Of a DNA stretch of 64,000 bases, positions 1 to 64,000 are shown one piece after another. Origin of the DNA: Trueperaceae bacterium (GTDB taxonomy: Bacteria > Deinococcota > Deinococci > Deinococcales > Trueperaceae). Under the pieces are notes generated by a model. It saw nothing but the letters and a program-made list of their open reading frames with translations, had not been told where the DNA came from and made no database searches. Each line of letters opens with the position of its first letter. Within the stretch, counting starts at the first letter, position 1. Location of the stretch: contig OZ243927.1 in NCBI GenBank assembly GCA_965213925.1, forward strand, positions 2,144,001-2,208,000. The letters are read 5' to 3'. The translations under genes and the position numbers were made by a program.

Positions 1-42
1 ACCCTCCAAGGTCGCGTGGATGTGAAGCTCGAGCCCTGTCAT
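1..42 (-). CDS. Probable N-terminus of molybdate ABC ATPase (runs off window)
   Basis: ATG at 42 just after the modB stop reads MTGLELHIHATLEG; ModC is the expected next gene, but only 14 codons are visible. Confidence 0.35.
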   Translation of the reverse strand, partial: MTGLELHIHATLEG

Positions 43-51
43 CTCGTCAGG

Positions 52-795
52 TCATCTCATCACATAGCTTCTGCGAACGACGAAGCGGAAGAGAAAAAGC
101 AGCAAAAACGCGCTCACCGTGAGTACCGCCGAGAGCGCTAGTGCCGCGTCCAGGTCGCTCTCCAGCGCGGCGTAGATCGCGAGCGGCATCGTGCGCGTGC
201 GCCCCGCGAACGAGCCCGCGAAGACCACCGTCGCCCCGAACTCGCCTAGCGCCCGCGCCCACGCGAGCACGACCCCTTCGATGAGGTACGGCACGACCAA
301 GGGCAGCGTCACGCGCACGAAGGTTTCGTAGCGGCTCATGCCGAGCGTGAGCGAGACGGCCTCCAACCTTCTCGGCACAGAGGTGAAGCCCGCTTTCATG
401 GCGCGAATGAAAAGCGGCGAGGCGCTAAAAAGCTGCGCTAAAACCACCGCCGAAGCGGAGAAGGCGACGTTTATCTCGAGTTCCGCCAGTGCCCCGCCCA
501 GGAGTCCGCGCCGCCCGAAGACGAGCAGGAGCCCGACCCCCGCCACCACGGGCGGCAGCACCAGCGGCAGGTCTAAGAGCGTATCTAAAAGCCTGTGTCC
601 GGGGAAGCGGTAGCGCGCCAAGAGGTACGCCGTCGGCGTGCCGAGCAGGAGCGTGAGCGAGAGGCTGATGCTCGTCGTGACGAGGCTGAGCCTAAGCGCT
701 TGCAGCGCGGCGGGTTCTAAAAGCGCGCCCATCAGCTCGGGGTTAAAAGCCCGCAGCAGCAGCGCGAGCGTCGGCAACACGAGGAGCGCCCCCAT
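52..795 (-). CDS. modB: Molybdate ABC transporter permease
   Basis: LDLPLVLPPVVAG and WARALGEFGAT motifs; follows modA. Confidence 0.9.
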   Translation of the reverse strand: MGALLVLPTLALLLRAFNPELMGALLEPAALQALRLSLVTTSISLSLTLLLGTPTAYLLARYRFPGHRLLDTLLDLPLVLPPVVAGVGLLLVFGRRGLLGGALAELEINVAFSASAVVLAQLFSASPLFIRAMKAGFTSVPRRLEAVSLTLGMSRYETFVRVTLPLVVPYLIEGVVLAWARALGEFGATVVFAGSFAGRTRTMPLAIYAALESDLDAALALSAVLTVSAFLLLFLFRFVVRRSYVMR

Positions 796-832
796 GACGA
801 CGCCCGCGGCGACGGGCAGAAAGGGCGGAAGG

Positions 833-1579
833 TTAGGGCTGCGCAGGGGAGAAGCCTCGCTCCGCTAGGGTTTCTTGACCGCTCGTCTGGACGAATTCGA
901 CGAACGCCGACGCCAACTCGGGGTGTCCACTGTCCGCGAGCACCGCGATAGGATAGCGCGCCGTGACGTTATATGCCGCCGGAATCTCGATAATATCGAC
1001 CCCGCTCAGCACCGCCGCGTCGGTCGCGTAGACGAGCGCCGCGTCCGCCTCGCCGAGCCCCACTTTCGCCGCGACTTGCCGCACGTTCGTTTCTTCAGAA
1101 ACGAGGTTCGCCAGGACGCGCGCCGAGAAGTCCGCGCCGTAGACCGCGTTCAACCGCCCTAAAACCTCCAGCGCGTAACGCCCCGCCGGTACGTTCGGTC
1201 CCGCCAAGACGAGCAGCACGCCCGGCTCGGCGAGGTCTCGAAGCGTTTGAATAGCTGAACCCGCCGGCGTGATGACGACGAGACGGTTTTGCGCGAAGGT
1301 CTGCGGCTCACCCTTCAGCAGCCCCGCCTCCGCGACCATGCCCATCTGCGCCTCGTCCGCGCTGGCGAACACGTCGGCGGGCGCGCCCTGCAAAATCTGC
1401 GTGCTCAAGGTGGACGAGCCCGCGAAGTTGAGGACGACCTCCACGCCTTGCTCCGCCTCGAACGCCGCCGCGACCGCTTCGAACGACTCGGTGAGGCTCG
1501 AGGCGGCAAATACCGCCAGCTCCTGCGCGTAAGTGACGCTAATTAGAGAGAGTAAAAAAACGAGAATCGTAGAGCGCAC
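833..1579 (-). CDS. modA: Molybdate ABC transporter substrate-binding protein
   Basis: Signal peptide, VFAASSL, FAGSSTL, ADVFASA, VPAGRY, VYATD motifs; TATAGT 5 nt upstream of GTG. Confidence 0.92.
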   Translation of the reverse strand: MRSTILVFLLSLISVTYAQELAVFAASSLTESFEAVAAAFEAEQGVEVVLNFAGSSTLSTQILQGAPADVFASADEAQMGMVAEAGLLKGEPQTFAQNRLVVITPAGSAIQTLRDLAEPGVLLVLAGPNVPAGRYALEVLGRLNAVYGADFSARVLANLVSEETNVRQVAAKVGLGEADAALVYATDAAVLSGVDIIEIPAAYNVTARYPIAVLADSGHPELASAFVEFVQTSGQETLAERGFSPAQP

Positions 1580-1639
1580 AACCGACTATATCAAGCTGTT
1601 TCGGAATGAAAGGCTCAGATTTGACACGAAGAGGTCAAG

Positions 1640-2143
1640 TTACGACTCTGCCTCATTTTGAGGGACGCGGTTTTGCTCGAGTCTGCCTAGCAGTCCCGTC
1701 AAAGCGTCCACACCGAGGAGGAGCCCAACACCTAAAACGAGCCTCACCGCTCCACTAATAGGCCGAACTAGATTTGTGAAGCCCGCCGGTGCAAAAAGAC
1801 CGTCCGCCGCTGCCTGCAGCAAGTCGGCGGCTCCTTGCACCGCGAAGATGAGCCCGACTACCGAAAAAGCTAAACGCTGCACTTGCTGAAACGAGAGGGT
1901 GCCGACGCTTATCTCGCTAGGCTTGGGCGTGAGCCAGGTGGCAAGGCGGGGCGCGTAACGCCACAGCGCGAACGCAACGCCGAGGGTGACAAAGGTATTT
2001 GCGGCGTAAGAGGTGACAAAAAGAAAGACCTCTTCCGTGCTAAAAAGTGAAGGGATAATCCAGGTGAGAGAGGTCAGCGTGACGAGGACGAAGTAGAGCG
2101 CTAAAACTCGGCAAGCAAGGACGGAGAGGTCTCGGGTGTCCAT
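1640..2143 (-). CDS. Hypothetical 4-TM membrane protein
   Basis: Hydrophobic ORF; start moved to MDTRDL because CATAAT lies 6 nt upstream; paralog at 16804-17070. Confidence 0.7.
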   Translation of the reverse strand: MDTRDLSVLACRVLALYFVLVTLTSLTWIIPSLFSTEEVFLFVTSYAANTFVTLGVAFALWRYAPRLATWLTPKPSEISVGTLSFQQVQRLAFSVVGLIFAVQGAADLLQAAADGLFAPAGFTNLVRPISGAVRLVLGVGLLLGVDALTGLLGRLEQNRVPQNEAES

Positions 2144-2293
2144 ATCCTGATTATGGCGCAGAGGGTGGTTTAGAGACAACTCGAGCCGACAGATACGCGC
2201 TTCTGTTCGCGTTCCCGCGAGGTTGAAGGTACCGCGTAGCGTGCGCCCCGAACAACACCCTTTTTCGATGCCACTTTGCGGTATGCTCTTCGG

Positions 2294-3232
2294 GTGAGCA
2301 CCGAAACCGTGCAGACTTTACAAACGCGCTTTTTAGACCGCAACGAACGCGCTCTAGCGAGGGCGATCAGCCTCATCGAGCGCGGTCAAGACGAAGGTCA
2401 AGCCCTCCTCAAAGCGGTGCGTTCACGAGGGGGCAAGGCGCGCATCGTCGGGCTGACGGGCTCACCCGGTAGCGGCAAGAGCACCTTAGCCGACAGGCTA
2501 ATCGGTGAAGTTAGGGAGCGCGGGCAAGAGGTCGCCGTCGTCGCCGTAGACCCCACGAGCCCTTACAGCGGCGGCGCGATTCTGGGCGACCGAATCCGCA
2601 TGATGCGCCACCACAAAGACCCCGGTGTCTACATCCGCTCGATGGCGACGAGAGGTCATCTAGGCGGCTTGGCGGCGGCGACGCTGCAAGTCATCGCGCT
2701 TTTAGACGCTTACGGCTTCGACTACATCTTCGTGGAAACAGTCGGCGTCGGTCAGTCGGAGGTGGACATCGTGCAGGTGGCGGACTCGACCGTGCTCATC
2801 CTCAATCCGGGGCAGGGCGACGGCGTGCAGGCGTTCAAGGCGGGCATCATGGAAATCGCGGACCTCTTCGCTATTAACAAAGCGGACCATGACGGCACCG
2901 GGCGCTTAAAGCGTGAGATTCAAGCTGCGCTCGACTTGGGCATGTGGGAAGAAGGCGCGTGGCGTCCTCCGCTGCAAGAGACTGTCGCCCTAGAGAATAA
3001 AGGCAGCGAAGACCTCTTGGCGCACCTCTCAGAACATTATAAGCATCTGAAAACGACGGGCGAATTAGAGGAGCGCAGGCGCAGGCGGGCTCGCTTCGAA
3101 ATCTCCGCGATGGTCACCGCCCAGGTGCAGCGGCGCGTGGAGGCGGACGAGGCGCGTTACGTCGAGGCGGTGCTAAAGGGCGACCTCTCGCCCGCTGAAG
3201 TGGTGGATGAGTTGCTGGGCTCGAGGGTTTAG
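2294..3232 (+). CDS. meaB: MeaB/ArgK-family GTPase (methylmalonyl-CoA mutase chaperone)
   Basis: GSPGSGKS P-loop, DPTSPYSGGAILGDRIRM, ETVGVGQSE, NKAD; GTG start 6 nt after TATGCT. Confidence 0.92.
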   Translation: MSTETVQTLQTRFLDRNERALARAISLIERGQDEGQALLKAVRSRGGKARIVGLTGSPGSGKSTLADRLIGEVRERGQEVAVVAVDPTSPYSGGAILGDRIRMMRHHKDPGVYIRSMATRGHLGGLAAATLQVIALLDAYGFDYIFVETVGVGQSEVDIVQVADSTVLILNPGQGDGVQAFKAGIMEIADLFAINKADHDGTGRLKREIQAALDLGMWEEGAWRPPLQETVALENKGSEDLLAHLSEHYKHLKTTGELEERRRRRARFEISAMVTAQVQRRVEADEARYVEAVLKGDLSPAEVVDELLGSRV

Positions 3233-3274
3233 AAAGAAGCTGTTAGCTCTTAGCCATTAAGTGCCCGCACTTAT

Positions 3275-3442
3275 TACACTGTCAACTAAGTATTGATACC
3301 TTCTCACTGATGTCACCCTGAGCCGAAGGCGTAAGGGTCTCGTCTCGCAATCTCTGTTAGAGGAGTCAGCAAGGGCAGAGATTCTTACGCTCCACTGCGT
3401 TCCGCTCAGAATGACATCACTTATTCTTTAGTTGACAGAGTA
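3275..3442. mobile_element. MITE-like element family A (168 bp), intact copy with an internal TGTC/CGTC-type REP palindrome
   Basis: Ends TACACTGTCAACTAAG / CTTTAGTTGACAGAGTA; flanking direct repeat CTTAT (3270-3274, 3443-3447); internal TGATGTCA...TGACATCA stem; copies at 41098-41617 and 60197-60337. Confidence 0.8.
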
Positions 3443-3544
3443 CTTATTTAAGTTAAACCAAAAGTGCGGCGTAAACACTGTACAGGACTGTAGAATCAGC
3501 AGCTCGAGCGCTCTAAGGTAGTTAAACCTAATTAGGTACGAGTA

Positions 3545-3590
3545 TTTAGCTGTTAGCTTTTGCTAATACCCAAGCGCTAAAAGCTAATAG
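3545..3590. repeat. Heptamer-based palindromic repeat (TTAGC/GCTAA units)
   Basis: tttagctgttagcttttgctaatacccaagcgctaaaagcta resembles 37080-37122; related units at about 3238-3258. Confidence 0.6.
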
Positions 3591-3667
3591 ACCTCGTTAT
3601 CAAGATTTAGAGCGCCGAGACGCAGACGTTATCTTGCAACGTGCGTGCGAAACTCTCGCCGACTTGA

Positions 3668-4787
<1,120 letters not shown>

Positions 4788-4789
4788 AG

Positions 4790-4918
4790 ATGAGCAACGA
4801 GCAATGAGTCTAAAGCCTTTCACTCATTGCTCACCGTTCGTTCCTTTCACATTCGTGAAAACTACGTAATCGGAAGCTAAAACCACCAGCTCGACTGGAT
4901 TGCTTTTAACTCATTGCT
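4790..4918 (-). repeat. Repeat family C (GCAATGA/TCATTGC heptamer-hairpin element)
   Basis: Reverse complement starts AGCAATGAGTTAAAAGCAA and ends in a GAGCAATGAG..CTCATTGCTC hairpin, as at 21596-21729 and 61380-61543. Confidence 0.75.
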
Positions 4919-4926
4919 GCCTTTTA

Positions 4927-5037
4927 CAACAGTTCACGTGAACACTGAGCTTGAATCACGCAAGTATCATTTCGCAATGTGCGTGCTCATCAATGTTTTT
5001 TAACGTGAGACTGGCTCAAACCAAATGATACTTGCTA
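4927..5037 (-). mobile_element. MITE-like element family B (111 bp, TA-flanked)
   Basis: TA on both sides (4925-4926, 5038-5039); internal IR GCAAGTATCATTT/AAATGATACTTGC; reverse complement aligns with 41252-41362. Confidence 0.8.
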
Positions 5038-5150
5038 TAGATGTCATTGACCCTACGCGCTTTTTTTCGCGTTAAGCGTATACTTTTTGTAGTGATTTAG
5101 GAACGCATCCACCCAGACAATCCAAAGACCATTCAATTCGAAAGGACATT

Positions 5151-6134
5151 ATGTCTTATTTACTTCGCGGCATTGCGGCGGATGGGGGCATTCGCGTGGT
5201 CGCTGCTGACACAACGAAGCTCGTCGAGGAGGCGAGAGAGCGCCACGACACCTCACCGACGGCGACGGCGGCGCTAGGGCGCACCTTGACGGGCGCACTG
5301 CTGCTTTCGCACGTGCTTCTCAAAAATCCGCAAGACCGCGTGACCCTGCGCTTGCGCGGCGACGGTCCGATGGGCGGCGTGATTGCAGACGCGGGCTTAG
5401 ACGGCTCCGTGCGCGGTTACGTCACGAATCCGAATACCTACGTGCCGCTCCGTCCCGACGGCAAGCTCAACGTGGGCGGCGCACTTGGCAAGGGCGACTT
5501 GCAAGTGATTCGTGCTCACGCGCCTTACGGCGACCCCTACAGCTCATCGGTTGACCTCGTTACAGGCGAAGTCGCTGAAGACATCGCCGTTTTTCTGGCG
5601 CAGTCCGAGCAGATCAGCTCCGCTGTATTAGTAGGCGTCTACATGGAGCGCAACGGCGTCGTTAAGTCGGGCGGTGTGATTCTGCAGGCCCTACCCGACG
5701 CCGACCCCGCCGCTTTAGACCTCTTAGAAGCCAACGTCAAAGCGGTCGGGCAACTCACCGACGCGATGCAGCGCGTTTCGCTTTTGGAGATTTTAGAGGA
5801 ACTCTGCTGGGGTTTGGACTTTAAGCTCTTGACGCAAGACGCCTTACCGCTTAGGTTCGAATGTCATTGCAGCGATGAAAAAGCCCTAGACGCCCTCGCC
5901 TATTTCTCCCCCGAAGAGCGCGAGCAGATGATCGAAGAGGATGACGGCGCAGAAGCCGTGTGTCACTGGTGTGGCGAGAAACGCTGGATAACGCCGGAGC
6001 AAATTCGCACGATCTCAAGCGACGAAATTCGCTGCCCGGAGTGCGACACGCTCTGGTATAGGGAGGGACAAGTGACGATGGTGCGCGAGTCGGAGCGGTG
6101 CGCGTGCGGGGTGCCGGTGCAACTTCCCGCTTAA
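5151..6134 (+). CDS. hslO: Hsp33 redox chaperone with extra C-terminal Cys-rich extension
   Basis: ATAALGRTLTG, SEQISS, CHCS...CHWC zinc centre; additional CPEC...CAC tail. Confidence 0.92.
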   Translation: MSYLLRGIAADGGIRVVAADTTKLVEEARERHDTSPTATAALGRTLTGALLLSHVLLKNPQDRVTLRLRGDGPMGGVIADAGLDGSVRGYVTNPNTYVPLRPDGKLNVGGALGKGDLQVIRAHAPYGDPYSSSVDLVTGEVAEDIAVFLAQSEQISSAVLVGVYMERNGVVKSGGVILQALPDADPAALDLLEANVKAVGQLTDAMQRVSLLEILEELCWGLDFKLLTQDALPLRFECHCSDEKALDALAYFSPEEREQMIEEDDGAEAVCHWCGEKRWITPEQIRTISSDEIRCPECDTLWYREGQVTMVRESERCACGVPVQLPA

Positions 6135-6150
6135 CACTCACCTTTCATCT

Positions 6151-6186
6151 AAAAGAGGTCGCTTCGTGAGCGACCTTTTCTTTTTT
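6151..6186. terminator. Intrinsic terminator (probably bidirectional) between convergent hslO and hicd
   Basis: AGGTCGCT-TCGTG-AGCGACCT stem followed by a T-run and preceded by an A-run. Confidence 0.8.
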
Positions 6187-6246
6187 GGTTGGTGGAGGCT
6201 CGAGACCTCCCGCACTTCAACAAGGGATTGCGCAACCTCTCGCCTT

Positions 6247-7245
6247 CTACAAGTTCGTCAGCGCGTCAATCACCGCGTCCGTAAACTCCTCCGTATTTGC
6301 CTTGCCTCCCAAATCAGCCGTTAAGGGACCCTCTGCTAAAACCGTATCTACCGCCTTGTCGAGTTTTTGCGCCGTCTCTTGTTCACCTAGATGCTCCAAC
6401 ATCAGCGCTGCGGTTAAAATCGTCGCGGCGGGGTTGGCAATGCCTTGACCCATGATGTCGGGGGCGCTGCCGTGGACGGGCTCAAAAATGGCGTTCTCGA
6501 GCCCGATGTTCGCGCTCGGCGCGAGCCCTAAACCGCCCACTAAACCCGCCATGAGGTCTGAGAGAATATCCCCGAAGAGGTTCGTCGTCACGAGCACGTC
6601 GAAGTTCTGCGGCTCGCGCACGAGCTTCATGGCGGCGGCGTCCACGATGATGTCGTAGGTTTCCACGTCAATGTAGTCTTTCGCCACGTTGACCGCAGAC
6701 TCTAAAAAGAGACCTGTCGTGAGCGGCAAGACGTTCGCCTTGTGGATGACCGCGAGTTTCTTGCGGCGTCTGCGCGCCTCCTCTAGCGCGACTTTCGCGA
6801 TGCGCTCCGAGGCGCTTTTGGTAATGACCGTATCCGCAATCGCCACATCCTCGTAGCGCCGCTCCTGCTCCACATAAAGCCCCTGCGTATTCTCGCGTAC
6901 CATGAGCATGTCTACACCCTGGAGCGAGTCGGGGATGGGGCGCGACTTGGCGGGACGCAAGTTGGCGAAGAGGTCTAAGTTGCGCCGCATATAGCGAATC
7001 GCGCCCTGAAAGCCAGGGACTTTCTTGCTCGGGCTGGTGAAGGCTCCGGCTAGGGTGGCGTCGGTCGCTTTGATCTTCTCCAGCGTGATATCCGGGACGC
7101 TGTTGCCTGTTTTCTGGAAGGTGTCCCAACCCGCTTCGGCGTGACCGAACTCTAAGTCCAACCCCGTCGCCTCCAAGACCCGCTGCGTCGCCGGAACGAC
7201 CTCTAAGCCGATGCCGTCGCCTGGAATAAGTAGAATTTTGTGCAT
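6247..7245 (-). CDS. hicd: Homoisocitrate/isocitrate dehydrogenase (AAA lysine pathway)
   Basis: [54 protein letters not shown] match Thermus HICDH as recalled. Confidence 0.85.
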
Positions 7246-7362
7246 AAGTCACCTCAAAAATTAGGGGAAACGTGTCCCCGTCCAAATAGTTTGATTTGCG
7301 CCCCAGGCGCAGACCTTTTCTTCTCACGCTACCACGCTGAGAAAATGCGAATGTGCGCTTTT

Positions 7363-8658
7363 TCATGATGAGGGGTCTCGAGCCTCATCTCCCAGGGACC
7401 GAGCACGGCGTCTATCCACCAAAAGGTAGAGTGGCAGCGAAAGGGCGAGCAGCCCAGCCGCAATCATCCAAGCGGTGCTGATGGAGAAGCCCTCGGAGAC
7501 ATAACCGAGCGCAATACTCCCCAAGCCGCCGCCGACGTAATTCGCTAGCGACTGCACCGAGAGCATGGACGAGCGTTTAGCGGCAGGGACCTCAGCGTTG
7601 AAGAGCGTTGCATGAGGCGAGTTCATGATGCCCCTCGAGAAATACACGAGCCAGAAAAACGCCGTCGCAAGCCCCGCCGTAGACTGCAACGCGAGCAGGA
7701 GGAGCACCCCGCCCTGAACCCCTCCAAAAAGCGCCGCAACTAAGCCGTAGCGTTTTCTGAAGAGCTTGCTGAGCGGCGTCGAGAGGAGGTTGCCCACCAT
7801 GCCGAGACCGAAGCTGCCCGCTAAGAGAAAGCCGAACAGGACGCTGTTGCCTTCGCTACCGCCCAAGAGGTTAGCGAAATAGGGTTGCCAAAACGTCTCT
7901 ACGCCGCTGAGCGCAAAGCCACCTACGGACGCTGCGCCTAAAAGCAGCAGAATCGTAGGATTGCGCCGACTCAAACCGACCGCCTCGCGGATGAGGCTCG
8001 GAATCGTGCTAAAGCCGCTTATATCGGCGTCTCCTAGCCTCGAGCGGTCCTCTTTTACCAATAGCGCCACCGCTAAAAAGGTCACGGCGAACATGGCTAT
8101 GGAGAAGACGATCGTCATAGAGAAGGGCGTGAATATCGCGGTCCCTTCTTCGGGTAGACCGCCGAAAAATGTTGGGATGACGCCGCTCAGGAGCGTGCCA
8201 ACGCCGAGCGCGAAGAGTTCGAACGTTCCCGCGACGGCGAATGCGGGTTGAAGCTCCGCGTCAGGGTCAACCTCTTGCAGGCTGTCGATAAACCACGCCT
8301 CTAGCGCGCCCGAAGACAGCGCCCGACCTGCCCCGGAGAGGACGGCGAAGGCGAGCAGCGTGACGAACGAGAAGGCGACGAGGAGGACGGCGAGAGAAGC
8401 CAAGATAAAGCTGAGCGCTAAGAGCGTCACCCGTTTGCGCCCGATGGCGTCGGCTAAACCGCCCGTGGGTAGCTCGAGCAACACAACCGCAAATCCGTAG
8501 ATACCCAGCGCAACGCCGATTTGCGAGAGGTCAAACCCCCTAGCTTGGATGAGGAGCACTTGCACAGCGGCAGGTAGAACGGTGGCGAACCAAAAGAGGG
8601 TGACGTAGAGGTAGTAGGTGAGTTTGATTCTGCGTAAAGAGGTTGCGTCCGGCGTCAT
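7363..8658 (-). CDS. MFS transporter
   Basis: LELPTGGLADAIGRK motif A, SGALEAW, about 12 TM segments. Confidence 0.88.
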   Translation of the reverse strand: MTPDATSLRRIKLTYYLYVTLFWFATVLPAAVQVLLIQARGFDLSQIGVALGIYGFAVVLLELPTGGLADAIGRKRVTLLALSFILASLAVLLVAFSFVTLLAFAVLSGAGRALSSGALEAWFIDSLQEVDPDAELQPAFAVAGTFELFALGVGTLLSGVIPTFFGGLPEEGTAIFTPFSMTIVFSIAMFAVTFLAVALLVKEDRSRLGDADISGFSTIPSLIREAVGLSRRNPTILLLLGAASVGGFALSGVETFWQPYFANLLGGSEGNSVLFGFLLAGSFGLGMVGNLLSTPLSKLFRKRYGLVAALFGGVQGGVLLLLALQSTAGLATAFFWLVYFSRGIMNSPHATLFNAEVPAAKRSSMLSVQSLANYVGGGLGSIALGYVSEGFSISTAWMIAAGLLALSLPLYLLVDRRRARSLGDEARDPSS

Positions 8659-8677
8659 GAGGCTATGCTGCGTGCTA

Positions 8678-8713
8678 CTCTACGTAAAATGGAAGATAAA
8701 TATTTACGTAGAG
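8678..8713. promoter_or_regulatory. Putative operator: 11-bp perfect inverted repeat around the regulator start codon
   Basis: CTCTACGTAAA (8678-8688) - 14 nt - TTTACGTAGAG (8703-8713). Confidence 0.55.
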
Positions 8714-9357
8714 AATTGCCTGAGACGTTTTTCACCGTGCAGGATGCTGAGCAGGCTCATCTACTGAGTGACGTGAAAACCAGAGCGTACTTCGAACCCT
8801 TTTTAGGGCGGGAGCTGAGCGTATTGGCGGCGGCTCGAGAGGTCGGCTGCTCACTCCACGCGATGCTCTACCGCGTTCGGGTCTTTGTGGGAGCTGGTTT
8901 GCTGCGCATCGTGAGAGAGGAGGCGCGGGCAGGGCGTCCTATCAAATACTACCGTTCAGCTCATGACGCCTACTTCATTCCCTTGGAGATGACCCCTTAC
9001 GCCGAGTTAGAAGAACGTCTTAGCGTTCAGTTTGCGCCTAGCGTCAATATGCTGACTAAGTCCTGGTCTCACCTATTGCGCGAGATAGGGCAGCACGGGC
9101 GGCGGCTCTACCGCGACGATGCCGGGTTCGTCTTCTCAGACTCTGGCGAAGAGGGTCAGCACTTTTCTGACTACCGCAGCCTCAACTTTCCTGCTGCGTT
9201 CGATTTCTTCTTAGAGCTTCATCTACCTCAGGAGGAAGCGAAGCGCTTACAGCTCGAGCTTGTCGAACTCTATAAGCGTTATTTACCTTGCCGGGAGAAA
9301 AGTGGCGATAAAGCGTACATCTTCCAAGCCGCGCTCGTTCCAAAAGTGCCCGACTAA
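8689..9357 (+). CDS. Winged-helix (ArsR-like) transcriptional regulator
   Basis: SVLAAAREVG..MLYRVRVFVGAGLL..GRPIKYY HTH; divergent from the MFS gene; ATG 7 nt after TACTCT. Confidence 0.7.
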   Translation: MEDKYLRRELPETFFTVQDAEQAHLLSDVKTRAYFEPFLGRELSVLAAAREVGCSLHAMLYRVRVFVGAGLLRIVREEARAGRPIKYYRSAHDAYFIPLEMTPYAELEERLSVQFAPSVNMLTKSWSHLLREIGQHGRRLYRDDAGFVFSDSGEEGQHFSDYRSLNFPAAFDFFLELHLPQEEAKRLQLELVELYKRYLPCREKSGDKAYIFQAALVPKVPD

Positions 9358-9366
9358 ACGCCCTTT

Positions 9367-9702
9367 TCAATCCTGAAAAACCGTCGCCAACGCCTTCCCT
9401 AGCGCCACCCCGACCCAAGCGACGCACATCACAAAAAGCCAGAGCGTCACGTCCCAGCGGAGCGAGTCGGTGCTCAAATCGAGAGGCGCGGCTCCGACAA
9501 GAGGCAAGACGTAAAAGTCGAGCGAGAGAAAGAGCGTCACCAGCGCGAGCGCCCACCAGCGCCCGATGAGTGCGCCTATTACGAGCGGCGCGAGGAGTTG
9601 CCAAGCGCCGTAGAGGTTAAGGGCGAAACCGACGCCGATAATGGTGCTGAGGAGGAGCGCCCAAAGGCGTAGCGGCGGGCGTTGGTCGAAGCTTTCCCTC
9701 AC
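9367..9702 (-). CDS. Hypothetical membrane protein
   Basis: 111-aa hydrophobic ORF downstream of moeB. Confidence 0.6.
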   Translation of the reverse strand: MRESFDQRPPLRLWALLLSTIIGVGFALNLYGAWQLLAPLVIGALIGRWWALALVTLFLSLDFYVLPLVGAAPLDLSTDSLRWDVTLWLFVMCVAWVGVALGKALATVFQD

Positions 9703-9730
9703 ACTAATCTCCTACCACCCGTCAAAGAGG

Positions 9731-10537
9731 TCAAACCCCGCAAAAGTCTTCATAGTCCACCAAGGCGCGGATACTCGGCGCGTCCCCGCACACCGGACAC
9801 GCCGCGTTCCGCGCCAGCTTCACCCGCCGAAACTCGCTGTACACCGCGTCGAAGTGGAGCAGGGTGCCCGCGAGCGTCTCGCCTAAGCCAACGAGATGCT
9901 TAATCGCCTCGGTTGCCATTAAGCTCCCAACCACACCGGGCAGCGCCCCGAACACACCCGCCTCCGCGCAGCTTCTAACCGTACCAAGCTGCGGCGGCTC
10001 CGGGTACAAGCAGCGGTAGCACGGACCTAGCCCCTCGTTCGTCTCGGCGTGAAGCAAACTGACTTGCCCTTCAAACTGAGACATCGCGCCGTAGACGAGA
10101 GGTTTACCGAGCAAGACACAGGCGTCATTGACGAGGTAGCGGGTAGGAAAGTTGTCGGAGCCGTCTAGGATGAGGTCGTAGCCTGCGAGGATATCGAAAG
10201 CGTTGTCGGCGCTCAACCTCGTGTTATGCAAAATCACTTCAATATCGGAGTTGAGGTCTTCGAGTGAGGCTCGAGCCGAGTCCGTCTTCTTCTCCCCCAG
10301 CCTCTTCGCGCTATGGATCACCTGCCGCTGCAAGTTGCTCACGTCCACCACGTCGTCGTCCACCACGCCGAGCGTGCCGACGCCCGCCGCCGCGAGGTAA
10401 AGGAGTATAGGCGAGCCCAAGCCGCCCGCGCCAATGACGAGGGCTTTAGAGTCTAACAACCTCTTTTGACCCGCCGCGCCCACGCCCGGCAAGATGATGT
10501 GGCGGGCGTAGCGGTCGAGTTGGTCTTTGCTGAACAT
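9731..10537 (-). CDS. moeB: MoeB/ThiF (E1-like) adenylyltransferase, no rhodanese domain
   Basis: RYARHI, GAGGLG, SNLQRQ, DNFPTRY, CYRC and CPVC zinc motifs; TACACT 6 nt upstream. Confidence 0.9.
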   Translation of the reverse strand: MFSKDQLDRYARHIILPGVGAAGQKRLLDSKALVIGAGGLGSPILLYLAAAGVGTLGVVDDDVVDVSNLQRQVIHSAKRLGEKKTDSARASLEDLNSDIEVILHNTRLSADNAFDILAGYDLILDGSDNFPTRYLVNDACVLLGKPLVYGAMSQFEGQVSLLHAETNEGLGPCYRCLYPEPPQLGTVRSCAEAGVFGALPGVVGSLMATEAIKHLVGLGETLAGTLLHFDAVYSEFRRVKLARNAACPVCGDAPSIRALVDYEDFCGV

Positions 10538-10821
10538 CTCTTCAGTGTACGACTTAAAGCCGCCTTAACGCCTCATCCATCTCGACGTTACCGGAGAGGA
10601 TTTCGAAGATTTTCTTAGAGGTGTAGCCTGTACGTAAGGTTTCCACCGCGACGAGGGCAACATTGGAGCCGGTCCGTCCATTTGCGCCTACGACCAACAC
10701 TGCCACTAGACCTCCTTAATAGTTTCTTGAGTTTAGGTAAGAATACCCGAGAGAAAGGGTGAATGAGCGTTATATTTGGAAAGTTATGGTTCAATGTTCG
10801 CACTGGAAAGGCAACTTGCTT

Positions 10822-12219
10822 ATGCGCAACTACGCTCTAGGACTGTTCTCTATTCTCTTGCTCGCCGCTTGTACCCCCGACTTTCCGCCGCCGGAACCGA
10901 TAGACTTTGAGAGTGATCCGCGCGTTCTGCGCGGTGAGTGGACGGGGAACGCTGTGCTCGCCTATCCTGTTTCGCCACTCGTCTACAGCCCGGACGGGTC
11001 TCGCCTTTTCTTCACGAAAGCGTTTATAAATGCCGTCTACGATACGGCAACGTTTGACACCGTGACAACGCTCGACCTTGCCGATGCGTCCGTTAGCACG
11101 GCTCAGTTTAGCTTGGACGCTCAGGTGCTCGCGACAACCGAAAGGGACGGATACGGGGAAAGCCTAGCGACCTTGTGGGACGCTGTCTCTGGAGAACGCC
11201 TTCAAACATTTTCTATAGAAAGAGATTTTATAGGCTTTTCTCGAGACTTAGCTCTCTTCGCCACACGAAGCAATGTAGAGGGAGGAACAGAAATCGCTAT
11301 CTCTAATACGGACAGTCGTCAATTTCTATATTCTTTCATCGTACCCGAGGGCTATGCGCAGGCGATTGAAGTGGGCCCTGACCTCTCAAGCGTTGCCGTA
11401 TTTGAGAGTCGAGAGGGCGGCGCGGAGAGTTTGACGTTTAAGGTGTGGGACATAGAAACCGGAGAGAATTTACTCGAGCTGTCCCTAGACCCGAACATTA
11501 GCGACTACAATATACTCTTTAGTCCAGATAGCTCGCTCCTTGCTATAACTCACGGTAGCTTGACACGCATCTGGGACGCGGCTGTAGGTGCATTTCTACC
11601 TGACTTAGGCGAAGATGCAGGAGAACCTCTCGCTTTTAGTGCAGATAATAGCCAACTCGTTACTAAAGCAGGTCGGTACGTCCGTTTTTGGAATGTGCAA
11701 GAGGGCGTCAAGCTCAAAGATGTTGAACTCGCAGTTACAGCGCCAGATAGATTTGGTGCCATTACCGAACAGGCTATCAGCCCTCAACTGAACCAGATTG
11801 CACAGGGAGAGGATGGTCAACTGCAGGTTGCAGATTTGAATACAGGCAGTAACTTAACCGATATAACCCTGAGCGAACCGCTTGACCTTAGGCTGAACTT
11901 AGAGGCGACTTACGTAGACGAAACATCCTACGACATTTCAGGGACGCTCCAATATGACAGTGAAACCTTCAACGTTCAAGGAGAGGTCTTAGGCGGCGGT
12001 GATCAAAGGTATGTAAGACCTGCCACCTCGCCACCACCCGAAGCCACCTACAGGCTAGAAGCGTTGGATACTGGAGGTGAAGTGCGCTGGATACTCAGGG
12101 GGTTAGCCCCCCGTTATGACCTCTACGGCGATCGTCCAGATGAAGCCCTTTTTGACGGTGAAATCTTTCGTCCAGAAGAGCGTTGGTCGCGCAGCTTTTC
12201 TTTAGAGCGTCAGCCTTAA
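10822..12219 (+). CDS. WD40/beta-propeller lipoprotein
   Basis: Lipobox LAAC; repeated FSPD/FSAD...(LW/VW/IW)D units; lower GC than its neighbours. Confidence 0.8.
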   Translation: MRNYALGLFSILLLAACTPDFPPPEPIDFESDPRVLRGEWTGNAVLAYPVSPLVYSPDGSRLFFTKAFINAVYDTATFDTVTTLDLADASVSTAQFSLDAQVLATTERDGYGESLATLWDAVSGERLQTFSIERDFIGFSRDLALFATRSNVEGGTEIAISNTDSRQFLYSFIVPEGYAQAIEVGPDLSSVAVFESREGGAESLTFKVWDIETGENLLELSLDPNISDYNILFSPDSSLLAITHGSLTRIWDAAVGAFLPDLGEDAGEPLAFSADNSQLVTKAGRYVRFWNVQEGVKLKDVELAVTAPDRFGAITEQAISPQLNQIAQGEDGQLQVADLNTGSNLTDITLSEPLDLRLNLEATYVDETSYDISGTLQYDSETFNVQGEVLGGGDQRYVRPATSPPPEATYRLEALDTGGEVRWILRGLAPRYDLYGDRPDEALFDGEIFRPEERWSRSFSLERQP

Positions 12220-12608
12220 GAGACTACAGTCAGGTCAACCTCTCTCAACGCTTCGCCTAAAACAAATCCTCTCACTATCCCAAGCTGAGGTACAATAATG
12301 AGGTGCACCGCGTCATAGTGCGCCTCTTTTACGTCTATTTCTGAAGGCGTTTGTCGCCCGTTCGGGTGTGAGTGATAGACGGCTAAGAGGTCATCGCTTT
12401 TAACCTCTGCCTCTCGCAAGGCTACAAGAATCTCAGTGGGATCAGCAAAGTAACGAGTCGGAGTCTCAGCGATATTCGTTAGTGGGACACGCCTTTTAAC
12501 CCTATCATCCTGTCCAAAGAGCAAGCCGACGCACTCGTTAGGCAGCGCGGCGCGAGCGTGCTCCAAAATGTTCTCAACCATCCTTTGCGAGAGGTAAAGT
12601 CTATCCAC
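12216..12608 (-). CDS. JAB/MPN (M67) metallopeptidase
   Basis: PNECVGLL and YHSHP...PSEID JAMM motif. Confidence 0.9.
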   Translation of the reverse strand: MDRLYLSQRMVENILEHARAALPNECVGLLFGQDDRVKRRVPLTNIAETPTRYFADPTEILVALREAEVKSDDLLAVYHSHPNGRQTPSEIDVKEAHYDAVHLIIVPQLGIVRGFVLGEALREVDLTVVS

Positions 12609-12611
12609 ATC

Positions 12612-13892
12612 TTACGGCAGTGTTTCAAAGATTAGCGGCGGCGCGTGGGTCTCTTCTTGGCTGATATCGGCAGCTTTTTCAAGCAACTTCAGCGCGTCTT
12701 GCAACCCTCTTTCGTCGCGGTGATAAATCGTGAGTAGGGGCGCACCCTCTTCGACCTCTTCTCCCACTTTCACCTGGAGCATGATACCGACACCCACATC
12801 AATCTCGTCACCTTTTTTACTGCGTCCGCCGCCTAAAACTTTCACAGCTTGTCCAATCGCAAGTGCGTTGAGTTTAGCGACTTTGCCGCTCTTTTCTGCG
12901 CTGAGTTCGTAGCGCTCAGGGGCGAGTTCTAAACTCTCCAACTTAGATACGTCGCCCCCTTGCGCCTCTATCCAGGCTTCGAACTTCTCGTAGGCTTCGC
13001 CGTTCTGGAGCTTTTCCTCTAGCTGCGCCCGCGTCACCTTCAAGCCTGCCGCCGCTAAGACTTGCTCGGAGAGGGTCAGGCATAAGCCCTTCAAATCCTC
13101 CGGTCCTTCCCCTTGCAAACAGCGCATCGCCTCTTGCACCTCTAAGGTATTGCCCACCGCGTAACCGAGCGGCTCGGACATGTCGCTCAGGACCGCGCGC
13201 ACGTTGCGCCCCGCCCTTTCGCCGATGTCGATCATCGCTTGTGCTAGTTCACGGGCGTCATCTAAGGTTTTCATAAACGCGCCGCTGCCGACTTTGACAT
13301 CCAATACGATGGATTTCGCGCCGCCCGCGAGCTTCTTGCTCATGATGGAGCTGGCGATAAGCGGCAGCGATTCAACGGTGGAGGTGGCGTCGCGAAGGGA
13401 ATAGAGAAGCCCGTCAGCGGGCGCTAAATCTTTGTTCTGCCCGGTGATGACCGCGCCGACCTCTTGCGCCTGCTTGTAAAAATGTGCCTCGCTGATGTCG
13501 GTCTTAAAGCCGGGGATGCTCTCGAGCTTGTCGATGGTTCCCCCCGTATGCCCGAGCCCGCGCCCGCTCATCTTCGCCACCACCGCGCCGCACGACGCCA
13601 GCAGGGGCGCGAGCACCAAGCTCGTCTTGTCGCCGACGCCGCCTGTAGAGTGTTTGTCTACCGTGTTAGAAAGCTCGGCGAGGTCTAAAACGTCGCCCGA
13701 GTCCGCCATGATCTGCGTGAGGTCGGCGGTTTCTTGGGGGCTCATGCCGCGCCAGCAGACCGCCATGAGCCAGGCGGAGACTTGGTAGTCGGGCACGTCG
13801 CCGGAGACATATCCCTGAACGAAGGCTTTCAAGTCTTCTTTAGCGTGGCTTCCGCCTTGGCGTTTTTGGTCGATCATATCTGTTGGGCGCAT
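12612..13892 (-). CDS. pdp: Pyrimidine-nucleoside/thymidine phosphorylase
   Basis: DKHSTGGVGDK, KMSGRGLGHTGGTIDKLESIPG, SIMSKK. Confidence 0.95.
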   Translation of the reverse strand: MRPTDMIDQKRQGGSHAKEDLKAFVQGYVSGDVPDYQVSAWLMAVCWRGMSPQETADLTQIMADSGDVLDLAELSNTVDKHSTGGVGDKTSLVLAPLLASCGAVVAKMSGRGLGHTGGTIDKLESIPGFKTDISEAHFYKQAQEVGAVITGQNKDLAPADGLLYSLRDATSTVESLPLIASSIMSKKLAGGAKSIVLDVKVGSGAFMKTLDDARELAQAMIDIGERAGRNVRAVLSDMSEPLGYAVGNTLEVQEAMRCLQGEGPEDLKGLCLTLSEQVLAAAGLKVTRAQLEEKLQNGEAYEKFEAWIEAQGGDVSKLESLELAPERYELSAEKSGKVAKLNALAIGQAVKVLGGGRSKKGDEIDVGVGIMLQVKVGEEVEEGAPLLTIYHRDERGLQDALKLLEKAADISQEETHAPPLIFETLP

Positions 13893-13898
13893 TTCACT

Positions 13899-13966
13899 AT
13901 TCTACCGCTTCAAGCAGTGCGGTACGCTCCCAATTCTACCGCTTCAAGCAGTGCGGTACGCTCCCA
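13899..13966. repeat. Perfect 34-bp tandem duplication
   Basis: ATTCTACCGCTTCAAGCAGTGCGGTACGCTCCCA at 13899-13932 and 13933-13966. Confidence 0.95.
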
Positions 13967-14059
13967 ACACAGTCATGAACGACAACCTCGTTTGCCATAT
14001 TTCTCATACTTCTTAATGTTTTTAGGCGTGATGATAGGCGCAATCTGCTCTATAGGGGG

Positions 14060-14845
14060 ATGCAAATGCAAACGACGCCTTATAAATCAACGACGCATCT
14101 CTGGCTTCTCGTCAGCGTCATTCTTCTAGGTACGAGTTGGTTTTCGTTCGCGATTATCTGCAACTATTTAACCGCTTGGTTTCTACCTACTTCGCTCTTT
14201 CCCGCCTCTATCCCAGCGTCTAACCTTGCCTGGCTCCGGGAGAGCCTGCCGCGACTTGTTATGGGGCTACCCCTCTTCTGGCTGCTTGTTCCCGCGCTCT
14301 TGGGCGTCAAGCGTCAAGATTACGGTGCATTTCTGCGAGCGTCGGGTGTGAGGGGCTTTAAGCGCGGGGGGCTTCGGATGTTCGCTGCTTTTGTGACTTT
14401 GTCTATAGCTTTTAGTGCGCTCTATCTCACTCGCTACAGCGACGCACTTAGCGAACTGCCCTCACTGACGATGTGGTGGAAGTGGCTCTCCGATATTCAG
14501 CCACCGCTCATCGAAGAGATGCTTTACAGGGGCATTCTATTATCGCTTTTAGTGAGGTATACCAAGCCTTGGGTCGCCATCACCGTCTCGTCGCTGCTTT
14601 TTGGTTTGCCTCATCTTGTTGCGTGGGGAACCCTTTCAGCTTTTGCAGTTACTACCGGCTTCGGCGTACTACTCGCGCTCACTTGGTTCGCTACGGGCAG
14701 TTTATGGCCGTGCGTATGGATGCATTTCATTATGTCTCAAGGTTTATTCCTTCCAGTGGGTATCGCCTACATCCTTGTTCTTACCCTTGCACCCCTTGTC
14801 AAGCGTAGCGTGAGGGTAAGGTCAGCTAAATCAATAGGTATTTAA
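14060..14845 (+). CDS. CPBP (CAAX/Abi) intramembrane metalloprotease
   Basis: EEMLYRG, FGLPH, GSLW...H motifs. Confidence 0.85.
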   Translation: MQMQTTPYKSTTHLWLLVSVILLGTSWFSFAIICNYLTAWFLPTSLFPASIPASNLAWLRESLPRLVMGLPLFWLLVPALLGVKRQDYGAFLRASGVRGFKRGGLRMFAAFVTLSIAFSALYLTRYSDALSELPSLTMWWKWLSDIQPPLIEEMLYRGILLSLLVRYTKPWVAITVSSLLFGLPHLVAWGTLSAFAVTTGFGVLLALTWFATGSLWPCVWMHFIMSQGLFLPVGIAYILVLTLAPLVKRSVRVRSAKSIGI

Positions 14846-14846
14846 C

Positions 14847-16616
14847 TCACCCCCGCTGAATCGCCACCACCTCATCACCTGCTTGCAAGTCCTGAACGCT
14901 CCTGAAGAGGTGTCCGCTTTGGTCGCGCCGCACGGCGAGAGGTAAGACCGCCGCGTTCTCGACCTCTAGCCCTCGCTTATCACCCTCGATGCGGTAAAGC
15001 AGCTCCTGCGCCTGCTCAGTAAGAAGGTCGTAGTCCCACTCGAGCAGGTTCACCGGATCGGCAAAAAGAGGCCTAGCGCCCATGCGCTCGAGCTGCCGAA
15101 AGAGCCCACCATCACTCCCTTTGGTAAGGAGCGCGTAGCATTCGGGCACGGCGAACTCTTCGGCAGCGCGTTTTACGGCTAAAACGTTGACCTCGGCGTT
15201 GGGCGTTAAACCGATGAGGAGCCCCGCCTCCTCGACGCCCGCGTCGAGCAGCGGCGTATCGTCCAAAGCGTCGCCGCGCACCGCGTTTAGCCCAGTTGCA
15301 GCCGCTTCGTCACAGTTCGCCTGATTCGTGTCCACGAGCGTAACGGGGCGCGAGGCGCTCAGCTCTCTTCCTAAAATCCGCGCTACCGGACCTGCCCCGA
15401 CGATGACGACGCCTTGACGTTCTGAACTCGCCCGCGCCAGCTCGCCGCGTTTGGAAAGCCAGTTTACGCCCCATACCAAGAGGAGCGGCACCGTCGCCGT
15501 CGTAACCACCGCCATCACCACGAGGATGGAAAAGACCTCGTTCGTGATGAGCCCGGCGCGCAGGGCGATACCCGCTAAGATGATCTCGACCGCGCCTCTA
15601 TCGTTCATGCCCATTCCGATAACCAGACCCTCGCGCCAAGCGCCGCCGCTCCAACTGTAAAAGAGAAGCGTACCGACGATTTTACCTACTGTCGCAATCA
15701 CGATAACTGTAAGCAGCAAGCCGAGGCTCTGCCCCAACATCCCGAACGACACCTCGAAGCCGATGGTCAGAAAGAAGACGGGCGCGAGAAAGCCGATGGA
15801 GACGTCGCGCACCAACTCGGTGAGTTCGTGCGACAAGCGGCGCTCTGAAATCGCTTCGCGCAGGAACATCCCCGCTAAAAACGCGCCCAAGATGCCGTGT
15901 AGCCCCGAGACTTCCGCGAGTTCGGCGAAGGTCAAGGCGATGATAAGTGCCAGTGTCGCGTGAAAGGTGCGGCTCGTGAGCCCGCGTTTACCGAGCCAGC
16001 GGTAGAGCGGCGGCACGACGTAGAGCCCCAGCAGCCACGAGGCGGCGAAAAAGAGGCACACGCGGGCGAGGAGCCACAAGGTGCCGAGTAGCTCGAGCCC
16101 CCCCGCCTCCGCCACGCCCAAAATGCTCGCAAAAAGGAGCAGCGACAAGGTGTCTGTAATCAGCGCCCCCGCCATCATCACGCTCGCAAGGCGCGTATCC
16201 AAAATGCCCAAGTCCGTGAGGATGCGCGACTTCGTCGCTAAAGAGGTCACGCCCATCGCTATACCTACGAAGAGCGCCGCAACGAGCGACTCGTCCCAGA
16301 AGAGCATCACCGCGACGCCGAGTATAAAAGGGACGATGAACCCGCCCATTGCCGCGTACAACCCGCCCTTAGACGAACGCTGCAACTCCTTAAAGTTGAC
16401 CTCCATACCGACGAACATCATCATCAGTAAAACGCCCAAATCCGCTAAAACCATGAGCGCGTCGCTGGCGTACAGGAGCCCTAAGAGTGGCGGACCTAAA
16501 ACGATGCCCATGACGATTTCGCCTAAAACAGCCGGATAGCCGACGCGCACCGCGAGGCGTCCCCCTGCGAAAGCGGCGACTAAGACGAGCAAAAGGTTGA
16601 GGGTGCTGAAGGTCAT
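14847..16616 (-). CDS. CPA2 cation:proton antiporter with C-terminal TrkA-N (KTN) domain
   Basis: GYPAVLGEI, GILGAFLAG, PVFF, GMGMNDRG; GAGPVA Rossmann motif; start set at MTFSTL. Confidence 0.88.
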   Translation of the reverse strand: MTFSTLNLLLVLVAAFAGGRLAVRVGYPAVLGEIVMGIVLGPPLLGLLYASDALMVLADLGVLLMMMFVGMEVNFKELQRSSKGGLYAAMGGFIVPFILGVAVMLFWDESLVAALFVGIAMGVTSLATKSRILTDLGILDTRLASVMMAGALITDTLSLLLFASILGVAEAGGLELLGTLWLLARVCLFFAASWLLGLYVVPPLYRWLGKRGLTSRTFHATLALIIALTFAELAEVSGLHGILGAFLAGMFLREAISERRLSHELTELVRDVSIGFLAPVFFLTIGFEVSFGMLGQSLGLLLTVIVIATVGKIVGTLLFYSWSGGAWREGLVIGMGMNDRGAVEIILAGIALRAGLITNEVFSILVVMAVVTTATVPLLLVWGVNWLSKRGELARASSERQGVVIVGAGPVARILGRELSASRPVTLVDTNQANCDEAAATGLNAVRGDALDDTPLLDAGVEEAGLLIGLTPNAEVNVLAVKRAAEEFAVPECYALLTKGSDGGLFRQLERMGARPLFADPVNLLEWDYDLLTEQAQELLYRIEGDKRGLEVENAAVLPLAVRRDQSGHLFRSVQDLQAGDEVVAIQRG

Positions 16617-16803
16617 GAGGGACCCTCGGTCCTTGGAGGACGACCGAAAAAGCATCTGCGCGGGTCACGTGCCAGGTTCATCCGCCCTCCTTAGGGAGAA
16701 GCCCTGCATATGGGGGTGCGGCCGGTTCCGGCTCCCCACGGTTACGCGGTTTCCGCGGCGAAGAGGGCTCTCGAGCGCCGCGGAGGTCTCCCTGAATATT
16801 CTA
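16617..16803 (-). promoter_or_regulatory. Long structured 5' leader of the antiporter gene (candidate cis-regulatory RNA)
   Basis: TAGAAT -10 box (16798-16803, minus strand) then several GC-rich stems and a hairpin over the RBS. Confidence 0.45.
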
Positions 16804-17070
16804 TTACGGCGTCGGGGGTGGTTCGGCTACAACTCGAGCCGCCAGAGAGTGCGCGCCGTACCAGAGCAAGAGAATAACAGCAATGTGAGTAAGAATGCTG
16901 ACGCCGAAAAGGGCGAGTGCGAAAAGCGCTGTGCTGTCAAATCCTGTGTCAACTAAAGATAAAGGAACAAAGGACGCGGCGATCGTGCCGGGTAATGACA
17001 CGGTGAGCTGGACTGAGAGGTAGAGCGCTAGAAGTCGGCAGGCAAGTTTAGCAACGGTTCGGGCGTCCAT
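16804..17070 (-). CDS. Short membrane protein, half-length paralog of 1640-2143
   Basis: MDARTVAKLACRLLALY vs MDTRDLSVLACRVLALY; LLWYGAHSLA vs ALWRYAPRLA. Confidence 0.6.
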   Translation of the reverse strand: MDARTVAKLACRLLALYLSVQLTVSLPGTIAASFVPLSLVDTGFDSTALFALALFGVSILTHIAVILLLWYGAHSLAARVVAEPPPTP

Positions 17071-17124
17071 CCCTCATGGTAGAAGCCTTGCGCGGACGAA
17101 CTCGAGAACAATCCCTCTTTAGGC

Positions 17125-18132
17125 TCACTCCCCGAACATCATCCGCACGGGCGCGGGCTCGCGGTTCTCCTTGCTGACGTGCGCCCACGTCCAACCCGCA
17201 CACCGCAGCATCGTGTGGAGCCTGGCGCGGCGTTCCGCGTAGCTTTCCAACCTCTCTTTGACCTCTTCACTCCGGTTGTCCGCAGAGTTATCTATCAGCG
17301 AAAGGTCCGGTAGCGGCGGCGTTTCATGCGTGAATGCTACGAAGACCTCTTCTAAGCTCGAGACGAAGCCCGCCACCGCCCGCCTCGAGACCAAAAAATG
17401 CTCGTCTTGTTGAACGTTGTCGGTAGTCTCGAGAATCGTCAAAACCTCATCCAACATCGCCACAGCTAAAACGAGGGCGTAGGCGGGCTCCTTCGCACCC
17501 GAAAAGTGCAGCGCAGGGTAGCGGCGGTGGGTGTGTTCCAACGTTACAAGCATCGGCGAGAGCGTGCTCAAGATGGGGACGGTCTTATCCTCTTCGCGCC
17601 AGACGCGTTTTAGTAACCTCTCCGGCGTGTCGCCTAGATGATGGATGTAGAGCGCCAAGCGCCGCCGCTGCATCTCGCCTTGAACCATCGGCACGAAAAA
17701 CGAGATGATGAGCGTGATTAAAAAGAAGCTGCTCAGGGAGGCGAAGGCGGTTAAGACCTGGTAGAACTGCGTGCCCGGCTGGTAGTCGCCGATGCCTAAA
17801 GTCGAGAGGGTGTAGCCGCTGAAGTAGACGCGCGACCAGAAGGGGGCGGGGTTGCCCGTGGAGCCTTCTAGGACGGCTTGAGGCGAACTGGTGAAGACGA
17901 TGAGCCAGCCCAGCCAGAGCACGAGGAACCAACCCGTGACGGTGCATAGAATCGTGATCATGCCGAGTTGAGGCAGCGGGCGTTTTAGTCCGCCGTTGCG
18001 CCGCACGAAGCGGCTCGCACACCACGTTACGCCCATCGCGACGGGTCCGCCGCCCGTCATGGTGATGGTGGCGACCATCTCCACGGCGATCACAAGAACA
18101 ACAGCCAGTCCGACCAGGACGCTCAGTGTCAT
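17125..18132 (-). CDS. Potassium-channel family (Ion_trans_2) protein
   Basis: YFSGYTLSTLGIGDYQP pore loop; TATAAT 6 nt before ATG. Confidence 0.8.
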   Translation of the reverse strand: MTLSVLVGLAVVLVIAVEMVATITMTGGGPVAMGVTWCASRFVRRNGGLKRPLPQLGMITILCTVTGWFLVLWLGWLIVFTSSPQAVLEGSTGNPAPFWSRVYFSGYTLSTLGIGDYQPGTQFYQVLTAFASLSSFFLITLIISFFVPMVQGEMQRRRLALYIHHLGDTPERLLKRVWREEDKTVPILSTLSPMLVTLEHTHRRYPALHFSGAKEPAYALVLAVAMLDEVLTILETTDNVQQDEHFLVSRRAVAGFVSSLEEVFVAFTHETPPLPDLSLIDNSADNRSEEVKERLESYAERRARLHTMLRCAGWTWAHVSKENREPAPVRMMFGE

Positions 18133-18166
18133 CTCGACATTATAGAGTTTGGTAAAGGCGGACGCG

Positions 18167-18748
18167 CTAAACGAGTCCCTTAGCCAAAACATTCACCGCC
18201 CGCGCGACGACCTCTTCTCGCTGCGCCGGGTCGGTGAGCTTGGGCACCTGTTTTTCGGTGGTGAGCTTAGCGAGCCCGTGCAGCGTCGCCCAGACGACGG
18301 CGCTGTCTACGTACGAATCGCTGCCTAAGCGCTCAACGCTCTGCAAGAGCGCCCCGTAAGCCCGTTTCGAGGCGGCGTAGAGGGGTTCGTTTTTCATCCT
18401 CGCTTCGGCAGGAATAAGCGCGAACATGACGCGGGTTAGCTCGGGGTTCCCTAACGCAAAGCCGATGTAAGCATCGGCTAGAGAGCGAAGCGTAGACTCT
18501 AAACCGCTTTCACCTCTTTCAATACTCTCGAGCAGAGCGTCCGCAAGCTCCTCAAATCCCTCTTGCGCGACAGCCTCCAAAAGCACCTCTTTACTCGCGA
18601 AGTGCCGATACACCGCTGGATGCGTCACGCCGATGCTACGCGCTAACGCCCGCAAGTTGAGAGACGCCGCACCCCCTTCTGAGATCTGCGCCCGCGCCGC
18701 TTGTACGAGCGCGTTCTTCAAGTCTCCGTGATGATAGTCGCTGCTCAA
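18167..18748 (-). CDS. TetR/AcrR family regulator
   Basis: YHHGDLK, LNLRALARSIGVTHPAVYRHF, WATLHGL. Confidence 0.92.
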   Translation of the reverse strand: MSSDYHHGDLKNALVQAARAQISEGGAASLNLRALARSIGVTHPAVYRHFASKEVLLEAVAQEGFEELADALLESIERGESGLESTLRSLADAYIGFALGNPELTRVMFALIPAEARMKNEPLYAASKRAYGALLQSVERLGSDSYVDSAVVWATLHGLAKLTTEKQVPKLTDPAQREEVVARAVNVLAKGLV

Positions 18749-18779
18749 GGTTCCGTCCCTATGTCTTCTAGGATACAAT

Positions 18780-18827
18780 GTTACCGCTGGTCACACAGGA
18801 TACTCAGCGTTAGTTACCAAGGGTAAC
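18780..18827. promoter_or_regulatory. Two palindromic putative TetR operators
   Basis: GTTACC-GCT-GGTCAC (18780-18794) and GTTACC-AAG-GGTAAC (18813-18827) between divergent tetR and SDR genes. Confidence 0.7.
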
Positions 18828-18876
18828 ATATTCGAGAGGTTGAGCAGAGTCTTTGACTTTGGAGAGGCAGGTGCGT

Positions 18877-19770
18877 ATGCAGGGCAAAACTGTTGTAGTG
18901 ACGGGCGCAACCAGTGGCATCGGCGAAGCGGTTGCAGAGGGTTTGGCGGGCGAGGGTGCAAATCTCGTCATCGTCAGCCGAAATAGGGCGAAGTGTGCGG
19001 AGACAGCGAAGCGCATCACCGAAAAAACAGGAAACTCGAATATCACCTACTACGTCGCTGACTTGTCTGTTCAACAAGAGGTACGCGACCTCGCGGGCAA
19101 GCTAAATGAGAACCTCTTGCGGCTTGATGTGCTCATCAACAACGCGGGCGCTTGGTTTACAGGGCGCAAACTGAGCGCCGACGGAGTTGAGATGACGTGG
19201 GCGCTCAACCACCTGAATTACTTTTTACTCACGCATGAGTTGACCGACCTCTTGAAACGTACTGCAGCAGAATACGGCGAGGCGAGGGTGATCAACCAAG
19301 CTTCGATGTCACATTTAGAAGGCAAGATTCGCTGGGATGACCTCGAGTTTGAGACAAGCTGGGATACGAAAGGCAAAGGCAGCATCGGACCGGGTTGGGG
19401 CGTCTACAGCCAGAGCAAACTGGCGAATGTCATGCACGCCTTTGCTTTAGCGCGGCGTTTGGAGGACACGGGTGTGGTCGCGAACGCGGTTCACCCCGGC
19501 GTGGTCGTAACAGGGTTTGCCGCTAACAACGGCTTCTTTTACAAGTTGATGGCTCCTGTACGGCGTCTATACAACCGGAGTACACCACAAGATGGAGCCG
19601 AGCCAGCTATCTATTTAGCCTCTGCACCCGAAGCCGCTACCGTCACGGGCGCGTATTACGGACCGCCCCGTAAGCGAGAAGAGGTCAACCCGCTTGCAAA
19701 TGATGTAGCCGCGCAAGAGCGGCTGTGGAACGTCTCTTTGGATTATATCGGCGCTGCTAAGGTCGCCTGA
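18877..19770 (+). CDS. SDR oxidoreductase (retinol dehydrogenase-like)
   Basis: TGATSGIG, NNAG, YSQSK, HPGVV. Confidence 0.9.
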   Translation: MQGKTVVVTGATSGIGEAVAEGLAGEGANLVIVSRNRAKCAETAKRITEKTGNSNITYYVADLSVQQEVRDLAGKLNENLLRLDVLINNAGAWFTGRKLSADGVEMTWALNHLNYFLLTHELTDLLKRTAAEYGEARVINQASMSHLEGKIRWDDLEFETSWDTKGKGSIGPGWGVYSQSKLANVMHAFALARRLEDTGVVANAVHPGVVVTGFAANNGFFYKLMAPVRRLYNRSTPQDGAEPAIYLASAPEAATVTGAYYGPPRKREEVNPLANDVAAQERLWNVSLDYIGAAKVA

Positions 19771-19785
19771 CGGTAAGGAGAAACC

Positions 19786-20169
19786 ATGAAACGCGGCTTA
19801 CAAGTTTTACTCGGTGTTCTCAGCCTTATTCCGCTCCTAGTCGCCTCTTTGGGCTTACTCTTCGGTGCTGGAAGGTTTTTGCCCGAAGAGGTCGTTACGC
19901 CGGGCTTCGACAGCCACTACCGCTACATCACGGGGTACTACCTCTCGCTCACGCTACTCGCCTGGTGGGTCATTCCGAACATCGAAAACCACGTGGTTCC
20001 GCTGCGCATCGTCAGCGCCGCAATCTTTATGGGCGGTGTCGGGCGGCTCGTGTCGGTGCTCGAGGTGGGGCTGCCTAGTCCGGTCGATATAGGCTTTACG
20101 GTGCTCGAGCTGCTCTTCCCGCTACTTCTCATCTGGCAAGCTCGCTTGCCCGAACCGGCTGCTGCTTAA
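19786..20169 (+). CDS. DUF4345-like membrane protein
   Basis: DSHYRYITG, GGVGRLVS, EL...P motifs. Confidence 0.7.
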   Translation: MKRGLQVLLGVLSLIPLLVASLGLLFGAGRFLPEEVVTPGFDSHYRYITGYYLSLTLLAWWVIPNIENHVVPLRIVSAAIFMGGVGRLVSVLEVGLPSPVDIGFTVLELLFPLLLIWQARLPEPAAA

Positions 20170-20250
20170 CTCTGTAGAGGGGATAGGCGTCTCGGGGCGT
20201 ATTGTAAGGTCCCTAAAACCGCTTTACAGCGCCCCGTGATAGGTTGAGTT

Positions 20251-21123
20251 ATGAGCACCGCCGCACCGCAACCCCGCCGCAAGGGTCTAAAAACCTACCT
20301 CTCGTTTGTCAAATTCGAGCACACCCTCTTCGCGCTGCCTTTCGCCTACGGCGGTATGCTCTTAGCGGCGAACGGTTGGCCCGGCGTGGCAACGTTTCTC
20401 TGGATCACGCTGGCGATGGTCGGCGCGCGCACGGCGAGCATGGCGCTTAACCGCGTGATCGACGCGGAGATAGACGCGCGCAATCCGCGCACGAAAGCGC
20501 GCGAGATTCCTAGCGGCGTGCTGCGCAGGCGCGAGGGCGTGTGGCTCGCGGTCGCCGGTTTCGCGCTTCTCATCCTCTCCGGCTGGGCGCTCAACGCGCT
20601 CACCCTGGCGCTCCTCCCCGTCGCGGTGTTCTTTTTAGCGCTTTATCCCTACACCAAGCGCTTCACGTGGCTTTGTCACTACTGGCTCGGTCTTACGATC
20701 GGGGCGGCGGCGGCGGGCGGCTGGATCGCGGTAACGGGCGCGTTTGCGCCCGCTGCTGTGGCGTTCTGGGCGGGCGTCGGGCTGTGGATTGCGGGCTTCG
20801 ACATCATCTACGCGGTGCTCGACTACGACTTCGACGTGGCGCACGGGGTCTACAGCGTTCCGGCTGTATTTGGCGTGGATAACGCCCTCGCTATCTCTGC
20901 CCTTACGCACACCTTGGCGTGGTCCATGCTCGCGTTAGTCTTGCCGCTCACGGAGATGGGCTGGCTCTACGGGCTCGGTTTAGCGGTCGTGGCCGCGGTT
21001 CTCGCGCTGCAACACCTTCTGGTCCGCAAGGGAGAGGTCGGCGCTACGCTCCGCTCCTTTAACGCCAACCTCTACGTCAGCGCTGTGATGCTGCTAGCTA
21101 TCCTTGCAGATATCATTATCTGA
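20251..21123 (+). CDS. mqnP: UbiA-family prenyltransferase (futalosine menaquinone pathway)
   Basis: VKFEHTLFALPFAY, NRVIDAEIDARNPRT, YPYTKRFTW, GFDIIY. Confidence 0.85.
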   Translation: MSTAAPQPRRKGLKTYLSFVKFEHTLFALPFAYGGMLLAANGWPGVATFLWITLAMVGARTASMALNRVIDAEIDARNPRTKAREIPSGVLRRREGVWLAVAGFALLILSGWALNALTLALLPVAVFFLALYPYTKRFTWLCHYWLGLTIGAAAAGGWIAVTGAFAPAAVAFWAGVGLWIAGFDIIYAVLDYDFDVAHGVYSVPAVFGVDNALAISALTHTLAWSMLALVLPLTEMGWLYGLGLAVVAAVLALQHLLVRKGEVGATLRSFNANLYVSAVMLLAILADIII

Positions 21124-21162
21124 GAGACTTTTCCCATCTCACCTACACTGAAAGAGGTCACA

Positions 21163-21603
21163 GTGCGCTACGTTTTTTCAACCCGCCAGGAGGACTTGAC
21201 ACGCTACCGCTTCCCGACGCATATCAACGACTTGGTGTTGGATAGAGCAGAAGCGGCCACCTCAGAAGTCTTCGTTGTTGTCTTGGACGAGGGCGAGGCT
21301 CCGCCGCTGCATCAGCACGACGATACGGAGCAGGTTTTTTATATACTCGAGGGGCGCGGCAGACTCACGATTAGGGGAGAGGAACATCACGACCTCTCAC
21401 CTAGTGACGTGGTGCTCATCCCGCCCAGCACACCGCACTCGGTGGAGGCGGTGGGAGGCAAGTTGCGCTACTTAACCGTGGACTGCTTTTTAGGAGGTCG
21501 CCCCGAAGCGGAGCCGACCTGGGAGAAGCACGTCGAAGTGATGTGCCGTGAGAACGGCTGGGACTTGGAGCGTGTTTTGGCGGAGGCGAATAAGAAGCAA
21601 TGA
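21163..21603 (+). CDS. Cupin-domain protein
   Basis: PPLHQHDDTEQVFYILEG and IPPSTPH cupin motifs. Confidence 0.85.
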   Translation: MRYVFSTRQEDLTRYRFPTHINDLVLDRAEAATSEVFVVVLDEGEAPPLHQHDDTEQVFYILEGRGRLTIRGEEHHDLSPSDVVLIPPSTPHSVEAVGGKLRYLTVDCFLGGRPEAEPTWEKHVEVMCRENGWDLERVLAEANKKQ

Positions 21604-21729
21604 GTTAAAAGCAACCCAGTCATACCCGCTTGCGCAGCTAGCGGGAGCGGTCCACGCGACGCACAGGGCTGGGCGAACGGCGAGCAATGAGTCCAACCTT
21701 TTCACTTTTAACTCGTTGCTCATTGCTCA
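21596..21729 (+). repeat. Repeat family C copy
   Basis: AGCAATGAGTTAAAAGCAACCCAGTC...GAGCAATGAGT...ACTCGTTGCTCATTGCTCA between convergent genes. Confidence 0.75.
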
Positions 21730-22719
21730 AAAACTGAGGTTATGTTTAGCTCGGTAGTCCTCGAGCAACCTATCCACGACTTTAGCGGTACGTAAAGCGC
21801 TCTCGCCGGTGCTCGAGCACTCTCCTTGACCCGTCAAGGCGTCCACGACCTCCTGAATGAGTGGCTGCTGCACCGTCTCGGGATAGGGTGCCTCGATGAC
21901 CTCTTCGCCGTCACCCGTCGTGAGATGGAGCGGGCTGCCGTCGAACGAGGCGAAGCGCAAGCTTCCTTTTGAACCGATCAAGTTGACCGAATCGACCTCT
22001 TGCGTGCCGCTAAAACACCACACACCCATACCCTGAACGCCCGACTCGAATTCGAACGCGGCGCTCACGATATCCTCGGCGGGGTAGCGCCCTGCTTGGT
22101 TAGCGGCGAAACCTGTGACTTTAGCAATGGGTCCGAGCATCCAGTCCAGAAAGTCTAAGGTGTGTGAGCCCATGTCCACGAAGTAGCCGCCGCCGGAGAC
22201 TTCGGGGCGTACGCGCCAGGGAATGTCGCCTACGTCCGAGGGAGACGCGGAGAGTTGCAGCCGCACCTCAACCGCCCTCACTTCACCAATCGTTCCCGAA
22301 TCCAACATCTCTTTGATTTTGACGAAGCGCGGCATCGCCCGCCGGTAGTAGGCGACGAAGAGGGGTACGCCCGCATCCTTACACGCCGCAATCATCGCCT
22401 CGCACTCTTCCGCTGTACGCGCCACCGGCTTCTCGACGTAGACGGGTTTACCCGCCGCCGCAACTTGTAGTGTGTAGTCGTGGTGTGAGTCGGGCGGGGT
22501 GGCGATGTAGACGGCGTCCACGTCAGGGTCATGGATAAGTTTGTCGGCATCGTCGTACCACTTAGGGACGCCGTGACGCTCGGCGTAGTCCTTTACTTTA
22601 TCTGTAGAACGCCGCATGACGGCGACGAGTTCTGAACGCTCCGCTTGCTGAAAGCCGGGTCCGCTCTTTTTTTCCGTCACGTCGCCTACTCCGATAATGC
22701 CCCAACGCACCTTATCCAT
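21727..22719 (-). CDS. Gfo/Idh/MocA oxidoreductase
   Basis: WGIIGVGDV, YIATPP, EKP, GGGYFVDMGSH. Confidence 0.9.
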   Translation of the reverse strand: MDKVRWGIIGVGDVTEKKSGPGFQQAERSELVAVMRRSTDKVKDYAERHGVPKWYDDADKLIHDPDVDAVYIATPPDSHHDYTLQVAAAGKPVYVEKPVARTAEECEAMIAACKDAGVPLFVAYYRRAMPRFVKIKEMLDSGTIGEVRAVEVRLQLSASPSDVGDIPWRVRPEVSGGGYFVDMGSHTLDFLDWMLGPIAKVTGFAANQAGRYPAEDIVSAAFEFESGVQGMGVWCFSGTQEVDSVNLIGSKGSLRFASFDGSPLHLTTGDGEEVIEAPYPETVQQPLIQEVVDALTGQGECSSTGESALRTAKVVDRLLEDYRAKHNLSF

Positions 22720-22773
22720 AAGTCGCTCCTTTGTAGAGGTTAAAGTAGCATATGTTCGCAAGGTGGCAAAGGA

Positions 22774-22788
22774 TTTCGCATGGTGAAT
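22774..22788. promoter_or_regulatory. Putative IclR operator overlapping the iclR start
   Basis: TTTCGCATGGTGAAT, nearly identical to TTTCACATGGTGGAA at 23894-23908. Confidence 0.55.
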
Positions 22789-23562
22789 AGAACTCAGGCT
22801 GAGGAGGCGTCACCTCGAGCCGGTGGGATGTTAGGTAAGGGTCTAAACCTCCTGACCCTTTTAGGCAACTATCCAGACGGCGTCGCCCTGAGCGACCTCG
22901 CGGCGGAAGCGGGCTTGCCGACCTCGACGGCGTACCGGCTCCTCGGTGCGATGGTCGCGCACAAGTTCGTGACGTTTGACCCCGCGACGCGCTGCTATCA
23001 GTTGGGGCTCAAAGTCTTCGAGTTAGGGCATCAGGTCTCTTCGGTCAAAAGTCTGGTTGAAATCGCGACGCCCGCCATGCAGCGGCTCGCCGACGTGACG
23101 CACGAGCTGATTTCGCTCGCAGTTTTGGAGCATCACGAGATGGTCATCTTGAAGCGCATCGAGCCCAAAGAGCGGCTGCACATTAAAGCGTACGTGGAAG
23201 GGCGCTTCGCGCTGCACACGACCTCTTTAGGAAAGTCGCTCCTAGCGTACATGCTCGAGAACGAACGCGAAAAGGTCCTTCAAAACCTCACCCTCACCCG
23301 GATGACCGAGCGCACGATGACCGATTTGGGCGCGTTGCGCGAGGAGCTTAGGCGCACCAGAGAGCGCGGTTACGGCATCTGCGACGAGGAGAACGACGTG
23401 GGCATCCGGGCGGTGGGCGCGCCGATTTTGAACGCCCAAGGGCGGGTGCAAGCGGCGCTCTCAGTCGCGACCTTGACCTTTCGGCGCTCGCTCTCAGACT
23501 TAGAGCAGTTCGTGCCTGACGTGCAGGCGGCGGCGCGTGAGGTCGGGGTGCAGCTTCATTAG
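22780..23562 (+). CDS. IclR family regulator
   Basis: LPTSTAYRLL HTH, LHTTSLGK, ERGYGICDEE, AVGAPI. Confidence 0.93.
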   Translation: MVNRTQAEEASPRAGGMLGKGLNLLTLLGNYPDGVALSDLAAEAGLPTSTAYRLLGAMVAHKFVTFDPATRCYQLGLKVFELGHQVSSVKSLVEIATPAMQRLADVTHELISLAVLEHHEMVILKRIEPKERLHIKAYVEGRFALHTTSLGKSLLAYMLENEREKVLQNLTLTRMTERTMTDLGALREELRRTRERGYGICDEENDVGIRAVGAPILNAQGRVQAALSVATLTFRRSLSDLEQFVPDVQAAAREVGVQLH

Positions 23563-23754
23563 GCTCGAGGGGGGGCGTTTTTTTCTCGAGTGGCGTGCAA
23601 CATATATCCTCAGCATGATTCTTTCGCTACCTGCGGTTCGCTGACCCCTTTTGCTATCCAAACCACAGTTTATCTCACCCGAGATACTGCCCCGCCACCT
23701 TGAAAAAGTCGCAAGAAGTCATATCGTTTCAATAGGGTAGAGGGAGTGCGCGGC

Positions 23755-23807
23755 GTAGGGGCACATAATTTATTACTGTATGAATCGTCCCTACTGCATT
23801 TGCCTCC
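23755..23807. repeat. Degenerate GTAG-type REP copy
   Basis: GTAGGGGC...ATGAATCGTCCCTACTGCATTTGC shares its ends and 3' tail with 44721-44760. Confidence 0.6.
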
Positions 23808-23841
23808 TTCTGTGACTTTTTCAGTGAGGTCCACCAATACC

Positions 23842-23908
23842 TTGACGCCGCCTCGAGAGATACGCTACACTCGACCTACATCATAAAAAGAGTTTTCACA
23901 TGGTGGAA
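23842..23908 (+). promoter_or_regulatory. Sigma70-like promoter and downstream IclR-like operator for the TRAP operon
   Basis: TTGACG (23842) - 18 nt - TACACT (23866); TTTCACATGGTGGAA at 23894-23908. Confidence 0.55.
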
Positions 23909-23982
23909 AAAGTGCTGGAAGCCACCAGGCGAAAACGGCTGGCGGGTCGCACGCGGCGGCGCTGGCATTTCAGGAGGTAGGT

Positions 23983-24960
23983 ATGAAGCGGATCGTCGGT
24001 ATCGTCTCTGTCCTGTTACTGAGCACGCTGAGTATGACCTTTGCGCAGGAGTACACGCTCCTCGCCGGGCATCAGCTCGCTGCTGGCACGCCTTTCGACC
24101 AAGGGCTTATCCGCTTCGCCGAACTCGTGGAGGAGAAAACGGACGGGCAGGTCACTGTGGAGGTCAATTCAGGCGGAGCCATCGGCAGCGAGTTGGAGAT
24201 GTTTGAAGGGATGACGGTCGGCACCGTGGACGTGGCCGTGGTCGCGCCGAACTCCATCGCCGAGTTCGTCCCCGAAGCGACGATTCTCTCCATGCCCTTT
24301 TTAGTCGACAGCCGCGAGATGCGCGACCAGGTCATCGAGAGCGAAGCATTCCAACAAGTTGCCGACCTCATTCAAGAGCAGACCGGCGTCGAGGTCTTGG
24401 GCGTCTTCGGCGGCGGCATCCGCAACATGTTCTTCACCGAGTCGGTGGAGAGCGTGGAGGGAATGCAGGGACGGCGCTTCCGCGTGCAGCCGAGCAACAT
24501 CTTGACGGATTCTTTTAGCGCGGTCGGCTTAGAGCCCACCGTCGTCGCCTACTCCGAGCTTTACAACGCGCTCGCGCAAGGCGTCGTGTCGGGCGCGGAA
24601 AACGAGTCGGTGTACGTCTTGTCGCAAGCCTTTTACGAGCCCGCGCCCTACTTGCTTCAGACGCAGCACGAAGTCACCATTCGCCCCCTCGTCATCAGTG
24701 GCATGACACTGGACCGGCTGCCGCCCGAACTCGCGGACGCGGTGCGTGAGGCGGGCGCGGAGGCGTCGGCGTATGCCAGAGAGGTCGAAGCAGAAGCCGA
24801 TGACGCCGCCTTACAAGAACTCCAAGAGGAGCACGGTATGACGGTCTATGAGATCGACACCGCGCCGCTTATCGAAGAGGTGCAGCCCATCTGGAGCGAG
24901 TACGCCGAGCAGTGGGGGCTCACGGACGTGTTAGAGCAGATCACCGCGCTGCGCCAGTAG
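23983..24960 (+). CDS. dctP: TRAP transporter substrate-binding protein
   Basis: Signal peptide, GRRFRVQ, ELYNALAQGVVSGAEN. Confidence 0.92.
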   Translation: MKRIVGIVSVLLLSTLSMTFAQEYTLLAGHQLAAGTPFDQGLIRFAELVEEKTDGQVTVEVNSGGAIGSELEMFEGMTVGTVDVAVVAPNSIAEFVPEATILSMPFLVDSREMRDQVIESEAFQQVADLIQEQTGVEVLGVFGGGIRNMFFTESVESVEGMQGRRFRVQPSNILTDSFSAVGLEPTVVAYSELYNALAQGVVSGAENESVYVLSQAFYEPAPYLLQTQHEVTIRPLVISGMTLDRLPPELADAVREAGAEASAYAREVEAEADDAALQELQEEHGMTVYEIDTAPLIEEVQPIWSEYAEQWGLTDVLEQITALRQ

Positions 24961-24963
24961 CCC

Positions 24964-25509
24964 GTGAAGCGCCCCCTTGACCTTTTACAAACCGCGCTGG
25001 CTGGTCTCATGACCAGCCTCCTTTTGCTGTTTACGGTGGTGGTTTCCTACCAGGTCCTCGCCCGCTACGTCGGCTTCGTGCCCCGCGCGCTCTGGACCGA
25101 AGAGGTCGCCCGCTACGCCTTTATCTGGATGCTCTTTGTGGGCTCGGCGATTGCGGTGCGCACGCTTTCGCACTTCACCATTGACCTCTTGCCGAACCTG
25201 AGCCCACGTGCGAACAAAATTGTCAACGTCATCGTCGCCTTGCTCATGCTCGCGGTTGCGCTCCTTATTCTTTTTGGCGGCGTCCGCTTTTCGCAAATTG
25301 GCATGAACCGCGTCTCGACCTCTTCGGGAATCCGGCTAGGCTACGTGTACATGGCGCTGCCGGTGTCGGGGGCGGCGATGGTAGTGTTTTTGCTCGAGCG
25401 CCTCGTCAACGTAGTCCAGGGTAAAGAGCTAGAGAACAACCCCGACGCGGTGAGTGAAACGGACGTCAAGCAAACTCCTGAGTCCCAGAAGAACGAAGGT
25501 GAACCGTGA
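24964..25509 (+). CDS. dctQ: TRAP small permease
   Basis: QVLARY, WTEEVARY, HFTID. Confidence 0.9.
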   Translation: MKRPLDLLQTALAGLMTSLLLLFTVVVSYQVLARYVGFVPRALWTEEVARYAFIWMLFVGSAIAVRTLSHFTIDLLPNLSPRANKIVNVIVALLMLAVALLILFGGVRFSQIGMNRVSTSSGIRLGYVYMALPVSGAAMVVFLLERLVNVVQGKELENNPDAVSETDVKQTPESQKNEGEP

Positions 25510-26777
25510 CCGAAGCGCTCGTCCTGCTCGTGAGCTTCCTCGCGCTCATCACCTTGCGCGTGCCTATCGCCTTTGCCCTGCTGCTGTCGGGCTCCCTCTT
25601 CTTCTTCTTCGAAGACCGCTTGGTTCCCTGGACCATCACCCAGCGCATGTTCTCAGGTGTGGACTCCTTCGTCATCTTGGCCGTGCCTCTTTTCATCCTC
25701 ACAGCCAACATCATGAACGAGGCGCAGGTGACGAGCCGCCTCATCCGCTTGACGATGGCGTTGGTCGGCGTGATTCGCGGCGGCTTGGGCATGGTCAACG
25801 TGGCGACGAGCATGATCTTCGCGGGCGTGTCGGGCTCTTCGACGGCGGACACGGCGGCGGTAGGCTCGGTGCTCATCCCGCAGATGACCAAGCGCGGCTA
25901 CGACAAGGAGTTCTCCGTCGCGGTGACGGCGTCATCGTCCGTCATTGGGACGATCATCCCGCCGTCCATTCAGATGATCTTTTGGGGCGCGCTCACCAAC
26001 ACCTCTATCGGCGCGATGTTTTTGGGTGGAATGATTCCGGGGCTGCTCATCGGTGGGGGGATGCTCGCGGTGGTTTACGTGACGGCGGTGCGCCAAGACT
26101 ACCCCACCGAAGACCGCATCGCGCTGAGCGAGGTTCGCGCTGCTTTCTGGGATTCGCTACTCGCTTTGGGCGTGCCCGTCGTCGTGATTGGCGGTATCAT
26201 CCTGGGTATTGTGACCGCGACGGAGGCGGCGGTGCTCTCGGTGCTTTACGCGCTCGCTTTAGGTTTATTCGTCTACCGCTCGATAGGCTGGCGCGACCTG
26301 CCGCGCATCTTCCGCGAAAGCGCCAACCTCTCGTGCTTGCCGCTTTTCGCGCTCGCGGCTGCCTCGGTCTTCAGCTTTCTCCTTGCGTACTACCGCATTC
26401 CGCGACTTTTAGGCGGCGCGTTGGAGGGCGTGCCCCTCGTCTTGCTGCTGCCCGCCATCGTCTTAGTCTGGCTCCTCATCGGCACGTTTTTAGACGCGCT
26501 GCCTGCGATGGTCATCATGATTCCGGTGCTCGCGCCGCTCGTGACCTCGGCGGGACTCGACCCGGTGCAGTACGGCGTGATCTCGGTGATGGCGCTGGCG
26601 TCGGGGCTGATTACGCCGCCCTACGGTTTGTGTCTACTGCTGTCCGCCTCGATTGCCGACATCCCGATGGCGCAGGCGATACGGGGATTATGGCCCTTCT
26701 TCTTGGTTATCATGAGCGTCATCGTGCTCTGTATGCTCTTTCCTCCCATCGTGACGTGGCTGCCTGGGCTAATGTGA
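25506..26777 (+). CDS. dctM: TRAP large permease
   Basis: LAVPLFIL, GVSGSSTAD, IIPPSI, TPPYG. Confidence 0.93.
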   Translation: MTEALVLLVSFLALITLRVPIAFALLLSGSLFFFFEDRLVPWTITQRMFSGVDSFVILAVPLFILTANIMNEAQVTSRLIRLTMALVGVIRGGLGMVNVATSMIFAGVSGSSTADTAAVGSVLIPQMTKRGYDKEFSVAVTASSSVIGTIIPPSIQMIFWGALTNTSIGAMFLGGMIPGLLIGGGMLAVVYVTAVRQDYPTEDRIALSEVRAAFWDSLLALGVPVVVIGGIILGIVTATEAAVLSVLYALALGLFVYRSIGWRDLPRIFRESANLSCLPLFALAAASVFSFLLAYYRIPRLLGGALEGVPLVLLLPAIVLVWLLIGTFLDALPAMVIMIPVLAPLVTSAGLDPVQYGVISVMALASGLITPPYGLCLLLSASIADIPMAQAIRGLWPFFLVIMSVIVLCMLFPPIVTWLPGLM

Positions 26778-26812
26778 GGGCAGTAACGAGCATGAAAGTG
26801 AGAGAAAAGGAA

Positions 26813-26868
26813 AAAGGACTGAGGACTGAGGTTAAAGTCTTTTCTTTCCTCTCAGTCCTCAGTCCTTT
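26813..26868. repeat. Perfect 18-bp heptamer-based inverted repeat
   Basis: AAAGGACTGAGGACTGAG / CTCAGTCCTCAGTCCTTT with loop GTTAAAGTCTTTT. Confidence 0.85.
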
Positions 26869-26914
26869 GCACTTTTAGCTTATTTTTGCTTTCCCAGAAC
26901 GGCACGGTGCAACA

Positions 26915-28510
26915 TTGCGAAATATAAATAAACTCGTTGACGTAGCGGAAGTGGTAGCGCGGATTCCCGACGGGGCGACGCTGTCGGTGAGTGCCTCGAG
27001 CGCCTTGGGCTGCCCTGACAAGGTCTTGGAAGCGGTTGGCGCACGCTTCCGCGAAACGGGGCATCCGAAAGAGGTCACGAGCCTCCACCCCATCGCTGCG
27101 GGCGACATGTACGGCGTCCCTGGTATCGACCACTTAGCCCAAGACGGACTCTTGAAGCGCGTCATCGCCGGGTCCTATCCGAGCGGGCCGTCGTCTACGC
27201 CCTCGCCCGCAATTTGGCGCATGATTTTAGAGAACCGCGTCGAAGCGTATAATCTGCCGAGCGGCGTCCTCTACCACATGCACGGCGAGGCGGCGGCGGG
27301 GCGTCCGGGCGTGCTGACGAAAGTCGGGCTAGAGACGTTTGTAGACCCCTGCTTAGAGGGTGGGCGTATGAACGCCTGCACGACTGAAGATATTGTGGAG
27401 AGGCTCGAGTTCAAAAACGACACCCACCTCTTCTATCCAGCCATCCCGGTAGACGTCGCCATCATCCGAGCAACGACCGCCGACGAAGCGGGCAACCTGA
27501 CGGTGGAGCACGAGGGTGCGCCGTTGGGGGTTCTCGAGCAGGCGTTAGCGGCGAAGGCGAACGGCGGCACCGTCGTCGCACAGGTGAAACGGGTGGCGGC
27601 GGCGGGAACCCTGAACGCTCAAGACGTGCGCGTCCCCGGTGCACTCGTGGACTTCATCGTCGTAGACCCCGACCAGCGCCAAACGACGGAGACGGACTAC
27701 GAGCCCGCCATCAGTGGAGAGGTCAAGCGACCTCTTTCTTCGTTCGAGTTACCTGAGTGGAGTATAGAAAAGGTCATCGCCCGCCGCGCTGCTATGGAGT
27801 TACAGCGCGGCGACATCGTCAACTTAGGCTTCGGCATCTCGGCGCTGGTGCCGTATATTTTGCTAGAAGAAGGACTTCACGGCGCAGTCACCTGGGCGAT
27901 CGAGCAGGGCGCGGTGGGTGGCTTGCCGCTCCGTGACTTTCAGTTCGGCTGCGCCAGCAACGCCGACGCGCTCGTCCCGTCGCCCTTACAGTTCAACCTC
28001 TTTCAAGGGGGCGGCTTTCAGCGTGCCATGCTTTCTTTTATGCAAGTCGATAGGGAGGGCAACGTCAACGTCTCCAAGCTGAGCGCCAAGCCCCACGTCA
28101 CAGCGGGCGTCGGCGGCTTCATCGACATCACGCACAAGTGTCCGCACCTCGTCTTCAGTGGCACGTTCGCGGCGGGTGGCTTGAAAACGGAGTGTCGAGA
28201 CGGCGAACTGCGTATCGTACAAGAGGGCAAAGCGAAGAAGTTCGTCCCACAAGTCGAGCAGGTGACGCTGAGCGGTAAGCAAACTCAGTTAAAGGGGCAG
28301 CGCGTCACCTACGTGACCGAAAGGTGCGTGCTCGAGCTAACCCCCACCGGACTCGTAGTCACCGAAGTTGCCCCTGGAATCGACTTACAAAAAGATATTC
28401 TCAACCAAGCTGAAATCTCACTCGAGGTCAGTCCGAACATTAAAGAGATGGACGCTACACTTTTTCGTCAAGAGGTCTTAGGGGATGTTCTTACGAGGCG
28501 TTTGGGATGA
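26915..28510 (+). CDS. Family I acyl-CoA:acetate/3-ketoacid CoA-transferase (YdiF/Pct-like, fused)
   Basis: LTKVGLETFVDP, RATTADEAGN, VNLGFGI, EQG catalytic Glu, GNVNVSK, GGFIDI, YVTERCV. Confidence 0.88.
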   Translation: MRNINKLVDVAEVVARIPDGATLSVSASSALGCPDKVLEAVGARFRETGHPKEVTSLHPIAAGDMYGVPGIDHLAQDGLLKRVIAGSYPSGPSSTPSPAIWRMILENRVEAYNLPSGVLYHMHGEAAAGRPGVLTKVGLETFVDPCLEGGRMNACTTEDIVERLEFKNDTHLFYPAIPVDVAIIRATTADEAGNLTVEHEGAPLGVLEQALAAKANGGTVVAQVKRVAAAGTLNAQDVRVPGALVDFIVVDPDQRQTTETDYEPAISGEVKRPLSSFELPEWSIEKVIARRAAMELQRGDIVNLGFGISALVPYILLEEGLHGAVTWAIEQGAVGGLPLRDFQFGCASNADALVPSPLQFNLFQGGGFQRAMLSFMQVDREGNVNVSKLSAKPHVTAGVGGFIDITHKCPHLVFSGTFAAGGLKTECRDGELRIVQEGKAKKFVPQVEQVTLSGKQTQLKGQRVTYVTERCVLELTPTGLVVTEVAPGIDLQKDILNQAEISLEVSPNIKEMDATLFRQEVLGDVLTRRLG

Positions 28511-29265
28511 CCTTGATTAGGCTCAAGCTTGGGCAAGTCGCCACCCTCACGCTGAACCGTCCCGACAAACTCAACGCCCTCACGGCGGAGATGTTAGACG
28601 AATTAGAGGCGCACCTCTTCGAATTGGAGCGTGACCAAGAGGTGCGCGCCCTGCTGCTCAAAGCGGAAGGACGAGCGTTTTGCGTCGGGGCGGACATCCA
28701 CGCCTGGATGAGTCTGGAGCCTTTAGAGATGTGGCGCGTTTGGACGCGGCGCGGACATGAGGTCTTTAGAAGGCTGGCGACGTTGCCGCAACCCGTCATC
28801 ACCGTCATTCAGGGCTATGCGTTCGGGGGCGGGCTCGAGCTTGCCCTAGCTGCTGACGTGCGTCTCGCTTCAGAAAGTGCGGCATTTGCGATGCCTGAAA
28901 CCGGCTTGGCGACGCTGCCCGGTTGGGGCGGGACGGAGCGGTTGCCTCAGCTTATCGGCGTGGCGCGGGCGAAGCAGATGATCTTCTCGGGTGAGCGGTT
29001 GGGTGCGGATAGGGCGGCGCAGTGGGGCTTGGTCAATGAGGTGCTGCCTGAAGCGGACCTTTCGGTTAGGGCCGATGAACTTGCACAGCGAATCGCGAAC
29101 AACGCACCTCTCGCGGTGCAGATGGCGAAGCAGATTCTTAACGGTGAGGCAGGCGGACCGCTGACCGAGGCGTTGGCAGGCGGCTTGAGTGCGTTTACGC
29201 AAGATGCCAAAGAAGGGCTCGACGCTTTCGCTGAAAAACGCCCGCCGAAATTCGAAGGGATATAG
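28507..29265 (+). CDS. Enoyl-CoA hydratase (crotonase)
   Basis: LNRPDKLNAL, FCVGAD, GGGLE and MPE (both catalytic Glu). Confidence 0.9.
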   Translation: MTLIRLKLGQVATLTLNRPDKLNALTAEMLDELEAHLFELERDQEVRALLLKAEGRAFCVGADIHAWMSLEPLEMWRVWTRRGHEVFRRLATLPQPVITVIQGYAFGGGLELALAADVRLASESAAFAMPETGLATLPGWGGTERLPQLIGVARAKQMIFSGERLGADRAAQWGLVNEVLPEADLSVRADELAQRIANNAPLAVQMAKQILNGEAGGPLTEALAGGLSAFTQDAKEGLDAFAEKRPPKFEGI

Positions 29266-30378
29266 ATGATAGAGGCTCGAGCTTTACAAGAGCGTGCGGA
29301 GGAGGGGTTGGGGTTCGCCGCAAAGCAACTCCGCACCCTCATTACGAACCACCCCGACTTCTTCCCGCTCTACACCGAAAATGGCGAATGGAAGCATGGC
29401 AAAGAAGCCTGGACGCGCTGGTGCGACGGATTTTTAGCAGGGATGCTCTGGATTGCGGCGCGGCGTAGCGGTGACAAGTGGTGGCGCGAGCGGGCAGAGC
29501 GCTACTCGTTGCTGTTAGAAGACAGACAATATGACCGCGACGTACACGACTTAGGTTTCGTCTTCTGGTCGAGTTGGAAAAGGTGGCTGGACCAGACCGA
29601 AGATGAAAGGGAGCGCGAGCGAATCGACGCCGTTATCATCCAAGCGGGCAAGACGATGGGCTTGCGCTTCAACGAAAAGGGGAAGTTCCTGCGCTCGTTT
29701 GTCGCGCCGGAAAGCTGCTTTATCGACATCATGATGAACGTCGGGATCATCTTCTACGCGGCGCAGAGAGGTGGGGACGAGACACTTTATGATAGAGCGC
29801 TCTCGCACTGCCTCGCCACCCGTCGCTACCTTGTGAGAGGCGACGGAAGCACCGCGCATGAAGGGATTTTCGACCTAGATACGGGCGAGTTCTTGCGCCA
29901 ATCCACCCATCAGGGTTGGCGCGGTGATTCGTCGTGGGCGCGGGGCCAGGCGTGGGCGCTCTACGGGTTCGGCACGGCGTACACCTACACCCAAGACGAA
30001 CGCCTTTTAGATACCGCCAAACGCTGCGCCGACTTCTTCATCTCGCGCACGCCCGAGCACGGCGTCCCGCCGAACGACTGGGAGGAGCCTGACCCCGCGC
30101 AACCTTTTGAGAGTTCCGCTGCGGCAATCGCCTCGAGCGGCTTGTTGCAACTCGCTGAATTAACTGGAGAGACCCGCTACCGAGAGGCGGCATTACGTAC
30201 TTTAGACACCCTCCTCACCCCTGAATTCCTCGCCGTCGACACGCCCGGCTGGGAAGGTATCTTAAAACACGGCTCGTACCACGAGCGCAAAAGCTTGGGC
30301 GTGGACGAGAGCGTGATGTGGGGCGAGTATTTCTTCGTGGAGGCGTTGGATAAGCTGACGCAAGAGGTCGAGAGGTGA
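29266..30378 (+). CDS. GH88 unsaturated glucuronyl hydrolase (no signal peptide)
   Basis: WCDGFLAG, HDLGF, IDIMMN, RGDGSTAH, WARGQAWALYGF, SSAAAI, WGEYFF. Confidence 0.9.
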   Translation: MIEARALQERAEEGLGFAAKQLRTLITNHPDFFPLYTENGEWKHGKEAWTRWCDGFLAGMLWIAARRSGDKWWRERAERYSLLLEDRQYDRDVHDLGFVFWSSWKRWLDQTEDERERERIDAVIIQAGKTMGLRFNEKGKFLRSFVAPESCFIDIMMNVGIIFYAAQRGGDETLYDRALSHCLATRRYLVRGDGSTAHEGIFDLDTGEFLRQSTHQGWRGDSSWARGQAWALYGFGTAYTYTQDERLLDTAKRCADFFISRTPEHGVPPNDWEEPDPAQPFESSAAAIASSGLLQLAELTGETRYREAALRTLDTLLTPEFLAVDTPGWEGILKHGSYHERKSLGVDESVMWGEYFFVEALDKLTQEVER

Positions 30379-30974
30379 TGTCAGAGGTATTTTCAAGGCT
30401 CGAGCAAGCCAAAATCGTCGGCGTGTTACGAGCTGATGCGGGAGCGCAAGACCAGGCGGAAGCGGCGCTGAAGGCAGGATTAGAGGTGTTGGAAGTCACG
30501 TTCTCCACGCCCAATGCAACCGACCTCATTCAGCGTCTGCGTGCCAATTATCCCGAGAAACTCATCGGTGCGGGGACGGTGCGAACCTTTGAGCAGTTAG
30601 AGCAGGCTGCTAGTGCGGGAGGGCAGTTTGCGGTGAGTCCGCATTTGGAGCCAAAGTTGATCGAACATGCTGCTACGCTTGACTTACCCTACATTCCCGG
30701 CACGTCCACACCCACCGAAATCGCAAGAGCTTTATCTCTAGGCTGCACCTTGCTTAAAGTTTTCCCCGTCCGTCCGCTAGGCGGCGTCGATTACCTGAGC
30801 AGCTTGCTCGGTCCCTACCCTGAACTCGAGCTGATGGTGACGGGCGGCGTCAAAGCGGAAGAGGTCGGTGCGTACCTGCGCGCGGGCGCTAAGGCGGTTG
30901 GGCTAGGGTCACTTTTCGCCTCTGACGCTGAAGAGACTGAGGCTCGAGTCCGACGCGTACTGGGCGCGCTATGA
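30375..30974 (+). CDS. eda: KDPG/KHG aldolase
   Basis: LEVTF, IGAGTV, VSPH, TPTEI, KVFP, TGGV. Confidence 0.88.
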   Translation: MMSEVFSRLEQAKIVGVLRADAGAQDQAEAALKAGLEVLEVTFSTPNATDLIQRLRANYPEKLIGAGTVRTFEQLEQAASAGGQFAVSPHLEPKLIEHAATLDLPYIPGTSTPTEIARALSLGCTLLKVFPVRPLGGVDYLSSLLGPYPELELMVTGGVKAEEVGAYLRAGAKAVGLGSLFASDAEETEARVRRVLGAL

Positions 30975-31384
30975 ACCTCAGCCGCCACGCTTCGCGCGGC
31001 TGAGGTTGCGCAGGAAAATGGCGTGGTGGTCGCACCCGAACTGCCGCGCGAAGCTGTGGCGGGCGCGGACAGCCTTCGAAAAGTGGACAGGTGCTTGCTC
31101 GAGCGGCGACGCAGACCCTCCTTCCCTTTGTCGATAGTCTTTTACTCAGCGCTCCTGCTGACTTGGAGGCGTTAGAGGGTAGCGCTGACGAACTGGCTGA
31201 ACGTCTACCTCTTGTATGCGTTAAGCGCGGCGAGCAAGGCTACACGGTTTATAAGGGAGGCTCGAGAATCGACTTTCCTCCCACGAGTGCAGACGTTGTC
31301 GGTACAACGGGCGCGGGCGAGCTTGCGAGTCGGGCGGCGGCTGCATCTGTCGCTTATAGAGGTGCAGTGCCCCCTCGAGGCTAA
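30971..31384 (+). pseudogene. Decayed PfkB-family sugar kinase (KdgK-like)
   Basis: Motif fragments in three frames: AATLRAAEVAQENG, PNCRAKLW, VKRGEQG, VGTTGAGE; N-terminal half and the segment after the GAGD motif are missing. Confidence 0.75.
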
Positions 31385-31387
31385 CGT

Positions 31388-32386
31388 TCACATATTCGTA
31401 AACTGGTACGCCTCTTGAATCAGCTCGAGACTTCCCTTCGCCATCTCACCTGTCACCAGCGGGTCGCGCCCCTCGCGGATCGATCCGATAAAGTCCTGAA
31501 CGACGCGCTCATGGTTCGCGGTTGAAGTCTGTTTCGGGTCGGCGGCGCTGCTATCTGCCATGTCGCTCTCAGGTTTCGGTACGCCCGGCACGTCCCAGCG
31601 CACGATGCGCTCTCCCTCAATCCGCAACGAGCCCTCCGTCCCGCAGAGTTCAACTGTATGCGCGACGCCCGGCTTGCTCGCGGTCGTGCCGCAGATGGAG
31701 CCTAAAGCGCCGTTCTGAAACTCGAGCCCCACCACCGCCGTATCCTCGACCTGAATCTCTCGTGCTAACCTCTTGCTAAACGCGGCGACTCGCCCGACCT
31801 CTCCGAACATCCAGAGCGCCAAGTCCACCAGATGAATCCCCTGATTCATGAGTACGCCGCCGCCGTCGAGGTCTTTGGTGCCGCGCCACGCGGCCGAGTC
31901 GTAATAGTCCTGCCCTCGGAAGTAGGGCATGGTGATAGACAGGAGGACGGGACGCCCGAACGCGGCGCTGTCTACCGCGGCTTTGACCTCTTGGAAGAAG
32001 GGGTCGGCGCGGCGCTGAAAGGTGACGCCTAAGCGGAGGTTGTTTTTTCTCGCTAAAGAGGTGAGGTCATCGGCGTGGGTGGGCTTTAAGGTGATCGGCT
32101 TTTCGGTAAGAACGTGTTTGCCCGCTTCTAAAGCCGCTTTTGCCTGCTCGTAATGCTGACCGCTCGGAGTAGCGATGCAGACGGCGTTGAGGTCGGGTTC
32201 TTTGAGAAACCGCTCCAAGTCATTGGAACAGGGGACGCCCCAGGCTTCTTCTACGGCCTGAGTATCTCCATCCGAACTGCGCAGCGCCGCTACAAGTTCC
32301 GCCCCCTCCAAACGCCGCAAGATATCCGCGTACCACCCGCCTGCCGTTCCTACGCCGATAACGCCAAAACCCAGCGGTTTAGCCAT
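31388..32386 (-). CDS. Gfo/Idh/MocA oxidoreductase
   Basis: GVIGVG, IATPSGQH, EKP, WRGT..DGGGVLMNQGIH. Confidence 0.9.
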   Translation of the reverse strand: MAKPLGFGVIGVGTAGGWYADILRRLEGAELVAALRSSDGDTQAVEEAWGVPCSNDLERFLKEPDLNAVCIATPSGQHYEQAKAALEAGKHVLTEKPITLKPTHADDLTSLARKNNLRLGVTFQRRADPFFQEVKAAVDSAAFGRPVLLSITMPYFRGQDYYDSAAWRGTKDLDGGGVLMNQGIHLVDLALWMFGEVGRVAAFSKRLAREIQVEDTAVVGLEFQNGALGSICGTTASKPGVAHTVELCGTEGSLRIEGERIVRWDVPGVPKPESDMADSSAADPKQTSTANHERVVQDFIGSIREGRDPLVTGEMAKGSLELIQEAYQFTNM

Positions 32387-34297
32387 CTAATTCGCCCCGA
32401 AGAGGCTCGGCAACACGTTCACGAACCAGGGGAAGTAGGTGACGAGCAGAAGCACCACGAGCATCACCGGCCAGAGGTAGAGCATCGCCCTACTCGCCTC
32501 CTCGATGCGGATATTGCCGATCGCGCAGCCCACAAAGAGCGCCGTACCGACGGGCGGCGTGGTCAGCCCTAAACCTAAGTTCATCAAGAGAACGATGCCG
32601 AAATGCACCGCGCTCATGTTGATGGGGTCGGCGGTGACGATGGGCAGCAATACGGGCGTGAGGATGAGGATCAAGGGAGCCATGTCCATGATCGCGCCGA
32701 GTAAGAGGAGCAACACGTTGATCATCAGCAGGAGCAAGAGCGGGTTTTGCGTCAGACTTTGCATCCCTTCTGCCAGCGTCCCCGGAATCCGCAAGTACGC
32801 CATGAGCCAGGCAAAGGCGCTCGCCGCCGCGATGAGGAAGATGACGATGGCGATGGTGCGCACCGACTGGCGCGTCGCTTGCCAAAGCTTTGCGGGCGGC
32901 AGTTCGCGGTAGATAAAGGTTCCAACGAGCCACGCCACAACGGTTCCAATCGCCGCCGCCTCGGTCGCGGTGAACCAGCCGAACGCGATGCCGCCGACGA
33001 TGATGAGCCCGACGGCTAAGCCGGGAATGGCGGCGAGTGCGATGCGCAAGCTTTCCTTAGCGGGCGGACGTTCGTCCGTCGGATAACCGCGCCGGAGGGC
33101 TAAGATATAAGACGCCGCCATCAGCCCGAGCCCGATCATGATACCGGGGATGTAGCCGCCTAAAAAGAGCGCCCCGATGGAGACACCCCCCGCCGCCAGC
33201 GAGTAGATCACCGCGTTGTGCGAGGGCGGAATGATGAGCCCCTGCGTCGAACTCGCCACCGTCACGCCGACGCTAAAGTCCGTGTCGTAACCCTTCTTTT
33301 TCATCATCGGGATGAGAATCGAGCCGTTCGCGCTCACGTCCGCCACCGACGAGCCCGACGCGCCGCCGAAGAGCATCGACGAGACGATATTGACCATCGC
33401 CAAGCCGCCGCGAATCGGACCGACTAAAACGCGGGCGAAGTCCACGAGCCGCTGCGCGATGCCCCCTTCCGCCATGATCTGCCCCGCCAGGATGAAAAAG
33501 GGGATGGCCAAGAGTGGAGTCGAGTTGACGCCGTTCGCCATCCTCTGCGCGACGATAAGAGGCGGCAAGCCGAGGTTAAAGGCGGTGAGTAAGCTGGCAA
33601 TCCCTAGCGCGATGGCGATGGGCACGCCGAAAATGAGGAGCAGCGTTAAAGAACCGAGCAGCAAGCCCACCGGACTCGTCAGCGTCTCCCAGCCTAAGAG
33701 CGCCACGCTGCCCACAGAAAAGAGCACGCCGATGGTGACGAGCGCGACCCGCAAGAGGGTATTGCGTTGCGGCGTCACCTCGTCGACTTGATCTTGCACC
33801 TGAAAGGCGTTTCTCAGCGCGTAAAAGGCGATGAGCACCCCGCCAAAGGGGATGCCTAAATACATCCAACCGATGGGGAGCTTCGTCGCGGAAAAGGTCT
33901 GCGACATGGTGCGGCTGCTGAGTTCTGCGCCGTACCAGACGAGATAGACGCCGAAGCCCACGACGAGCGTCCAGACTGCGTAAGTCAGCGCTTTTTGCAC
34001 GCCTCTCGGAAACTGCCGCACCACGACGTCCACCGAGAGGTGCTCGCCTGCGCGAATCGCCAAGCCGCTGCCCAGCATCGAGAGCCAGACCATCAGGATG
34101 AGGCTCGTCTCTTCGGTCCAGCGGGGGATGCGCATTCCGGGGATGTAGCGGGCGACGACTTGCCACACGATAATCAGCACAACACCTAGGAGGAGCGAGG
34201 CGGTGAAGGCGCGTACCACACGGGTGAAGCCACGCTCGAGCCGCCCAAGCAGGGAAGGCCCCTCGCGGGGTCCCTGTGCACTCAGTTCAGATGCCAT
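32387..34297 (-). CDS. Fused TRAP DctQ-DctM permease
   Basis: N-terminal QVVARY/WTEE; C-terminal LAIPFFIL, SGSSVAD, IIPPS, TPPVG. Confidence 0.92.
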   Translation of the reverse strand: MASELSAQGPREGPSLLGRLERGFTRVVRAFTASLLLGVVLIIVWQVVARYIPGMRIPRWTEETSLILMVWLSMLGSGLAIRAGEHLSVDVVVRQFPRGVQKALTYAVWTLVVGFGVYLVWYGAELSSRTMSQTFSATKLPIGWMYLGIPFGGVLIAFYALRNAFQVQDQVDEVTPQRNTLLRVALVTIGVLFSVGSVALLGWETLTSPVGLLLGSLTLLLIFGVPIAIALGIASLLTAFNLGLPPLIVAQRMANGVNSTPLLAIPFFILAGQIMAEGGIAQRLVDFARVLVGPIRGGLAMVNIVSSMLFGGASGSSVADVSANGSILIPMMKKKGYDTDFSVGVTVASSTQGLIIPPSHNAVIYSLAAGGVSIGALFLGGYIPGIMIGLGLMAASYILALRRGYPTDERPPAKESLRIALAAIPGLAVGLIIVGGIAFGWFTATEAAAIGTVVAWLVGTFIYRELPPAKLWQATRQSVRTIAIVIFLIAAASAFAWLMAYLRIPGTLAEGMQSLTQNPLLLLLMINVLLLLLGAIMDMAPLILILTPVLLPIVTADPINMSAVHFGIVLLMNLGLGLTTPPVGTALFVGCAIGNIRIEEASRAMLYLWPVMLVVLLLVTYFPWFVNVLPSLFGAN

Positions 34298-34303
34298 ATG
34301 CTT

Positions 34304-35266
34304 TTACTCGGTATCTAAAATGCGCTGCACCAAGTCGCCGTACTCGCTGCCGTATTGGTCATAAAGGGGCTGCACCGCCTCCTGAAACTCGCTCGTGTCC
34401 ACCTCGATGATCTCGCTGCCCGCCTCGATGACGGCTTGCTTACTTTCGTCGGACAGCTCCGCCCACGCCTCGAACTGCACGCTCACGCTCGCTTGCGCCG
34501 CCTCGCGCACGAGCTGCTGGTCTTCGGGGCTCAGGCTGTTCCAGGTGGACGCGCTGATCATCACCACTTCGGGCACCCGTGCGTGACCGTCCTCGGTGAA
34601 GTGCGGCGCGACCTCGTAGTGGCGCACGCCGTCGGGACCGTACGAGGGGTAGTTGTTCTCCGCGCCGTCGATGACGCCCGTTTGTAAGGAGCTATAGACC
34701 TCACCGAACGCCATCGGCACAGGCTCCGCGCCCAAAAGCTCCATCATGTCCAGCACGACTTGGCTCTGCTGCGTGCGGATGCGCAAGCCCTCCACATCTG
34801 CCACGCTCCGAATGGGCGTCTCGGTGGTGTAGAAGTTGCGGCTGCCCGAGTCGTAGTAGGCGAGCCCGACCAAGTCCGACTCTTCCAAGCCCGCGAGGAG
34901 TTCCTCGCCGATATCTCCTTGAAGCACGTTCACGAAGTGGTCCATGTCTCTGAAGATGTAGGGCAGACTATAAACCCCCATCGGCGTGTAGAATTCGCCC
35001 ACCGGACTCGTCGAAGTGCGCACGATGTCGATGACGCCCAACTGCGTCTGCTCGATGGTGCTGCGCTCGTCACCGAGCTGCCCACCTGCGAAAACTTCCA
35101 TCTGGATGCGTCCGTCCGAGTTTTCGTTGAGATAATCCGCCATCGCGTTTAAGCCGATGACGGTTGGGTAATCCTCGGGTTGGTTGTCGGCGGCGCGGAG
35201 CGTGACCTGGGCGAACGCTGCGCTCCCCAAAAGCAAGACTGCGAGTAAAACGCGGAGCTGAATCAT
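34304..35266 (-). CDS. dctP: TRAP substrate-binding protein (uronate-type)
   Basis: Start MIQLRV with GAGAGGT RBS; DYPTV, GGQLGDE, YDSGSRNFY, LQTGVIDGAENN. Confidence 0.92.
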   Translation of the reverse strand: MIQLRVLLAVLLLGSAAFAQVTLRAADNQPEDYPTVIGLNAMADYLNENSDGRIQMEVFAGGQLGDERSTIEQTQLGVIDIVRTSTSPVGEFYTPMGVYSLPYIFRDMDHFVNVLQGDIGEELLAGLEESDLVGLAYYDSGSRNFYTTETPIRSVADVEGLRIRTQQSQVVLDMMELLGAEPVPMAFGEVYSSLQTGVIDGAENNYPSYGPDGVRHYEVAPHFTEDGHARVPEVVMISASTWNSLSPEDQQLVREAAQASVSVQFEAWAELSDESKQAVIEAGSEIIEVDTSEFQEAVQPLYDQYGSEYGDLVQRILDTE

Positions 35267-35295
35267 GACGACCTCTCGGAGTGCGCCCTTAGATT

Positions 35296-35311
35296 TTCTC
35301 ACGTGTGAGAA
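35296..35311. promoter_or_regulatory. Palindromic putative operator upstream of the second dctP
   Basis: TTCTCAC-GT-GTGAGAA. Confidence 0.45.
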
Positions 35312-35594
35312 GACGCGCCCGTGCCTACTATGCGTGGTTCTACAAGCGACTGCGCCGTGACCCGCCGCGCTACTTCGCACAGCTACGCGCACGATATTCC
35401 GCTCGCACCCGTTCGTACGCGCTGCCACAACACGCAGAAACGCATGAACCTAGTTAGGACTAATTGAAGCCACTATACCAGGTATACTTTTAGAGAAACA
35501 GGTGTGTATAGAGCGGTGCGCTTAGCGGTAAGCGCCGCGAAGAGGTTGACGACAAGGACGCCGCACGGCGTGAGGCTGCCAGATGAGGAGAGAG

Positions 35595-37076
35595 ATGATT
35601 TTCAGTCCGTCAGCGCAAGACCTCGAGTCTCAGCTAAGTCAAGAGGTCTACCAGAACTCGCTCGTTCACAAGGATGGTGCAACGCTCTGCTTGAGTCGAG
35701 ACAACCAGCTTCTCTTAATTGCGCCGCAGGGCGATAGGGGGCTCGAGCCCTTCGGCGGCGATGCCGAACCCTTCACCGCCGACCTCACCCTCAAGCGTTG
35801 TCCTCTAGGTCACGCCAACGCCGCCGCGCTGCGCCGCACCCTCTCTTACCTGCAACCTAGACCTCTCGGACTCAAAACTTCATCAGGCTTTGGAGACCGT
35901 TTTGGTCTGGCAACACCCGGACACGCGCTAGCGTTGCAGCGAGTGAGCGGCGACATTGCACCTATCTTCGCCCAACAGTCCATCCGCGAAATGACGCGCA
36001 CGAAGCGCACGCCGCAAGAGGTGATGACCGACGCCACTTGGGGCGCGTATCAAGCGGGTTGGCGCGGTCAGGTCGGAGCCGATGCCGACCATTTGAAGAC
36101 GCCCGAAGACGTTGATGGCTGCGTGGACGCGGGCTACAGCTTTTTCACCACCGACCCTGGTGATTATGTGGACAGTTCAGCGCATACCGCCTCAGCGGAA
36201 GAGGTCGTGGAGAAAGTCGAGAAGTTACCCTGGGAGAAGCTGGAGACCTCTCGAGCCGACCTCACAACGCGGTTTGAAAAGATGAGGCTCGAGCTAGAGA
36301 CCTTCACCCTCACTTTTGAGAAAGAGGATGTGTTTCGCGCCGCTGCCAAGTACGGCGCAGCCCTCGCTCACGTCGTCACGATGTACCGGCACTTAGCAAG
36401 TAAAGAGGTCCCCTTTGAGCTAGAGGTCTCCGTAGATGAAACCGAAACGCCGACGACGCACGTGGAGCACGCCTTCATCGCCTCGGAGTTAAAGCGCTTA
36501 AACGTCCAGTGGGTCAGCCTCGCGCCGCGCTACGTGGGGAGTTTTGAAAAAGGAATCGACTATATCGGTGACTTGGACGAACTAGAAAAAGATTTACGCG
36601 GACACGCGGAAATCGCTCGCGTCCTAGGACCTTACAAGCTCTCCTTGCACTCTGGCTCGGATAAGTTCAGCGTCTATCCGCTGATTGCCGAAGCGACCGC
36701 CGGTAGGGTGCACCTCAAAACAGCCGGGACGAGCTACTTGGAAGCCCTGCGCGTTATCTCAACTGAGGACGCTGACCTCTTCAAAAGGATTCTCGACCTC
36801 TCGCATGAAAGGTTCCAGACAGACCGCAAGAGTTATCACCTCTCGTGTGACCTCTCTAAAGTGCCGACCTCTTCGCAGATCGAGGATGCGGAATTCCCCC
36901 AGTTACTCGAGCAGGACGACTCGAGGCAAGTGCTGCACGTCACCTACGGTTCGGCGTTGGATACTTTTGGAAAAGAGATACGCGGTGTTCTGAACGCGCA
37001 CGAAGAGAAACATTATGAAACCTTAGCAGCGCACTTCGAGAAGCATCTAACACCTTTTGTAGAGAGGAGCTATTAG
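35595..37076 (+). CDS. uxaE: Tagaturonate/fructuronate epimerase
   Basis: GFGDRFGLATPGH, AQQSIREMTRT, GADADHLKT, EVSVDE, KLSLHSGSDKFS, HLKTAGTSYLEALR. Confidence 0.92.
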   Translation: MIFSPSAQDLESQLSQEVYQNSLVHKDGATLCLSRDNQLLLIAPQGDRGLEPFGGDAEPFTADLTLKRCPLGHANAAALRRTLSYLQPRPLGLKTSSGFGDRFGLATPGHALALQRVSGDIAPIFAQQSIREMTRTKRTPQEVMTDATWGAYQAGWRGQVGADADHLKTPEDVDGCVDAGYSFFTTDPGDYVDSSAHTASAEEVVEKVEKLPWEKLETSRADLTTRFEKMRLELETFTLTFEKEDVFRAAAKYGAALAHVVTMYRHLASKEVPFELEVSVDETETPTTHVEHAFIASELKRLNVQWVSLAPRYVGSFEKGIDYIGDLDELEKDLRGHAEIARVLGPYKLSLHSGSDKFSVYPLIAEATAGRVHLKTAGTSYLEALRVISTEDADLFKRILDLSHERFQTDRKSYHLSCDLSKVPTSSQIEDAEFPQLLEQDDSRQVLHVTYGSALDTFGKEIRGVLNAHEEKHYETLAAHFEKHLTPFVERSY

Positions 37077-37123
37077 CGTTTAGCCGTTAGCTTTTTTGCT
37101 AATCCCTAGACGCTAACTGCTAT

Positions 37124-37930
37124 ATGTTCGATTTAACCGGAAAAGTCGCCCTCATCACGGGCGGAACGGGCGTCTTAGGTGGCGCATTCGCGCACGGTTT
37201 GGCTGCTGCAGGTGCAAAGGTCGCCATCATGGGGCGGCGTGAGGAGAAAGCCGAAGAGGTTGCTGAAGCGATTAAATCAGCGGACGGGGAGGCGTTGGCG
37301 CTGCCCGCAGATGTGTTGGCACGGGGGCAGTTGGAAGAAGCAAGGGGAGACCTCTTAGAAGCCTGGAACCGCTGCGACATCCTCATAAACGCCGCCGGCG
37401 GCAACAGACCTGACGCAACCGTCGTCGGCGACTTGGACTTTTTTGACGTTGAGAAGGATGCATTAGAAAGCGTCGTCAACCTCAACCTCTTGGGTTCAAT
37501 CCTTCCCTCCCAGGTCTTCGGCGAAGTCATGAAAGACCAGCAAAGCGGCTCGATTATCAACATCTCTTCGATGGCGGCGCAAAAACCTTTGACTAGAGTT
37601 ATTGGCTACGCCGCGTCGAAAGCCGCGGTTGACAACTTTACGCAGTGGTTGTCGGTAGATTTGGCGCAGAAGTACGGCGAGGGCTTGCGGGTGAACGCCA
37701 TCGCGCCGGGCTTTTTCGTCGGTGAGCAGAACCGCGACTTGTTGCTGAATGAGGATGGCAGTCTTACAGCGAGAGGTCAACAGATCGTGGACCACACGCC
37801 GATGGGACGCTTTGGCGAGCCGGATGAGCTTGTAGGGACAGCCGTTTACCTAGCGAGTGATGCGTCGAAGTTCGTCACGGGCATCGTCGTTCCCGTTGAT
37901 GGTGGTTTTTCGGCGTTCGGGGGGATTTGA
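37124..37930 (+). CDS. uxuB: SDR D-mannonate/fructuronate oxidoreductase
   Basis: TGGTGVLG, NAAGGN, PLTRVIGYAASK, RVNAIAPGFF..QNR, HTPMGRFG; uxa context. Confidence 0.82.
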   Translation: MFDLTGKVALITGGTGVLGGAFAHGLAAAGAKVAIMGRREEKAEEVAEAIKSADGEALALPADVLARGQLEEARGDLLEAWNRCDILINAAGGNRPDATVVGDLDFFDVEKDALESVVNLNLLGSILPSQVFGEVMKDQQSGSIINISSMAAQKPLTRVIGYAASKAAVDNFTQWLSVDLAQKYGEGLRVNAIAPGFFVGEQNRDLLLNEDGSLTARGQQIVDHTPMGRFGEPDELVGTAVYLASDASKFVTGIVVPVDGGFSAFGGI

Positions 37931-39201
37931 TGGTCGAGGCGGGCGTGATTGGACGAGGGAGCGTGGAGACAACGCTTACCGAATCTGACGTGCGCGGACT
38001 GCTCCACGAGGCGTTTGCGGGCAAAGAGGTCAAAAACAAACGCTTGCTGATTATTATCCCCGACGGCACGCGCACCGCGCCCATCCCGCTTATGTTCCGT
38101 CTGCTCTACGAACAGCTAGGCGAAGCGGTGAAAAGGCTCGACTACCTGATCGCTTTAGGCACGCATCAGCCGATGTCCGAGGCAGCCATCGACAAGCTCG
38201 TTGGTGTTCCGAAAGAGGCTCGAGCAGAAAGCTTTCCCAAGTCCGAGGTTTACAACCACCGCTGGGATTTGCCTGATACGTTAAGAGAGGTGGGGGTCAT
38301 CTCGAGCCCAGAGATGCAGCGCCTCACAGACGGCTACGTGAGCCGCGAAACGCCTATCACCCTCAACGATATGGTCTTCGACTACGACGAACTCCTCATC
38401 GTCGGACCCGTCTTCCCTCACGAAGTCGCGGGCTTTTCGGGCGGCGCGAAGTACCTATGCCCCGGCATCGCCGGGCGCGAGGTCATCGACAGCACGCACT
38501 GGACGGGCGCACTCGCCACGAGCTACGAGACCATCGGCGTGAAAGACACTGCCGTGCGCCGCGTGTTGCACCGCGCGGCTGAATTCGTCGTCAAGGAAAA
38601 GCCGCTGACCTGTCTCAAAATGGTCATGAAAGGCTCTGACTTTCACGGACTCTACATAGGCGACTATCTGAGCGCGTGGGCGGCGGCGGCGGACCTCTCG
38701 GCGCAGCTCAACATCATCTATAAGCCCAGACCGTTCAAAAGCGTCCTCTCCACGCCGTCTGAACGCTACGACGACCTCTGGACTGCCGCCAAAGCGATGT
38801 ACAAAACAGAGCCTGTGGTGGCCGACGGGGGCGAGGTCATCATCTACGCGCCGCATCTTAAAGAGGTCAGCGTGACGCACGGGGCAGAGATTGAGCGCGT
38901 CGGCTACCACGTGCGCGACTACTTTACGAAGCAGTGGGAGAAGTTCAAGGACTTGCCCTGGACGGTGTTGGCACATTCGACACATGTGAAAGGGGCGGGG
39001 ACGTTCGAGGACGGCGTGGAGACGCCGCGTATTCAGGTGACGTTGGCGACGGGGATTCCTGAAGAGGTCTGCCATAAGATCAGCTTAGGCTACCGGGATT
39101 ACCGGACGCTAGATCCGCAAGACTGGGCAAACCGTGAGGACGAGGGTCTACTTCTCGTCGAACACGCGGGCGAAATGCTCTACCGCTTGGAGGAAGGATG
39201 A
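37927..39201 (+). CDS. LarA-family (nickel-pincer) 2-hydroxyacid epimerase, GntE-like
   Basis: IIPDGTR, ALGTH, FPHEVAGFSGGAK..PG motifs; lies between uxuB and uxaC. Confidence 0.82.
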   Translation: MMVEAGVIGRGSVETTLTESDVRGLLHEAFAGKEVKNKRLLIIIPDGTRTAPIPLMFRLLYEQLGEAVKRLDYLIALGTHQPMSEAAIDKLVGVPKEARAESFPKSEVYNHRWDLPDTLREVGVISSPEMQRLTDGYVSRETPITLNDMVFDYDELLIVGPVFPHEVAGFSGGAKYLCPGIAGREVIDSTHWTGALATSYETIGVKDTAVRRVLHRAAEFVVKEKPLTCLKMVMKGSDFHGLYIGDYLSAWAAAADLSAQLNIIYKPRPFKSVLSTPSERYDDLWTAAKAMYKTEPVVADGGEVIIYAPHLKEVSVTHGAEIERVGYHVRDYFTKQWEKFKDLPWTVLAHSTHVKGAGTFEDGVETPRIQVTLATGIPEEVCHKISLGYRDYRTLDPQDWANREDEGLLLVEHAGEMLYRLEEG

Positions 39202-40625
39202 TCAAAAACACGTGGACGCTCTCGGAAGACCGCTGCTTCTCCGCCGAGCCTTCTCAGCTCGAGGTGGCGAGAGGTCTCTACAATTCGGTCAAAAACTTGC
39301 CGCTGATTTGTCCGCACGGACACGTCGATCCCGCCCTATTAGCCGACCCCGACGCGACGCTTGGCACACCCGCCGAGCTGTTCGTCATCCCCGACCACTA
39401 CGTCTTTCGGATGCTCTACAGTCAGGGGGTGAGGTTGGAAGATTTGGGTGTGCCAACCGAGGATGGCTCCGCTACCGAAACCGACCACCGCAAAATCTGG
39501 CAGCGCTTCGCCGAGCACTTCTATCTCTTTCGCGGCACGCCGACGGGCTTGTGGTTGGCGGACGAGCTTACCGGTGTCTTCGGTATTTCGGAAAAGCTGA
39601 GCGGTGAGAACGCGGCGCAGATTTATGACGAGTTGGAGGAGAAGTTAGCGCAGCCGGAGTTTAAGCCCAGGGCGCTCTTCAAGCGGTTCGACATCGAAGT
39701 CTTGACGACGACGGACGCGGCGGCCGATACGCTCGAGCCTCATAGGTCACTCTATGAGGAGGGCTGGACGAACGTCCGTCCGACCTTTCGCCCCGACGCG
39801 GTTGTGAATTTGGATATGGCGGGCTGGCGGGAAAACACCGCCGAACTAGGTGAGGTTTCAGGTGTCGAGGTCACGGACTATACCGCTTACATTCAGGCGT
39901 TGGAGCAGCGCCGCACCTTCTTCAAGGAGAGGGGCGCGGCGGCTACGGACCACGCCGCTCTAAGACCCTATACCGGACGCCTTTCGGACGCGGACGCCCA
40001 CGCCATCTTTGCACGCGCCTTGAAGGGCGAATCAGAGAAGAACGACGCCTACCGGTTTACCGGGCACATGCTCATGGAGATGGCGCGGATGTCCGCTGAG
40101 GACGGGCTGGTGATGCAACTGCACGCGGGCAGTCTGCGCAATCACAACCGCGCGGTCTATGAACGCTTCGGGCTGGATAAGGGCGCGGATATTCCCATCC
40201 AAACCGAGTGGGCGCGCAACCTCTTGCCCCTTTTGAACGCTCACGGCAACGACCTGGACTTCACGCTCGTCCTCTTTACGCTGGACGAAACCTCTTACAG
40301 CCGCGAGCTTGCGCCCTTGGCAGGTCACTATCCCGCCTTGCGCCTAGGTCCGCCCTGGTGGTTTTTCGATTCGGTCAAAGGGATGGAGCGGTACTTGGAC
40401 AGCGTGGTCGAGACCGCAGGAATTTACAACCTGGCAGGCTTCAACGATGACACGCGGGCGTTTGCGTCCATCCCTTCACGGCATGACGTGTGGCGCAGGA
40501 CGACCTGTAACTGGCTGGCGGGCGAGGTGGTGAAAGGTCTTGTGGACGAAGCGGACGCGGGCGAGATGGCTCGAGAATTAGCCTACGATTTGGCGAAGAA
40601 AACGTACCAGTTGGACGCTGCATGA
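39198..40625 (+). CDS. uxaC: Glucuronate isomerase
   Basis: PHGH, PDHYVFRML, PTFRPD, MQLH, GPPWWFFD, GFNDDTRAF. Confidence 0.93.
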   Translation: MIKNTWTLSEDRCFSAEPSQLEVARGLYNSVKNLPLICPHGHVDPALLADPDATLGTPAELFVIPDHYVFRMLYSQGVRLEDLGVPTEDGSATETDHRKIWQRFAEHFYLFRGTPTGLWLADELTGVFGISEKLSGENAAQIYDELEEKLAQPEFKPRALFKRFDIEVLTTTDAAADTLEPHRSLYEEGWTNVRPTFRPDAVVNLDMAGWRENTAELGEVSGVEVTDYTAYIQALEQRRTFFKERGAAATDHAALRPYTGRLSDADAHAIFARALKGESEKNDAYRFTGHMLMEMARMSAEDGLVMQLHAGSLRNHNRAVYERFGLDKGADIPIQTEWARNLLPLLNAHGNDLDFTLVLFTLDETSYSRELAPLAGHYPALRLGPPWWFFDSVKGMERYLDSVVETAGIYNLAGFNDDTRAFASIPSRHDVWRRTTCNWLAGEVVKGLVDEADAGEMARELAYDLAKKTYQLDAA

Positions 40626-41050
40626 GTGTCCTTGCTCCTACGCGAGAGGGTAAAGTTCGCCTCGAGCTACCCGATATCTCGAGGCGGCTCAAAACCGCTT
40701 TAACAGACGTTGAATGTGACCTTGTGGTGGGCATCGCAACAGGCGGCACGGTCTTGGCAAGCTTGGCTGCCGTTCAACTGGGAGTGCCGCTTAAACTCAT
40801 GCACCTCAACTACCGAGCACGGGACAACGCGCCGCAGCGCGAGAAGCCGGAACTGCTCGAGCCGTTCGAACTGGCGGAGCGACAGCGCGTGCTACTTGTA
40901 GACGACGTGAGCGTGACGGGCGCGACCTTCCGGGTGGCGCTATCTCACTTGACCGGTCACGGCGTCAGGACGTTGGCGCTTAAAGGTCGGGCGGACACCG
41001 TGCTCTACCCTGAGGTGACGCGCTGCGTGCTGCTGCCATGGCGCGACTAA
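40622..41050 (+). CDS. Type I phosphoribosyltransferase-domain protein
   Basis: VVGIATGG and VLLVDDVSVTGAT PRPP loop; ATG overlaps the uxaC stop. Confidence 0.82.
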   Translation: MSVLAPTREGKVRLELPDISRRLKTALTDVECDLVVGIATGGTVLASLAAVQLGVPLKLMHLNYRARDNAPQREKPELLEPFELAERQRVLLVDDVSVTGATFRVALSHLTGHGVRTLALKGRADTVLYPEVTRCVLLPWRD

Positions 41051-41112
41051 TGTTTTTCTCTGACGCTGCCGGGTTCGCATAGAGCGCACTTAGTAAATAC
41101 ACCGTAAACTAA

Positions 41113-41245
41113 TAGCAGGTATCATCTGGTTTGAGACAGTCTCACTTTATAAAGCGGCGTTGCTAGGCAGCAAACTGCGTAACTAGCACGCACATTCGGA
41201 GATGATATCTGTGCTCATCCGTCTCAGTATGTTTTGGAACTGCTA
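41113..41245 (+). mobile_element. Family B element (diverged copy with internal insertion)
   Basis: TAGCAGGTATCATCTGGTTTGAG...GAACTGCTA followed by TA. Confidence 0.75.
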
Positions 41246-41251
41246 TAAGTA

Positions 41252-41362
41252 TAGCAAGTATCATTTGGTTTGAGCCAATCCGAGAAGAGGGAACGCAGTC
41301 TAGCGCGCACGTTTGGAAATGATACTTGCGTGATTCAAGCTCAGTGCTTATGTGAACTGCTA
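41252..41362 (+). mobile_element. Family B element (111 bp)
   Basis: TA|TAGCAAGTATCATTTGGTTTGAGCCA...GTGAACTGCTA|TA; same length as 4927-5037. Confidence 0.82.
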
Positions 41363-41686
41363 TATTGGCACCTTCTCACTGATGTCACCCTGTTCACGAA
41401 GTAGCCAGTGGGAACGCAGTGACGCGAAGCTTCGGCGGGTCCGAACGAAGTGAGAACAATAGGGGCGTAAGGGTCTCGGTTGGCTACGCCAAAACTGCGT
41501 AACTCGCAATCTCTGGCAGAGGAGTCAGCAAGGTCAGAGATTCTTCGACTCCACGGAGCCTGCCCTGGTGAGGGTTCCGCTCAGAATGACATCACTCATT
41601 CTTTAATTAACAGAGTAGTAAGGTCTCTGACGTAAAAATTCTGATAGACTGATGAGACAGACTAATTCGCAGCGAAAGGTAGCTCT

Positions 41687-43015
41687 ATGACATCAACGCG
41701 CTTTATCCTCGTGCTCCTCCTCTGGAGTGGCGCTCTCGCCCAAACGTCCCCAGCCGCCCAGCAGACGGGCGTCAGCGACACGGACAACCGCATCGACCTG
41801 ATCCGACAGGACGCGCCCGAGCTTGCGGCATATGGACCTTATGACATAGGCGTGCGCACCCTAGACCTCGTCAACGAGGACGAACTCGATATTGTGAACG
41901 CGGCACCCGGCGAGCCGGTGCCGCGCTATGACCGTCCGCTCACCGCCGAAGTTTGGTATCCCGCCGCGCTGTCTGGCGCTGAGCCCAGGGGCGAATACGC
42001 CGCCACGACGAGGGACGGCACTCCCACCACGCTCGTAGGGCGCGCCGTAAGGGACGCCGAACCTAACACCGAGGGCGCGCCCTATCCGCTCATCATCCTC
42101 TCGCACGGCTACCCCGGCAACCGCTTTTTGCTCTCTCACCTGGGCGAGAACCTCGCCTCGAAGGGCTACGTGACGGTCTCCATCGACCACACCGACAGCA
42201 CCTACAGCGATCAGGCGACCTTCGGCAGCACGCTCCTCAACCGCCCGCTCGACCAGCAGTTCGTGCTGGACGAGATGGCGCGGCTTTCGCAGGAGGACAG
42301 TGGCAGCTTCTTGGCGGGGCTCGCCAGCGCGGGCGAGATGGGCATCGTCGGCTACTCGATGGGCGCGTACGGCGTGGTGAACCTGCTCGGGGGCGGCTTC
42401 ACGAGGGCGAGCGTCGAGTCGGACTACGCGCCGCCGAACGGGATTCTCGCCCTCAGACAAGAGGGCGACGAGGCGTATGAGGGGAGCGTAGACCCGCGCA
42501 TCAAAGCGGCGGTGGCGATCGCGCCTTGGGGCATGAACACGGGCTTTTGGGACGCGGAGGGGTTGGCGGGCATCGAAACGCCCATCTTCTTTATGGCGGG
42601 CAGCGCCGACGACGTCTCGGGCTACCGCGAGGGGACGAAAGCGATCTTCGAGCGGGCGGTGAACGCCGAGCGCTACTTGCTCACCTTCGAAAACGCGAAC
42701 CACAACGCCGCCGCGCCCATCCCCGCGCCCACCGAGACGTGGGGAGAGGACAGCTTCATGCACTACGCGGACGCGGTCTGGAACACGGTGCGCATGAACA
42801 ACATCGCGCAGCACTTCGCCACCGCCTTTTTTGACCTCGAGCTTAAAGGCGACGAGGAGAAAGGCGCGTATCTGGACCTGCTCCGCAACGCCGAAGACGG
42901 CGTCTACGCGGTGGACGCCTCGGGCGACTTCACCGAGGAGCACACCTACTGGCGAGGCTTTCCGAACCGCACGGCGGTGGGGCTCTCCTTAGAACACGAG
43001 ACGCCCTCGGAATGA
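41687..43015 (+). CDS. Secreted alpha/beta hydrolase (PAF-AH/dienelactone hydrolase-like)
   Basis: Signal peptide, SHGYPG, GYSMG nucleophile elbow, GSADD, ANHN. Confidence 0.85.
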   Translation: MTSTRFILVLLLWSGALAQTSPAAQQTGVSDTDNRIDLIRQDAPELAAYGPYDIGVRTLDLVNEDELDIVNAAPGEPVPRYDRPLTAEVWYPAALSGAEPRGEYAATTRDGTPTTLVGRAVRDAEPNTEGAPYPLIILSHGYPGNRFLLSHLGENLASKGYVTVSIDHTDSTYSDQATFGSTLLNRPLDQQFVLDEMARLSQEDSGSFLAGLASAGEMGIVGYSMGAYGVVNLLGGGFTRASVESDYAPPNGILALRQEGDEAYEGSVDPRIKAAVAIAPWGMNTGFWDAEGLAGIETPIFFMAGSADDVSGYREGTKAIFERAVNAERYLLTFENANHNAAAPIPAPTETWGEDSFMHYADAVWNTVRMNNIAQHFATAFFDLELKGDEEKGAYLDLLRNAEDGVYAVDASGDFTEEHTYWRGFPNRTAVGLSLEHETPSE

Positions 43016-43017
43016 GG

Positions 43018-44568
43018 TTAGGCGTCTATTCGGTCCCTTATCTGTAAAGGGATAGGGGCGCGTCCCTGTGCATGGTGGCGTTTCGTGAGGATGTCGGTAG
43101 CAGCTTCTAGTGACCCCTCACGAAAGCCGAAGCTGATGAGTGCAGGACCGGGCAAGTCGGTCACGTGGTAGGGGTTCCATAAGGCGACGTGGACGAAGTT
43201 TCGGTTGTGCTCCCCTGCGGATTGTGCAGCGGCGTCAGCTAAATCCACCTCTTTAGGCTCCATGCGCGTGCGCGAGGTGGAGATGAACAAGGTCACGTCG
43301 TGGTGCGCGGCGGCTGAAAGGACCGCTTCGCGGCTCGAGCCCGGCTCAGCGCGTTCATAAAACAGGTGGTTGACGCTCAAGCCTCGAGCCCTCAGCATCT
43401 CTATCAATCTCTCGGTAGGCGGCGTGAGCACATCACTCGCCGCGCCGCCGACACTATCTTCCGCCGCGATGACCACGAGACTCGTCTCTTCGTCGAGTTC
43501 TGGCAGATCGCCGATGAGGACGACGCCGCGCCGCGCCGCGTCGGTGAGAAGCGCTCTGTCACCCTCTCGCCAGGCGCGCTCAGGGTCAGGCTGAGCGGGA
43601 TAGGTGTGAGCGAGCCTGCGCAGTCTCCGAAGCTTCCCCTCAACCTCTCCTTCATTCAAGCGCCCTTCTCTCAGCGCCTTGTCAATACCTTGCAAGATGC
43701 GTTCATGCGTGCTGATGGGTCCGGTGTGGATATCGAAGAGGGGCATGTCGATACCTGCGACGAGCGAGCGCACCACCGCCTCAGCAGGGGAGAAGAGGTC
43801 GGCGATAGCGTGCATCTCGAGCGCGTCCGTAAAGCTCACCCCGTCAAAGCCGAGGTCAACACGTAAAAGGTCGGTCATGGCAATGCGCGACAGCGTGGCG
43901 GGCAACCCGGCGTCCAAAGCGGTGATGCGCCCGTGGTAGCTCATGACGCAAGCTGCGCCCGCTCCGAACGCCTTTTTGAACGGGACGAGTTCAACCTCTT
44001 GCAAGCGTTCTAGCGGCACATCCAGCGTCGGCAAGCTCAGGTGCGAGTCCGTATCCGTATCGCCGTGACCGGGAAAGTGTTTGACCGTCGCCGCGACGCC
44101 CTCGCTCTGCAACCCTCGGACATAAGCCGCGACGTGCAGAGCGACGTGCGCCGGGTCACTCCCGAAAGACCGCTCGCCGATGACGGGATTACGCGGGTTG
44201 TTGTTCACGTCCGCGACGGGCGCGAAGTTGACGTTGACGCCCACCGCACGCAACCCTCTCGCAGTCGCGGCGGCAACCTCGAAGGTCAGCTCGGAGTCAT
44301 TCGCCGCGCCTAAAAGCATTGTGCCGGGCGAATAGGGAACGTCCAACGCCCGCACCACGCCGCCGCCCTCTTGGTCCGTGGCGATGATGAGGTTTGGTCC
44401 GAGCAATTCACGCAGTTCACTCGTCAATTCCGCCGCCTGGACGCGGTCACGGAAGTTGCGGCTGAAGAGGCACACGCCGCCCACCTTATAATTTGCAAAA
44501 AAAGCGCGTTCGTCCGGGGTGAGCGTGGGACCGGAGAGGTCAGTCATCAACAATCTGTGCGGGTTCAT
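43018..44568 (-). CDS. nagZ: GH3 beta-N-acetylhexosaminidase
   Basis: DQEGGGV, NFAPVAD, KHFPGHG...DSH, TDALEM. Confidence 0.9.
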   Translation of the reverse strand: MNPHRLLMTDLSGPTLTPDERAFFANYKVGGVCLFSRNFRDRVQAAELTSELRELLGPNLIIATDQEGGGVVRALDVPYSPGTMLLGAANDSELTFEVAAATARGLRAVGVNVNFAPVADVNNNPRNPVIGERSFGSDPAHVALHVAAYVRGLQSEGVAATVKHFPGHGDTDTDSHLSLPTLDVPLERLQEVELVPFKKAFGAGAACVMSYHGRITALDAGLPATLSRIAMTDLLRVDLGFDGVSFTDALEMHAIADLFSPAEAVVRSLVAGIDMPLFDIHTGPISTHERILQGIDKALREGRLNEGEVEGKLRRLRRLAHTYPAQPDPERAWREGDRALLTDAARRGVVLIGDLPELDEETSLVVIAAEDSVGGAASDVLTPPTERLIEMLRARGLSVNHLFYERAEPGSSREAVLSAAAHHDVTLFISTSRTRMEPKEVDLADAAAQSAGEHNRNFVHVALWNPYHVTDLPGPALISFGFREGSLEAATDILTKRHHAQGRAPIPLQIRDRIDA

Positions 44569-44720
44569 TATCGACTTCCTATCCTCGAGGGCATTGAAGT
44601 AACGCAGTTTTTTGTCTAGCAGAAGCTCGTGCTCCTAAAGGTAGAGGCTCGAGCCTTCTTATACTATTCTACTACCCTAAAAAAGCCACAGTCATCATTC
44701 TTGGTGAGGGCGTGCGGGGC

Positions 44721-44748
44721 GTAGGGGCGATTCATGAATCACCCCTAC
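44721..44748. repeat. GTAG-type REP palindrome
   Basis: GTAGGGGCGATTCATGAATCACCCCTAC. Confidence 0.8.
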
Positions 44749-44789
44749 TGCATTTGCTTCCCAGCGCGTCCAACCTCAACGAGCCGCAT

Positions 44790-45887
44790 CTACAATCCCT
44801 GTACGTCCGCCGCGTCGCGCAGGGCGTCACCTAAGAAGTTGAACGCCAACACCGCCACGACGATGAATAAGCCAGGGATGAGCAACCACGGATAGAGCCG
44901 CAACGTCTCGAAGTTCTGCGCGTCCGCTAGGAGCAACCCCCAAGAGGTCATCGGCTCTTTGATGCCGAGCCCTAAAAAGGACAGGGCGCTCTCGCCCAAA
45001 ATATACGCGGGTAGCGCTAGCGTCGCCGCCACGATGAGATAAGAGGTCAAGTTTGGCAAGACGTGACGGAGGATGATGGGCAAATCGCGCACGCCCAGAG
45101 CCCGCGCCGCCTGTACGTAATCCGACTCCCTCGCCGATAAGACTTGCCCCCGCACCACTCGCGCCAGCGCCGCCCAGCCGATAAAGGATAAGACCGCGAC
45201 GATGCCGACGTAGACCCACGTCGAGGGCCACGTCGCCGGGATGATCGTGGCGAGTGCTAAGAGAATCGGCAGACGCGGAAAGGAGAGCATCACCTCGATG
45301 AGGCGCTGAATGCCCGTGTCGAGCAAACCGCCATAAAAGCCGCTCACCCCACCGACTAAGATACCGATAGAAAACGAAATTAAAATACCGATAAGCCCCA
45401 CCGTGAGCGAGACTTGCGAGCCAACCAAGGTGCGGCTCAACACGTCGCGCCCGAAGCGATCGGTGCCGAGCGGGAAGAAGAGACCTTCTTGGATGCCAAA
45501 GAGGTGGCGCTCGGTGCGGAAGAGCCCCAGAAAGGTGTAGGGCTCACCTCTTACGAAGAACTTGAGCGGTTGCGGGTTCGTCTGGTCCGCCTGGTAGATA
45601 CGCTCGAAGGTGACGGGGTCGCGGGCTTGCTCTAAAGGATACACAAACGGACCCCGAAACTCCCCCTCGTGAAAGAGGTACAACCCCTGCGGCGGCAGGT
45701 GCGGAAAGTCGCGGTGCTGTGTGGTGATGTTGTAAGGTGCTAAAAATTGCGAGAAGAGCGCCATGAGGTACAACATGATGAGAATGATGCCCCCCGCTAC
45801 ACCGACTTTAGAGCGCTTGAAGCGCCGCCAGCCGAGGCGAAAGGGGCTCACGGCACTCGAGTCTCCCCGAGTCGTATCTTTAGTCAT
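44790..45887 (-). CDS. Opp/Dpp-family ABC permease (C subunit)
   Basis: LGTDRFGRD, YVQAARALG, HVLPN, ESALSFLGLG. Confidence 0.92.
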   Translation of the reverse strand: MTKDTTRGDSSAVSPFRLGWRRFKRSKVGVAGGIILIMLYLMALFSQFLAPYNITTQHRDFPHLPPQGLYLFHEGEFRGPFVYPLEQARDPVTFERIYQADQTNPQPLKFFVRGEPYTFLGLFRTERHLFGIQEGLFFPLGTDRFGRDVLSRTLVGSQVSLTVGLIGILISFSIGILVGGVSGFYGGLLDTGIQRLIEVMLSFPRLPILLALATIIPATWPSTWVYVGIVAVLSFIGWAALARVVRGQVLSARESDYVQAARALGVRDLPIILRHVLPNLTSYLIVAATLALPAYILGESALSFLGLGIKEPMTSWGLLLADAQNFETLRLYPWLLIPGLFIVVAVLAFNFLGDALRDAADVQGL

Positions 45888-46851
45888 ACCGAATCCTCGG
45901 GTCCGCCCACGCGAGCGCCAAGTCAGCGAGCAAGTTACCGATCATCAAAAGGAGGCTTGTCAGGAGCAAGAGCGTCATGGCGACGTACTGGTCTTTAGCT
46001 AAAAGCGAGTCGTAGAGAAGCCGCCCCACAGCGGGCAAGTTGAGCACAATCGAGACGATGATCGTGCCGTTGATGAGTTCGGGTAAGCTCAGCCCAGCGA
46101 GCGAAATGAGCGGGTTAATGGCGTTACGCACAGCGTGGCGGTTGATGACGACGCGCTCTTTCAATCCTTTCGCCCGCGCCGTGCGTACAAAGTCCGCGCT
46201 CAGCACGTCCAAGAGGTTCGCCCGCATCTGCCGCATCACCGTAGCGATGCCCGCTGTGCCGATGGCTAAAACCGGAATCCACATGTGGTTGAGAAAGTCT
46301 AAGACCTTACCCCAACTCCAGGGCGCACCGATATATTGCGGGCTAAAGAGCCCCCCGACTTGCGAGCCGCCGAAATTCAGCACGAGGGCGACGAGAAGTA
46401 GCGCAACCAAAAAGTCAGGAATGGCGAGACCGATGTAGCCGACGAAGCTCGCCACCGCGTCCGTAAAGCCGTTGCGCCGCACCGCTGTATAGATGCCTAA
46501 GGGAATCGCGACGAGCCAGGAAAAGACGAGCGTCATTCCTGCGACGACGATGGCCCAGAAGAGCTGCTCCCCGACGAGGCTCGAGACCGGGCGGTTCGCA
46601 AAGAACGAAAAGCCGAAGTCACCCCGCGTCACAATCCCCCAAATCCAGCGCAGATACTGCTCGTACGCCGGTTTGTCCAACCCGAGTTGCGCCTCTAACC
46701 GCGCTACCGTCGCCGCGCTAAAACGTGGGTCTTCTAGGTAGCGGTCCGTAAAGCTGCCCGGTTGCAGTTGAATCACGGTAAAACAAACCACCGAGACGAG
46801 CAGCAGGGTGGGGATGAAGATGAGGATGCGGCGTAGGAGGTAGTTGAGCAT
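45880..46851 (-). CDS. Opp/Dpp-family ABC permease (B subunit)
   Basis: GDFGFS, DFVRTARAKGL, HAVRNA. Confidence 0.92.
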   Translation of the reverse strand: MLNYLLRRILIFIPTLLLVSVVCFTVIQLQPGSFTDRYLEDPRFSAATVARLEAQLGLDKPAYEQYLRWIWGIVTRGDFGFSFFANRPVSSLVGEQLFWAIVVAGMTLVFSWLVAIPLGIYTAVRRNGFTDAVASFVGYIGLAIPDFLVALLLVALVLNFGGSQVGGLFSPQYIGAPWSWGKVLDFLNHMWIPVLAIGTAGIATVMRQMRANLLDVLSADFVRTARAKGLKERVVINRHAVRNAINPLISLAGLSLPELINGTIIVSIVLNLPAVGRLLYDSLLAKDQYVAMTLLLLTSLLLMIGNLLADLALAWADPRIRYD

Positions 46852-46884
46852 AGGTCTTAGATTCGTCTTTCTAAGAGATAGTGG

Positions 46885-47250
46885 TCAGGGCGTTTGCGCT
46901 AGGCTGCCACCACACCATGAACCGTAATCGAATTCTTCAGAATGTGTGAGAAGGTGGCGTGAGCGCTTTATCCAAATTCTAATGAGCGGGTTCGTCTCCT
47001 CTTTCGCTAAATTCAGCAGGTGCTCCACCTCGCGGAACGATGTTCCTTTCCCATCCGTTATGACAGCGTCACCAACAAGCAAATATAAACAAGATAGAAC
47101 GTCTCTCTGTTTCGGACATCGATCATCAGAAGCTAGCTCGAGCAGCAGTTCGTTGACACCCAAAGAGATAAGTGTAAGGTCATAGTCTTGAGAGGGTGGC
47201 GGAGTATCTTTACTATAAGCCCAAGCCTTGACTTTATCTTCGACATTCAT
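46885..47250 (-). CDS. Hypothetical protein (low GC) within the ABC operon
   Basis: 121-aa co-oriented ORF with WAYS...QDYDL...CP...CLY...WCGG. Confidence 0.65.
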   Translation of the reverse strand: MNVEDKVKAWAYSKDTPPPSQDYDLTLISLGVNELLLELASDDRCPKQRDVLSCLYLLVGDAVITDGKGTSFREVEHLLNLAKEETNPLIRIWIKRSRHLLTHSEEFDYGSWCGGSLAQTP

Positions 47251-47262
47251 CTAAATCGTGAT

Positions 47263-47284
47263 GGGGCGCGGCGAACCGCACCCC
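47263..47284 (-). terminator. Stem-loop after the substrate-binding protein gene
   Basis: Minus strand GGGGTGCGG-TTCG-CCGCGCCCC; no U-tract, so it may be a stabiliser rather than a terminator. Confidence 0.5.
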
Positions 47285-47291
47285 AACCTTT

Positions 47292-49073
47292 CTACTCCTC
47301 GCTGATGAAGTAAAGCGGCAGCGGATTGTAGCCAGGAATCACGCCCAAGCTGTAGACGAAGTTCTGCACGCGGTTGTATACAGCGGCGACGTTCGCGCCC
47401 TTAGCGATCATAATGACGGGCACGTTCTCGGCGTTGAGCCGCTGCCACTCGGCGTAGAGTTCTTGGCGTTGTGACTGGTCGGTCAGCGTGGCGGCTTCGT
47501 TGAAAATCTCGAACACGCGCGTTTCCCATTCGTCCATCGCCTCCATATTGGCGCTGCTGCCCTCTTCGCTGGGCTGCGTGGCGCGGTGCCAGTAGTAGAG
47601 CGAGCCGCCCGGCTGCCAGATGGGTTTGCGCAGCTCGGGGTCGGGCTGGTTGCCGAAGGCGACGAGGATAGCCTCGAAGTCGCCCGCTAAGGCGGTGCCG
47701 AAGAGCGACGAGCCCTGGACACCCTGCAAGTTGACGCGCACGCCCGCTTGCCCGAAGTCGTTCTGCAAAATCGTCGCGATGTCCGTGAAGATGGCGGAGT
47801 CCGAGTCGTAGGTGAGGGTGAACTCGAGCGGTCCTCCACCGGGCAGATTGCGTACCCCGTCACCGTCAGTGTCGGTATAGCCGAGTTCGTCCAACGCGGA
47901 GTTCGCCGCGTCCAAGTCGAACATGTTCATGAGGTCAGTCGTGTCGGTATAGAAGGTGCTGTCTGCAGGTGCCGTGGGTGTGCCGGGAATCTCGGCTAAG
48001 CTGTTATATACGTCGTTGATGACGCGCTCACGGTCTACGGCGTACTCCACCGCCTTGCGGAATTCAACCGAGGAGAACACCTCAGCCAGTGCCTCGTTCG
48101 CCGGGTTGAAGTTGAAGGCTAAGTGCGGCGGCGAGCCGAACAGCGCGTCGCTCCGAATCACGCGGAAGGGTGCGCCGTCCACCTCCCGCGACTTGAAGTC
48201 AGGAAACTGCGCCCCCGAGATGTTGAGCTGGTCGATATTGCCCGCCAAAAACTGCGCCGTTTGCGCCTCCGTGCCGGGCGTGATGAGGTACTCAATCGTC
48301 TCGACGTAAGGGAGGGGCGTACCCGCGCTGTCCACTTTCCAGTAGTTCGGGTTTTTCTGAAGCGTGACGAGTTGACCGGGCGTGTAATTTTGCAGCGTGT
48401 ACGGACCCGTGCCCACCACTTCGCTCGGGTCGACATCGGTGGGCCAGGCGTTGTTGATATCGGCGGGCTCCGCGCCGCCCTGGACGCTAAAGCCCTCTAA
48501 CTTATGCTCGGGCATGATGAAAAAGCGCTGCTGCAGTAAGAACGCGGCGGAGGCGGTCGGCAGCGTCATCCGCACCGTCATATCGTCCACCTTTTCAAAG
48601 GTAACGTTCTCCTCTTGACCGTCCAAGGTGAAGAGGAACTGCGCCGCGTCGCCCGCCCGCGCTTCGGGATTAGTGATGATCTGCTCGTAGGTGAAGATCA
48701 CGTCGTCGGCGGTGAAGGGCTCGCCGTCGTGCCAAGTGACGCCTTCGCGCAGGTTAAAGGTGTAGACGGTGCCGTCCTCGGAGATGTCCCACGAGGCGGC
48801 TAGCGCGGGCTCCAACTCGTACGTTTCCAGATTGAACTCGACTAAGCTGTCGAACATCTGCTGCGACAAGGTCTGCGAGACGCTGCTCACCTCGCCATAG
48901 TAAAAGAAGCGCGGTGGGGCGTCGTCGAGCGCTAGAGTAAGCGTGCCGCCCGCTTCACCAGGGGTGATGTCCAGAGCGCTGTAGTCGGGGATGGTCTTGG
49001 GTTGGGCGAAGGCGGCGCTACTCAGCAAAAAGGCGAGCAGCAGGCTTAGGGCTGGATAGACGGAACGCTTCAT
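47292..49073 (-). CDS. Opp/Dpp family-5 ABC substrate-binding protein
   Basis: LREGVTWHDGEPFTADDV, GTGPY, NPNYW; GGAGG RBS. Confidence 0.92.
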   Translation of the reverse strand: MKRSVYPALSLLLAFLLSSAAFAQPKTIPDYSALDITPGEAGGTLTLALDDAPPRFFYYGEVSSVSQTLSQQMFDSLVEFNLETYELEPALAASWDISEDGTVYTFNLREGVTWHDGEPFTADDVIFTYEQIITNPEARAGDAAQFLFTLDGQEENVTFEKVDDMTVRMTLPTASAAFLLQQRFFIMPEHKLEGFSVQGGAEPADINNAWPTDVDPSEVVGTGPYTLQNYTPGQLVTLQKNPNYWKVDSAGTPLPYVETIEYLITPGTEAQTAQFLAGNIDQLNISGAQFPDFKSREVDGAPFRVIRSDALFGSPPHLAFNFNPANEALAEVFSSVEFRKAVEYAVDRERVINDVYNSLAEIPGTPTAPADSTFYTDTTDLMNMFDLDAANSALDELGYTDTDGDGVRNLPGGGPLEFTLTYDSDSAIFTDIATILQNDFGQAGVRVNLQGVQGSSLFGTALAGDFEAILVAFGNQPDPELRKPIWQPGGSLYYWHRATQPSEEGSSANMEAMDEWETRVFEIFNEAATLTDQSQRQELYAEWQRLNAENVPVIMIAKGANVAAVYNRVQNFVYSLGVIPGYNPLPLYFISEE

Positions 49074-49201
49074 ACATCCTCCTTGGAGCTATCTTTGATA
49101 CTCTAGCCTATACCACTTCAAGACCATTTGCAATCGTCCTACTACTTTTGCGTGGGTGACTTGTCCGACTTATAGACTGTGAGGGTGAAGATCGCAAGAT
49201 C

Positions 49202-49257
49202 GATACATCAGCAAGAGGGGCTCGAGTCTAAACTCGAGCCCCTCTTGCTGATGTATC
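49202..49257. terminator. Perfect 26-bp hairpin
   Basis: GATACATCAGCAAGAGGGGCTCGAGT-CTAA-ACTCGAGCCCCTCTTGCTGATGTATC, downstream of the lipoprotein gene. Confidence 0.7.
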
Positions 49258-49288
49258 TACTTGTTTGAACAAACAACAAACGCTTGCT

Positions 49289-51004
49289 TTACCTGACCTG
49301 ATCAGGGGTGTTGCCGAAGACGTTGTACATACCGTCGTTGCCAACATCGTTACCTGCATAGTCCAAACCATTCAGGGTGACAGCATTGATGCGATATACC
49401 CCACCGCCAGCAGCGGCTGTGTTGTCACTAATGATTGCATTGTCTTGCAGTGTGAGCACGGCATTATTTCTGAGAAACACGCCGCCACCGTTTCGGGAAG
49501 AGCTGTTACCCGTGATCGTTGCGTTGTCCTGTAGCGTGAGCGTGCCATTATCTCTGAGATACACGCCGCCGCCATCATTTGTCGTCTCATTTCCGGTAAC
49601 GGTTGTATTACCTCGTAGGGTGAGACTGCCGTCACTGTATAAACCGCCGCCAGAATTGCCAGTAACGAAACCGTTGGTTATTGTAAGGTCCTCGAGTATG
49701 ACGTTGGCTCCTCCAGCGATATAGAAAATGTTGCTATAAGCGCCGCCATCAATAGTCACGCTACCTACGATGGTTAGATTCTTGTCAACGATAATTCTCT
49801 CTCCGCTTAAGACAACCGTCTGCACATCCTCAGCAAAACCGATAATGTCACCTGCCTGAGCATCTGCTACAACCTGTCGCAACGAGCCCGCACCATCATT
49901 GTTACCGTTTGTAACAACTGCCGAAAATGCCGCTACGCTCGCGCCCTGCTCAACTTCCGTCTGGTTCCCCGAGGTGTCAATCGCCACCACCGTAAGGTCG
50001 TAGTCACCCTCCTCAGGCGTCCAGCTCATGCTCCAGTCGTTTCCCGTGAACGAGACCTCCGCCACGCCCTCTTCGGCGTACTCTTCTGTGTCGCTCGAGC
50101 CGATCAAGACCGGTCCCTCGAACACCTGCACCTTTTGAATACCGATGTTGTCCGAAGCGGTGCCCGTTAAAGTTGTTTCTTGTCCTGCGACGAGCGAACC
50201 GGGGTCGTTCACGGTGAGGCTAGGACGCTCGTTGTCGAGAAAAAAGCCCGCGTTCTCGACGAAGGGCAGGGTGAATTCACTGGTCATCTGCTGGTTCTCT
50301 GTCGCTACGCCGTCTACGATCATCCAGCCGATGACCGTTACAGTGACGGTGAAGTCGTTGTCTTGCGGATTTGTGGTCGCAGTAACGCGCGTGCCTAAGT
50401 CGCTCTGCTCGTTTACATTGCCATCGTCCGCGCCAACCTCGTACACGGCGCTGTAGTCTTCAAAAGGAACTTCGTAACCGCTGGGTGAGGTCACGCTGAG
50501 GTAGAGGTCTAAGAGCTGACCGGGCACGACCGAGCTAATGGGCGCGGTGTGGTCGAGCGTGACTGCGTTCATCAGGGTGTGCAGCCCCAGTGCGACAGTG
50601 TCTGTGTCAATATTGACGACCTGTGTCACTTCGCCGTAGCTCATCCAGGTGCCAGCCCCGTCGAAGCCTTTAGCCTGAAAGGTGTATTCCTGACCGGCGA
50701 CGATACCCACGCTGACGTCGTCACCCGGAGTGTACGGGATAAACGCCACGCTGCCGCTCGGGTCGAGGTTGTAGTCCTCATCAAAAGTGAGGGGATTACC
50801 GTCCGAGTCGAGAATGGTGATCTCCAGCGACTCGACGACGGGTGTGCCATCCTCTTGAAAGGGAACGCCCAAGGTGCTCAGACCGAAGTCGAGCGCTAGG
50901 GAAACGCGGGTAAGGTTGGGGTTGGAACTAGGCGTGTCCGCTTCAGGCTGGCTGGAGCAGGCTGCAATCAGTACTAGCAGGGCGAAAAGGAATAGTTTCT
51001 TCAC
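49289..51004 (-). CDS. Surface lipoprotein with Ig-like domain and C-terminal beta-helix (Pmp-like GGG(V/L)Y) repeats
   Basis: Lipobox IAAC; GTASDN..V...GDYDLTVVAIDTSGN Ig-like motif; GAGSLRQ followed by GGGxY/F repeats. Confidence 0.78.
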   Translation of the reverse strand: MKKLFLFALLVLIAACSSQPEADTPSSNPNLTRVSLALDFGLSTLGVPFQEDGTPVVESLEITILDSDGNPLTFDEDYNLDPSGSVAFIPYTPGDDVSVGIVAGQEYTFQAKGFDGAGTWMSYGEVTQVVNIDTDTVALGLHTLMNAVTLDHTAPISSVVPGQLLDLYLSVTSPSGYEVPFEDYSAVYEVGADDGNVNEQSDLGTRVTATTNPQDNDFTVTVTVIGWMIVDGVATENQQMTSEFTLPFVENAGFFLDNERPSLTVNDPGSLVAGQETTLTGTASDNIGIQKVQVFEGPVLIGSSDTEEYAEEGVAEVSFTGNDWSMSWTPEEGDYDLTVVAIDTSGNQTEVEQGASVAAFSAVVTNGNNDGAGSLRQVVADAQAGDIIGFAEDVQTVVLSGERIIVDKNLTIVGSVTIDGGAYSNIFYIAGGANVILEDLTITNGFVTGNSGGGLYSDGSLTLRGNTTVTGNETTNDGGGVYLRDNGTLTLQDNATITGNSSSRNGGGVFLRNNAVLTLQDNAIISDNTAAAGGGVYRINAVTLNGLDYAGNDVGNDGMYNVFGNTPDQVR

Positions 51005-51014
51005 AAAAAAACCT

Positions 51015-51106
51015 CTTTAAGGGGTGGAGTGCGCTGGGGGCGTCCCGAGAGCGCGGACTCAGGACACCCTCCTAAAGCGCAACGGAACCCTCCACCCCTC
51101 ATAAAG
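51015..51106 (-). promoter_or_regulatory. Long nested hairpin in the 5' leader of the lipoprotein gene
   Basis: Four stacked helices; two C/A mismatches on + become G-U pairs on the sense strand. Confidence 0.6.
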
Positions 51107-51291
51107 GGTGAAGTAAATTACGCTTTATGGGCTCAATATATGAAGAAGATGAAAGTGAGCCCGTGAAGAATTTCATGTGGCGCGCCTAGTATGTAATTAT
51201 TCACACGTTTGAAAAATTCGAAGCGGCTCAAAATGTCGCGTTTCTGCGCAGGCTAAAGTCCCGTCGCGCTTCTAAAGGGTCTCAGGTTCGG

Positions 51292-52371
51292 TTAGCCGTG
51301 AGCGCGTCGCGCTGCAAATTCTCTCGCTACCGCTTTATGAAACGCCCGGCGAAGCGCGTGGATATTCTGCCCCCTGCTGCGGTGCGGGTGCACGCGGTTG
51401 GTGAGGAGCACGGCGAACCATCCCTGCACGGGGTCTATCCACAAACTCGTGCCCGTGAAACCTGTGTGTCCGTAAGCGGCGGAACTCGCGAGGCTGCCGA
51501 CGCTCGAGCCCGCCCCACCAAGCTGCCATCCCAACCCCCTCCTCACACCGTCCGCTTCGACTTGCACCGAAGTCGCCTCACGGAGTAGCGTCTCACGTCC
51601 CAACCTCTCATTTAGTTTCAACCAGGCTTGCGCGTAGGTTGCTAGGTCTTGCGCGGTGCCGAAGAGCCCGGCGTGTCCGGCAACGCCGTCCATCACCCAG
51701 GCGTTCTCGTCGTGAACGACGCCCCCCAGCAACTCCCCGCGCCAACCGCAATCCTCAGTGGCGGCAACCGGAACGTCATGAAGAGGTCCGAAGGAGAGGT
51801 GGGGCAGCTCGAGCGGCTCAAAAATATGCGCCACTGCAAATTCATCCAACCGCTGTTTACTGACTCGCTCCACCACCGCGCCCAAGAGGATAAAGCCTAA
51901 GTCGCTGTAGGCGTAGGTCGGCTCACCCAAAGAGGTCTGCAGTACGTTGGCGAGCGCCGTTCGCCGCCCCTCAACCCAGGCGAAGAGAGGTGTCCAGGCG
52001 GGCAGCCCCGACGTGTGCGTGAGGAGTTGCCTGAGCGTCACGTCGGCGAGCGAGGGCGACTGCGCCCAGCCTGCGTTGCTGAAGAAATGGCTGACGGGAT
52101 GCTCGAGCCTCACCTCTTCCGCGTCTACCAGATGCAGGATACTCGGCAAGGTCACGACGACTTTAGTGAGCGAGGCTAAGTCGAAGCGCGTATCCAGCGT
52201 GACGGTTTCTCCACCAGATTCTTCACCAGAACCACCGCTGTAGCGCCGCACGCCTTTGGCTGCGATGACATCGTGATGATGCGGCGTACCTGCAACGGCA
52301 ACCGCACAGGGAATCTCGCCCTTTGCTACAGCGTCCGTTAGAACGGCTCGAGCCTCACCGAAGGGTCTCAC
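51292..52371 (-). CDS. Beta-lactamase-family serine hydrolase (AmiE-like by context)
   Basis: FDLASLTK (SxxK), LLTHTSGL, YSD, VHDENA, GHAGLF, HTGFTG. Confidence 0.85.
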   Translation of the reverse strand: MRPFGEARAVLTDAVAKGEIPCAVAVAGTPHHHDVIAAKGVRRYSGGSGEESGGETVTLDTRFDLASLTKVVVTLPSILHLVDAEEVRLEHPVSHFFSNAGWAQSPSLADVTLRQLLTHTSGLPAWTPLFAWVEGRRTALANVLQTSLGEPTYAYSDLGFILLGAVVERVSKQRLDEFAVAHIFEPLELPHLSFGPLHDVPVAATEDCGWRGELLGGVVHDENAWVMDGVAGHAGLFGTAQDLATYAQAWLKLNERLGRETLLREATSVQVEADGVRRGLGWQLGGAGSSVGSLASSAAYGHTGFTGTSLWIDPVQGWFAVLLTNRVHPHRSRGQNIHALRRAFHKAVAREFAARRAHG

Positions 52372-52498
52372 GTCAGCCCGTCCATACGAGGTGAGAAGAA
52401 GGTGTCCCGTTTTAGGGTTGCTAAAATCGGTTCGCGTCCCTTACGAGTATTCCGTTGCTGAATATATAAAACGTGGTACACCGCTGGCGAACAAGAGG

Positions 52499-53647
52499 TC
52501 ACGGCGTCGCTACGTTGAGCTTGCCCGCGATGACCGCGCGGCGTGCGCCCGTCGCATTCGGCAAGGTGTTCGGGAGACCGTGCCGCGCGAAATAACCCAT
52601 CACCGCAAAGGCGAGGGCTTCGCGGTCTTTGGCGTTCCAGCCGAGGTCAGCGAATGTACTGACGTTTGTCTCGAGACGTTCGCGCAGCATAGCTACGAGC
52701 GCCCTGTTGAGCGCCCCACCTCCAGCAAAGACGATTTCATTCACGTGAGGGACAAAGCGTTCGTACGCTTCTACGATGGACGCGGCGGTGAAGGCGGTCA
52801 GGGTAGCGATGAGGTCATCGGGTTCCAACCTCTTTAAGGGGACCTCTTTCTCCACCTCCGCAAGCGTAAAGACCTCTCGCCCCGTCGTCTTGGGCGGTGG
52901 ACGCTGCAAGTAAGGGTGCGCCGTGAGGTCGGAGAGCACTCTGTCATCGGCTTGACCGCTTGCAGCGTGGCGTCCGTCTGAGTCGTACTCGAGTCCGTAA
53001 AATCTCTCCATCGCCTCGTCTATAAGGCAGTTGGCAGGTCCGGTATCGAACGCAAAAACTTCGTTCGGGTCGCCGTTCGCGGGCAGATAGGTGAGGTTCG
53101 AGATGCCGCCTAAGTTGTGAACAGCCCTCGTCACACCGGGCTTGTGAAAGAGGTGCAGATCGCCGAACGCAACCAGCGGCGCACCCTGTCCGCCCGCCGC
53201 CATGTCCCCCTGCCGAAAGTCCGAGTAGACCGGAACAAAGCAGCGCTCCGCGACGAGGCTCGCTTCACCGAGTTGGAGGGTGCTGGGGGTGCGCCAACCT
53301 TTCGCTTCATCTTTTAGAGGGATGTGATAGATCGTCTGCCCGGAGAGCGCGACCAAGTCCACCCTCTCGTTTGCGCTTTCTTGCACCTCGGCGGCGAGGT
53401 TTGCGTAAGCGTGACCTACCTCGGCGTGAAGCTGGGTGAGGAGCGCGACGTCTGAGGTTGCGGGGTTCATGGCGCGTTGTAATCTGCCTCGCAAGGAAGA
53501 GGGGTAGGGCTCGGAAGCCCTCGCTAGGACGCGGTGCTCGAGCTTACTATCCTCACGCCTAAGCCGGACAAGTACCGCGTCCACGCCGTCGAGCGAGGTG
53601 CCTGACATCAGCGCTAAGATGTTGAGCGGCGGTAGGTCAGCGTTCAT
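52499..53647 (-). CDS. anmK: Anhydro-N-acetylmuramic acid kinase
   Basis: MSGTSLDGVD, DFRQGDMAAGGQGAPL, NLGGISN, FDTGPAN, PPKTTGRE, REALAFA. Confidence 0.94.
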   Translation of the reverse strand: MNADLPPLNILALMSGTSLDGVDAVLVRLRREDSKLEHRVLARASEPYPSSLRGRLQRAMNPATSDVALLTQLHAEVGHAYANLAAEVQESANERVDLVALSGQTIYHIPLKDEAKGWRTPSTLQLGEASLVAERCFVPVYSDFRQGDMAAGGQGAPLVAFGDLHLFHKPGVTRAVHNLGGISNLTYLPANGDPNEVFAFDTGPANCLIDEAMERFYGLEYDSDGRHAASGQADDRVLSDLTAHPYLQRPPPKTTGREVFTLAEVEKEVPLKRLEPDDLIATLTAFTAASIVEAYERFVPHVNEIVFAGGGALNRALVAMLRERLETNVSTFADLGWNAKDREALAFAVMGYFARHGLPNTLPNATGARRAVIAGKLNVATP

Positions 53648-53652
53648 TCCGG

Positions 53653-54435
53653 TCAACCGTACCCCTGCCATTCCGGTTCGTGCTCGAAAATCCAGCGGTA
53701 GTAGTCCTGTCCTTGTAACTCAGCAGCGGCGGCTTCGTCCACAATGACTTTGCAGTTCGGATGCAGTTGCAACGCCGTCGCGCTGATCATGGCGGTGATG
53801 GGACCTTCGGTAGCTTTCGCTAAAATGGACGCTTTGCGCTCGCCTGTGACGAGCATGACGATCTCTTTCGCCTCTAAAATCGTACCGACGCCCATCGTGA
53901 GTGCCCGTTCGGGAACGTGTTCCGCGCCGCCAAAAAATTCGGCGTTTTGCTCACGCGTCGTAGGCGTGAGCGCTTTGTCTCTGGTGCGCGACATGAGGGA
54001 GGAGAGCGGTTCGTTGAAGCCGATGTGCCCCGTTTCGCCCAGCCCCAAAAGCTGAAGGTCGATGCCGCCCGCCTCTTTGATGCTCGCTTCGAAGCGGCGA
54101 CATTCGGCGTCGAGGTCCGGGGCGACACCGTTGGGCAGATGCGTATAGTCGGGGTCGATGTCCGCGTGGTCGAAGAGGTGCTCGCGCATGTAAGCGTGAT
54201 AAGAGCGTGGGTCGTCCGGGGTCAAGCCGACGTATTCGTCTAGGTTGAAGGTGCGGCACGCTGAGAACTCGAGCCCCTGCTCGTGATGCTTGACGAGTTC
54301 ACGGTACACACTCTCCATCGTGCGCCCGGTGGCGCAGCCCAAGACGAGATCGGGCTTGCGGCGGAGCCTGTCGGCGACGAGCGCGGCGCAGAGCGTGGCG
54401 GCGGCTTCGGCGGTGGGGCGAATGACGAGGTCCAC
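53653..54435 (-). CDS. nagB: Glucosamine-6-phosphate deaminase
   Basis: GCATG, TFNLDEY, GGIDLQLLGLG..GHIGFNEP, TMGVGTI. Confidence 0.94.
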   Translation of the reverse strand: MDLVIRPTAEAAATLCAALVADRLRRKPDLVLGCATGRTMESVYRELVKHHEQGLEFSACRTFNLDEYVGLTPDDPRSYHAYMREHLFDHADIDPDYTHLPNGVAPDLDAECRRFEASIKEAGGIDLQLLGLGETGHIGFNEPLSSLMSRTRDKALTPTTREQNAEFFGGAEHVPERALTMGVGTILEAKEIVMLVTGERKASILAKATEGPITAMISATALQLHPNCKVIVDEAAAAELQGQDYYRWIFEHEPEWQGYG

Positions 54436-54436
54436 G

Positions 54437-55324
54437 CTAGTCCTGTGCCTTCTCTAAAGCGTCGCGCAAGCGCGGATAACGCGCCAAGAGGTCGCGGCTG
54501 GCTTCGGGGGAGAGGTCGGTCTCGAGCCTCAAAATCGCCTCGCCTATCGTCCAATTCGTTTCGCGCAGCACCTCTTCTACCTGAGCACGCGGTTTGCCTG
54601 TCGCCGTCTGTACCATCTGCGCTGCCCTTTTGTAGAGCTTGTCATTGACGGGCTTCATCCCCACCATGAGGTTCTTGTAGACGCCGCCGAGTTCGGGCAT
54701 GACGGCGGTGGAGAGGGCGTTGAGCGCAACCTTTTGTGCGGTTCCCGCCGCTAAGCGCGTTGAGCCGGCGATAACTTCGGGTCCGGTGGCTAGGAGGACG
54801 GGGCGTTCGGCAACGTTGAGGAGCCTCGAGCCGGGGTTATTCGCAATGCCGACTGTGAACGCACCTCTTGAGCGCGCCTCTTCCACGCCCGCTACCGTGT
54901 AAGGCGTCCCGCCACTCGCAGCTAAGCCGATGACCGCGTCCCTATCGTCTACCTCAGCCTGACGCACGGCGTCGCGGGCGGCGTCTTCGTCGTCTTCCGC
55001 GCCCTCTTGCGCCTGTTTGCCTGCTGCCTCACCACCGGCGAGTAATACAACCGTCTTGCTAAACCCGAAGGTCGGCGGCAACTCGGCAGCGTCTTGCAGC
55101 GCCAAGCGCCCCGACGTGCCCGCGCCGATGTAGATAAGTCTGCCACCGTTTAACAAGCGTTCGCGGATGCCGGCGGCGGCGTTCGTAAGCTCAGGCAAGG
55201 CGTGCGCCACCGCTTCCACCGCGCGTTGATTCGCCCCGATAAGAACCTCGAGCCGTTTTTCCAAGTCCCACGTATCGAACCGCTCAAAATCTCTGTAAAC
55301 CTCTTCGGTCTGGCTTCTCGTCAT
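54437..55324 (-). CDS. murQ: N-acetylmuramic acid 6-phosphate etherase
   Basis: GAGTSGRL, DAAELPPTF, EGAED, GPEVIAGSTRLAAGTAQK. Confidence 0.92.
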   Translation of the reverse strand: MTRSQTEEVYRDFERFDTWDLEKRLEVLIGANQRAVEAVAHALPELTNAAAGIRERLLNGGRLIYIGAGTSGRLALQDAAELPPTFGFSKTVVLLAGGEAAGKQAQEGAEDDEDAARDAVRQAEVDDRDAVIGLAASGGTPYTVAGVEEARSRGAFTVGIANNPGSRLLNVAERPVLLATGPEVIAGSTRLAAGTAQKVALNALSTAVMPELGGVYKNLMVGMKPVNDKLYKRAAQMVQTATGKPRAQVEEVLRETNWTIGEAILRLETDLSPEASRDLLARYPRLRDALEKAQD

Positions 55325-55331
55325 AAAACCT

Positions 55332-56063
55332 CTAAGCTCGCAGCTCGAGCAGCAGCCTATACCTATCGCTGCGGTAGGCGCTGCGCACGTATTCGAAGGG
55401 TTGGGTGTCCATGAAGGTGGTGCGCTCGAGCGCCAACACGGGCGTGGTCTCGGAAATCGCCAGCATGTCGCGCTCTCCTCTAAGCGGCAAGCGGGCGCTG
55501 ATGGCTTGTTTCGCGCCGGTTGGCACGACGCCGAACTGGGTTTGCAAGGTTTCGTAGAGGCTGCTCGTCGCTTTAAGCAGGTCGCGGGAGAGGTCCAAAT
55601 ACGGTGGCGAGAGGTGCGACACTTGCAAAGCTAAGGGCTCGTCGTCGGCGGTGCGCAAGCGGCTGATGCGCAAAACAGTATCCATCTCCTCCAACGCCAA
55701 AGCGTGGGCAACCTCTTCGTCGGCTGAAACCTGTTCGATGCCTAAGAGCACGCTGCCGGGTTTGAAACCCAAGAGTTGCGCCTCGTCGGTGAAGCCCTGG
55801 ACGCGGTCTACGGTCTGCTCGAGCCTCCTCCCTAACACGTACGTCCCCGAGCCGCGCCGCTGCTCGACGTAGTGCGCCGCCGCGAGTTCTTCTAACGCGC
55901 GGCGCACCGTCATGCGCGAGAGCCCCAAACGCTCGGCTAACACGCGCTCAGACGGGAGCGCCCTACCCGCCTTGAATTCGCCCGCGCGGATGGCGCGTTT
56001 GAGCTGCTCGGTGAGTTGCAAATAGGCTGGCGTAGGGAGCGTTTTGTTGATGTCTAGGGTCAC
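55332..56063 (-). CDS. GntR/HutC (UTRA) regulator, NagR/NagQ-like
   Basis: LPSERVLA..SRMTVRRAL..GSGTY; C-terminal UTRA domain; amino-sugar context. Confidence 0.92.
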   Translation of the reverse strand: MTLDINKTLPTPAYLQLTEQLKRAIRAGEFKAGRALPSERVLAERLGLSRMTVRRALEELAAAHYVEQRRGSGTYVLGRRLEQTVDRVQGFTDEAQLLGFKPGSVLLGIEQVSADEEVAHALALEEMDTVLRISRLRTADDEPLALQVSHLSPPYLDLSRDLLKATSSLYETLQTQFGVVPTGAKQAISARLPLRGERDMLAISETTPVLALERTTFMDTQPFEYVRSAYRSDRYRLLLELRA

Positions 56064-56986
56064 GGGTTCGCCTCTCGCTCGCTTACGCTTCCTGCCAGCT
56101 CGAGCGCGAGCCTAGCCGCCGCCCGCACGGGTTCGCCCTGGACGCGCTCTAAAGAACTGCTAGCGGGTAGGTGGTGCTCGAGCGCCGCCTCGACGACATG
56201 ATTCTGAGCGATGCCGCCCGAAAAGATGACGGGCAAAGGTTCACCTAAGCGCGTGAAGATAGCCCCTGCCAACGCCGCGAGTTCTGCGCCCGCTCGCTCT
56301 AAAATCTCCGTCGCCGCTTCGTCGCCTGCCTCGGCTGCTAGGGCGACAGCAGGCGCGAGCGCGGCAACTTGACGCCGCCCGCCGCCGTAGACAACCTCAA
56401 TAATGTCATCCCAATGCTCACTTCCCAACGCTCTGTAGACCTCTCGTGCAAGAGGTCTTACGTCAGGTTGTCCGCCCTTATCGAACCAGCGCAGCACCTG
56501 TTTCAACCCTTGCTGACCGATCCAAAAGCCGCCGCCCGCGTCGTCGATGAGGTAGCCGTAGCCGCCCGCCCTGATGACCTCTCCCCCTAAGCTCACGTGA
56601 TAGGCGATGCTGCCCGTGCCCGCGTAGACGAGCACGCCTTCACCTGGCTCGAGCACGCTCGCATACGCGACAGACATATCATTGTCTAAACGCACTTGTT
56701 CGGGCTCCAGCCCAAGCTCTAGGCAAATCTCACTTTGGAGCGTTTCAGCGGCGGGCGTACCCTTATGAAGTCCGGTGATGCCCCCTACAACCGCGTCCGG
56801 TTGCGCAACCTCAATAGCAGTTTGGAGGACCTCTTTCAAACGTCCCAAGTTCTCCGCTCGCGCCTCCTCCGTAAAGATATGACCCGTAATGGGCGGAGCA
56901 GTGCCGAAGCCGAGTTCGTGACCCTCGTCATCCAAGAGGAGCCAGCGGCTGCTCGAGCCCCCCGTATCCAGACCCAAACCGATCAT
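56060..56986 (-). CDS. BadF/BadG-type N-acetylhexosamine kinase
   Basis: LGLDTGGS, ND, AGTGSI, GGYGYLIDDAGGG. Confidence 0.85.
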   Translation of the reverse strand: MIGLGLDTGGSSSRWLLLDDEGHELGFGTAPPITGHIFTEEARAENLGRLKEVLQTAIEVAQPDAVVGGITGLHKGTPAAETLQSEICLELGLEPEQVRLDNDMSVAYASVLEPGEGVLVYAGTGSIAYHVSLGGEVIRAGGYGYLIDDAGGGFWIGQQGLKQVLRWFDKGGQPDVRPLAREVYRALGSEHWDDIIEVVYGGGRRQVAALAPAVALAAEAGDEAATEILERAGAELAALAGAIFTRLGEPLPVIFSGGIAQNHVVEAALEHHLPASSSLERVQGEPVRAAARLALELAGSVSEREANP

Positions 56987-57648
56987 GCGCCCTCCAGCAC
57001 GGCAGAGACGAAGCGTTTGGTAATCTCTACAGGATTCGTAATCGCCGTGCCGATGACGACGGCGTGGGCTCCTGAGTCGAACGCTCGAGCGACGTGCTCA
57101 GGGGTCCAGAAACGTCCCTCCGCGACGACGGGAAGGTCCACTGCACGGACGAGTTCGCGCAAGAGGTCAAAGTCCGGTGTGTCCGTGCGCGTCGTATAAG
57201 AGGTATAGCCCGAGAGCGTCGTAGAGACGTAGTCCGCGCCCGCCTCGGCAGCGGCGACGCCCTCTTCCAAGGTGGCAACATCCGCGAAGATAGAGCGTTT
57301 CAATTCGTTCTTGACTCTCTCCAGAAACCCTTCTCCTTCGGGATGCGCCCTCAAAGTGGCGTCAAGGGCGATGATGTCCGCACCCGCCTCCGCGATAGCT
57401 CGAGCACTTTCTAGCGTCGGGGTGATGTAGGGCTCGAAGCCCTCTAGCTCGAGCTTCCACAGTCCGATGACGGGCAACGTACTCACCTCTTTGATCGCCC
57501 GAATATCCTCTGGACCGTTCGCCCTGAGCGCCACCGCGCCGCCCAGCTCCGCCGCCTTCGCCATCGCCGCCATAAATACGGGACCGCGCAAGGGATTCCC
57601 CGGCTGCGCCTGACACGACACGATAAGACCTCTTGGAACGTTGATCAC
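56983..57648 (-). CDS. nanE: N-acetylmannosamine-6-phosphate 2-epimerase
   Basis: LIVSCQA, PVIGLWK, YITPT, TTLSGYT, AEGR, GTAIT. Confidence 0.93.
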   Translation of the reverse strand: MINVPRGLIVSCQAQPGNPLRGPVFMAAMAKAAELGGAVALRANGPEDIRAIKEVSTLPVIGLWKLELEGFEPYITPTLESARAIAEAGADIIALDATLRAHPEGEGFLERVKNELKRSIFADVATLEEGVAAAEAGADYVSTTLSGYTSYTTRTDTPDFDLLRELVRAVDLPVVAEGRFWTPEHVARAFDSGAHAVVIGTAITNPVEITKRFVSAVLEGA

Positions 57649-57649
57649 C

Positions 57650-58763
57650 TCAGCCCACCACCTTGTGACCCGCAACGTAGACCTCTAAAACTTGCAAGTC
57701 ATTATCCAAGAGGACGAGGTCCGCGCGTTTGTCAACCTCTAAACGCCCTCTATCCGTTAGACCTAGATAGCGTGCGGGCACGTCCGATAAGAGCGTGCTG
57801 ACCTGCGCTAAAGGTACGCCCGCGTTACAGGCGTTACGTAAGGCTTGGTCAAGCGTCAACACGCTGCCTGCTAGCGTGCCGTCGTCTAAACGCGCTGCAC
57901 CTTCTGAAACAGTCACAGATTTGTCCGCCCAGCTCCGTCCCACCTTCTCGCAGACCACACGCCCGAATCGCGTCGGTGATGAGGTGCAAACGTTCAGGTT
58001 TGGCGCTTAGCGCGGCTAAAAAGCTACCCGGATGAACGTGGTGCGTGTCGAAAATAAGTTCGGCGTAGGCGTCCCCTTCTGCAAGCGCCGCGCCGACTGC
58101 GCCGGGTGCGCGACTCCCCAAGGCGCTCATCGCATTGAAGAGGTGGGTAAAGCCGACTATGCCGCCAGCTTCTCTCACAGCGTTGACGAGAGCCTTAACC
58201 TCCTCAAATGTCGCATTCGTATGCCCAACACTCACCCGTACACCCGCTTGTGCAAAGTGCTTTGCGGCTCCAACTGCACCAGCAATCTCGGGTGCTAAGG
58301 TCACGAGCTTGACAATACCAAGGTCTAACACCTCTCGGACGTGTTCGGCGGTTGGCTCTAACGTATACGCAGGCTGCGCCCCCAACCGCTCCGGGCTGAT
58401 GAAGGGACCTTCCAAATGTGCGCCAGGGATGCTCGGCAGCGTCTCATCTCCCTGCTCCGCAACCTCTTTCACGCCGCGCAGTGCACCTAAGACCTCTTCC
58501 CAAGGATTTGTCATCGTCGTTGGCAGAAGCGTCGTCGTGCCGCGTTGCACGTGAAAACGCGCGAGCGTGCGCACGCCCTGTGCGCCGTCCATCGTGTCAC
58601 CGCCATCACCGCCGTGCACGTGGGTGTCGATGAAACCCGGCAGGATGTACGGACCTCCCGCTGCTGCTGTAAAAAGGTTGAGCGCTTCGATTTGTTCGTC
58701 AAAGCGCACTTCGCCCATCCGAACGCCACCGGAAGAAACGAGTTGACCCCTTAGCTTTGTCAT
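57650..58763 (-). pseudogene. nagA: N-acetylglucosamine-6-phosphate deacetylase split by a 1-nt frameshift
   Basis: PGFIDTHVHG, HLEGPFI, THLFNAM, LITDA in one frame; GTLAGS and ADLVLLD in another; shift at 57920-57922. Confidence 0.85.
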
Positions 58764-58834
58764 TCTCGAGCCCGCCACGCGCATCTATTCCTACCGAACT
58801 CACCACGCCATCTTTCCATTTCGCCTAGTATACC

Positions 58835-58888
58835 CTATACCAATCCCTTACCACTACTTGACAACTTGTGCACCGTGCGCGGTACAAT
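58835..58888. promoter_or_regulatory. Putative GntR direct-repeat site and sigma70-like promoter for the sugar ABC operon
   Basis: CTATACCA (58835) and CCTTACCA (58846) 11 nt apart; TTGACA (58858) - 19 nt - TACAAT (58883). Confidence 0.5.
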
Positions 58889-58940
58889 ATTCGGAGCAGC
58901 GTCACAACAATTGTGTAGGAATATTCCAAGGAGGTAGAAC

Positions 58941-60191
58941 GTGAAGCGTTGGCTTTCGGTTTTGTTGATTGCGTTTTTGGTGTCGGTAGGTGTGGCGCAG
59001 GCGCAAGAAGAGGTTGAACTCGAGATGTGGACCCTAGCCCTCTCGCCCACCTTCGACGACTACATCAACGGCGTCATCTCCGAATTTGAGGAGGAGGTTT
59101 CGAACGAGGAGCGCACCGTCACGGTCAACTGGGTAGACCTCCCCGACGGCGGCTTCCCGGATAAGTTCTTCGCGTCCATCGCGGCGGGCGAAGCGCCCGA
59201 TGTGGTGAACTTGAATACCGCAAGGATGCGCACCGCCGTGCGCGAAGAGGCGCTTGTCAACCTCTCCGAAGCGGCGAGCGAGGAGCAACTGAGCATCTAT
59301 TTCCCTTCGCTTCTGGAGTCCTCCTCAGTCGAGGGCAACGTCTACGCCTTCCCCTGGTATCAAGCGCCCACCGTTCTGATGTACAACAAATCCTTATTCG
59401 AAGAGGCAGGGCTTGACCCTGAAGCTGCGCCCGGCAGCTACGAAGAGGTCTTTGACGCGGCGCTTTCCATTCGCGAAGGACTCCTCTTAGACGGCATCAA
59501 CCTCTTGCCCTTCCCGGAAGATTGGCTCGTGCAGAATGACGTCCCGATTCTCAACGAGGACGACACCGCCGCTGCCTTTAATACCCCCGAAGGCGTCGCC
59601 GCGCTGCAGACCTACATGGACGCCGTCGAAAACCGCGCCATCAGCCGCGAGACGATTAGCAACACCACCGACGAGGCGGGCTACCAAAACGCCATCGGCG
59701 ACTTCGCAGGCGGACAGGTCGCCATGCTGGTCTCGGGACCCCAATTCCTGCGCACCGTCGAGTCGGACGGCCCCGACGTGTACGAGAACTTAGGGCTCGC
59801 GCCGTATCCGCAGACCGAGACGGGCATCATCCCCAACGCGATCCAGAACATGGTGGTCCCTGCAGCGAGTGACAACGTCGAGCTTGCGGTTGAACTCGCG
59901 AACTGGATGACGAACGACGAGAACCAGCTCGAGTTCGCCAAGCTCGTCTCCATCTTCCCCTCTACGGTAGAAGCCGCCCAAGACCCCTTCTTCTGCTCGG
60001 ACCAGGAGAGCTTAGAGGGACGCGCCCGCTGCATCCAAGCGGAGTCGGTCGAGCGCAGCTTCGACAACCAGGTGCGCACCGACATTAGAGACGCGATTCG
60101 CCGTTCGTTCGCCGAGGCGATGCTCGGGCAAAAAGACGCGGAGACCGCGTTAAGTGAGGCGGAGTCGGCGGTGAATAATATTTTGGAGTAG
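58941..60191 (+). CDS. Carbohydrate ABC (CUT1) substrate-binding protein
   Basis: Signal peptide, APDVVNLN, YAFPWY, LMYNKSLFEEAGLDP; AAGGAGG RBS. Confidence 0.9.
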   Translation: MKRWLSVLLIAFLVSVGVAQAQEEVELEMWTLALSPTFDDYINGVISEFEEEVSNEERTVTVNWVDLPDGGFPDKFFASIAAGEAPDVVNLNTARMRTAVREEALVNLSEAASEEQLSIYFPSLLESSSVEGNVYAFPWYQAPTVLMYNKSLFEEAGLDPEAAPGSYEEVFDAALSIREGLLLDGINLLPFPEDWLVQNDVPILNEDDTAAAFNTPEGVAALQTYMDAVENRAISRETISNTTDEAGYQNAIGDFAGGQVAMLVSGPQFLRTVESDGPDVYENLGLAPYPQTETGIIPNAIQNMVVPAASDNVELAVELANWMTNDENQLEFAKLVSIFPSTVEAAQDPFFCSDQESLEGRARCIQAESVERSFDNQVRTDIRDAIRRSFAEAMLGQKDAETALSEAESAVNNILE

Positions 60192-60196
60192 GGGGG

Positions 60197-60337
60197 GTCA
60201 TTCTGAGCGGAACGGAGTGGAGAGAAAGAATCTCTGCCCTTGCCTTCTCCAATGTCAGAGAGTGCGAGACGAGACCCTCACGCCTTCGGCTCAGGGTGAC
60301 ATCAGTAAGAAGGCATCAATTCCTTGTTGACAGTGTA
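60197..60337 (-). mobile_element. Family A element, inverted and truncated at one end
   Basis: Reverse complement TACACTGTCAAC...GTCACCCTGAGCCGAAGGCGTGAGGGTCTCGTCTCGCA...GCTCAGAATGAC; flank CTAAG. Confidence 0.82.
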
Positions 60338-60392
60338 CTAAGCTGTTCTACACAAGCCTCGAGACTCACCTTCATTCACCGAAAGACATCCC

Positions 60393-61328
60393 TTGGCTAC
60401 TTCTGCAAAATCCGTCCCCTCGACCCCCGCTCGCGCCGCCAAGCTCCGGCGCGAGGCTAGCTTCGGGTGGCTCATGGTCTCGCCCGCACTCCTCATCTTT
60501 TCGGCGTTCGTGCTCTTTCCTATTCTCGTCGGTCTTCCTCTCGCCTTTTTCGAAGTCACCATCCGCCGCGCCGGAGTTGACCTCGACTGGGTTGGACTGT
60601 CGCACTTCCGCCGCTTGGCGGGCGACGCGAACTTCTGGAGCGCCATGTGGCACTCGCTTCTCTACCTCTTGGTGGTGCCGCCCCTACAACTCTTCTCCAT
60701 CATCTTGGCGGTGCTCTTAAATCAGAAGCTGCCGGGGACGGTGGTCTTTCGGACGATGTACTACATTCCCGTTGTGACCTCGATTGTGGCAGTCGGCATC
60801 ACGTGGCGGCTCATCTATCAAGATAGAGGGCTCGTCAACGGGTTGCTGGCGTCGCTAGGCGTGATTCATCCCTTAGACCCCATCGGCTTCTTGTCTGACC
60901 CGAACGTCGCGCTGTGGGCGGTCATGAGCGTGACGCTTTGGAAGGGCATCGGCTACTACATGGTCATCTATCTAGCGGGCTTGCAGGGCATCCCGAAAGA
61001 ATTGACCGAGGCGGCGCGAATCGACGGCGCGGGCTACGCGCAAAGCGTCTGGTTCGTGACGATTCCGCTCTTGCGCCCCTTCGTGCTCCTATGCAGTCTC
61101 CTCTCGACAATTGCCGCGTTGCGCGTGTTCGATGAGGTCTGGGTGATGACGAAAGGGGGTCCCGTCGGCTCGACGTCGGTAGCGAACACGTACCTTTACC
61201 GAACGGGTTTCGAGCAAGTTCAATACGGCTACGCGGCGGCGGTGGGTCTAGCCATCGGTGTAGTCGTGCTTATCGTATCGGTGGCGGTGTTTGTCTTTAA
61301 CCGGCGGGGCGGGGTGAGGGCGTACTAA
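60393..61328 (+). CDS. Carbohydrate ABC permease
   Basis: YLAGLQGIPKELTEAARIDGA EAA motif. Confidence 0.92.
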   Translation: MATSAKSVPSTPARAAKLRREASFGWLMVSPALLIFSAFVLFPILVGLPLAFFEVTIRRAGVDLDWVGLSHFRRLAGDANFWSAMWHSLLYLLVVPPLQLFSIILAVLLNQKLPGTVVFRTMYYIPVVTSIVAVGITWRLIYQDRGLVNGLLASLGVIHPLDPIGFLSDPNVALWAVMSVTLWKGIGYYMVIYLAGLQGIPKELTEAARIDGAGYAQSVWFVTIPLLRPFVLLCSLLSTIAALRVFDEVWVMTKGGPVGSTSVANTYLYRTGFEQVQYGYAAAVGLAIGVVVLIVSVAVFVFNRRGGVRAY

Positions 61329-61379
61329 ATGGCTCAGGTGTTGCCTGATCACTTACCTAGAATGAAGCTTCTTTTAGGG

Positions 61380-61543
61380 AGCAATGAGTTGAAAGCACAG
61401 GTGATCGCTGAAACAGGTGAGCACGTAAAGTGCTACGGCGTGAGCCTTAACCTGCGCGACCGGCTTTACGCCGTAACCTGTATGAGCAATGAGTCTAAAG
61501 TCTTTAGTTTTCACTCATTGCCCGTTGCTCATTGCTCATTGCT
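61380..61543 (+). repeat. Repeat family C copy between the two permease genes
   Basis: AGCAATGAGTTGAAAGCA...GAGCAATGAGTCTAAAGTCTTT...ACTCATTGCCCGTTGCTCATTGCTCATTGCT. Confidence 0.75.
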
Positions 61544-61582
61544 AAAAAATATGCAGACGTCAAATAAGCTCGAGGCACAAGC

Positions 61583-62401
61583 ATGACCAGAGCCCTCCGC
61601 TGGACCCTCCTCTACGCGCTCCTCCTCTTCTTCGCGCTGGTTTCTGTCGGTCCTTTCTTGTGGCTCGTCTCGACTTCGCTCAAGTCGGGCAACGTCTTCG
61701 CCTATCCGCCGCAGCTTTTACCGGAGGAACCGACGTTAGAGGCGTACATCACCGTCTGGAACGCCCAAGACATGCCCCGCTTCTTATGGAACACCGTGCT
61801 CATCACCTTTTGGGGCGTCTTTGCGAACGTGGCGCTCTCGTCTACGGCGGGTTACGCGCTGGCGCGGGTGCGCTTTCCGGGGCGCAACGTCATCTTCGGG
61901 CTCATCTTGTCCACGCTGGTGCTGCCCGACACGGTGGGCATTATTGTTAACTTCATTACTTTAGCGCGGCTTGGGCTCATCAATACGATCATCGGCGTGG
62001 TGCTGCCTTACGCGGTGGTGGCGGTCAACATCTTTATCATGCGGCAAGCCTTTATTGGCATCCCGAGCGAGCTAGAGGACGCCGCCCGCATCGACGGGGC
62101 GAGCGCGTTCGGCATCTGGTGGCGCATCATGCTGCCGCTGGTGCGCCCCGCCTTGATGACGGTGGTGATTTTTCAGTTCGTCAACATGTGGAACCTCTAT
62201 ATCTGGCCCCTTATCGTCTTGCAAGACCCGGACAAGTACCCGCTGTCGGTGGCGATTGCCAGTTTGACGCAAGGGGAGCTGTCGCTGAACTTCTCCAACA
62301 TCGCGGCGGCGACGGTGATTTCGATCATTCCGGTGATTATCTTATTCTTAGCGTTGCAGCGCTATTTTATTGAAGGCTTAGCGGGTTCGGTCAAAGGGTG
62401 A
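61583..62401 (+). CDS. Carbohydrate ABC permease
   Basis: IPSELEDAARIDGA, WN...WP, QRYFIEG. Confidence 0.92.
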   Translation: MTRALRWTLLYALLLFFALVSVGPFLWLVSTSLKSGNVFAYPPQLLPEEPTLEAYITVWNAQDMPRFLWNTVLITFWGVFANVALSSTAGYALARVRFPGRNVIFGLILSTLVLPDTVGIIVNFITLARLGLINTIIGVVLPYAVVAVNIFIMRQAFIGIPSELEDAARIDGASAFGIWWRIMLPLVRPALMTVVIFQFVNMWNLYIWPLIVLQDPDKYPLSVAIASLTQGELSLNFSNIAAATVISIIPVIILFLALQRYFIEGLAGSVKG

Positions 62402-62413
62402 AGTCGGGCTGAC

Positions 62414-63895
62414 GTGACCCTCCTCCTCGTCCCCCCCGACACGCGCCCGCCGACGCTCGCGTTCCCTCGTAACCTCGCGCTAGCTGTCGGTTTGAACGTC
62501 CTTGTCCCGCCACCGGACGCGCTTAACACAATCAATAAACCTGGCGATACCGAAATCCTACGCGAGTGGCTTTTAGACAACGCCGCTGACGCTTCGCTGC
62601 TTATCGTGTCACTCGAGACCCTCACCTTGGGCGGCATGATTCCGGCGCGGCGGGTAGATACTTCTTCGGAAGAGGTGAGGCGTAGGCTGGGGACCCTCCG
62701 CGAACTGAAAGAGGTCAATCCTGAGCTGCGAATCCTAGCGCACGGCGTCATCGTGCGTGTGGCTCACGACAATGACCCTTTGGAAGAGAAGCCTTATTAC
62801 GGGGTGTGGGGTGACGCACTGCGGCGCTACTCTGAGCTAAGTGACCGCCGTTCAAGAGGTGAGGATGTCTCCCTACCGAGTGACGTACCTATGGATATTC
62901 TGGAGAACTGGCTCACCACGCGGCGGCGCAACCATCAGCTTCACTTGGACGCTTTGGACCTCGTGGCGGAAGAGGTGTTGGAGCATCTCTGTTTAACGCT
63001 GGATGATACGAGCACCTACGGACTCGCCGCACAGGACAGGCGAGCGTTAGAAGCGAAAACGGATAACTCGGGTTTGTGGTCTCAGGTAGACATCTACCCC
63101 GGCGCAGATGAGGTTCCTGCAACCCTACTCGCGAGAGCGCTCAATCCCGAACCGCTTAGGGTAGCGGTGCGCTATCCGAGTGTGAAGAGTCCTCTAGCAG
63201 AGATGCGCTACGAAGACCGTTGCTTGGGCGAACTCGTCAAGGCGCACTTGCGGGCGGCGCACGCGGTAGAAGTCGAGTGCGCCGAGGACGCTGACCTTAT
63301 CTTGGCGGTGAACGCGCCTGCGCTGAAACAAGGAGAGGTGCAGCCGGATTACGCCACGGTAGACACCGCCGAGCGGCACTTACCCTTATTTGTGGAGCGC
63401 GTGAAAGGGTGGTTGGGGCAAGGCGTCCCCGTCACCCTCGCCGACGTCGCCTACGCCAATGGAGCCGAAGCGCGGCTCATAAAGTTACTCGCCGCGCAAG
63501 TGCGGCTGAGCGACCTCTCAGGGTTTAGCGCGTGGAATACGGCAGGCAATTCGCTCGGTGGTGCGTTGGCGCAAGGGCTTCTTGCGCACAGAGTCCAGCG
63601 TCAGGATAAGTGGCTCGGGCTGCGTTTCAACCGTTTCGTGGACGACTACCTCTACCAAACTTTAGTTCGCGCAGAAGCCTACGCTGCGTTGCCCAATCCT
63701 GACCCTTTCGACCTCGGTGAACGGGTTGAACAAGCCGAAATCGCGATTGATAAGCACATCCGACCTCTTGCCGAAACCCTCTGGGCTGAGCACTTCGCTG
63801 ACGAAACGCACGACCTCATCTGGCAGCCTGCCCGCCTCGCCTGGGCTCGACTCTTTACAGGGGTGTTCGAGTTTCAGGTGAAAGTGAAGGGGTAG
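62414..63895 (+). CDS. DUF4127 family protein
   Basis: LVPPDTRP, GGMIPAR, LDD, YPGADE, ADVAYANG, WNTAGNSLG, DDYLYQ motifs as recalled for the family. Confidence 0.8.
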   Translation: MTLLLVPPDTRPPTLAFPRNLALAVGLNVLVPPPDALNTINKPGDTEILREWLLDNAADASLLIVSLETLTLGGMIPARRVDTSSEEVRRRLGTLRELKEVNPELRILAHGVIVRVAHDNDPLEEKPYYGVWGDALRRYSELSDRRSRGEDVSLPSDVPMDILENWLTTRRRNHQLHLDALDLVAEEVLEHLCLTLDDTSTYGLAAQDRRALEAKTDNSGLWSQVDIYPGADEVPATLLARALNPEPLRVAVRYPSVKSPLAEMRYEDRCLGELVKAHLRAAHAVEVECAEDADLILAVNAPALKQGEVQPDYATVDTAERHLPLFVERVKGWLGQGVPVTLADVAYANGAEARLIKLLAAQVRLSDLSGFSAWNTAGNSLGGALAQGLLAHRVQRQDKWLGLRFNRFVDDYLYQTLVRAEAYAALPNPDPFDLGERVEQAEIAIDKHIRPLAETLWAEHFADETHDLIWQPARLAWARLFTGVFEFQVKVKG

Positions 63896-64000
63896 AGACG
63901 TGCCATACTCGCTTTTGGATAAGGTGAATCGACAACGGTTCGATGGGAGATTCGGATGAGCTTTACTTTTAGTTCGACTGGAATAAATACTTTACTTCTT

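Follow-up and report, generated by a model that had tools for sequence, protein, structure and literature searches.

The window analysed here, a stretch of 64 kb from a Trueperaceae bacterium, carries between positions 22780 and 31384, all on the + strand, the gene set named in the initial annotation, from an IclR-family regulator through a TRAP transporter (DctPQM) to a CoA-transferase, a crotonase, a GH88 hydrolase, Eda and a PfkB remnant:

22780..23562, + strand, IclR-family regulator (PF01614 at 4e-42, and PF09339)
23892..23936, no strand assigned, inverted repeat with 15-nt arms (87% complementary), 47 bp 5' of dctP
23983..24960, + strand, TRAP solute-binding protein DctP (PF03480 at 2e-63), with a signal-peptide-like N-terminus
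24964..25509, + strand, TRAP small permease DctQ (PF04290)
25506..26777, + strand, TRAP large permease DctM (PF06808; TIGR00786, 383.5 bits, cut-off 268)
26813..26868, + strand, hairpin (19-bp perfect stem) with a U-rich tract behind it, in the dctM/CoA-transferase gap
26915..28510, + strand, family I single-chain (YdiF/Pct-type) CoA-transferase (PF01144), with a TTG start
28507..29265, + strand, crotonase-type enoyl-CoA hydratase/dehydratase (ECH; PF00378, 201.7 bits)
29266..30378, + strand, cytoplasmic GH88 unsaturated glucuronyl hydrolase (weak Pfam match, 40.9 bits against a cut-off of 26.6)
30375..30974, + strand, KDPG/KHG aldolase Eda (PF01081; TIGR01182, 191.4 bits, cut-off 156)
30974..31008, + strand, GC-rich hairpin directly 3' of the eda stop codon (weak, z = -2.06)
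31091..31384, + strand, 97-aa ORF, probable kinase remnant (PF00294, E = 7e-4; TIGR02152, E = 8e-4)

The description of these genes as one closely packed unit holds within blocks (spacings of +3 for DctP/DctQ, -4 for DctQ/DctM, -4 for CoA-transferase/crotonase, 0 for crotonase/GH88, and -4 for GH88/Eda), but not across the 137-bp gap between DctM and the CoA-transferase, which holds the stable hairpin (-56.8 kcal/mol; z = -6.3; equal folding in 0 of 200 shuffles). This hairpin, a motif found locally only, may serve as a partial terminator or stabilise the transcript between cistrons, and because of it the TRAP and enzyme genes may not share one uninterrupted transcript; we count it against the reading preferred below. 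The second hairpin possibly marks the operon end, and the inverted repeat, the only one detected within 23500-24000, is a possible operator. The IclR protein scores below the cut-offs for PcaR, BhcR, and KdgR. The closest PDB relative of DctP is 4nx1/4ovp (E = 1.3e-57), which we take to be a mannuronate/taluronate binder and count in favour of the preferred reading.

For comparison, 80 loci were fetched around relatives of the window CoA-transferase (numbered with L below). The CoA-transferase itself aligns over its full length (residues 9-527) with Escherichia coli YdiF (PDB ID: 2ahu; E = 2e-106), with its catalytic Glu, E330 in the motif IEQG, matching the Glu of VETG in YdiF. It also matches the FadX model (2.5e-107), although its 359.7 bits lie below the cut-off of 750 and assignment as a FadX equivalog was rejected; its homologs are named 'propionate CoA-transferase' by their sources. 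The crotonase keeps both catalytic Glu residues (E111 and E131), as first annotated, and their equivalents are invariant in 77 of 77 cluster crotonases. Its top PDB match is the 3-hydroxypropionyl-CoA dehydratase 5zai (E = 4e-64), and the carnitinyl-CoA dehydratases 3r0o and 3r9s are found among its matches (E about 1e-32 to 1e-35). We note, as a point against the preferred reading, that 5zai acts on a C3 substrate and that the CoA-transferase resembles short-chain enzymes (YdiF, FadX).

The GH88 protein aligns with the Bacillus unsaturated glucuronyl hydrolase 1vd5 (E = 1.9e-52; residues 13-366), with D95 at the position altered in the D88N entry 2ahf; D154 is also kept. Eight residues, including catalytic and carboxylate-binding ones (D95, D154, H198, Q216, R226, W230, Y338, and H339), are the same in all 10 cluster GH88s. 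The cytoplasmic location first assigned to it agrees with its N-terminus (MIEARALQERAEEG...), which by eye has no signal peptide, as is also the case for the cluster GH88s and the GMC fusion. The 97-aa ORF behind Eda weakly matches the C-terminal third of PfkB sugar kinases, so that a decayed kinase is plausible but thin at E = 7e-4; in locus L001, a full-length PfkB follows Eda. The absence of kduI and kduD from the window was borne out: among the 61 ORFs scanned, there is no KduI family match, and the sole KduD-like SDR (37124-37930) passes the cut-off for D-mannonate oxidoreductase (382.7 bits against 281) but not that for KduD (153 against 339). Neither gene was found among 107 ORFs scanned from nine GH88-bearing loci. 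Likewise, neither the 61 ORFs of the window nor these 107 gave a match to a polysaccharide lyase family, which we count for the preferred reading. An enzyme for the step from DKI to KDG was not recognised here, and the kinase is a remnant; both points are counted against it.

The operon is flanked by further sugar-acid genes:

21727..22761, - strand, GFO/IDH/MocA oxidoreductase GFO_a (PF01408/PF22725), divergent from iclR
31388..32386, - strand, GFO/IDH/MocA oxidoreductase GFO_b, last gene of a convergent second TRAP operon
32387..35428, - strand, second TRAP system, with fused DctQM (32387-34297) and DctP2 (34304-35428)
35583..37076, + strand, UxaE
37124..37930, + strand, SDR D-mannonate oxidoreductase
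37927..39201, + strand, LarA-like putative hexonate epimerase
39198..40625, + strand, UxaC

The last four genes form a block (35583..40625) with the context of the hexuronate isomerase route. DctP2 is of the glucuronate/galacturonate type (E = 2.9e-93 to 4x8r and 3e-82 to 4n8y), these structures being described in PMC11668362 as bound to glucuronate and galacturonate. Because the neighbouring UxaC route would handle free glucuronate, the real substrate of the operon must be something else, which we count against the preferred reading.

The crotonase gene adjoins the CoA-transferase gene in 78 of the 80 loci, and the remaining two end directly after the CoA-transferase. Most loci share a larger conserved cluster of a GFO oxidoreductase, an ALDH, a GMC flavoprotein, and a sugar ABC importer (GMC, ALDH, GFO, and neutral-sugar importers in 58-63 of 80), mostly with the CoA-transferase, crotonase, and ALDH genes contiguous, and with LacI-type regulators and sugar-type importers. 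The survey for co-occurrence of the pair with GH88, suggested with the initial annotation, found GH88 in the cluster at nine of the 80 loci and, with the window counted, in 10 of 10 informative loci of Verrucomicrobiota and Chloroflexota/Thermomicrobiota, that is, loci long enough to reach the GH88 position. All 10 GH88-bearing rows of the CoA-transferase tree, including the window, fall in one clade of 20 (SH-aLRT 99), and the four Verrucomicrobiota/Thermomicrobiota rows lacking GH88 (L003, L004, L012, and L055) are all loci cut off before that position. GH88 is kept with the pair in five gene orders (ECH-ALDH-GH88-SBP; ECH-GH88-SBP; ECH-GH88; GH88 divergent from CoA-transferase-ECH in L008; and TRAP-CoA-transferase-ECH-GH88-Eda in the window). 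These neighbourhoods support a functional link, not due to chance, of the pair with GH88 and with sugar-acid catabolism. GH88 was found in the core cluster of 0 of 6 Rhodothermota/Bacteroidota and 0 of 61 Pseudomonadota loci, and is therefore accessory or encoded elsewhere there, which we count against the preferred reading; the Rhodothermales binding protein shares 52% identity with its counterpart in a Verrucomicrobia locus that carries GH88.

In two genomes, the window and L008, the trio stands alone, without GFO, GMC, and ALDH in the cluster, which agrees with a self-contained module for an acid substrate; the CoA-transferases of both lie on long branches (0.61 and 0.54; median, 0.11). DctP was found in 0 of 80 loci, and ALDH and GMC were not found in the window, as would be expected if these two enzymes produce the acid after import of a neutral compound; three non-orthologous types of protein take the GMC role, suggesting a required step. 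Eda occurs in the clusters of the window, L001 (Verrucomicrobia), and L026 (Paracoccaceae), with mutual identities of 35-39%, and PfkB in those of L001, L026, and L070. Eda was recruited to the cluster independently three times, in three phyla; the recruitment of Eda and PfkB therefore points to a pathway ending at a KDG/KDPG-type acid. GFO_a shares no more than 24-26% identity with the cluster GFO of L069 and L009 and was ruled out as its ortholog; GFO_b is 28% identical over a partial alignment. The role of the cluster GFO, whose ortholog is absent from the window, is left unfixed by the preferred reading and is counted against it. Soil bacteria from two phyla share the trio, which may represent an undescribed CoA-dependent step of sugar-acid breakdown; no description of it was found in the literature searched.

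The initial annotation had proposed a CoA-dependent pathway for unsaturated uronates. Its association of the pair with GH88 and sugar acids stands, but its order of steps does not, since GH88 consumes the 4,5 double bond. By their established mechanism, GH88 enzymes hydrate the C4=C5 enol ether, and their product, a 4-deoxy-5-keto-uronate, is no longer an α,β-unsaturated acid; the crotonase would thus have nothing to hydrate after GH88. Dehydration ahead of GH88 fits the data better than hydration after it. We tentatively favour, as plausible rather than probable, a reading in which the CoA-transferase and crotonase act as a thioester-level dehydratase, so that the 4,5-unsaturated substrate of GH88 arises from a saturated uronate or uronide with no lyase involved.

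Each chemical step of this scheme, and the identity of its substrate, is proposed from gene content, intact catalytic residues, and conserved synteny. The TRAP transporter would import a hexuronate or small uronide of D-gluco or D-manno configuration, and the CoA-transferase would load CoA onto its C6 carboxylate. The resulting uronyl-CoA would formally be a (3S)-3-hydroxy-2-alkoxy-acyl-CoA, with C5 as the α carbon and C4-OH or C4-OR as the β substituent, from which the crotonase would remove H5 and the C4 substituent to give the 4,5-unsaturated uronyl-CoA. After CoA is handed to the next substrate molecule, GH88 would hydrate the enol ether, with ring opening and, in the case of a glycoside, release of the aglycone, to form a 4-deoxy-5-keto-uronate (DKI or DEH). 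A reductase, for which the flanking GFO oxidoreductases, GFO_a among them, are candidates, and a KDG kinase encoded elsewhere would then supply KDPG to Eda. In the relatives with ABC importers, the uronate would be produced beforehand from a neutral sugar or glycoside through oxidation by the GMC flavoprotein and ALDH, steps that would not be needed in the window, where the acid is imported. By our own stereochemical reasoning, D-glucuronate and D-mannuronate have the S configuration at C4 and a syn arrangement of H5 and O4, and an alkene formed within the ring has to be E-like. This would match the syn course of crotonases, with its 3S and trans-2-enoyl stereochemistry; for D-galacturonate, the configuration would be 3R and the arrangement anti. 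We know of no sugar-acid CoA thioester, and count this against the scheme.

The reverse direction, in which CoA is attached to a 4,5-unsaturated uronate and the crotonase hydrates the ester, giving a saturated uronate for UxaC/UxaE and replacing KduI/KduD, was the original proposal and seems to us highly improbable. As the microscopic reverse of the dehydration, it can claim the same synteny; crotonase equilibria usually favour hydration, UxaC and UxaE lie 5-9 kb away, and kduI/kduD are missing from the window. The pair, however, cannot follow GH88, which leaves an α-keto acid, and if it acted in place of GH88, both would draw on a single substrate; free unsaturated monouronates turn to the keto form spontaneously. 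The GMC, ALDH, GFO, and neutral-sugar importers of the relatives would be left unexplained, as would the Eda/PfkB recruitment, with UxaC/UxaE found in 0 of 80 loci. That recruitment would agree with a CoA-dependent aldonate dehydratase, in which a hexonate (D-mannonate, gluconate, or altronate, for example) would be activated at C1 and dehydrated across C2-C3 to yield, after CoA transfer, 2-keto-3-deoxygluconate (KDG) for KdgK and Eda, and GH88 would be present only since its product also converges on KDG. Eda or PfkB is in the cluster of the window, L001, L026, and L070; the window has UxaC, UxaE, and D-mannonate oxidoreductase, with no UxuA/UxaA dehydratase found in its 64 kb; and the cluster GFO, whose best NCBIfam matches are D-xylose 1-dehydrogenase (8e-39) and IolG, both below cut-off, could as an aldose/inositol dehydrogenase-like enzyme make the aldonate. 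We nevertheless consider this unlikely: GH88 in all 10 informative loci of two phyla and the trio-only retention in the window and L008 would go unexplained, GMC and ALDH would be redundant beside an aldose dehydrogenase, GH88 would still require the KduI/KduD missing from the window and the scanned GH88 loci, and the LarA-like putative epimerase beside UxaC could bypass UxuA otherwise.

It is also conceivable, though on balance rather doubtful, that the substrate of the pair is a small acid with no relation to the pyranose ring (such as 3-hydroxypropionate/acrylate, 3-hydroxybutyrate/crotonate, or glycerate) and that the pair accompanies GH88 since both serve one imported compound. Glycerate, for instance, could come from the aglycone or from a cleaved GH88 product, as in a route from L-glyceraldehyde via L-glycerate and glyceryl-CoA to pyruvate. 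The nearest solved relatives of both enzymes and the source names point to short chains, the contiguous CoA-transferase, crotonase, and ALDH genes would suit a path from aldehyde via acid and acyl-CoA to enoyl-CoA, and the pair with GMC and ALDH recalls the AcuN/AcuK/DddA/DddC genes for acrylate and 3-hydroxypropionate. The cluster ALDH, however, is not of the CoA-acylating MmsA/DddC type (MMSDH about 282-293 bits, cut-off 448) and is lacking in the window and L008; acrylyl-CoA reductase, thiolase, and 3-hydroxyacyl-CoA dehydrogenase families were not seen in the scanned clusters, and the LacI-type regulators and sugar-type importers also speak against a small acid.

The thioester-level dehydration proposed here has its closest parallels in CaiB/CaiD of E. 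coli carnitine metabolism, a CoA-transferase and crotonase acting as a thioester-level dehydratase, and in AcuN/AcuK, a comparable pair for acrylate and 3-hydroxypropionate. As in both, the CoA-transferase gene adjoins that of a crotonase with both catalytic Glu residues, and, by the same logic, the pair would activate a β-hydroxy acid, dehydrate or hydrate it, and pass CoA to the next substrate molecule. CaiB is, however, a family III CoA-transferase, whereas the window enzyme belongs to family I, and the betaine context is replaced by a sugar-acid context (TRAP or sugar ABC importers, GH88, and Eda). With YdiF, Staphylococcus FadX, and Clostridium Pct, short-chain acyl-CoA:acetate/propionate CoA-transferases, the window enzyme shares the single-chain family I fold, full-length alignment, and catalytic Glu, but is surrounded by carbohydrate genes rather than those of fatty acids. 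The classical unsaturated-uronate route leads from a polysaccharide lyase through GH88 (UGL) and KduI/KduD (or DhuI/DhuD) to KdgK and Eda. The operon resembles it in the intact GH88 active site, directly followed by Eda and the kinase remnant (Eda and PfkB in L001), and differs in holding the CoA-transferase/crotonase pair, with lyase, KduI, and KduD not found in the scanned ORFs. Finally, 3-keto-glycoside pathways reportedly employ GFO or GMC glycoside 3-dehydrogenases for oxidation-elimination cleavage of glycosides, of which C-glycoside CarA/DgpA is an example; models of the BT_2158/BT_2159 families gave only matches far below cut-off. Like those pathways, the relatives of the window operon pair cytoplasmic GFO and GMC proteins with a sugar importer and lack a classical hydrolase for the sugar taken up. 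Common to both would be the acidification of a C-H bond to eliminate a neighbouring oxygen, the activating group here being a putative C6 thioester in place of the C3 ketone.

The ORF listing and family scans bore out the gene list of the initial annotation, IclR-dctPQM-CoA-transferase-crotonase-GH88-eda, with all genes on the plus strand. These genes, a short ORF behind them and the two flanking oxidoreductase genes are arranged as follows.

21727–22761, minus strand: GFO/IDH/MocA oxidoreductase GFO_a, operon flank
22780–23562, plus strand: IclR (family scan)
23983–24960, plus strand: DctP (PF03480)
24964–25509, plus strand: DctQ (PF04290)
25506–26777, plus strand: DctM (PF06808)
26915–28510, plus strand: family I CoA-transferase, 531 aa (PF01144; YdiF, 2ahu)
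28507–29265, plus strand: crotonase, 252 aa (family scan; 5zai)
29266–30378, plus strand: GH88, 370 aa (PF07470; 1vd5)
30375–30974, plus strand: Eda (TIGR01182)
31091–31384, plus strand: 97-aa ORF (weak PfkB match, E = 7e-4)
31388–32386, minus strand: GFO/IDH/MocA oxidoreductase GFO_b, operon flank

The three TRAP transporter components DctP, DctQ, and DctM are encoded together with spacings of +3 and −4 bp, and the genes of the CoA-transferase, crotonase, GH88, and Eda overlap or abut (−4, 0, and −4 bp). The unit had been described as closely packed, which holds for the enzyme genes, but 137 bp separate dctM from the CoA-transferase gene. This gap contains a perfect 19-bp hairpin (26813–26868; −56.8 kcal/mol; z = −6.3) with a U-rich tract after the stem, whose motif occurs only once in the window. 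The hairpin may serve as a terminator, an attenuator, or an RNA stabiliser, and may leave the enzyme genes uncoupled from those of the transporter.

The GH88 protein gave a weak match to Pfam PF07470 (40.9 bits, above the cut-off of 26.6), and was aligned across residues 13–366 with the Bacillus unsaturated glucuronyl hydrolase (UGL) 1vd5 (E = 1.9e-52), and also matched streptococcal UGLs (4e-42). Its D95 is aligned to the position changed in the D88N entry 2ahf, D154 is aligned in the motif 'IIDC/FIDI', and both of these, together with H198, Q216, R226, W230, Y338, and H339, are invariant in all 10 of the cluster GH88s. We take D88 and D149 of Bacillus UGL to be the catalytic Asp pair, and the remaining invariant positions to be uronate-binding residues. 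By sequence and residues the protein thus belongs to GH88 and is predicted to hydrate 4,5-unsaturated uronides; its N-terminus shows no signal peptide on inspection, in agreement with the cytoplasmic location assigned to it initially. The CoA-transferase was aligned end-to-end (residues 9–527; E = 2e-106) with Escherichia coli YdiF (2ahu) as a fused alpha-beta chain, with E330 of its 'IEQG' motif at the position of the 'VETG' Glu of YdiF ('ETG/EQG' motif), presumably the catalytic residue that forms the thioester. The crotonase is closest to the 3-hydroxypropionyl-CoA dehydratase 5zai (E = 4e-64), and its G107–G109 (GGG oxyanion hole), E111, and E131 are aligned to 'GGGLELA' and 'LPE' of that enzyme; both catalytic Glu residues are therefore kept, as the first reading had it, and they and the GGG motif are invariant in 77/77 cluster crotonases. 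W67, W79, and W140, also invariant in the cluster crotonases, were considered as sugar-stacking residues and rejected as not diagnostic, because the aligned positions of 5zai are likewise aromatic (F, F, and Y). Eda scored 191.4 bits against a curated family cut-off of 156 (TIGR01182). The putative decayed kinase of the initial annotation has in its favor the weak PfkB match of the 97-aa ORF, which covers positions 206–258 of the 302 in the PF00294 profile and so falls short of a full-length kinase; the ORF has no detectable similarity to the PfkB of the verrucomicrobial locus L001.

A genome scan with the CoA-transferase found 563 stretches encoding relatives, the best 80 of which were retrieved together with flanks of at most 10 kb per side. 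Genes were counted by tblastn with the window and cluster proteins over these 80 loci, many of which end early, and Pfam scans of 107 ORFs (9 GH88 loci) and 56 ORFs (7 other loci) confirmed the gene identities. The crotonase gene is adjacent to the CoA-transferase gene in 78/80 loci, and the two loci lacking it stop directly after the CoA-transferase gene. A conserved GFO oxidoreductase is encoded immediately upstream in 63 of the 80, an aldehyde dehydrogenase (ALDH) and a GMC flavoprotein in 59 each, a CUT1-type sugar-binding protein in 58, GH88 in 9, and DctP in none by tblastn; LacI regulators and ABC permeases were also seen in the Pfam-scanned loci. Given this adjacency and these shared neighbors, the CoA-transferase/crotonase pair belongs, as judged from gene content, to a widespread conserved sugar cluster. 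GFO_a and GFO_b, the oxidoreductases flanking the window operon, were rejected as orthologs of the cluster GFO, with 24–28% identity versus 50–57% among true orthologs.

Cluster orthologs are 50–67% identical across phyla, and three unrelated GMC types take the GMC role. The gene order is LacI, GFO, CoA-transferase, GMC fusion, crotonase, ALDH, GH88, and ABC importer in Verrucomicrobiota, and GFO, CoA-transferase, crotonase, ALDH, ABC importer, and GMC in Alphaproteobacteria and Rhodothermota. The clusters of Chloroflexota/Thermomicrobiota are smaller and variable; two from Thermomicrobiales (L002 and L013) consist of GFO, CoA-transferase, GMC fusion, crotonase, GH88, and a solute-binding protein, without ALDH. 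In some alphaproteobacterial loci, a 425-aa ORF lies between the ALDH and binding-protein genes, where Verrucomicrobia have GH88; it was rejected as a GH88 substitute, having no match in Pfam (best E, 0.25) or the PDB, and with a low Atlas recognition value (953) it is possibly not a gene. In one alphaproteobacterium (L009), ParA, ParB, and RepC (4567–8448) are encoded immediately upstream of GFO, CoA-transferase, crotonase, and ALDH, and the cluster sits on a repABC-type replicon. A further type of oxidoreductase in association with the cluster is a 700-aa FAD_binding_2 flavoprotein of Stagnihabitans tardus (L026, 5918–8020), whose gene precedes that of the CoA-transferase and lies between those of GFO and PfkB/Eda.

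In a CoA-transferase tree (IQ-TREE quick search, LG+G4, SH-aLRT support only), all 10 GH88-bearing rows, the window included, fall in one clade of 20 with a support of 99, which spans Verrucomicrobiota, Chloroflexota/Thermomicrobiota, and Rhodothermota/Bacteroidota. Because the four GH88-less rows from Verrucomicrobiota/Thermomicrobiota (L003, L004, L012, and L055) come from loci that end before the expected GH88 position, GH88 is present in 10/10 informative loci of Verrucomicrobiota and Chloroflexota/Thermomicrobiota, with the window counted. The association of the pair with GH88 expected from the first reading therefore holds in these phyla, through five gene orders, but not in Rhodothermota/Bacteroidota (0/6 loci) or Pseudomonadota (0/61). 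The GH88 presence label requires at least 5–6 changes on the tree, most of them from loci that end early. The window and L008, a Chloroflexota locus from Phototrophicaceae, keep exactly the trio of CoA-transferase, crotonase, and GH88, with GFO, GMC, and ALDH gone; their transporters differ, and the CoA-transferase branches of both are long. L008 also encodes, 7 kb from the trio (1229–3082), a 617-aa protein in which an RpiB/LacAB-type sugar-phosphate isomerase is fused to a RuBisCO large-chain-like domain. A protein search with GH88 found 7001 proteins at E ≤ 1e-40 among 8000 candidates scored; among the 120 matches listed, many are about 70–75% identical and several are named as Thermomicrobiales, and circumstantial signs hint at three more contigs with both CoA-transferase and GH88.

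Among PDB entries, the operon DctP has its closest relative in 4nx1/4ovp (E = 1.3e-57), a putative mannuronate/taluronate binder. The ligands of these entries are not named in the accessible part of PMC5812351 or in the further literature searched. A second TRAP system adjoins the operon, and its solute-binding protein matches 4x8r (E = 2.9e-93) and 4n8y (3e-82), binders of glucuronate and galacturonate according to the accessible part of PMC11668362. Beyond it, family scans identified UxaE, an SDR-type D-mannonate oxidoreductase, a LarA-like putative hexonate epimerase, and UxaC. The LarA-like nickel-pincer protein (37927–39201), whose best NCBIfam match ('putative hexonate epimerase', 8e-55) is below the cut-off, is encoded between the SDR and UxaC, 3' of UxaE, and may allow mannonate to be converted to gluconate, bypassing the dehydratase step. 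The classical KduI/KduD route for the GH88 product requires both genes, and their absence from the window, as first reported, was upheld: none of the 61 window ORFs scanned matches the KduI family, and the sole KduD-like SDR scores below the KduD cut-off and above that for D-mannonate oxidoreductase. Families of UxuA, UxaA, ALDH, GMC oxidoreductase, and polysaccharide lyases likewise had no member in the window. A 146-aa single-domain cupin (21163–21603), encoded 3' of an MqnP-like prenyltransferase, was rejected as KdgF: it resembles the quercetin 2,3-dioxygenase N-domain (2e-13) more than KdgF 5fq0 (4.7e-5) and has no NCBIfam match.

Elsewhere in the window, the minus strand carries a gene block for the recycling of cell-wall sugars (43018–58784 and 62414–63895), encoding GH3 (NagZ-like), an Opp-type ABC system, a beta-lactamase-fold protein, AnmK, a glucosamine-6-P isomerase-like protein, a MurQ-like SIS protein, a GntR/UTRA regulator, a BadF/BadG-type kinase, a NanE-like epimerase, and an amidohydrolase, followed by a sugar ABC system and a DUF4127 protein. 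A ThiF-family E1-like protein (9731–10537), a 486-aa WD40/beta-propeller protein (10759–12219), and a prokaryotic JAB peptidase (12216–12608), encoded within 9731–13892 adjoining thymidine phosphorylase, may form a ubiquitin-like or sulfur-carrier module.

The crotonase had initially been suggested to hydrate an unsaturated uronyl-CoA to a saturated uronate. The substrates of GH88 are specifically 4,5-unsaturated uronides, whose enol ether it hydrates, releasing 4-deoxy-5-keto-uronate (DKI). This uses up the double bond and leaves none for a crotonase acting after GH88, so that the order of steps cannot run as written, and we consider the hydration model very improbable. We tentatively favor, as possible but far from assured, a thioester-level dehydratase role for the pair in making the 4,5-unsaturated substrate of GH88. 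A uronyl-CoA would be a 3-hydroxyacyl-CoA, with the thioester at C6, the alpha carbon at C5, and the C4-OH as the beta substituent; by our own stereochemical reasoning, the 3S configuration of D-glucuronate and D-mannuronate, with H5 and O4 syn and an E-like alkene, would suit the course of a crotonase. The pair would thus act upstream of GH88, turning a saturated terminal uronate into its substrate. Lyases cannot do this on a saturated terminal uronate, hydroxide being a poor leaving group. Such a dehydratase would account for the trio standing by itself in the window and L008, for the absence of lyases, for the need of GMC and ALDH with a neutral-sugar ABC importer and their absence with a TRAP acid transporter, and for the recruitment of Eda and PfkB.

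A KDPG-type aldolase adjoins the cluster in the window, L001, and L026 (Paracoccaceae), followed by a full PfkB in L001 and in the order PfkB, Eda, CoA-transferase in L026; PfkB is also directly upstream in another locus (L070). The three cluster aldolases are mutually only 35–39% identical, suggesting independent recruitment, which points to a 2-keto-3-deoxy-hexonate as the probable end product. With more reserve, and as a doubtful extension, we propose that intracellular 4,5-unsaturated uronides are made independently of lyases in a CoA-dependent oxidation-elimination route of glycoside/uronate breakdown. The terminal sugar would be oxidised at C6 by GMC and ALDH, or imported as an acid; uronyl-CoA formation, crotonase dehydration, and GH88 cleavage would follow. 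The putative core of this route (GFO, CoA-transferase, crotonase, ALDH, GMC, and ABC importer) is distributed over hundreds of Alphaproteobacteria, Rhodothermota, Verrucomicrobiota, and Chloroflexota. All support is drawn from comparative genomics, and every biochemical step is a proposal.

Several observations weigh against the dehydratase role. The nearest characterised relatives of both enzymes use C3–C4 acids; that the pair handles a small acid, derived either from the aglycone or by splitting of the GH88 product, is to us an unlikely explanation. Otherwise orthologous clusters of Rhodothermota and Alphaproteobacteria are without GH88, the dehydratase role fixes neither a function for the cluster GFO nor an enzyme for converting DKI to 2-keto-3-deoxygluconate (KDG), and the hairpin may separate expression of the transporter from that of the enzymes. 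A CoA-dependent hexonate dehydratase yielding KDG is made attractive by the lack of UxuA in the window, but would leave the GH88 linkage unexplained, and we rate it as rather improbable.

We found no description of the six-gene cluster or of a uronyl-CoA in the literature searched, in line with the initial annotation, to which no described pathway of this kind was known, and the accessible part of PMC9007349 holds nothing relevant. A conserved six-gene sugar cluster, undescribed in that literature, stands regardless of mechanism. Since cultivable carriers exist among the relatives (Ruegeria atlantica, Roseibium spp., Shinella daejeonensis, Amaricoccus macauensis, and Stagnihabitans tardus), the question is directly testable. 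GH88 in a genome is taken as a marker of lyase-based polysaccharide use; if the pair supplies the GH88 substrate, this reading would change for a large soil GH88 subfamily. If the proposed route exists, its sugar-acid CoA thioesters would be the first known from metabolism, GH88 substrates would have a new origin, and carbohydrate catabolism would gain a thioester chemistry that, to our knowledge, it does not use. A CoA-transferase beside a crotonase is an arrangement that dehydrates or hydrates beta-hydroxy acids at the thioester level, as in the CaiB/CaiD system of carnitine and the AcuN/AcuK system of acrylate metabolism. The transferase of CaiB/CaiD belongs to family III, whereas that of the window belongs to family I; the window pair is therefore not a member of that system, and resembles it in logic only.
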